From Octopus bimaculoides (Eukaryota), in contig NC_068985.1 in NCBI RefSeq assembly GCF_001194135.2, forward strand, positions 18,106,094 through 18,142,085: a stretch of DNA of 35,992 nt. Direction: 5' to 3'. Positions 1 to 35,992 of this stretch are shown in pieces (within the stretch, counting starts at the first letter, position 1; every line of letters starts with the position of its first letter). The notes beneath the pieces were generated by a model, which was given only the letters and a program-made list of their open reading frames with translations, was not told where the DNA came from and did no database searches. A program made the position numbers and the translations under genes.

Positions 1-439
1 TGTGTGTGTGTGTGTGTGTGTGTGTTAAAATTGACTTTAAGACTTGTAGTAAACATTTGTAAAAAGCTTTGAATCAAGCGGTGAATGGCCGACAATTTGT
101 TTTCTTTAACGACCGCATTGGACTGTCTTTGATTCCGTTGAATTTTTCTCACCCCCTCACCCCATCCCACCATGATCGTAGTCATTATCACTGAGTAATT
201 GAAAGTGTATGAGACAGTCATTTACGAGGTGAATGAATGTGAGTAAAGACGACTAACTGAAGGTTATCGAAAGGTATTAAAACACATCAAAAGTTATGAA
301 CCAAACGATAGTCATGCTGGTATACACGTACATACATACATACATACATACATACATACATACATACATACATACGCATACGAGCACACATATACATAGG
401 TATATGTTATATATACACGTGTGTATGTATACATATTCT

Positions 440-635
440 TTTATTTGTTTCAGTCATTTGACTGCGGCCATGCTGGAGCACCGCTTTTAGTCGAACAAAT
501 CGACCCCAGGACTTATTCTTTGTACGCCTAGTAATTATTTTATCGGTCTATTTTGCCGAACCGAAAAGTTACGGGAACGTAAACACACCAGCATCGGCTG
601 TCAAGCGATGGTGGTGGACAAACACAGACACAGAC
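440..635 (-). mobile_element. SINE family A, 3' half
   Basis: tttcagtcatttgactgcggccatgctggagcaccgc...ggacaaacacagacac. Confidence 0.9.
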
Positions 636-712
636 ACACACACACACACATATAAACATATACACACACACACATATATATATACATACACACAAATATA
701 TACACACACCCT

Positions 713-1603
713 CGTGGTCTGATCAATAAGTATCCGGACTATTGCTATAGTAATGAAGCTAAAGAACGCAGAGTGACGCTGCTTGGCACAGATTGACTTT
801 GAACTCTGCTGTGCATATGCACTAAGTTTTAACGTTCTAGCTCACTTCTGCTGTTTACAACAGTGCTTGGAAGGAAGATGTGTAGCGTGTGATCGTCGCA
901 TTGACCTTGACAGAGAAAGTTGTGCAGAGAATCTGCATCAAATGTTGTCAAAACCTTGGCAATACCTGCTCAGAGGCCTACTCAAGTTTTCAAAAAGTTT
1001 TCATCGTTCTCGACACAACCAAGGAGATCTTATGTAACTGAAACCCGAGTGTCTTTTTGGTCAGCTGAAAGTAGTTTTGTCACAAACTTGGCAGACGCGT
1101 CTCATACCCTAATCTTCTCTGATAATAGGCTGAACTGAACCGTAACTAATCTGCACATCTTCAGATTACTCATGGATGGTGATTCGACGATTTCCTCTCA
1201 CAGCTGCACACACATCTGTCATGTTTTTCTCAGTTCTGCTGGTTGCGCGTCACCCAGAACGTTCATCAATATCGGCATTTTTCGGCCATCTTGGAAACGT
1301 CTGAACAACACGTACACTTGTGTGCAACTTATTCACTCCTCCCCATACACTTTCTACAACTCTGTGTCGGCCTCTGAACAGATATCACCATGACAACTTT
1401 CTCTGTCATGGTCAATGCTACGATCACACGCTACACACCTTCCTTCCAAGCACTGCTGTAAACAGTGGGAGTGAGCTAGAACGTTAAAACTTTTTGCGCA
1501 TGCACAGCAGGGTTCAAGGTCGATCTGTACCGAGTGGCTTCACTCTGCGTGTTTTAGCTTCGTTACTATGGCAACAGTCCAGATACTTATTGACGAGACT
1601 TCA
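713..1603. mobile_element. Non-autonomous mariner derivative made of two inverted 5' ends
   Basis: 713-~920 is the imperfect reverse complement of ~1395-1603 (cgtggtctgatcaataagtatccggact vs agtccagatacttattgacgagacttca, followed by TA). The minus strand 1409-985 reads as a decayed transposase N-terminus (NRRITIHE, ISYGSVQ, GMRRV/AKFVTKLL, ENDENFLKT). The plus strand 907-986 reads LTEKVVQRICIKCCQNLGNTCSEAYS. Confidence 0.88.
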
Positions 1604-1699
1604 TATATATATATATATATAAGTCACAGGAACTGGGTGGAACATACGTGAACTGTCTACTTAGTTGCTACTCTGAGGAATAATGAGTTAAATAACATG

Positions 1700-1797
1700 G
1701 CATTACTTGATGCGTGTGTGGGGGTGTATGTGAGCGTGTGTGGGAGTGTATGTGAGCGTGTGTGCGTGTGTGTTTGTGTGTGTGTGTNNNNNNNNNN

Positions 1798-1842
<45 letters not shown>

Positions 1843-2000
1843 CGGATTTGTGTGTGCTGGTTTGTTTACGTCTCCGTAATTTAGCGGTTCGGTAAAAGAG
1901 GGCGATAACATAATTAACAAATTGCTCGGCTAAACTGTTCAAGGCAGTGCTCCTGCATGATCGCCGTTCAATGAGTGAAATAAGTAAAAGATGAAAGATG
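1700..2000 (+). mobile_element. SINE family A, (TG)n tract and 3' half, diverged
   Basis: gctggtttgtttacgtctccgtaatttagcggttcgg...aaggcagtgctcctgcatg. Confidence 0.75.
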
Positions 2001-2069
2001 AAAAAATTCTTCTGTTCTGACAATCACAACAGAAATGTTATGAAAACTTTGAATTCACTGCAAAGAAGT

Positions 2070-2450
2070 ATGTCGTTCAGATAAAGACATTTTACATTGG
2101 TGGCCATCCAGTAGAAAAAGCAAATGATTTGTCCATCCCCACCTACATCCCCAAAAATATCATATTACAGGTCGCTATTCACCTGAATGCAAAATCGTGG
2201 AACTCTCTTATGTTTCCCACAATCATTATTTGTTTCCAAAAAGTTAGTTTGACAGCCATAGACACTGAAGATGCTCATTCTACCGAAAAGCAAAGACGTA
2301 ATTATTCTTGTTTCCATGGTGGCAGAAGAACAATTTGAAAGAGTGTGTTGCTCAAAATGATGATCCGAAGAGTTACAACTAGAAGAGTTGGTTGTGGTTG
2401 CTTCGTTCATAAAAGATTATGCCAGATCAATCTATAGTAATGGTGCCAGT
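2070..2450 (+). mobile_element. Possible highly decayed RTE-clade LINE fragment (post-RT region)
   Basis: Frame-mixed peptides DIYIGGHPVEKAND, VSLTAIDTE and LFPWWQKNN resemble the order of motifs after the RT core in RTE elements. Confidence 0.4.
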
Positions 2451-2831
2451 GATGTCGATAAGTAAGATCTCAATACATCTCAACAACAGATGTTAGACTT
2501 AATCTGTCAAAAGTAACACAATTCTGTGAAATCCTCAGAGCTTTTATGCTTGAAGATTTGTTTAGACTCAACAGAAGCAAGAAATCGCAGACAAGGACCA
2601 CATTATTTGTGCACTGGGTGTCATAGTTATACTTAAGACTTCATATTTGTGTAAACTACATACTTATCACTTGTGCAGTTTGTATCAGAAATGGATTAAA
2701 ACTAGAATATTTGAACAAACGAAAGAGAAATTGTTGCAGAGCAATTGAAAAATCATTTGAAAATGAACAAATCTTTTTATGATAATTCATTAGTATTTTA
2801 ACAAATAGACATATTTCCTACTCTATTCTGT

Positions 2832-3085
2832 GTTTTGAGTTCAAAATCACTGAAGTCAGCTTTACATTTCATCCCTCCGGGGTCCATAAAGTAAAGTATC
2901 AGTCAGTACTGGGATCGATTTAATCGACTTTTAAAAGTGGCGAGTTGCCAGAATCGTTAGCACACCGGACAAAATGTTTATTAGCATTTTCGTCCGTCTT
3001 TGCGTTCTGAGTTCGAATTCCGCAGAGGTCGAGTTAATCAACTTACGCCCTTGCCTTCAAAGTTACTGATTTTGTGTCCAAATTA
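2832..3085 (+). mobile_element. Two diverged, interdigitated SINE family B fragments
   Basis: A central segment at 2832-2930 is followed by a new head (gtggcgagttgccagaatcgttagc) at ~2937. Confidence 0.75.
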
Positions 3086-3846
3086 GAAGCAATTATTTCC
3101 TACTGCTGCAAATCGACATTTTCTTCCCTTATTTTTAAATAAAATATCACAAAACGAATTTTGTGTTATTATATAACCCACACATATGTAACAAAAAAAA
3201 CTATGCTTTACTGTTGATAATGTACTGAAATATAGTAATTTATCACCTACGACGTGAATTAGTATGTTCAGTTTACATAATTCGTTTTTCTCAGCGATTA
3301 TAAAGAATTAAGCAGAATCGAGTATTAATTTTATATCAAATGTCGATGGAAACCTTCCTCCTTAACAAAGTATTTAGATTCTCCTTCAGAAAAGAAGCCC
3401 AAGATATAAAAAAAAAAATCTACTGAACAAAACAGACGCTAAACTAATCAGCAGCAAGAATTCAAACAAACTAATAGACGAAGCCATACGGACACGAATA
3501 TAATCTAACAAAACACATCAAATACACAAACAACACATAAAGTGTATCATTTGAATTAGATGCATACTATGTATTAGAATTAAAAAGATTACGCATCATC
3601 GAAAAATCTCATAAAGCAGGAAACGAAATTCATTACACAGAACTATAAACCAACGCTAATACACTAAAACAATACAATAAAATTGAAAATTACAACGATA
3701 ACAAGCCAGGAGCATGTAAGACTGCCAAAAGATTTTTAAAAAAGCTTAATGACCAAAGTGATTAATAAATTTGATTGCAAGCGTGAAAGTTCTAAACCTC
3801 AGATTCCAACTGTTACATTGGTCATACAATATGAATGTATGCATAA

Positions 3847-4055
3847 GGCGGCGAGCTGGCAGAAACGTTAGCACGCCCGGCGAAATGCTCAGCGGTATTT
3901 CGTCTGTCTTTACATTCTGAGTTCAAATTCCGCCGAAGTCAACTTTGCCTTTCATCCTTTCGGGGTCGATAAATTAAGTACCAGTTTCGTACTGGCGTCG
4001 CTCTAATCGACTAGCCCCCTCCCCGAAAATTTCGGGCCTTGTGCCTAGAGTAAAA
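3847..4055 (+). mobile_element. SINE family B (head ggcggcgagctggcagaa), full length
   Basis: A-box-like tggcagaaacg, B-box-like gagttcaaatt, centre tttgcctttcatcctttcggggtcgat, tail gccttgtgcctagagtaaaa. Confidence 0.92.
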
Positions 4056-4306
4056 AAAATAAATAAATAAAAATATGTATGTATGTATGTATGTACGTAC
4101 ATACATAATTGCTTGGGACAGAAGCAGTATTACTACCAAAAGGCAATCTGTATATCTAACTTAACATGGATGTATTGTTAGAGTGCCGAATACTGCGTTA
4201 TTAGCTTTGAGATGACCTCTCATATGGACGCCTGGTGCAAAAAAGTACACATACTTATATCGCTGGCAGACAAGAATCGTATTTTTCCCGACGTGCTAAT
4301 GATTCT

Positions 4307-4501
4307 TATTTCTTTATGCCCACAAGGGACTACACACAGAGGGGACAAGCAAGGACAGACAAACGGATTAAGTCGTTTTTATATCGACCCCGAAAGGATG
4401 AAAGGCGAAGTCGACCTCGGCGGAATTTGAACTCAGAACGTAGCAGTAGACGAAATACCGCTAAGAATTCCAACCGGCGTGTTAACGATTTTGCCAGCTC
4501 T
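4307..4501 (-). mobile_element. SINE family B alternative-tail variant with a 19-bp TSD, nested in older family B sequence
   Basis: ccgacgtgctaatgattct occurs at 4288-4306 and 4502-4520. Further diverged family B pieces lie at ~4503-4555 and ~4583-4690. Confidence 0.9.
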
Positions 4502-4734
4502 CCGACGTGCTAATGATTCTCTGACGAGCTAATGATTCTGCCAACTGGTCGCCTCCAAGGATGTTAGGGTATTGAAACATGTTATCGACCTCGAAGAGAT
4601 AAAAGGTAAAGGTGGCTTCGACGAGATTTGAACCTAGAACGTAAAAAGACGGAAGAAATACCGTGAAGTATTTTATCTGACATGCTGATCCACAACCCAT
4701 GCATATGACTGCATACTATTATTTGTAATTTTGG

Positions 4735-4936
4735 GACAAGGACAATAAATTTATGGTGGGGTGGGGTGGGGTGGTGCGGAAAATCGATTACATCGATACA
4801 GTGCTCAGCTAGTACTTTATTTTAGCGACCCCGTAAGTCGACTTCAGCCAGAATTTGAACTCCGAACTCAAAGAGACGGACGAAATGTCACAAAGCAGTT
4901 TGTCCATCGTGCTAGCGATTCAGCCGGCTCGCGACC
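4735..4936 (-). mobile_element. SINE family B, diverged
   Basis: gaatttgaactccgaac...cgtgctagcgattcagccggctcgc. Confidence 0.75.
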
Positions 4937-7900
4937 TTTACTACTACTACTACTACTACTACTACACCCACACACACACACATACACTTACACACGCACA
5001 CGAGGTGGGGGCTGAAGAGTTTGGGGCTTTAAGGATATCGCGAAAGGCCAGGTTAAAGGCTCAACCTTCCGAGTTCTTTTTACAGGGCTTAGAAAGAATA
5101 AAGTACCGCTGCAATAAGTGTGTGAATAAAATCATGATTAACTGATCCTCCTATATTTCCTTTTACCCAAAGCCAGGAACTTTTCAGCACACACACCCCT
5201 CGTGTGTGTGTGTGTGATAAACCCATCTCATCAGAAAAAATTCCTCCGGTACATCGGCTAATGTGTGGCTGCCACAACAGTTTCACCTCACAAGGAAACA
5301 CATTTTATTATAACAATGTATTGTTTTGAATACACCAGGATAGTATAACATCCAGCGAGAAAGTCATTATGTCAAAGTAATATTCTTTGATAAGAGAATA
5401 GATTCTACCTAGATACATCTTCATCACAGTATATATATTATTTTAAATTAGTATAAGTTTATATTGCATTAAAACTATATATCTTCATTGCATCAATATT
5501 TAAGCAGAACTTCAGCAAAAAAAAAAAAAAATAGTGTATCGGGAAATAATAGGTTGTTGTTGTTGTTGTTGTTTTTTACCAGACGATAATCTTTTCACGA
5601 GGCATTGAATTAATGTTAAATTCATGAAGTCAAGTTAACGACGCTTAATCGCTTGAACTGTGCATTTTCAACAAAAAATGTAGCGCACTTATACACATTT
5701 ATCAGTCCAAATAGTACACTAAAACGGGAGAAAACACTACAGTTGCAACAAACAGCAAAAATTTAGAGTCAATTAAATATTTTTTAACCTAATTCAAATT
5801 CGAAGCTGGAATTGCTCGAGTTTTTTTTTTCTTTTTTTTTAATGCTATTAAGACCGTTTTTTGATTTTCTGGAACTCTGCTACTAGTAGTAGTTGGTTGA
5901 TTTTATCGCCCCTCCATTCAGACACTTACTGGTATCTCCTTCTCTTGTCACCCGTAATTGAGTCCAGTATTCCCGGTTCCAGCAATAACCATCATTTCTT
6001 CCACAGCAGAGCGTCATTCCCTTAGAATTCCTCCTTTTGCTTGCATATGTTTTTGCTGCCACCACTCATATGCAAGTGTTTAATAAGGTGTTTAACCACA
6101 CCGATCTCATTGATCGCAGTGATCCTTCAAAGGCCATGAATACACTGCCTCTCTGAAGACTAATCCAATATAAAATATTTGGCTCCATATGTAGTATGGC
6201 TGTTGACTGCACAAGAATGTGAATATTGATAAAACCCACTTAAAGGTATCAAAATATATATACTCAGTATTAAAAAAATTACCAATTTTTATAACATGTA
6301 CCCAAAGTATCTGAAAACGAGTACATCAAAAATGGCTCTCGAATTAAAAAAAATAATACGTCAGTTTGAATGTCCAAACAACACAAAAGAAAATGCAACT
6401 TCAAATTTATCAATTCACGGAAGTCACGATACAAGAATTATGGTTGAATAATATCAGAGATCAGTCTTCCACATTAATGAGCTAATGTATTTTGTTAATT
6501 GCTTATGTTATTAACTACGTATATTTGAGAGAAAAAAAGTCCGAGGATGTTTAATCTTTATCGAAGAGTCGATTGGAATAAAGGTAGCTTTGCTATCAAA
6601 CAAAATCAGATACTTCTTAAATCTGTATTTGTAGCAGACATGCATTGCCTATTTGATTTAGCAGTTAAAAATACTAATAAATCACTCCCTGCCTAACAAA
6701 AGCTATGACACGAAGGTGTTTTATTTAATTAAAGCTAAAGTAAATTTATTAAGCAAGGCAAGCCATAGTTGTTCAGCGAAATGGCGAGTGAAAAGATAGC
6801 AACCATTAAAAGTGATAACAAGTAACAAGAAAAGAATAAAAAAGAATTGAGAAATGGATATCAAGCCAGAACTACTACTCTTCACTCCTTTAAGTTGATA
6901 TTTCTAGCTTTAAGTTAAAGAGATTTTCACCGGAAAGTCAAAGAAATGCTCTACTATTAGTGATGGTATTTTTTTCCACACAAACCACCATTTCTAACAT
7001 CGTTTTTCTCTCCTATACGTCCTCCCAGCACCCGCTCTTCTCTTCCTGTCTACGGACAAAGCATTTTTTAAATTTAATTTCTTTTCTGCAATCCCTTATT
7101 AACACTTCAATTTCTTTCCTCCTGTAAATTATTATCCTTTACAGTAATTTAATTATCATCTCCTTCGAGTTTTTATTCTTTAAATGAGGTGACAAGATGT
7201 CATATCAAATGCTGTTTTCTGCTGTTTGTATAGATCTGTTAATATAGATCTTCTAGCTAGCCTTTCTCAAATCTCTCTTCCTTCCATTCTCTTTCTCATT
7301 TCCTCACGTACTCATACACGTTTATACATGCGTACAGATACTATTTTTGTCATAACGTATTCGTTAATGACAAGGAAAAAGAAAAAATATGGCCAAATGA
7401 GAAATTGTAGTTATTCATATCAGTGACATTATTCTATTAGAGAAAGGCTCTTTAATCAGAAACTGCGAAGCTCTAGCAAAGACACGTCTTTTCAACAAGG
7501 CATATCCGTTGAAGGATGACCATGTTGCGTCAATAGTTTTTCCGCCGTCAGCAAATTGTCTAACAATATACTTCCCTCGATTCTCTATTGTTGCTACTTC
7601 TTCTTTCCGGACTGGAGCTGACGGCATAAATTAGCAAACCAAACAAATTTTTCATAGAGAAAATATAATTAAATGATTTTAAAATTGGTTACTGATTAAA
7701 TGATAATTAAAATGGCAATCAGAGTCAGCAGCAAACAGGATGAAGAGATGTTTTCCTTCATTAAATGTTAGCCAAGTTATCTGAAAACACTGAGACCAGA
7801 CTAGGATTTACGCAATTCATTTAAATTACACCCTAAACAGAAAAAAAATGCATCTATACGGGAATACGATCTTTTTATATCATAATAGATTGCATTTGAT

Positions 7901-8084
7901 TCTTAAATACAGAGGATAATATCAATAAAATATAATAAAGTCTGTTCTTTTCTGTTTCTTTTTCTTTCGTTTTTTTTTCCAAGTAGAGGGTGTAGTAGTC
8001 ATATACCACATGGATTATAATGTAATGCATAATAATAACTATCTAGGTTGAATATACCTCTACATGTGTGCACAAAATCTCTCT

Positions 8085-8235
8085 CACAACCACACACTCA
8101 CCCACAAATTATATAGTTATATATACATACCCACACACACACATACATACACATGTACATATGTGTGTGTGTGTGTGTGTGTACATACATATATATATAT
8201 GTATATATACATATATACACATATGTATGTAGGTG

Positions 8236-8306
<71 letters not shown>

Positions 8307-8319
8307 TAGACAGACAGAC

Positions 8320-8388
<69 letters not shown>

Positions 8389-8390
8389 CC
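8085..8390. repeat. Compound microsatellite (CA/TG/TA followed by GATA/GACA)
   Basis: Read directly from the sequence. Confidence 0.95.
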
Positions 8391-8654
8391 AATTTGGAAA
8401 GAAATTCAGCTTTTGATTTAATGAATATGTGTATCCACGTATGGATTTCTATAACAGATAATGTCTGCACTTCATAAAATATAGTTGAATAAACTTTACA
8501 ATTTTTACATTATGCATGCATACATGTATGTATGTACGTATGTATGTACGTATGTATGTATGTATGTATGTATGTATGTATGTATGTATGTATGTATGTA
8601 TGTATACACGCATGCATATATGTACGTATGTATGTTGATATGTATGCGTGTGAG

Positions 8655-8880
8655 GGCGGCGAGCTGGCAGAAACGTTAGCACGCCGGGCAAAATGCTTAG
8701 CAGTATTTCGTCTGCCGTTACGTTCAAATTCCACCGAGGTCGACTTTGCCTTTCATCCTTTCGGGGTCGATTAAATAAGTACCAGTTACGCACTGGGGTT
8801 GATGTAATCGACTTGATCCCTTTGTCTGTCCTTGCTTGTCCCCTTCTATGTTTAGCCCCCTGTGGGCAATAAAGAAATAG
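8655..8880 (+). mobile_element. SINE family B, alternative-tail variant, with probable TSD
   Basis: Tail is tttgtctgtccttgcttgtcccc...gggcaataaagaaatag. Flanked by gatatgtatg(c/t)gtgt at 8637-8651 and 8880-8894. Confidence 0.92.
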
Positions 8881-9661
8881 ATATGTATGTGTGTATACAC
8901 GCATGTATATATGTATATATGTTGATATGTATATATCAAGAATACATGTATATATGTATGAAACCAATGAGAGAATATATGTATATATTTAAAGACATCA
9001 CCAAAAATATCCAATAAGAATTACATACAACTGAAGCTACAAGAGTCTCGGTAAAATTCCATTGAATTACAATTTAATTCTACAGCAATCGACACAAATT
9101 CGATAGATGGCCCTCTAAAATATATGTTCAAGAGGCGATGTGTACACATATTGCCTGGCAATGTTTACGTGTGTGAGTGTATGTATTTGTACCTCATCCT
9201 CTTCTTTAAAACATACTTGTTTTAAAATCATAACGTGTTCCAATTATGCCACACACACTGCCTACGGCTATTGATTTAAAAGTCGTCTCGTTGAATTGTT
9301 TAGACAGAAAAATTTTCAAATTTTTCCAGAAGTATCTGCATGAAAAAAATTAATAAATAGTTAAGTGCAGGCTACAATACTTTGGTGAGTCGAGCGTAAT
9401 TTTTAATTAATTATGATTAAAATTCTAATGAATAGAAAAGTCATCGATGTTAATGAAAATTATTCTCAGAAGAAAAGGAGAGAAATTGCAAAATTTCAAT
9501 CGGTCGATAGATATTTTAAAAACGGAGATGGAATGGGAGATGTCAGATCCTTGTCAACTACGGTAAAAACATAGGACATATTTCAGTCTTATTGGACCTC
9601 TACAGCAAAGCATAGGCAACTCAGTGGCTGCCAAGATCTTAGAACGACTAATAGTTACAAT

Positions 9662-9868
9662 CTGTATGTGTGTGTGTGTGTGTCTTTATGTCTGTGTTTC
9701 TCCCCTTTCCATCGTTTGACAACCGGTGTTGGTATGTTTACGTCACATAGAGTAAGTGCCTGGCATAAGAAAAAATAAGTACTATGGTCGATTCATCCGA
9801 CTACAATTCTTCAAGGCGGTGCCCCAGCATGACCGCAGCCTAATGACGAAAACTAGTAAAAGATAAAA
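9662..9868 (+). mobile_element. SINE family A, 3' half, diverged
   Basis: catcgtttgacaaccggtgttggtatgtttacgtc...aaggcggtgccccagcatg. Confidence 0.8.
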
Positions 9869-10108
9869 TATAAATGGTTATTATACTTCTATGTATTTTT
9901 TTGCTTACTGTTTCCTTTTCTTTGTTTGCTATTTAATGGCTATTATATGAGTCACCGTTATTACTGCTGCCACTTAGAATTCTACAATTATAACAACTAA
10001 CTCTAAATTTAGTTTGTATCAATGTAGAATATTTTAACTGTTTCAATCGATTAATTCTCTTTCACTTTGCTGTTGTTTTTAAAATAATGACTGGGGTCTT
10101 TCTTTAAG

Positions 10109-10234
10109 GTCTGGTTTCAAAACCGGCGTGCAAAATGGAGGAAGCGAGAAAAACACCTCCCATGTAACTTACTAGGGTGTCCCACCTCAGCCTACTCTCC
10201 ACAAACAGCAACGCAACATCATTACGGTCTTTTG
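10109..10234 (+). CDS. Internal exon of a PRD-class (Q50 paired-like) homeobox gene: homeodomain residues 47-60 plus 28 aa
   Basis: Acceptor tctttaAG at 10107-10108. The 126 nt are open and read VWFQNRRAKWRKREKHLPCNLLGCPTSAYSPQTATQHHYGLL. Donor GTAAGT at 10235. A phase-0 intron before V47 is the classic PRD-class position. WRKREK is Arx/Vsx-like but no CVC domain follows, so the orthology group cannot be assigned. Confidence 0.93.
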
Positions 10235-10429
10235 GTAAGTAACACCGATCGCAATTTATTTAATAATTTTTAATTATTTCTGTTTTGTATTTGTTTTGCG
10301 GGGTTCTTAATGTGAAATCGTGAGCTGAAACAAGTTTTCTGGTATTTCGGAGGGGGTCATCTAGCCCAATAATAAACATAGACACTGGTTATATTCCAAC
10401 TGTATAATTATTATTAATCAATAAGTTAA

Positions 10430-10605
10430 GGCAACGAGCTGGCAGAATCGTTAGCACGCCGGACAAAATGTTTAGCGGCATTTCATCCGTCTTTAAGTTC
10501 TGAATTCTATTGACCCCCGAAAGGGGATAAAAAGATAAGAACCAGTTGAGTACTGGGCTCGATGTGAACTTAATGACTTTGTGCCAAAATTTGAAACCAT
10601 TATTA
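10430..10605 (+). mobile_element. SINE family B with internal deletions
   Basis: ggcaacgagctggcagaatcgttagcacgccggacaaaatg. Confidence 0.85.
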
Positions 10606-11574
10606 GTCAATAAGTTAAGCATTTAACCAATTAACTAATCGGTTATTTGATTAATCGTTCGAACAATCAATCAAGCAGATAGATTTCACAAAGTTCTTTT
10701 GTCATTATTCACGACTGAATGGTTAACTTGTTGACTAATAATAATAAAAGAAGTGAAATAGAACGAGTGCGTGTATTTGTTGTGGGCACAAAAAATATAT
10801 TTTAATTATATTTTCATTTGAATCTGTTGTCAAAAGTGAATTATTACGATAGAAAAATTTCCTTTGTAAATTCCATCTTAAAATAGGCGCAATGTGTGCT
10901 GCAGCACTGGGACCCATAATGTAATTTTGTCACATTGCGATATAAATGGAGGCCCACTTCTTCGGTACAGCGATCTGGATCATCATTGTCTAACAATGGC
11001 CATGTTTCTAGTCTCCATAAAATAATTTTCTCATTAAAAGCTTGACTCGTATATTTTATTTTCATGTTATGTGTTGCGGTTTACGTGTTGTCCTCAGCAA
11101 TAATTAAAACTTGTTACAGTCAAGTTTGAACTTTTATCTTTACTAAACGATCCTTCATTTTGTAAAGCTTACAATTTAATCTCACGTATTAACGGTTAGC
11201 CTCAGCCTTAAGTAAAAAGCATGTTGGGTTAAAAATACCATTGGGTAAATAAAAAAGATCGAGAACTTTTTTTACCCAATGTATTATAAGCTGTTATTTA
11301 TAGCTATATCCACTTCGAGATTCATCTTTAAGTTATTTATTTCATATCTCCGCGAAGCGTCAATTTATTCATTAATCCAACATAATCTCTAAAATCTACA
11401 ACAGTAACTGCCTTACTTTCATTATTTCGGATATTTCGGACAGTTCCAAGTACCTTCTTTTCCAGTCTCATCAAGTCGAATTTCATTAAATACCCCTTAT
11501 ACCTGGGACACCCTACATTGTTTATTATTTTGAGAGTTCGCCTGTACATTTTGGATTCTGTTTATATAAAATAT

Positions 11575-11984
11575 AGGCGCAGGTGTGGCTGAGCGGCAAG
11601 AGGTTTGCTTCCCAACCACATGGTTCCGGGTTTAGTCCCACTACGTGACACCTTGTATCTTCTATAGCCTCGGGCCGATGAAAGCCTTGTGAACGGATTT
11701 GGTAGACGGAAACTGAAAGAAGCCCATCCTGTATTGGTGCGTGTGTGTGTGTGAGCGCGCGCGCGCGCGTAAATGTCTTTATGTCTGTGTTTGTCCTCCA
11801 CCACGAACCGGTGTTGGTGTGTTTACGCCCCCGTAACTTAGCGGCTCGGCAAAAATGTCCGACAGGATAAGTACCAAGCTTTAAAAAAAAAGTACTGGAG
11901 TTGATTTATTTGACTAAATATTCATCAAAACGATGCCCCATCATGGTCGTAGTCCAAAGACTGAAACAAGTAAAAGATAAAAGA
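11575..11984 (+). mobile_element. SINE family A (tRNA-like head, central dinucleotide tract), full length
   Basis: Head aggcgcaggtgtggct, B-box-like ggtttagtccc, CORE-like gacaccttg...tcttctatagcctcggg, tail actgaaacaagtaaaaga. Shared with more than 10 copies in the window. Confidence 0.9.
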
Positions 11985-12179
11985 ATATATGGAAGATGAT
12001 GCCCTGTAAGTTCCTTCATTTGTTTAATCTGTAGTATTTACCTTCGATCAAAAATATTTCTGTTCCCTTTTATCGACAGCCTTATAAGGCCGGTTACTCG
12101 GTTTCCAAAGCGTATAAAGTGACCGGGATCATAACATTCTCCTGAACAGGACGCCGGTCCGTTGCGGGGCTCAAGGCCA

Positions 12180-12365
12180 GAGGAGAGGGGACACGTCGAT
12201 TACATCGACCCCAGTACGTAACTGATACTTCATTTTTATCGACCCAGGAGGAATGAAAAGCAAAGTTGTTCTCAGCAAGATTTCAACTCAAAACAAAGAG
12301 CAGGAAGAAATGCCATGCTTAGCATTTTTGTCCGACATGCAAAAGATTCCACCAGCTCGCCACCT
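12180..12365 (-). mobile_element. SINE family B, diverged
   Basis: gtcgattacatcgaccccagtacgtaactg...caccagctcgccacc. Confidence 0.8.
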
Positions 12366-12804
12366 TCGACATTAAATATACAGCAAAGGAACTGGTTATT
12401 TCATCAAAACCACGTTTTACGTTTGTAGAATTAGTTTGATCTCGGGAATATTTTAACCAAAATTAATTTCATTGAACAACATTTGCCAGTACTTCAATCC
12501 AAGCTCAATTTTAAGCAGGTCTTACGAACCGATTCAATTGTACGTGTATGCTACATCGCCTAATATATACTACATCAACTAGTTTTGATAAATTTGCTCA
12601 GAAACTCTAAAATATAGAAATACACGCAAATTTCGAATAAATAAATATGGTAATCCACTTGAACATTGGACATGACTATCATACAATGAAATAATAAACA
12701 ATGGCACAACTGCTCACTTCATAGTTACATTTTTCCATGTATTTTTTCTTTCTTCTTCTTTATTTTACTGAGATATATAGTGAAACGCGCTAAGTATCTT
12801 ATAC

Positions 12805-12847
<43 letters not shown>

Positions 12848-13329
12848 TACACACACGCACGCACATACACATATTCAAGCATGTATGTGTGTGTGCATGT
12901 GTGCGTGTGTGTGTGCGTGTGTGCGTGTGTGTGTATGTGTGTTTGTGTGTGTTTAAACAAACAAAAATGAACAGAAAATAGCTAAAGACAAATGAGAAAC
13001 GAATCGATACCCAGTAATTAACGTAGTAATAATTAGCGTTATGCCTCTGGCACTATTCCGCGATTTTCCTATTCCGCGATTTTCAGTCTCCTTTTATAAC
13101 CTTATAAGTTTACACACATTTTCAGAATCGCTCCATTCCAGCCCAGCAAAGTGTCAGAAGCCGTCTAGTTAACACCTTTTTATATTTGTTCTCTATAGTT
13201 ATATCGGAAATGAAAACTTCTTTGAATTCGCTGAGGTAAGTAGAAACAAATAGTTAAGTAATTGTGTGAAATCTCGGAAAATAAACGCAAGTCATGTTTA
13301 TTGACTTGTTCAATCGTTTCATTGCTGCT

Positions 13330-13995
13330 AACTTACATTTATGGCCCTGGATATGACTTTAAACTGCATCCAATAGTGGGACCCTGGTAATGGAGTTCCA
13401 AGGTTGTAAGGAGTAATTATTGTTCTCGTGTCTACTCTGAACCGAGTAGTAACATCTATCAGGGTCCCTGGAATGGATTAATTAGTATGTCACAAAATTG
13501 CCTCTGGAAGAAGGTGATTCACAGACACCCCAACAGACCCAGGGCAGATGAGGCCCTTCAGCTCTTTAGCTGCTCATCTAAGAGAAGATAACTAAGAGAA
13601 GATAACTAAGAGAAGATAACTCCCTACAAATCCTGCATCCAGATTGGGCTCATGGCACTTGTTGCACCTGAGCAGTACAAGTTTGGAGGACGAGAAAATG
13701 GCACTGGTTCTGCACGAACCATGCGCTTGTAGGATAATTTATTGTTTAAAAAATGTAAAGGGAGTAAACCCCTAAAGAAAATCTAGAAGGAAGGACCCTA
13801 AGGCAGATATGTGTAGTCATACTTAACTAATATCTGGCATCCCCTTTGACTCTATAGATACTGCGAATGTATTGACTTGTCTTGCCTTTGTGGCGCATCC
13901 AAGAGTGAAGAGGTGGTGAGTGTATTTGGGGCTAGGTACTTGCTTCTGGAAATAGCTTAGGCACAGCAGAGGTGGTTAAGTCCCTGCATTACCCT
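13330..13995. mobile_element. Compositionally distinct insert, possibly a LINE 5' UTR or unclassified repeat
   Basis: Higher GC than its flanks and no ORF. Contains the 14-mer ctaagagaagataa three times at 13578-13619. Boundaries are approximate. Confidence 0.35.
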
Positions 13996-14649
13996 CAAGC
14001 AATGACAAAAAAGGCCAACCAAATTTATTGACATAAGCCTAAACTATTTGTATGTTTGTAGACATACAATATTCTTCAGATATCCCTAAATGACCATTTA
14101 GTGACTTGACTTCTAAATGAAAACATAGTGAGAGCACTCTATTCGTGCCCACCATTTAAGATTGAATATAAATCCAGTTCTTTTTTTCTTTTCAATTCAA
14201 ATGGATTTTACCCTCATAATAAGGCACACCACTACCATTCTGGTGATTACATTTTAGTCATTCATCATGATTTTGAGAGAGATTAGAAACCAATACTTCT
14301 TTTGTTGGAGTCAAAATACTTCGACTTTACCGATTTTTTAAACTATTGAATCTAGTTTCACTGTTTCACTGAGAAGATCTAATAAGATCTGTTTTTTTAT
14401 TACCCATGCGGGCTAACATAGAGAGGAAGAAGATCTAATAAGATCGAGACTTTCCCGAAGTTTCCAGTGCGCTGCTAAAAGTTAGATTTGATCTCCGCAA
14501 AATATCTTATTTAAATAATTAAAATTTTGTCTCCCTATTCTTCTTTTCTACTTTGATCAGTTATTCAAACACTTGTCTCTAATATAAGCACAAAGCCGGC
14601 AATTCTAAGGAAGGAAAGATTTTCAATTAAATTCATACCAGGATTTGAC

Positions 14650-14782
14650 TGATACTTTATTTTTATCGAAAGGATAAAAGCCAAAACTGACTTCGGCGCA
14701 ATTTGAACTCAAAATGCAATGAGCCAGAAGAAATGCTGGAAGATATTTTGTCCAACGCTCTAACGATTCTGAGAGCTCACCG
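14650..14782 (-). mobile_element. SINE family B fragment, diverged
   Basis: aatttgaactcaaaa...ctctaacgattctgagagctcacc. Confidence 0.7.
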
Positions 14783-14859
14783 AATAAATCAATGAAATAA
14801 TAATTGCTCATATCACTGACGGCGTAATTTTTATTAATTAAAATTTCTTTATTTCAACG

Positions 14860-15025
14860 TCAAGTATGCATTCACGATCGCAAGGTCGAGGTTTCGATTC
14901 CCGGACCGGATGTGAATTGTGTTCTTGAGCAAAACACTTTATTTCACATTGCTCTGCAATCATTTTAGCATCTGGCATATTACACACTGTGCACCTGTAC
15001 AAGCAATGTCGATTTGATGGAGGAA
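14860..15025 (+). mobile_element. SINE family C fragment
   Basis: B-box-like ggtttcgattccc followed by tgttcttgagcaaaacacttt. Shared with 35378-35638. Confidence 0.75.
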
Positions 15026-16509
15026 ATAAGTTAAAATACAACACAAACTTTTGATCAAGAAATTGAGGAGCCCTCATCTATCGTTTATGGCAGGAGAATC
15101 CACAATTAGGATAATTATATATCTAATTAGTAAAAAAAAAAAAGAAATTGAAGCGCAAATTAGTGGCTACAATCAACTCCATCAGATTATTGAAATTTAC
15201 ATTTACTCTGTCGGAAATAGAACTGGCATTGTTGCAAAATATGTAATCTTTCTCGAAACTGATTGCTCATCCGATATCACCTTCCTGTATTTAAGTAATT
15301 TATTGAACTTTTAGTGCTATGTTTTCATCTACTTTCTCCAAAACTTGTAATCTCGGATATCAAATTGCATAATAACTTCAAATAGAAGTGAACTGTCAAG
15401 CCCTTGTTAGGTGTTTATCCACTGAACCAGTCTTTTACTGGGCCGAAAGGCCAACTGAAACAAAACCGAATCACCACTTCGATTCCTTGGCAGACTCTCT
15501 TCTTCTCGTTGCTCGACATTTGAAAAGAATAAATTGCACGTCCAATTGTTCACCGCTCTTTATTCTACATAAAGGTTCGTGATGTTCATCAAATAAACTG
15601 TGGAAATGCCACAAAGGAAAATTATTAGGTCACTAGGTCAAGTTTGGGCTGGACAATGCTTTATATATCTAAAAACAGACAGACAGACAGATAGATAGAT
15701 AAATAGATTGATTGATTGATAGATAGGGTGGAGGGAGAGAGAGAGAGAAATTAATTTCAAGTTTTAGTGATTCGAGTTTTAATAAGGTACCAAGTTACAT
15801 TGAGTCAACGACTCAAAATTTACTGAACTGATAAGTCATTAATCACTGACGCAATAGATTTATACAGAAAAAAAAAAGCGACATCGCGTATTATTCGGTA
15901 TATAACACAATTCAGGTCTACCAATAAGTGATACCCGCTTACAAATGTACTTTGAGAGGCGTAAAAATATATAACTTTGTTCGGATATAAAACAGGAATA
16001 CATAAAAAGAAAATTATGATATGCATGTATGCATGTGTAAATTAGAGCGTATGTTGTATTATATTTAACATAATGTCTACATTCCGGGTTCTCCATTTAT
16101 TTTCTAAAATTTCATTTTTCTTTATCTATCTGGCTATATGGCTTTCTATAATCTTATTCCAGTCCCCCCTTCTTTCTCTCTTTCTCTCTTTCTCTTCCTT
16201 CCTTCCATTCTTTCTTCCGGTCATACACACTCCGTTATCTTCGTTTTTTAGTGAAGAAAAAATTTCATTAAAAAAATGTAAATTGACACATCGTTATTTT
16301 CTAGTAGAAAAAAAAATCAAATCAAAAGCCGTTTCCATTTTGATCAAAGAAGAAAGTAAACCAATGTTGAAGATAATACAAAGTAAAATCTAAAATATGG
16401 AGATAAATAAGTATATCATATCTTGTGTATAAGCGTGCGTGTACATACATACATACATACATACATACATTAATGCATAAATATATAGATGCATGTCAAA
16501 GAGTGTGTG

Positions 16510-16540
<31 letters not shown>

Positions 16541-17183
16541 NNNNNNNNNNNNNNNNNNNNNNNNNNNNNNNNNNNNNNNNNNNNNNNNNNNNNNNNNNNN
16601 NNNNNNNNNNNNNNNNNNNNNNNNNNNNNNNNNNNNNNNNNNNNNNNNNNNNNNNNNNNNNNNNNNNNNNNNNNNNNNNNNNNNNNNNNNNNNNNNNNNN
16701 NNNNNNNNNNNNNNNNNNNNNNNNNNNNNNNNNNNNNNNNNNNNNNNNNNNNNNNNNNNNNNNNNNNNNNNNNNNNNNNNNNNNNNNNNNNNNNNNNNNN
16801 NNNNNNNNNNNNNNNNNNNNNNNNNNNNNNNNNNNNNNNNNNNNNNNNNNNNNNNNNNNNNNNNNNNNNNNNNNNNNNNNNNNNNNNNNNNNNNNNNNNN
16901 NNNNNNNNNNNNNNNNNNNNNNNNNNNNNNNNNNNNNNNNNNNNNNNNNNNNNNNNNNNNNNNNNNNNNNNNNNNNNNNNNNNNNNNNNNNNNNNNNNNN
17001 NNNNNNNNNNNNNNNNNNNNNNNNNNNNNNNNNNNNNNNNNNNNNNNNNNNNNNNNNNNNNNNNNNNNNNNNNNNNNNNNNNNNNNNNNNNNNNNNNNNN
17101 NNNNNNNNNNNNNNNNNNNNNNNNNNNNNNNNNNNNNNNNNNNNNNNNNNNNNNNNNNNNNNNNNNNNNNNNNNNNNNNNNNN
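16541..17183. other. Assembly gap (others at 1788-1797, 18763-19156, 21090-21105, 22072-22193, 24354-24512, 27187-27534, 28525-29342)
   Basis: N runs, mostly bounded by microsatellites. ORFs spanning them are artefacts. Confidence 0.99.
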
Positions 17184-17272
<89 letters not shown>

Positions 17273-17775
17273 CTTTCTCTCTATCCCCAGGCTACATATA
17301 AAAACATAAGTATGTTTGTGTATGGAAATGTCTGCATAAAAAGTAGAATTTATATATGAACTACTGTGAAGTTATATCTGAAAGTTATTTATTAAAATAA
17401 ATACACGCATACAGGCACAAACATACACACACACATACTCACTCAGGCGCATGTACACTCTCCATAAAAACACACACATATCAACATATAAGAGTCGCAT
17501 AAGCCACTGGTACAATTAGAAAATTGAAAATCTTCAAATACGGCAATAATCTACAGACCGAGATGAGAAATATGCCGGACTAGCGTCATATTGATTCTCT
17601 TTAGTAAACTAGGGTACACTATATTAAACACCAAGAAGACTCGTATGCAGCTACTAGAAATGGTATGGAAAAATACATGATATAATGCAGAAATCATGGA
17701 TACATATACATGCATACGTCAGCATACGTATGTATGTATGTATGTATGTATGTATGTATGTATGTATGTATGCTA

Positions 17776-17829
<54 letters not shown>

Positions 17830-17834
17830 GTGTA

Positions 17835-17865
<31 letters not shown>

Positions 17866-18084
17866 ACAATTAACAAATTTAGAGCTTACGCCATGCTGAA
17901 GGTTCCTAAAAAGAATGAAATAGTATTATATATGATTACCACTAACTAGAAATTGTAAGAATTTTGCAAAAGATAAATGACATAAAAGAATTTAAATTAG
18001 TTACTTATATATGTGAACTCTTTGCATCTTTTTCATATTCCTTGCCTTCACATTCAAAATATTAATCCTACCTCACGTTGGGAA

Positions 18085-18358
18085 GAGACTGTCACCTGCC
18101 TTTAAATTAGTAGCACTCCAGAGCTCACCACGAGTTCATATGAAACTAAAACAAAAAAAGAATATAAGAGACGCCATGACAATATAGTAAGGATTGTCCA
18201 TTGGACACTTTGGAACAAGAATGAACTTGACAGAGCAAAAAAGTGGTACGAACATAAACCCGAAGGCATCATCGAAAATGATAATGCAAAGATCTTGTGG
18301 GATTTTATGATTCAGTACGACCATGAGACAGAAAATAGGAAACCAGACATGGTGTTAA
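18085..18358 (+). mobile_element. R4/Dong-type LINE fragment (RHD motif and start of restriction-like endonuclease)
   Basis: From ~18157 it reads KEYKRRHDNIVRIVHW...WYEHKPEGIIENDNAKILWDFMIQYDHETENRKPDMVL and is cut at the piggyBac TTAA. Confidence 0.88.
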
Positions 18359-20455
18359 CCTTCTGTCTACCAACGGGTCCAATGGACCCATTTCAATTTT
18401 TTTTTCAGTTGCTTTTTCCTACTTCATCTTTCAGGAGAATATAAATATGTGAGAGCAGTATCTGCCTTTAGTCTGCTATCAAGTTTCATATTGTTCAGTT
18501 GTGCTTTCCAATATGCATAGACGTGAAAAATCGAGTGAAGACCAAATATTGAAAAGGATACTGGAATTAAATGAAGAATGGGAAGAAGATAGTAGTGATT
18601 CTTTCTATTGCTCTAAAGTTGATGGTGAAAGTGATTGTGTGCTGGACAGTTTAGGTTCTGTGTCATCAGAGGATGAAGATACCCCAAAACAGTTATCATG
18701 GATACATATACATGCATACGTCAGCATACGTATGTATGTATGTATGTATGTATGATTGAGTTNNNNNNNNNNNNNNNNNNNNNNNNNNNNNNNNNNNNNN
18801 NNNNNNNNNNNNNNNNNNNNNNNNNNNNNNNNNNNNNNNNNNNNNNNNNNNNNNNNNNNNNNNNNNNNNNNNNNNNNNNNNNNNNNNNNNNNNNNNNNNN
18901 NNNNNNNNNNNNNNNNNNNNNNNNNNNNNNNNNNNNNNNNNNNNNNNNNNNNNNNNNNNNNNNNNNNNNNNNNNNNNNNNNNNNNNNNNNNNNNNNNNNN
19001 NNNNNNNNNNNNNNNNNNNNNNNNNNNNNNNNNNNNNNNNNNNNNNNNNNNNNNNNNNNNNNNNNNNNNNNNNNNNNNNNNNNNNNNNNNNNNNNNNNNN
19101 NNNNNNNNNNNNNNNNNNNNNNNNNNNNNNNNNNNNNNNNNNNNNNNNNNNNNNNNATTAATCACTCTGAACGAAATGAATTTATTGGACTGATTATTCT
19201 TATAAGTGTTTATAAATCTAAACATGAAAATGTCACACAGTTATGGAGTCAAGAAGATGGCCGCCCAATATTCAACAAAATTATGAGCCGGGGAAGATTT
19301 CAACAGATTTTACAAGTATTGCATTTTTTGATGATGCTAGTGCAAGAAGAAAAAAGAGAAGTGATGATAAGCTGGAGCCCATAGGAGAAGTATTTGAAAT
19401 GTGGAATCAGAATTTGCAATATGGATATGTTCCAAGTTCATGCATGACACTTGATGAACAATTAGTTTCATTCAGAGGGCACTGCCAATTCCGGATATAT
19501 TTTCCTTCAAAACCAGAGAAATATGGAATTAAATTTTGGGCAGTATGTGACAGTGAAACATCTTATGCCTGGAAAATGCAAATCTACCCTGGGGAAGACC
19601 CAGTAAAAGGGAAAGAGATAAATCAAAGTTCAAGAGTTTTTGAAGACCTAGTAAAAGAACTTGAAAATACTGGTCGCAATATAACTTGTGATAATTTTTT
19701 ACAAGTCTGGGATTGGCTCGAAAGCTGCTTAGCAAGAAAACTACTTGAGTTGGAACAATTAGAAAAAACAGAGTAGAACTTCCAAGTGCTTTCACAAATG
19801 GAAAAGAAAGAGAAATCAACAGCACAATATTTGGATTTCAAAAGGATTCTATAATCCTATCTTATTGTCCCAGGAAAAATTATGTAGTCACACTTATGAG
19901 TACAATGCACTCTCAGCCTTCAATTGATTAAAAAGTGCTGAAAAGAAACCTGAAGTTATTACATGTTACAACAAAACAAAAGGAGAAGTAGATACCCTAG
20001 ATAAGATGTTAAGGACATACACTTGCAAAAGAATGACTTGAAGATGGCCTATGGTTATATTCTACAACATGATTGATATAAATGCAGTGAATGCTAAACA
20101 CAATCACTTGCAAAGTTTCAAGGGTAAAAGAAGACTGTGCCTAATTCAGTTAGGAAAGGAACTTGCTAGAGTTAATGCTAAACAAGAACATGACAAACAA
20201 TCTTCTAGTTCCGCTAACATTTCTCAATCAAGAAAAGAAGACGTTCTTCAAGCTCGTTTGAGATTCTTCAGCCAAAGAAAAAAGGAAGGTATTCTTTGTG
20301 TAGCCCAAAAAATACAAGAAAATTCGTACTACATATAAGAATTATAATAGCCATGTTTGCCAAGAACATTCCAATGTTGTCTGCATTCACTGCCATGAAG
20401 AGCTGTAATTCAGTATTTTTGTAATTTTTTTAAAATTTATAATATATTCTGTAAA
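18359..20455 (+). mobile_element. Decayed piggyBac (PGBD4-like) transposon: left end present, right end not found
   Basis: TTAA at 18355-18358 is followed by ccttctgtctaccaacgggtccaatggaccc. Acidic N-terminus from 18516. Frameshifted transposase motifs include MSRGRFQQI, TLDEQLVSFRG, PSKPEKYGIKFW, NITCDNF, YNKTKGEVDTLD and RWPMVIFYNMID, with a Cys/His-rich end and stop at 20408. An N gap at 18763-19156 interrupts it. Confidence 0.95.
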
Positions 20456-20458
20456 AAC

Positions 20459-20707
20459 ATGGAACAAATAGGGGCTGCAATAGGGGTGAAGCACTTACAG
20501 AAAACAGAGCCGCTCGAATATTCCGGATGGTGCTCGATAAATAAGGGTGTTACCTTATTTCACTGGTAGTGAACAGCTCGTACCGTAGTACATCTCCAGC
20601 ATTAGAAGCTGCGTAAAGCCAATAAAGAAGAAGAAGAAGAAGAAGAAGAAGAAGAAGAAGAAGAAGAAGAAGAAGAAGAAGAAGAAGAAGAAGAAGAAGA
20701 AGAAGAA
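20459..20707 (+). mobile_element. 3' end of R4/Dong-type LINE with 3' UTR and (GAA)n tail
   Basis: Reads MEQIGAAIGVKHLQKT, then after a frameshift ARIFRMVLDK* (stop 20542-20544). A short UTR ends aataaa and is followed by (GAA)n at 20627-20707. Confidence 0.7.
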
Positions 20708-21582
20708 TTGTTAAATGCCGACCAAATAATACCAGAGTGGTTGACATTGGGTGGGACAGTGCTGTGCCTGAAAAACATCGAAAAAGGCAATACGGTAAAC
20801 AATTACAGGTCGATATCCTGTTTGCCACTTATGTGGAAGTTATTGACTGGAATACTCGCAAAGTCAATGTACGAACATCTGGAAAAAAATGGAGTCCTGC
20901 AAGCGTAAGTGCAGAGGTACCAAGGATCAAATCCTGCTAGACAAAACTGTACTTATAGACTGCAAGAGGAGGAAAACTAACTTAGCCATGTCATGGATCG
21001 ACTTTCGTAAGGCGTACGATATGATCCCACATTCTTGGATTATGGAGTGTATGAACCTATTTGGTATTGCATCGAATGTTGAGCGATTANNNNNNNNNNN
21101 NNNNNGCTTAGGGACAGTAGAAATTAGGAGGGGCATCTTCTAAGGGGACTGCCTGTCCCCACTGATCTTTGTACTGTACTTGATACCACTAACACTGATT
21201 CTGAGTAAAGCAAAAGCTGGGTATGTATTCAAAAGCCGCCAACAAAAAGTCAACCATTTGTTATTCATGGATGACCTCAAACTTTATGGTAAAGATGAAG
21301 CCCAAGTCAGTTCCCTCGTTGATACAGTGTATACCTTCAGTGCTGATATCGAAATGGAGTTCGGACTGAAAAAGTGTGGTGTGTAAGTCTTGACGAGAGG
21401 CAAAATGAAATGTATGGACGGGCTAACGATACCGTCTGGGGAGGTTATGAAGCAGATAGAAGAGACGGGCTATAGGTACTTGGAGATTTTGGAAATGGAT
21501 AAATTGATGGAGAAAGAAATGACAGAAAAATTTAAGGTGGAGTACTTGCGCAGACTAAGACTGAACCTAAAGTCGAAGTTGA
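20708..21582 (+). mobile_element. R4/Dong-type LINE reverse transcriptase fragment (decayed)
   Basis: Motifs [73 protein letters not shown] and YRYLEILE, with stops, frameshifts and a 16-N gap. Confidence 0.95.
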
Positions 21583-23024
21583 CCGGATATTTGCAAATAT
21601 CCAATCAGCTTCTCCGTCACAGCTTCTTTGTTTTTCCTTCTAATTTTTTTTTTTTTGGTAATACCCATTTTGATGCTTCCCTTTAATTTTTTTACACTGG
21701 CGAGAATTCAAATTATTATTATAATTAATGTTCTTTCTTACATGTTTATATTACCATTTGAAACGGTCGTATGTGGAAATTAAATTCTAATTTGAACTTT
21801 TAACATCTCTTCTCCATTTTTCTAATTGTTAGTAGTGTTTTATATAAGATTTTATTTTATACATGCCTATAACAAACATTTTACTTGTTATTTTCATATT
21901 TTAATTGCTTGCTTTAGCAGTATACCATTTTGATATGATGAATATTTATTAGAAATATATCTTTTTGGTCAACCCCAAAATTTTTGAATTGTTCTACTTG
22001 AACTTATTCTTTCTCACACACACATATGTATATATAGATAGATATAGATATACATACATACATATATATATNNNNNNNNNNNNNNNNNNNNNNNNNNNNN
22101 NNNNNNNNNNNNNNNNNNNNNNNNNNNNNNNNNNNNNNNNNNNNNNNNNNNNNNNNNNNNNNNNNNNNNNNNNNNNNNNNNNNNNNNNNNNNNGTGTGTG
22201 TGTGTGTGTGCACCACATAATGCTGCAAGAAACAAATGGGTGTCAGATACACTCATCTTATCAAGACAATTCTTCAGTTAAAATTGGTATCGTTAAGTTC
22301 ATGCGTAAAGAGAGATGTTTTAAAGTGATTTTGACTCGGGTCTTGATAATATATAGACATTTATTTTTTGATGGATGTAATGATATAGCATAAACTATAC
22401 AAAATCTAGAAAGAGATAATTGCTCTACCCAGATAGGAAGATAAATTCTGTAATATCTAACAACATAAACTCAGTCTAAATAAATTTATGCTCCTCACCC
22501 TCGATACAAACTTCCAATTACAACAAAAATATGGCCAAAACCTTGTAGCACTAACTTTTCTACTAACTCTTGGTAAATCTTGGCTATACACACATTGCAA
22601 TCATAGAATTATTTCGTGGTGGATGTAATAAACATAGATATAAGCATAACAATTCACCAGTACTCAGCATGAAACTCAAACATTTATTTCATTCACCGTG
22701 GTGCCACTTAATGATCCGATCCTTAGCCAAGGGACATGACTCTAACAAACAAAATTTTCCTCTGTATTTTCTCCAACGATTTTCGTTTTTTGTTCCTTAC
22801 GACACCCGCAAACTCGATGCGACAGGGCTTACCAATTAATAATTTCTTTATACTGGATTGTCTATCAAATATTTTACGGAATCAATTCGTACGAGGAAAT
22901 GCTTAAACACTAAGCTCAGAAAAATCTTGCCTACACAAGTTTTTACACTTCTGAAGATGAAGTATGAGCCACAGCACTTTCCTTGCGGCATTTTCTCTTA
23001 CCCACAAAACCTGAGTCATAGGTG

Positions 23025-23430
23025 GGATGCTAATGCAGAGGAAACATCACATGTCCCCTTAACAGTCACTGCAACACAGAGACCGTCGTAAATAAGACAG
23101 AGGTGATGTCAAAGGACACAGTTGTCAGTCAGACATGTAGAAGTATGTGAGCGCAACAGGAGGCTGTTTCAGAACCAGACTTAACAACCATAACTCTTCC
23201 ATTTAATATCCAGAAAAACGCCATGTTACAGCCTTGGTTTGACATATATGATCGTTAAAGAAAAGCGCCATGGATTACAGTACTAAGTGTAAAGTGTCGG
23301 AGGGCGAAACTCTTACTTCAACAGTAGCAGAAGCTGCAAGTTATGCCTGACTGAGAAAAGATTTATATTATAGAACTCTCTTCACTTGGACACCCATTTA
23401 AACTGCAAGAGAGTTCGTGGCCACATTAGT
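23025..23430 (+). mobile_element. Decayed Penelope-like element, GIY-YIG endonuclease region
   Basis: Manual translation gives GC*CRGNITCPLNSHCNTETVVNKTEV, KYVSATGGCFRTRLNNH and YFNSSRSCKLCLTEKRFI. These match the CxC...CPL...C, GIY-YIG and CxLCLxEK motifs of PLE endonucleases. Multiple stops and frameshifts. Confidence 0.82.
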
Positions 23431-23491
23431 GAATATGTGATCTGTTACTTAAGGGCTTCACTATGATTATAAACGATAGGACCACCACCGT

Positions 23492-23552
<61 letters not shown>

Positions 23553-23587
23553 CTTCATATCAATGCTTCATACCACATGCATTATAT

Positions 23588-23631
23588 GCACTACTGATAG
23601 TTGCACGTACAAAAGTACGTTCATCAGGCGC
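23588..23631 (-). ncRNA. Second hammerhead motif, inverted copy with a core mutation
   Basis: The minus strand reads gcgc-CTGATGA-acgtac-tttt-gtacgt-GCAA-ct-atc-ag-TA-gtgc. Helix II is a perfect 6 bp and helix I has one G-U pair, but GAAA has become GCAA. Confidence 0.7.
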
Positions 23632-23832
23632 TGATTGAATATTAGACTCTCATTAGATGGAATACATTTCTTATTTTTACACAAATTAATTTTGAATTTT
23701 CACTCCCTTACATCGGCTGTCGACTGCATATCTATAAGTAACACGATTGGCACGATTAAGGTATAAGGGAGTTACTCTGAAAAAAATCCAATTATGTTTC
23801 GCACAAACATGGATTTATACCAGGTTCAATTA

Positions 23833-23876
23833 GCGCCTGATGAACGTACTTATGTACATGAAACTATTAGTAGCTC
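23833..23876 (+). ncRNA. Minimal type I hammerhead ribozyme motif
   Basis: gcgc-CTGATGA-acgtac-ttat-gtacat-GAAA-ct-att-ag-TA-gctc. The core is intact. Helix II has one mismatch, helix III is short, the triplet is GUA, and helix I (gcgc/gctc) has one mismatch. Confidence 0.78.
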
Positions 23877-23978
23877 ATATAATGCATGTAGTATGAAGCA
23901 TTTATAGTAATATTAGACTCTCATTAGATGGATAACCCTTCTTATTGATTTTTACATAAATTAATTTCGCATATATAT

Positions 23979-24353
23979 AGGCGCACGAGTAGCTATGTGA
24001 TAAGTAGCTTGCTTACCAACCACATGGTTCCGGGTTCAGTCCCACTGCGTGACACCTTGGGAAAGTGTCTTCTACTATAGCCTCGGGCCGACCAAAGCTT
24101 TGTGAGTGGATTTGGTAGACGGAAACTGAAAGAAGCCCGTCGTATATATGTATATGTATATGTTTGTGTGTCTGTGTTTGTCCCCCCAACATCGCTTGAC
24201 AACCGATGCTGGTGTGTTTACGTCCCCGTAACTTAGCGGTTCGGCAAAAGAAACCGATAGAAAAAGTACTAGGCTTACAAAGAATAAGTCCTGGGGTCGA
24301 TTTGCTCGACTAAAGGCAGTACTCCAGCATGGCCGTAGTCAAATGACTGAAAC
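23979..24353 (+). mobile_element. SINE family A, near full length, ends at a gap
   Basis: High similarity to the copies at 30965 and 32470. Confidence 0.92.
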
Positions 24354-24719
24354 NNNNNNNNNNNNNNNNNNNNNNNNNNNNNNNNNNNNNNNNNNNNNNN
24401 NNNNNNNNNNNNNNNNNNNNNNNNNNNNNNNNNNNNNNNNNNNNNNNNNNNNNNNNNNNNNNNNNNNNNNNNNNNNNNNNNNNNNNNNNNNNNNNNNNNN
24501 NNNNNNNNNNNNTATATATATATATATATATTAGACATACATACATACATGCATGCATGCGTGACCATACACACACATATGACACGTGCATATGTACTCC
24601 TGTGTGTGCGTATGTGTATGTGTATACAGCGTTAAACGTTTGTTTACATGTATATTTAATTTAATTTATAGAACTCCATTATACAAATATACTGTATATT
24701 GCTATATTTTTCGTTTCAG

Positions 24720-25013
24720 AGAGGTACAAACTTCTACAACAATATGTTAAGTTCGATGCATACATCAATCGGCCTTTACAATCTCGCTGGCTTTGGAATC
24801 TCCCATCGTAGCTTACCGTTGCAGAATTACGACATCCTCAGCAGTACTTCTTCCAACAGCAGCAACAGCAATTACAATGATGAATCCAACCAAATGACTG
24901 TAAGTTTGAATGGCAAACACAACAATGACCTGAAGTCCCCTGATCATGCTTCATTATTGACTGTCTTGCATAGGCGCGCTCCTTTCTTCGGTGGAACATC
25001 AGAAATAAATTAA
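24720..25013 (+). CDS. Probable downstream or terminal coding exon of the homeobox gene (RGTNFYNNML...GGTSEIN*)
   Basis: Strong acceptor tttttcgtttcAG at 24718-24719. Only the phase-0 frame is open, which matches the 10234 donor. The peptide is Ser/Asn-rich like a transcription-factor tail, in non-repeat sequence. An internal GTAAGT at 24900 could end the exon earlier. Confidence 0.6.
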   Translation, partial: RGTNFYNNMLSSMHTSIGLYNLAGFGISHRSLPLQNYDILSSTSSNSSNSNYNDESNQMTVSLNGKHNNDLKSPDHASLLTVLHRRAPFFGGTSEIN

Positions 25014-25259
25014 TTAGTGATTTGAGAAAAGCACAACATCCGAATCATTGACTATGAATATGGTGAAAAATAATGACTGGCAACACAAATATATTTCCTG
25101 ATATTCACTGAATTCTTTATTCTAATCAATTATACTTGCCTGCTTGATATTTCTGCTTGTTTTACCAAATGTTTTCATCGTTTAGTTTGTTTGTTTTTTA
25201 TATCGTTGTTCAAGTATTCAGTCAACATAAAGTCTTATTGTTATTATTATTGTTATTAC

Positions 25260-25332
<73 letters not shown>

Positions 25333-25336
25333 GTTG

Positions 25337-25549
25337 TTCAGTAGTTTCATTTTTATAACGTGCTTTCACTTCACTACCGAGCGCAGCTCTGTGTGCCTTG
25401 GGTATGTGCTGTGGTTTGCTGTGATGCTCTTATGGTTACTGTATTGAAAGTGTTTTGTGTGGGATGTGTGCAGTGCCCAGTAGTGCAATTTTCTGTATGT
25501 TATATATATTTGTAAGTCCTGGTGTTTTTGTTATGCATTTGTCTGAATA

Positions 25550-25552
<3 letters not shown>
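25337..25552 (-). mobile_element. 5'-truncated 3' end of an R4/Dong-type LINE inside (TAA)n
   Basis: The minus strand reads KCITKTPGLTNIYNIQKIALLGTAHIPHKTLSIQ* (stop 25436-25438), then a ~100-nt UTR. (ATT)n tracts flank both sides. Confidence 0.75.
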
Positions 25553-25602
<50 letters not shown>

Positions 25603-25603
25603 G

Positions 25604-25678
<75 letters not shown>

Positions 25679-25693
25679 CATCATCATTATCAG

Positions 25694-25904
25694 GGCGGCC
25701 AGCTGGCAGAATCGTTAGCGCGCTGGACGAAATGCTTAGCAGTATTTCGCCCATCGCTACGGAGTTCAAATTCCGCCGGGGTCGACTGACTTTGCCTTTC
25801 ATCCTTTCGAGGTCGATTAAATAAGTACCAGTTACGCACTGGGGTCGTTATAATCGACTTAATCCCTTCCCCAAATTTGAGGCCTTGCGCTTCCAGTAGA
25901 AAGG
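25694..25904 (+). mobile_element. SINE family B, full length, inside (ATT)n
   Basis: Complete head, centre and tail (cagtagaaagg) between ATT tracts. Confidence 0.92.
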
Positions 25905-25964
<60 letters not shown>

Positions 25965-26514
25965 GAGTGAGAGAGCAGTGCATGCCATCAAAGTGAGACT
26001 GGGGTAAAATATACGAAGCCCAGTATACCCATCATGAATACCCGTCTGATAAGGGTGCACCAGGCACATGCATCACGACCATATGTGCGCGACATGGTGA
26101 CCTCAAAGCAGAATAAACACCACATGACGTTGCAAGTGGGACCCAGTTAGAATTTTCTTTAGGTCGAGTAGCCCATCCCGCTCAAAAGGTCCCTCTGAAT
26201 AAGGGTTATTTAAGGATGTTGAACAAAACACCCATGTTTCCAAAGATAAAATATCCAAACCCTCAAAGAATTCCTCTCAACACATGGCAATGATGCCCCC
26301 CAGCTACTTCTGCTCATGATCAGAGATGCACATATCGTCAGCCACTAAGGGACATGCTTAACTGGTTGAGGTCAAGCAACTGACAAGCAAATCTTTGGTA
26401 TTGAGCTGAATATTTTCTGTAGCCTATCTTTTATACCAAGACAAAACAATGTATATGATAACACTTCCAACCAGTTAAGATCAGAAGCCATGAGAGCCTT
26501 GTACTGCATCAGGG
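25965..26514. mobile_element. ~550-bp non-coding interspersed repeat bounded by ATT repeats, family unassigned
   Basis: Sharp boundaries against ATT runs. Its right end (ttaagatcagaagccatgagagcc...tgcatcaggg) recurs as a diverged fragment at ~26730-26786, again followed by ATT. Confidence 0.65.
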
Positions 26515-26829
26515 ATATTATTATTATTACACGTCGCTGATTGGTTGAAATTACCCAAATACGACAACTTTAACAGGAAATAACTTCTAAAATACGAAAT
26601 TTTGACAAAAGCGTTCAGAGTAAACCGTGTTCTACATGAGAAATTCTACCAGTATTCAAAGTTTCAAACTGTTTAGCTGAAAAATTAATTTAAAAATCTG
26701 TGACTGAGATGGAATAGATCCCATAAAACATCTAATCAATTAAGATCAAAAGCTCTGAGAGCCACTGCCTGGTATTGCATCAGGGCATGTATTACCATTA
26801 TTATTATTGTTATTGTAGTTTTTGTGAAA

Positions 26830-27186
26830 GGCGACAAGCTGGCAGAATCGTTAGCACGCTGGACGAAATGCTTAGCGATATTTCGCCTGTCGCTACACTC
26901 AGAGTTCAAATTTCGCCGAGGCTGACTTTACCTTTCATACTTTTGGGATCGATAAATTAAATACCAGTTGCGTACTAGAGTCGATCTAATCGACTAGCTC
27001 CCTTCCCAAAAATCTCAGGCCTTGTGCCTATAGTAGAAAGGATTAGCATTGTTGTTGTTAGCGGCGAGCTGGCACAATCGTTAACACACAAGACAAAATG
27101 CTTAGCGACATTTCATCCACCTTTTATGTTCTGAGTTCAAATTCCACCGAGGCCGACTTTGCTTTTCATCCTTTCGTGGTCGATAA
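26830..27186 (+). mobile_element. Two tandem SINE family B copies; the second runs into a gap
   Basis: Heads at 26830 and ~27061. Confidence 0.88.
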
Positions 27187-27722
27187 NNNNNNNNNNNNNN
27201 NNNNNNNNNNNNNNNNNNNNNNNNNNNNNNNNNNNNNNNNNNNNNNNNNNNNNNNNNNNNNNNNNNNNNNNNNNNNNNNNNNNNNNNNNNNNNNNNNNNN
27301 NNNNNNNNNNNNNNNNNNNNNNNNNNNNNNNNNNNNNNNNNNNNNNNNNNNNNNNNNNNNNNNNNNNNNNNNNNNNNNNNNNNNNNNNNNNNNNNNNNNN
27401 NNNNNNNNNNNNNNNNNNNNNNNNNNNNNNNNNNNNNNNNNNNNNNNNNNNNNNNNNNNNNNNNNNNNNNNNNNNNNNNNNNNNNNNNNNNNNNNNNNNN
27501 NNNNNNNNNNNNNNNNNNNNNNNNNNNNNNNNNNAAATCTAGTTAAAGTCGACTTTGCGTTTCTTACTTTCAATGTTGACTAAATAAACTACCTACTGAT
27601 TACTGAAGTTGATCTAATCGGTTGTATTCATTCTACACACGAGTTCTTATGCTTATGTAAAAAAAAAATCAATAGGACGCCTTCCGATTGATATTTTTAC
27701 GCCCGCTTCTTACCACACAGAC

Positions 27723-27874
27723 AGCGTGGGTGTGTGGTAAGAAGTTTGCTTCCCAACCACATGGTTCGGGGTTCAGTCCACTGTGTTGCACTATGGGCAG
27801 TGTCTTCTACTATAGCCTCGGGCCGACCAAAGCCTTGTGAGTAGATTTAGTATGCGGAAACTTAAAGAAACCCA

Positions 27875-27910
<36 letters not shown>

Positions 27911-28043
27911 CAAAAGAGACCGACAGAATAAGATCCAGGCTTTAAAAAAATGTACTGGGGTCGATTCATTTGACTTAAAATTCTTCAAGGCAGTGCTCCA
28001 GCATGGCCGAAGTCTAATAACTGAAACAAATAAGAGATAAAAG
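27723..28043 (+). mobile_element. SINE family A with an internal deletion after (TG)n
   Basis: Head and tail motifs as in the other copies. Confidence 0.88.
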
Positions 28044-28086
28044 ACTGTAAGCATTGGTGAGATTGTCCCCAGTTCAAACCCGACAG

Positions 28087-28524
28087 TACACAATGCTTCA
28101 AGCGACCTGCAAATACTCCCTTATCTCTACGCCTGGGTCGAGTTCGCAACCGCTAGGGAGTTGATCAAGCTATCTGAGAAGCGTGCTAAAATCGGATGCC
28201 AAATAAAAAGAAAAGCCGTTGGAAAACCGATTATAGCAGCGACTCCATCTAAGAATATCTGAAGAAGGAATTTTATTCCGAAATATCATCAGACTATGGA
28301 TGACTAAAATTACAACAGGTATATATCCCATTGTTTGTATTATAGTACGTTGTTGTACCATTCAAAACCTTTTATTCTTTACAAACAATACACAATGCTT
28401 CAAGCGACCTGCAAATACTCCCTTATCTCTACGCCTGGGTCGAGTTCGCAACCGCTAGGGAGTTGATCAAGCTATCTGAGAAGCGTGCTAAAATCGGATG
28501 CCAAATAAAAAGAAAAGCCGTTGG
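28087..28524 (+). repeat. Direct repeat with 302-bp period running into an N gap
   Basis: 28087-28222 recurs identically at 28389-28524, where the 818-N gap begins. Confidence 0.85.
28255..28297 (+). ncRNA. Hammerhead-like core in a 302-bp repeat unit
   Basis: CTGAAGA (28259-28265)-a-ggaat-ttt-attcc-GAAA (28280-28283)-tatc-atcagac. Helix II is 5 bp, AUC is available as a triplet, and helix I is weak. Confidence 0.55.
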
Positions 28525-29343
28525 NNNNNNNNNNNNNNNNNNNNNNNNNNNNNNNNNNNNNNNNNNNNNNNNNNNNNNNNNNNNNNNNNNNNNNNNNNNN
28601 NNNNNNNNNNNNNNNNNNNNNNNNNNNNNNNNNNNNNNNNNNNNNNNNNNNNNNNNNNNNNNNNNNNNNNNNNNNNNNNNNNNNNNNNNNNNNNNNNNNN
28701 NNNNNNNNNNNNNNNNNNNNNNNNNNNNNNNNNNNNNNNNNNNNNNNNNNNNNNNNNNNNNNNNNNNNNNNNNNNNNNNNNNNNNNNNNNNNNNNNNNNN
28801 NNNNNNNNNNNNNNNNNNNNNNNNNNNNNNNNNNNNNNNNNNNNNNNNNNNNNNNNNNNNNNNNNNNNNNNNNNNNNNNNNNNNNNNNNNNNNNNNNNNN
28901 NNNNNNNNNNNNNNNNNNNNNNNNNNNNNNNNNNNNNNNNNNNNNNNNNNNNNNNNNNNNNNNNNNNNNNNNNNNNNNNNNNNNNNNNNNNNNNNNNNNN
29001 NNNNNNNNNNNNNNNNNNNNNNNNNNNNNNNNNNNNNNNNNNNNNNNNNNNNNNNNNNNNNNNNNNNNNNNNNNNNNNNNNNNNNNNNNNNNNNNNNNNN
29101 NNNNNNNNNNNNNNNNNNNNNNNNNNNNNNNNNNNNNNNNNNNNNNNNNNNNNNNNNNNNNNNNNNNNNNNNNNNNNNNNNNNNNNNNNNNNNNNNNNNN
29201 NNNNNNNNNNNNNNNNNNNNNNNNNNNNNNNNNNNNNNNNNNNNNNNNNNNNNNNNNNNNNNNNNNNNNNNNNNNNNNNNNNNNNNNNNNNNNNNNNNNN
29301 NNNNNNNNNNNNNNNNNNNNNNNNNNNNNNNNNNNNNNNNNNA

Positions 29344-29392
<49 letters not shown>

Positions 29393-29424
29393 TATATGTG
29401 TGTGTGCGTGTGTGTGTGTGTGTG

Positions 29425-29600
29425 TACGACAGCTTTCCACACAACTTCCACCTACGAATTTCCCTCACAGAGCATTGGCCGGTCTGAGGCTATAGTAGAA
29501 GACGCTTGCTCAGTGTGCTGCGCAGTGTGACAGAACTCAAATCCATTTGATTGCAAAGTGAGCTCATTAATCCATTCTAACGTTTTCGCTACCTCGCCAC
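29425..29600 (-). mobile_element. SINE family A, 5' half, diverged
   Basis: gaggctatagtagaagacgcttgctcagtgtgctgcgcagtg is the reverse complement of the family core. Confidence 0.75.
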
Positions 29601-30559
29601 TTCTTGATTCAAAGTATTTAAGCATCTACTTTGAAACACCATTGTCATTATTCAAGCTGGAAAATGCGCGCGCACACACAAACACACACACATGCGCGCA
29701 CAGCTACCCATTCATTGTATGATTGCTAACGCAGTTACCTGATTTAGAGAAGTAATTTATCGAGAATGTTACTGCGATAAAAGCGATATATATATATATA
29801 CGTGTGTGTGTGTGTGTGTAGCACTAAATGTATGTATATATATGTATGTTATGTATGCATGTAAGTGTATGTATGCGTGTGTGTGTGGATGTCTGAGTGC
29901 ATGAGTGTATTTGTGTGTGTATGTGTGTGTAGTAATAAATGTATGTATATATGTAACAAATGAAATAAATGTTTGAGTAGAAGAAAACACTCGTTTACAA
30001 AAACAAACTGGAAATGTACGCCATTAAGACGAAGTTTAAGATGAAACATGAGTTTAATTTTAAAGTGCTGTAAATTATTCAGTAAATTCGCAATTAACCA
30101 AACGCTTAGAAAGAATTCTAAAACACCACAATATATAGAAACTATCTATTTATTTGATATAAAATAGAAGCTTGAAACATTTATCATTAAAATGTAAGTT
30201 ACATTCTGTCACATATAAATGAGATTTCTTTTGCTGTAAACAAAAAATCTTCCGAGCCGTGTTTAATTTTCAAATGCTTGAAGAAAAGACGGGATAACTT
30301 AATTTGCAAGAAGGTATTGCAGAAAAACCAGATTGTCTTGAAGTTGTTTGTGTCTTACCCTTCAGCTTTCTACTTGTTAGATCGAAATGGGATATGAAAC
30401 AAAGAAATCCAAGCTTGTCAAGTTAAAGACAATCTCTTATTAGTTTAGCAGGTTATAAACCTTATGGCTAAGACTCTAAACAACAGGTTCTGAACTTCAA
30501 AGTTATAAACCTTACAGTTTAAACCAACCTTCATTTAAAATAAGCGGAAGCTGTATGTC

Positions 30560-30964
30560 AGGCGTAGGAATGGCTACGTGGTAAACAAGCTCGCTCAGCA
30601 ACCATGTAGTTTCGATCCCACTGTGCGGCACCCCTGGCAAGAATCTTCTACTATAGCCTCGGCTCAATTAATGCCCTGCGAGTGAATTCTGTGGGAGGAA
30701 ATTGCGTGGAAGTTTGTCACATATGCGTGTATGTGTATATTTACGTGAGTGCGTATCTGCGTTTGCGAATGTCCCCACTATCACTCGACAAACGGTGCTG
30801 GTTTGTTTATGTCGCCGTAACGTAGCAGTTCGGCAAATGTCCGACAGAATAAGTGCTAGATTTTAACAATAAGTAATGGGGTTCGATTTGTTCGATTAAA
30901 CCCTTCAAGGCAGTATCTCCAGCATAGCTGCAGTCCAGTGACTGAAACAAGTAAAAGTTAAAGA
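30560..30964 (+). mobile_element. SINE family A, diverged full-length copy
   Basis: Head ggcgtaggaatggct, cttctactatagcctcgg, tail tgactgaaacaagtaaaag. Confidence 0.85.
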
Positions 30965-31508
30965 TAGGCGCAGGAGTGGCTATGTGGTAAGTAGCTTGCT
31001 TACCAACCACATGGTTCCGGGTTCAGTCCCACCGCGTGACACTTTGAGCAAGTGTCTTCTACTATAGCCTCGGGCCGACCAAAGCCTTGTGAGTGGATTT
31101 GGTAGACGGAAACTGAAAGAAGACGGTCATATATATGTATGACCGATAGAATAAGTAAGAGGCTTCCAAAGAATAAGTCCTGGGGTCGATTTGTTCGACT
31201 AAAGATGGTGCTCCAGCATGGCCGAAGTCAAATGACTGAAACAAGTAAAAGAGTAAATGAGTAAAGAGTAAAGAGTAAAGAATAAAGAGTATATGTGTGT
31301 GTGTATTTGTATGTCTGTGTTTGTCCCCCCCACATCGTTTGACAACCGATGCTGGTGTGTTTAGGTCCCCGTAACTTAGCGGTTCGGCAAAAGAGACCGC
31401 TAGAATAAGTACTAGGCTTACAAAGAATAAGTCCTGGGGTCGACTTGCTCGACTAAAGGCGGTGCTCCAGCATGGCCGCAGTCAAATGACTGAAACAAGT
31501 AAAAGAGT
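30965..31508 (+). mobile_element. SINE family A composite with two 3' tails
   Basis: 5' half at 30965-31140, distal 3' segment and tail at 31141-31290, then (TG)n and a complete 3' half to 31508. Confidence 0.88.
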
Positions 31509-31597
31509 ATGTGTGAGAAAAGCTGTATATGAAGGATATACTTCTTGCTACTTGGACATATTTGGTCTCAAGTGTGGCAGAAGGTCAGCAATTTCGG

Positions 31598-31770
31598 GGG
31601 AGGAAACAAGTAAATTACATCGACCTCAGTGTGCAACTGGTACTTGTTTATCGACCCCAAAATGATGAAAGGCAAAGTCAACCCCGGCAGTATTTGAACT
31701 CAGAACGTAAAGTCGAAAGAAATGCCGCTCAGCATTTTGTCCGGCGCGGTAACGATTCTGCCAGCTCACA
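31598..31770 (-). mobile_element. SINE family B
   Basis: atcgaccccaaaatgatgaaaggcaaagtcaacc...taacgattctgccagctc. Confidence 0.85.
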
Positions 31771-32469
31771 GCCATTCTAGTCGGAAATATAAGGTTCGCG
31801 CTAATTGTTATATTCTGTCCGGTATTTTCGATGAAATGAGTAGTTTACATGGTAATAAAAGCGCCAAACTAAATTATTTGCAGTTGCAGACACATCTTTA
31901 TTGTCCAGAATCAAATACTTTGGTATTCAGGATCCTTTTAAAAATGATTAAAACAAGTTTTAAGCAACCAACTACATAGTTCCCTGCAAAAGTTGGTAAT
32001 TGTAAAACTAGGAACAGTTAATGTATTAATTTCATTCACTCGATTGCTTCATAATTTTTAATCAGAGAAGATTTCAATCAATGGATATTTATCCTTTAAC
32101 AGGTGCGAATAAATGGAGGTCGTGGTGTTCATACTTTAGTGCATTAATAACATAAACGAAGTAATAAAAAACTACAATAAGGAATTCAAATGCAAGATTT
32201 CACAGTTCTAGTATTTACTCCTTCATAGTTAGCCTATGAACATTTTCAGCCCACCCTCGTATACAGAGGTTCAACATCTAGGAGCCATCTTGAATTTGTC
32301 CCAAATCCGTTACTCTACTTCCGATTTCGTACTACTTGCCCACGAAACTTAGATCATGAATCAGAAGAAAATTGGTATTAATATAGATAGATACATACAT
32401 ACATACATATATATACATACATACATACATACATACATACATACATACATACATACATACATACATGTT

Positions 32470-32696
32470 ATTCTTTTATTTGCTTCAGTCATTTGACTGT
32501 GGTCATGCTGGAGCACCGCCTTTAGTTGAACAAATCGACCCCAGGACTTTTTATTTGTAAGCCTAGTACTTATTCTATCGGTCGCTTTTGCCGAACCGCT
32601 AAATTACAGGGACTTAAGCACACCAACATCGGTTGTCAAGCGATGTTGGGGGGACAAACACAGACACACAAACACATACATACATACATACATACA

Positions 32697-32730
<34 letters not shown>

Positions 32731-32879
32731 CGACAGGCTTCTTTCAGTTTCCATCTACCAAATCTACTCGCAAGGCTTTGGTCGGCTTGAAGCTATAGTA
32801 GAAGACACTTGTCGAAGGTGCCATGCAGTGGGACTGAACCCATAACCATGTGACTGGGAAGCAAGTTTCTTATCACACA
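32470..32879 (-). mobile_element. SINE family A, near full length
   Basis: Reverse complement of the family A sequence with a central (ACAT)n tract. Confidence 0.9.
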
Positions 32880-33643
32880 ATAAAATATAAGTAACAAAGA
32901 TGTACAGGTGTCAATTCATTACGGCCGTTTCAAACGAACCCTTTAACTGATTAATGAGAGCATTACATCATTGTAAAAAAACCGTTATCGACAGATGAAT
33001 TCATAGTCTTCAAACATGAAGGACAGTTCAACTTATTCAACGTAGTTAACAAATTTTCGGAGTAAAAATGTTTACATTGATCTAGCTAGATTTCAGTTGG
33101 CAGATTGAACTTATCAGAATTTGGTCAGAACAAGGAAGAATTTTTGAGATGTTAGAGTTTATAGTAGTGGGAGGAGATAATTGACCCAAGTGACTCAGTT
33201 ATCTAAACTTCTAACAATAGGGGAAGGATCGGCTCCGATCGTCTAGATTTGTTTATCTTAAGTTGTTTATGTGTACTGTAGAAGTAAGAGAAGCAATTTA
33301 TGACAGGTCAGCTTACTAAATTATCAAAAGTGATGGGACTATATGTCGACTTAATCTTCCAAATGGACAAGGCATAAAGTAGTAATAATGGAGTGGGTGA
33401 TGGGGTGGGGATGATAGTGAGAAGAAATAAAATAGAAGAAGCTAAATTTACTTATATACATTACCATATTAAAGACCTTGAGAAATAATGGAATAAAATT
33501 TTAAGATAAAATAGGGGTGCTAGTCAAATTCACAATAGAAAAAAGGGGGGGCTATTACAATTTAGCATAATTATAAATTTAGAAAATTAGATATATGGGT
33601 GACGAATAAATTATATCTAAAATTGTTAGAAGAAAGTGTACCT

Positions 33644-33845
33644 GTCTTTGTCCCAGCCACCATCGCTTGATAACCGATGTTGGTGTGTTTACGCCCCGTA
33701 ACTTAGCGGTTCGGCGAGAGACCGATAGAATAAGTACTATGCTTACAAAAAATAAGTCCGGGGTCGATTTCTTCGACTAAAACCCTTTAAGGCGGTGCTC
33801 CAGCATGGCCACAGTCAAATGAATAGAATAAGTAAAAGAATAAGG
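33644..33845 (+). mobile_element. SINE family A, 3' half
   Basis: catcgcttgataaccgatgttggtgtgtttacgccccgtaacttagcggttcgg...cagcatggccacagtcaaatg. Confidence 0.88.
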
Positions 33846-35377
33846 TAATAGAATATAGTTTACTGTTCTGTAATAGGTAGGATCAGCTAAAAAGTATTCT
33901 ATTCAGTGAGAGATAAATATCATTTAATGTACACAGTGTTAAAATAAGAGTCACCAACTGTTATACGCCATGGATACACAGTAATTCGACAGATTTATAT
34001 AACATGGCTTGTATCTCCAAGCATTCTTACAGGCTCCATGCCCATGGTCATTTTTTATTTGATTACCAGGATGCTTGTATATAGGAAAATACGAAAAAAA
34101 AAGAAACAGAAGATTGATGCAAAAAGTGGAATGAGAAAACAAAATGTGAATAAAAACAAAAAACAAAAAAGAGCCAAGAATTGCGTCACCTTTGTCTATA
34201 GAAAACAATTAATCTGACTGGTATAGAATAATTCAATGATGAGAGCGCCAAAGTCTACCAGACAGCTACTCAATCTGAAGAGAGTTGTGTCCTCCAGTTC
34301 GACAGAAGAAATTTGACCATGTGCTTGTGTTTGCAGGAAATTTCGTATCTAATTCCAGATTTCAACAAATGCAAGCACATGGAAAAATTACCGTGGCATG
34401 AAACTATTGGTAGCTTTTATTTTAACACTGTATACATATTTGGTCTGTTGTTATGTACCTAAAATGATAAAATCTGATCCTTAACATTATTGTACAGAAA
34501 AGTGAATATTGTTTTATCTTTAATCCATCAGAGTATTTTTTTTTTTTTTCGTGTCCTGATAGGGTTAGAAGAGTTATATTTTAGATCTGAAATAAAATGC
34601 TTCGATAGAAAACTAAATGGAATTACGATTGGTAGATAGTGATTGAAAACAGGATATTATTTTTATACTGTTGTGTTTCACCACACGATAAGAATTTCGC
34701 TGGATATCAATTATTTGGGAAGGTATTTTACGAACACTGAATTAATGCCGGTATCTCCTCTAGAGATTTTGTTTACATCGTTCACATTCGATCAAATGTA
34801 GTAATATCTGTAAATAGCCATTTTGCGGATAACTTAACACCTTTTCTACATCATTAAATGTGTCGCAGGAAATGATAATGTTTAATTAATGCCAAAGTTT
34901 CGAATGGTCAAGAACCGTAACAGGGAACGCAAATACACGGAAATACAAAAACAATTGTACTCAAGTAGAAAGAAATTCTATTTTTAATTTTTCATAATAA
35001 CACTGAGAATATCTTACATCAAAAGATTTAGCATGTTAAGATTTTCACTCAAAAACTAAATCTCTTGTGGTAAGTAAAAAGAAATTATGCTTATATCATT
35101 TGGAGGAAATTAGCAAAGACTCTAGGCTAGAAAATAAGTTCCATAATAACATATTTGAAATTCGATTTATACTGAGTTTTTGTTTTAATTTTCTCTCGTC
35201 ATTAATGTTCCTAGAAAAGGCATGGACGTTACTACACTATTTTTTTTTTTTTCGTATGAAAAACTTTGGTTTCATGTTTATGTAAGAAACAGCTATTAGA
35301 ATTATTTTGCGTGGAGACGGGCACTACAACCAAAAGTAAACTCGCTGAGACGAATTGATAATTCAATATTGTATTCT

Positions 35378-35638
35378 GGTTAAAGCCTGATAGCGATCGT
35401 GATTTCAATTCTTAGACTAGGCAGTGTGTAGTGTTCTTGAGCAAAAACACTTTGTATCACGTTGCTCTGCGATCACTTCGACACCTGATGAGTGGTACAC
35501 AATGCACCTGTTCAGACATCTATTTGATGGAGTGAGCTAATGCGTGGCACGAACATTTAATCACTATAAACAAGTCATTTGCGCAGGTCGTTCAGTAAAA
35601 GCTAAACACTCATACGTCGCCTGCGACAGGAGAGTCCA
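35378..35638 (+). mobile_element. SINE family C, diverged
   Basis: gtgttcttgagcaaaaacacttt...gttgctctgcgatca...tgcacctgt...atttgatggag, colinear with the 14860 copy. Confidence 0.75.
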
Positions 35639-35647
35639 TTCTATATA

Positions 35648-35678
<31 letters not shown>

Positions 35679-35992
35679 GAAAGAAGGTTTGAAAATGCAC
35701 TTATTTTTTTAAAATATTTATTTACTTAACCGGTTTCACTTTTTTAGAAAAAGATTATCAAAAGTCTTTGAGAATAATAAAAAATGTTAAAAAACAGTCT
35801 GAGTATTAAAATGCATATATACATTCTTTGATGATAAAATATATTTAAAGTATAAAGCTTTGTATGAACTTTGTAGTGTTACATACTGATTGTCACACAT
35901 TCTCTGATATTAAGGTGAAATTGTTAAAAACAGTGTTAAAAACAGTGTATGAAAATACACATATGGAAAAATACATATACATATTCTTATAC

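Follow-up and report, generated by a model that had tools for sequence, protein, structure and literature searches.

Two 3′ coding exons of a probable PRD Clade I / PRD-I homeobox gene, separated by a large, repeat-rich intron in a cephalopod-like genome

PRD Clade I (PRD-I) is one of the "non-canonical" homeobox groups on which the argument for a gain of lineage-specific developmental regulators in lophotrochozoans is based; its definition to date relies on two or three homeodomains only. Its described members are Crassostrea gigas PRD6 (CGI_10015407), Capitella teleta 30032 and, tentatively, amphioxus Aprd1 (PMC5322547, PMC6118893). In Paps et al. 2015 (PMC5322547) the oyster gene is a member of PRD Clade I. 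Capitella 30032 was listed as PRD-I, and Capitella "Rax?" relabelled as such, by Barton-Owen et al. 2018 (PMC6118893). Neither of these studies included cephalopods in its sampling of PRD clades, and our literature search found no further discussion of PRD-I beyond them. The proteins of the PRD-I relatives are small (160-240 aa), and their homeodomain signature (RAFRKTHYPD[IV]F[ML]RE[KR]LA...LPESRIQ) sits in helices 1-2. Other PRD-class families, i.e. Arx, Rax and Vsx, share a plan composed of an octapeptide, a homeodomain and a C-terminal motif; the PRD-I relatives follow the same plan.

The window analysed here, which is the whole stretch of 35,992 nt, contains two coding exons (A and B) of a Q50 PRD-class homeobox gene (Table 1). 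We consider it likely that they form the 3′ coding end of an unannotated, functional PRD Clade I / PRD-I orthologue with greatly expanded introns, located in a cephalopod-like genome. We regard the gene as real, and as a new cephalopod-like member of a known, little-studied clade. A sequence-only reading of this DNA had already proposed a hidden PRD-class gene absent from the ORF track, which proved correct: the frame of exon A is missing from the mechanical ORF list, even at 20 aa, because it contains no start codon. The suggestion that the gene is a lineage-specific PRD gene also holds in a broad sense, since it fits lophotrochozoan PRD Clade I; by the criterion set in that reading, the placement in a known orthology group removes most of the novelty.

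Table 1. Coordinates of the gene parts, assembly gaps and repeats located in the window.
Feature	Position	Strand	Description
Coding exon A	10109..10234	+	126 nt, both borders in phase 0; acceptor ag 10107-10108, donor gtaagt 10235-10240
Intron	10235..24719	+	14,485 nt in the assembly, of which 13,151 are read bases and 1,334 N (five gaps)
SINE-like repeat	10428..10620	+	3′ end approximate; repeat families D9, D10, D11, D18
Second SINE-like family	11569..11990	+	repeat families D12-D20
Assembly gap	16541..17183	.	in intron; (TA)n left, (TCTC)n right
Assembly gap	18763..19156	.	in intron; (GTAT)n left, piggyBac fragment right
piggyBac-type transposase fragment	19228..19773	+	Pfam PF13843 DDE_Tnp_1_7, E=3.2e-30
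Decayed retrotransposon reverse-transcriptase fragments	20606..21683	+	Pfam RVT_1, E=2e-5 and 4e-7
Assembly gap, 16 N	21090..21105	.	within reverse-transcriptase fragment; frame and motif order carry on across
Assembly gap	22072..22193	.	in intron; simple repeats at borders
Second SINE-like family copy	23973..24353	+	ends at gap from 24354; repeat families D13, D14, D16, D17, D19, D20
Assembly gap	24354..24512	.	207 nt upstream of exon B acceptor; truncated SINE-like copy left, (TA)n right
Terminal coding exon B	24720..25013	+	97 codons and TAA at 25011-25013; acceptor ttttcgtttcag (24708-24719, directly before the exon), first base A

Exon A is bounded by canonical splice sites, as originally read, with tctttctttaag as its immediate 5′ flank and gtaagt as its 3′ flank. 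Its translation is VWFQNRRAKWRKREKHLPCNLLGCPTSAYSPQTATQHHYGLL, and the product (VWFQNRRAKWRKREK-HLPCNLLGCPTSAYSPQTATQHHYGLL) comprises (i) homeodomain residues 47-60 (helix 3, Q50), (ii) one lysine and (iii) a 27-aa linker. Helix 3 (VWFQNRRAKWRKRE at 10109-10150) contains the WFQNRRAK motif with the Q50 residue typical of paired-like PRD-class proteins, and the functional residues W48, F49, Q50, N51 and R53 are all retained. The first codon of the exon is V47 (ag/GTC), which places a phase-0 intron between codons 46 and 47. The earlier statement that Q50 and this intron together "define" paired-like genes stands only in part: both features are present, but the intron is typical of the class and not strictly defining. 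When the window was searched by tblastn with nine paired-class homeodomains, exon A was the sole match (E down to 4e-7). Positions 46-57 of the Pfam Homeodomain profile align to it with E=0.012, a value which is sub-threshold solely due to the 12-residue length of the alignment.

A comparison of exons A and B with 5.8 billion proteins yielded only two matches at E<0.01. One (P0001) is a chiton protein of Liolophura sinensis named "retinal homeobox protein Rx2-like", the other (P0002) an exon-level ORF, and the linker KH[IL]...QWTSQQHSGL occurs in each. Among the matches listed, P0001 and its nearest relatives (P0003-P0011) constitute a separate score group of 109-135 bits, with ARX/RX/ALX at no more than 104 bits and a "Prrx1-like" fragment of a scorpion (106 bits) as the nearest outsider. 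Capitella 30032 lies inside this group, and oyster PRD6 has the same homeodomain signature. The homeodomains of the group share 77-90% identity with the PRD-I references, compared with 65-73% with Rax.

The best single relative of the window gene is the chiton gene P0001. Its exon 3 is exactly 126 nt long, begins at the same 46/47 acceptor and is closed by a phase-0 donor that follows GL[VL]; the linkers are of the same length and collinear (9 of 27 residues identical), and its last intron is large (7.7 kb). It differs in that the NCBI model ends in another short exon and misses the conserved terminal exon (L001:26356-26592). In addition, the weak OAR likeness (~7 bits) of its C-terminal motif has no counterpart in the window. 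The 46/47 intron, followed by a similarly short exon, was found in all mollusc orthologues examined, and the intron site is used by those of Liolophura, Pomacea, Pinctada, Batillaria and Solemya. From the orthologues, and not from published papers, we derived a family character, namely a linker exon of ~126 nt whose phase-0 donor follows GL[LVMI]; this character, together with the linker (KH...Q.T.QQH.GL), is present in the window, as is a Q50 helix 3 ending in WRKREK. In the mollusc orthologues, too, the largest known intron (4.7-7.7 kb) is found at this place; the introns of the window gene are far larger.

The residues that follow WRKREK in exon A (HLPCNLLG...) resemble the PRD-I linker. 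The linker alone scores 38 against P0001 and 35 against P0002, compared with at most 25 for each of 75 other PRD tails, and shuffling gave P<2e-4 and P=8e-4, respectively. A profile constructed from ten diverse PRD-I linkers failed to pick it out; the signal came from pairwise comparison with the nearest relatives only. The window encodes just 14 of the 60 homeodomain residues, and Arx, Vsx and other families have the very same ones; the assignment to PRD-I is based on linker, exon architecture and tail, and not on homeodomain phylogeny.

Exon B is open in frame 0 only, with 5 to 8 stops in the other two frames, which agrees with the initial observation that it is open solely in the phase matching exon A. 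It encodes RGTNFYNNMLSS...SLPLQNYDILS...DLKSPDHASLLTVLHRRAPFFGGTSEIN followed by the stop codon. Compared with a profile of PRD-I terminal exons, it ranks first of 1449 six-frame segments with borderline values (E=0.035 and 0.039), and the alignment includes both LPLQxY[DE][IL]L and the C-terminal LK..[DE]HA..L..LH.R. We established this pair of motifs as a terminal-exon criterion from the orthologues; it was not taken from papers. The tail of the window gene differs from those of the PRD-I relatives by an S/N-rich insertion and a degenerate C-terminal motif (KSPDH for KAREH). A gtaagt at 24900, inside exon B, is not conserved in a second species and is probably not used as a donor.

This second species is represented by P0234, an ORF on Logan contigs of three sequencing runs, which was found in an exhaustive search (E=7e-22). 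Its similarity to exon B sets in precisely at the cag acceptor and extends to the stop after SEIN, and both tail motifs are conserved. The same residue is encoded by 53 of the 92 aligned codons (58%), and 32 of these 53 differ synonymously; the differences by codon position amount to 31/25/59, the third position thus showing about twice as many as the first or second. Exon B is under purifying selection.

The canonical Q50 paired-like families Arx/Aristaless, Rax and Vsx have the same or nearly the same helix 3 as the window gene and share its 46/47 intron. They show no likeness to it past the homeodomain, and the octapeptide end of their plan is not visible in the window. The idea of a divergent Arx-like paralogue found no support: neither an OAR profile (15 Pfam-annotated matches) nor Pfam OAR matches exon B, and ARX tails are at background level against the linker. 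An OAR identity of the C-terminal motif was rejected (5-7 bits in the chiton and P0003, no signal in the window). In the case of Rax, the window reads WRKRE against WRRQE, and the relatives named "Rx-like" are nearer to PRD-I than to Rax. No CVC domain follows the homeodomain, and no Vsx protein was matched beyond helix 3 in two whole-database searches. The gene belongs to none of Arx, Rax and Vsx.

It is unlikely that the exons belong to yet another paired-like family or to a cephalopod-specific paralogue, with a PRD-I resemblance that is convergent or too weak to be meaningful. Such an origin would be compatible with a helix 3 common to several families, with the silence of the diverse linker profile and with the borderline values of the terminal-exon profile. 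Possible candidates are Prdl-1 and Prdl-2, which appear as names in squid and octopus papers (PMC8728989, PMC9712504); "Prdl" and PRD-I need not exclude each other, however, and either of these genes could be the PRD-I orthologue. Moreover, all database relatives with similarity extending beyond helix 3 are PRD-I members, the chiton exon is identical in size and phases, PRD-I comes out on top when the linker is compared with 77 tails, and neither the OAR profile nor any tail of Arx, Vsx or Rax matches.

The exon encoding helices 1-2, and with it the PRD-I signature, was not found in the window by tblastn with nine canonical homeodomains or with a PRD-I N-terminal profile (best E=0.43). With nothing above chance in the 10 kb upstream of exon A, the original claim on this point was borne out, and the exon must either be situated beyond the window, at a distance of over 10 kb upstream of exon A, or have been lost. 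Among the best 120 matches of the PRD-I profile in 5.8 billion proteins there was no cephalopod-named N-terminal half, most matches having no name. The same search revealed many exon-level PRD-I ORFs on ENA, Logan and JGI contigs. Three loci obtained in this way (L007, L008 and L009) have neither DNA nor repeats in common with the window, and their linkers are different.

We consider it very improbable that exons A and B are relics of a dying or dead gene, whose upstream exons have been lost or disrupted, or whose locus is no longer transcribed and hence lacks annotation and transcript. Neither exon, from this organism, occurs in any predicted protein or transcript-derived ORF among 15 billion sequences, and this, together with the upstream exon not being found in the window and the invasion of the intron by several transposons, is what a relic might show. 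Against decay stand the intactness of both exons, with consensus splice sites and functional helix-3 residues, and the purifying selection on exon B relative to a deeply diverged species, in which the acceptor and stop are conserved. Giant introns and low, stage-restricted expression would suffice for gene models to be missed, and the chiton model likewise misses its true last exon.

The intron had been described as a transposon-filled stretch of ~14.5 kb. It is indeed large and repeat-rich (its length is an estimate only, as the gap sizes are estimated), but "filled" is an overstatement, since ~30% of its read bases are recognisably TE-derived. An acidic open frame (18453-18752), situated across a 394-N gap from the piggyBac-type fragment, may be part of the same element. 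The reverse-transcriptase fragments form one frame, with in-frame stops, through the 16-N gap. They are preceded by an (AAG)n run (20625-20707). The first SINE-like family is present in at least seven direct and several inverted copies across the window, and further copies of the second start at 23973, 27710 and 30960. Rfam and tRNA scans of the window gave no matches, so the SINE-like repeats were left unclassified. Ten further long open frames, located elsewhere in the window, gave no Pfam match, and the long "repeats" D1 and I1-I14 proved to be artefacts of N runs matched to N runs.

All five N runs are located inside the intron, and no reading frame therefore needs to cross a gap. Exon A is placed in the contig 1798-16540 and exon B in the contig 24513-27186, so their linkage depends on scaffolding; the repeat-bordered gaps are typical of assembly breaks in continuous DNA. 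No spliced A+B product was found in the databases searched. In the intronless Dimorphilus gene and in P0003, ...GL runs straight into the tail, which means that A and B need no extra exon between them. The two contigs are separated by five gaps whose lengths are estimates, and these leave room for a scaffold mis-join or an unseen exon, so that real exons would not be joined in this manner, but this is extremely improbable, given that order, strand and phase agree with the orthologues (linker exon, large intron, terminal exon), that no residues are required between ...GLL and the tail by comparison with the intronless annelid gene, and that one gap is spanned by a single reverse-transcriptase frame and others border microsatellites.

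As a PRD-I orthologue, the window gene would be expressed and exon A spliced to exon B, the former supplying the DNA-recognition helix (Q50) and the short linker, and the latter the C-terminal tail with LPLQxY[DE][IL]L and LK..[DE]HA..L..LH. The N-terminus and helices 1-2 would be encoded by exons upstream of the window, over 10 kb away. By analogy with other Q50 paired-like homeodomains, the product is predicted to be a sequence-specific transcription factor acting on TAAT-type sites, and the N-terminal eh1/octapeptide-like FSIxxIL motif of the relatives suggests that it may exert Groucho-type repression.

A broader and rather doubtful proposal is that cephalopods keep one functional PRD-I gene, missed by every public gene set searched owing to giant introns, and that PRD-I is a coherent four-exon family (eh1-like FSIxxIL, homeodomain, linker exon, C-terminal OAR-related motif) and a genuine sister family of Rax/Arx-type genes, not a loose "clade"; the gene could be the "Prdl" gene marking a specific brain territory of squid and octopus.

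A cephalopod-like member widens the known distribution of PRD Clade I. The conserved exon plan, linker and C-terminal motifs provide characters beyond the homeodomain itself, a need stated by those who drew up the classification. In these genomes, short exons with introns of more than 10 kb between them systematically escape annotation, and even the chiton RefSeq-style model has a wrong last exon. The practical value of the finding lies in the correction of annotation and in a probe target for expression studies, and not in a new kind of gene.

The hidden homeobox gene proposed in the sequence-only reading is real, and its structural interpretation was right. The 126-nt open segment described there (exon A) is present, with a pyrimidine tract before an ag (tctttctttaag) at its 5′ end and a consensus donor at its 3′ end (TTG/gtaagt, the slash marking the exon border). 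Its translation is VWFQNRRAKWRKREKHLPCNLLGCPTSAYSPQTATQHHYGLL. This position is the sole match in the 36-kb window to nine canonical paired-class homeodomains (tblastn; E down to 4e-7), and nothing similar to helices 1-2 was found within the window, either with these homeodomains or with a family-specific profile (best E=0.43). The downstream exon (exon B) starts after a good acceptor (ttttcgtttcag/A) and, as claimed, is open in the compatible phase only: frame 0 alone remains open, until the TAA at 25011-25013. The gene is indeed missing from the mechanical ORF list. Since exon A has no start codon, its frame is absent even at 20 aa, and exon B is represented only by an anonymous 104-aa TTG ORF. 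Neither exon is repeated within the window.

Features of the gene and of the surrounding sequence (window coordinates)
Feature	Position	Strand	Remarks
Exon A	10109-10234	+	126-nt open segment
Acidic open frame	18453-18752		precedes a 394-N gap
piggyBac-type transposase fragment	19228-19773	+	PF13843, E=3e-30; inside intron
Reverse-transcriptase fragments	20847-21383	+	RVT_1; one frame at about 20606-21683, with stops; inside intron
Microsatellites, many			inside intron
SINE-like families, at least two		both	copies inside intron; recur across window
SINE-like copies, at least two families	2934-4504, 8653-8821, 25692-27137, 27710-28044, 30960-31780, 32469-32877	both
Exon B	24720-25013	+	terminal coding exon
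AATAAA hexamer	25004-25009		overlaps stop codon region of exon B
Very long trinucleotide arrays, (TTA)n/(TAT)n, with 33 and 48 copies; one SINE-like copy	25184-25960		170-900 nt 3′ of stop; possibly within 3′UTR

Comparison of the joined exon A and B peptide with 5.8 billion proteins yielded only two matches at E<0.01: P0001, a 236-aa protein of the chiton Liolophura sinensis automatically named 'Rx2-like', and P0002, an exon-level ORF of a metagenome contig. Common to both is the linker KH[IL]...QWTSQQHSGL, located directly after the homeodomain. No protein of the window's own organism containing the peptide was found among the 5.8 billion, and none of the public protein sets searched contains the gene. 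When the chiton homeodomain and tail were used as the query, a distinct top group of small lophotrochozoan proteins was obtained at 109-135 bits, comprising those of Solemya (two copies), Dimorphilus, Batillaria, Pinctada, Pomacea, Candidula and Capitella (CAPTEDRAFT_30032), together with two unnamed Logan ORFs. The other listed matches (ARX/RX/ALX) scored at most 104 bits, with the one exception of a scorpion 'Prrx1-like' fragment (106 bits), the nearest outsider.

Barton-Owen et al. 2018 (PMC6118893) enter Capitella 30032 in their supplement as 'PRD-I', formerly 'Rax?', and also give the homeodomain of oyster PRD6; the signature RAFRKTHYPD...LPESRIQ is common to the relatives and to the PRD6 homeodomain as given there. 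In the available text of Paps et al. 2015 (PMC5322547), PRD6 is placed in 'PRD Clade I' (PRD-I), a clade found in Trochozoa, and its expression peaks after the trochophore stage. The homeodomains of the relatives share 77-90% identity with oyster PRD6 and Capitella 30032, and 65-73% with Rax. The family to which they match has therefore already been described. In the available text of the two papers (PMC5322547, PMC6118893), PRD-I is known from two or three homeodomains, none of them from cephalopods, and is apparently defined by the homeodomain alone. The window carries only 14 homeodomain residues, which are not family-specific, and the assignment of its exons to PRD-I, as read from their sequence, rests on features outside the homeodomain, i.e. 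the gene plan, the linker and the tail.

With respect to the gene plan, the codon-47 exon of Liolophura is, like exon A, exactly 126 nt long (18519-18644 of the chiton locus, L001, on CM072725.1); its phase-0 donor follows ...QQHSGLV, in the same way that exon A ends after ...QHHYGLL. In Pomacea, Batillaria, Pinctada and Solemya, the 46/47 intron is likewise followed by a similarly short exon. The 27-aa linker alone scores 38 against P0001 and 35 against P0002 (BLOSUM62, local); with the tails of 75 further PRD proteins its score is at most 25. In 5000 shuffles the P0001 score was never attained, and the P0002 score was attained in 0.08% of cases. The window's linker gave no signal with a profile built from ten more diverse ones, so the linker evidence depends on the closest relatives. 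The true last exon of the chiton gene (L001:26356-26592), 7.7 kb 3′ of the linker exon, reads ...LPLQAYELLAPTINDDMEGTTRTSLQLKAREHAASLALLHARQSF followed by a stop and shares 86% identity with the C-terminus of P0003, a further PRD-I relative; the NCBI model (P0001) omits it and ends in a short, far less conserved exon (L001:19713-19775). Among all 1449 six-frame segments of the window, exon B ranked first with a terminal-exon profile (E=0.035; 0.039 with six members), which aligned LPLQNYDILS to LPLQA[FY]ELLA and DLKSPDHASLLTVLHRR to QLKAREHAASLALMHVR; taken on its own, this match is borderline. It is probable that the window's gene is a cephalopod-like orthologue of the lophotrochozoan PRD-I clade.

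Exon-level ORFs that end in ...LPESRIQ and then read through into an intron are numerous in 'metagenome' contigs of ENA, JGI and Logan (L007, L008, L009, L013 and about 40 unnamed ORFs), so PRD-I genes occur widely in invertebrate DNA that lacks annotation. The 46/47 intron is always present in these ORFs; one subgroup (P0143-P0148) carries the signature DLE[ML]AF[RK]RTHYPD. All molluscs examined have three introns, and the PRD-I gene of the annelid Dimorphilus gyrociliatus (549 bp; L002:5001-5549) is intronless, which would fit the loss of introns to be expected when a genome is compact. Solemya velum has two PRD-I copies (P0004 and P0006) on the same 143.5-Mb contig, whose homeodomains and linker exons are identical and whose annotated ends differ; they could reflect either recent duplication in tandem or a duplication in the assembly.

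When 1.84 billion cluster representatives were searched exhaustively with HMMER, a further match was obtained, P0234 (E=7e-22), covering query residues 42-139, i.e. exon B. This ORF was called on Logan contigs of 1.1 kb, from runs ERR14857104 (L010), ERR12370321 (L011) and ERR12370320 (L012). DNA similarity to the window starts 3 nt 5′ of the acceptor (...ttttcactcacag/AGAGGA... in the contig), with none detected upstream. Under the standard code, the contig frame stops at a TGA directly after ...SEIN (L010:335-613), where the window has TAA; the P0234 protein extends past the exon end because this TGA was translated as a sense codon. Exon B and P0234 have the same residue at 53 of 92 aligned codons, 32 of which differ synonymously, and the differences at codon positions 1, 2 and 3 number 31, 25 and 59, respectively. 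This pattern is the signature of purifying selection and marks exon B as a protein-coding exon with conserved borders. Given this selection, the gene appears functional. Use of an internal gtaagt at 24900 is unlikely, since it is not conserved and lies inside the coding alignment.

The five N runs of the finding are all located between exons A and B, and thus no coding frame crosses a gap. The intron (14,485 nt) consists of 13,151 read bases and 1,334 N, so its length is only an estimate; similarly, since exon A lies in contig 1798-16540 and exon B in contig 24513-27186, the two are linked solely by scaffolding. That a small exon sits hidden in one of the gaps is a formal possibility. In the intronless Dimorphilus gene and in P0003, however, ...GL leads straight to the tail over a spacer similar to the window's, and judging from these relatives A and B need no further exon between them. 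A mis-joined scaffold is argued against by a 16-N gap that falls within a single decayed reverse-transcriptase frame, the motifs of which keep their order across it, by microsatellites that directly adjoin either side of the 16541 gap and occur also just 5′ of the 18763 gap, by simple repeats bordering the 22072 and 24354 gaps, and by the agreement of exon order, strand and phase with the orthologous gene plan. The repeat finder's top entries by size, the direct D1 and the inverted I1-I14 (16459-17183, 24354-24531, 28697-29423) are an artefact of N runs matching N runs.

Read as the intron of a single gene, the interval between the exons is fairly called transposon-rich; the earlier term 'transposon-filled' was generous, as about 30% of the read intron bases are recognizably transposon-derived (a rough tally). 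The acidic frame and the piggyBac fragment, whose DDE domain (model positions 92-222) follows the 394-N gap, may be one element spanning it; the absent model positions 1-91 would suit the estimated gap size. Neither a tRNA-like head (ARAGORN) nor an Rfam match was found for the SINE-like repeats. In its repeats and composition, the window looks cephalopod-like.

Paired-like homeodomains with Q50 recognize sites with a TAAT core, as a rule palindromic P3 sites (TAATNNNATTA) bound as a dimer, and by analogy the product of the window's gene should do the same. Full-length PRD-I relatives (P0001, P0003, P0005, P0007) contain an N-terminal LKFSIxxIL motif. It is encoded by a separate upstream exon (L003:11814-11852; L004:6324-6395), which in Pinctada and Pomacea lies outside the annotated model. 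The motif matches the eh1/octapeptide pattern, which recruits Groucho-type co-repressors in other families, and this suggests that PRD-I proteins may act in repression. The C-terminal motif of the family (LK..EHA..L..LH.R) resembles OAR no more than weakly in the chiton and in P0003 (5-7 bits), and no OAR likeness was found in that of the window. The value of the finding is mainly that of an annotation correction, of modest interest; in addition, the window's gene adds character evidence for the poorly defined homeobox clade PRD-I.
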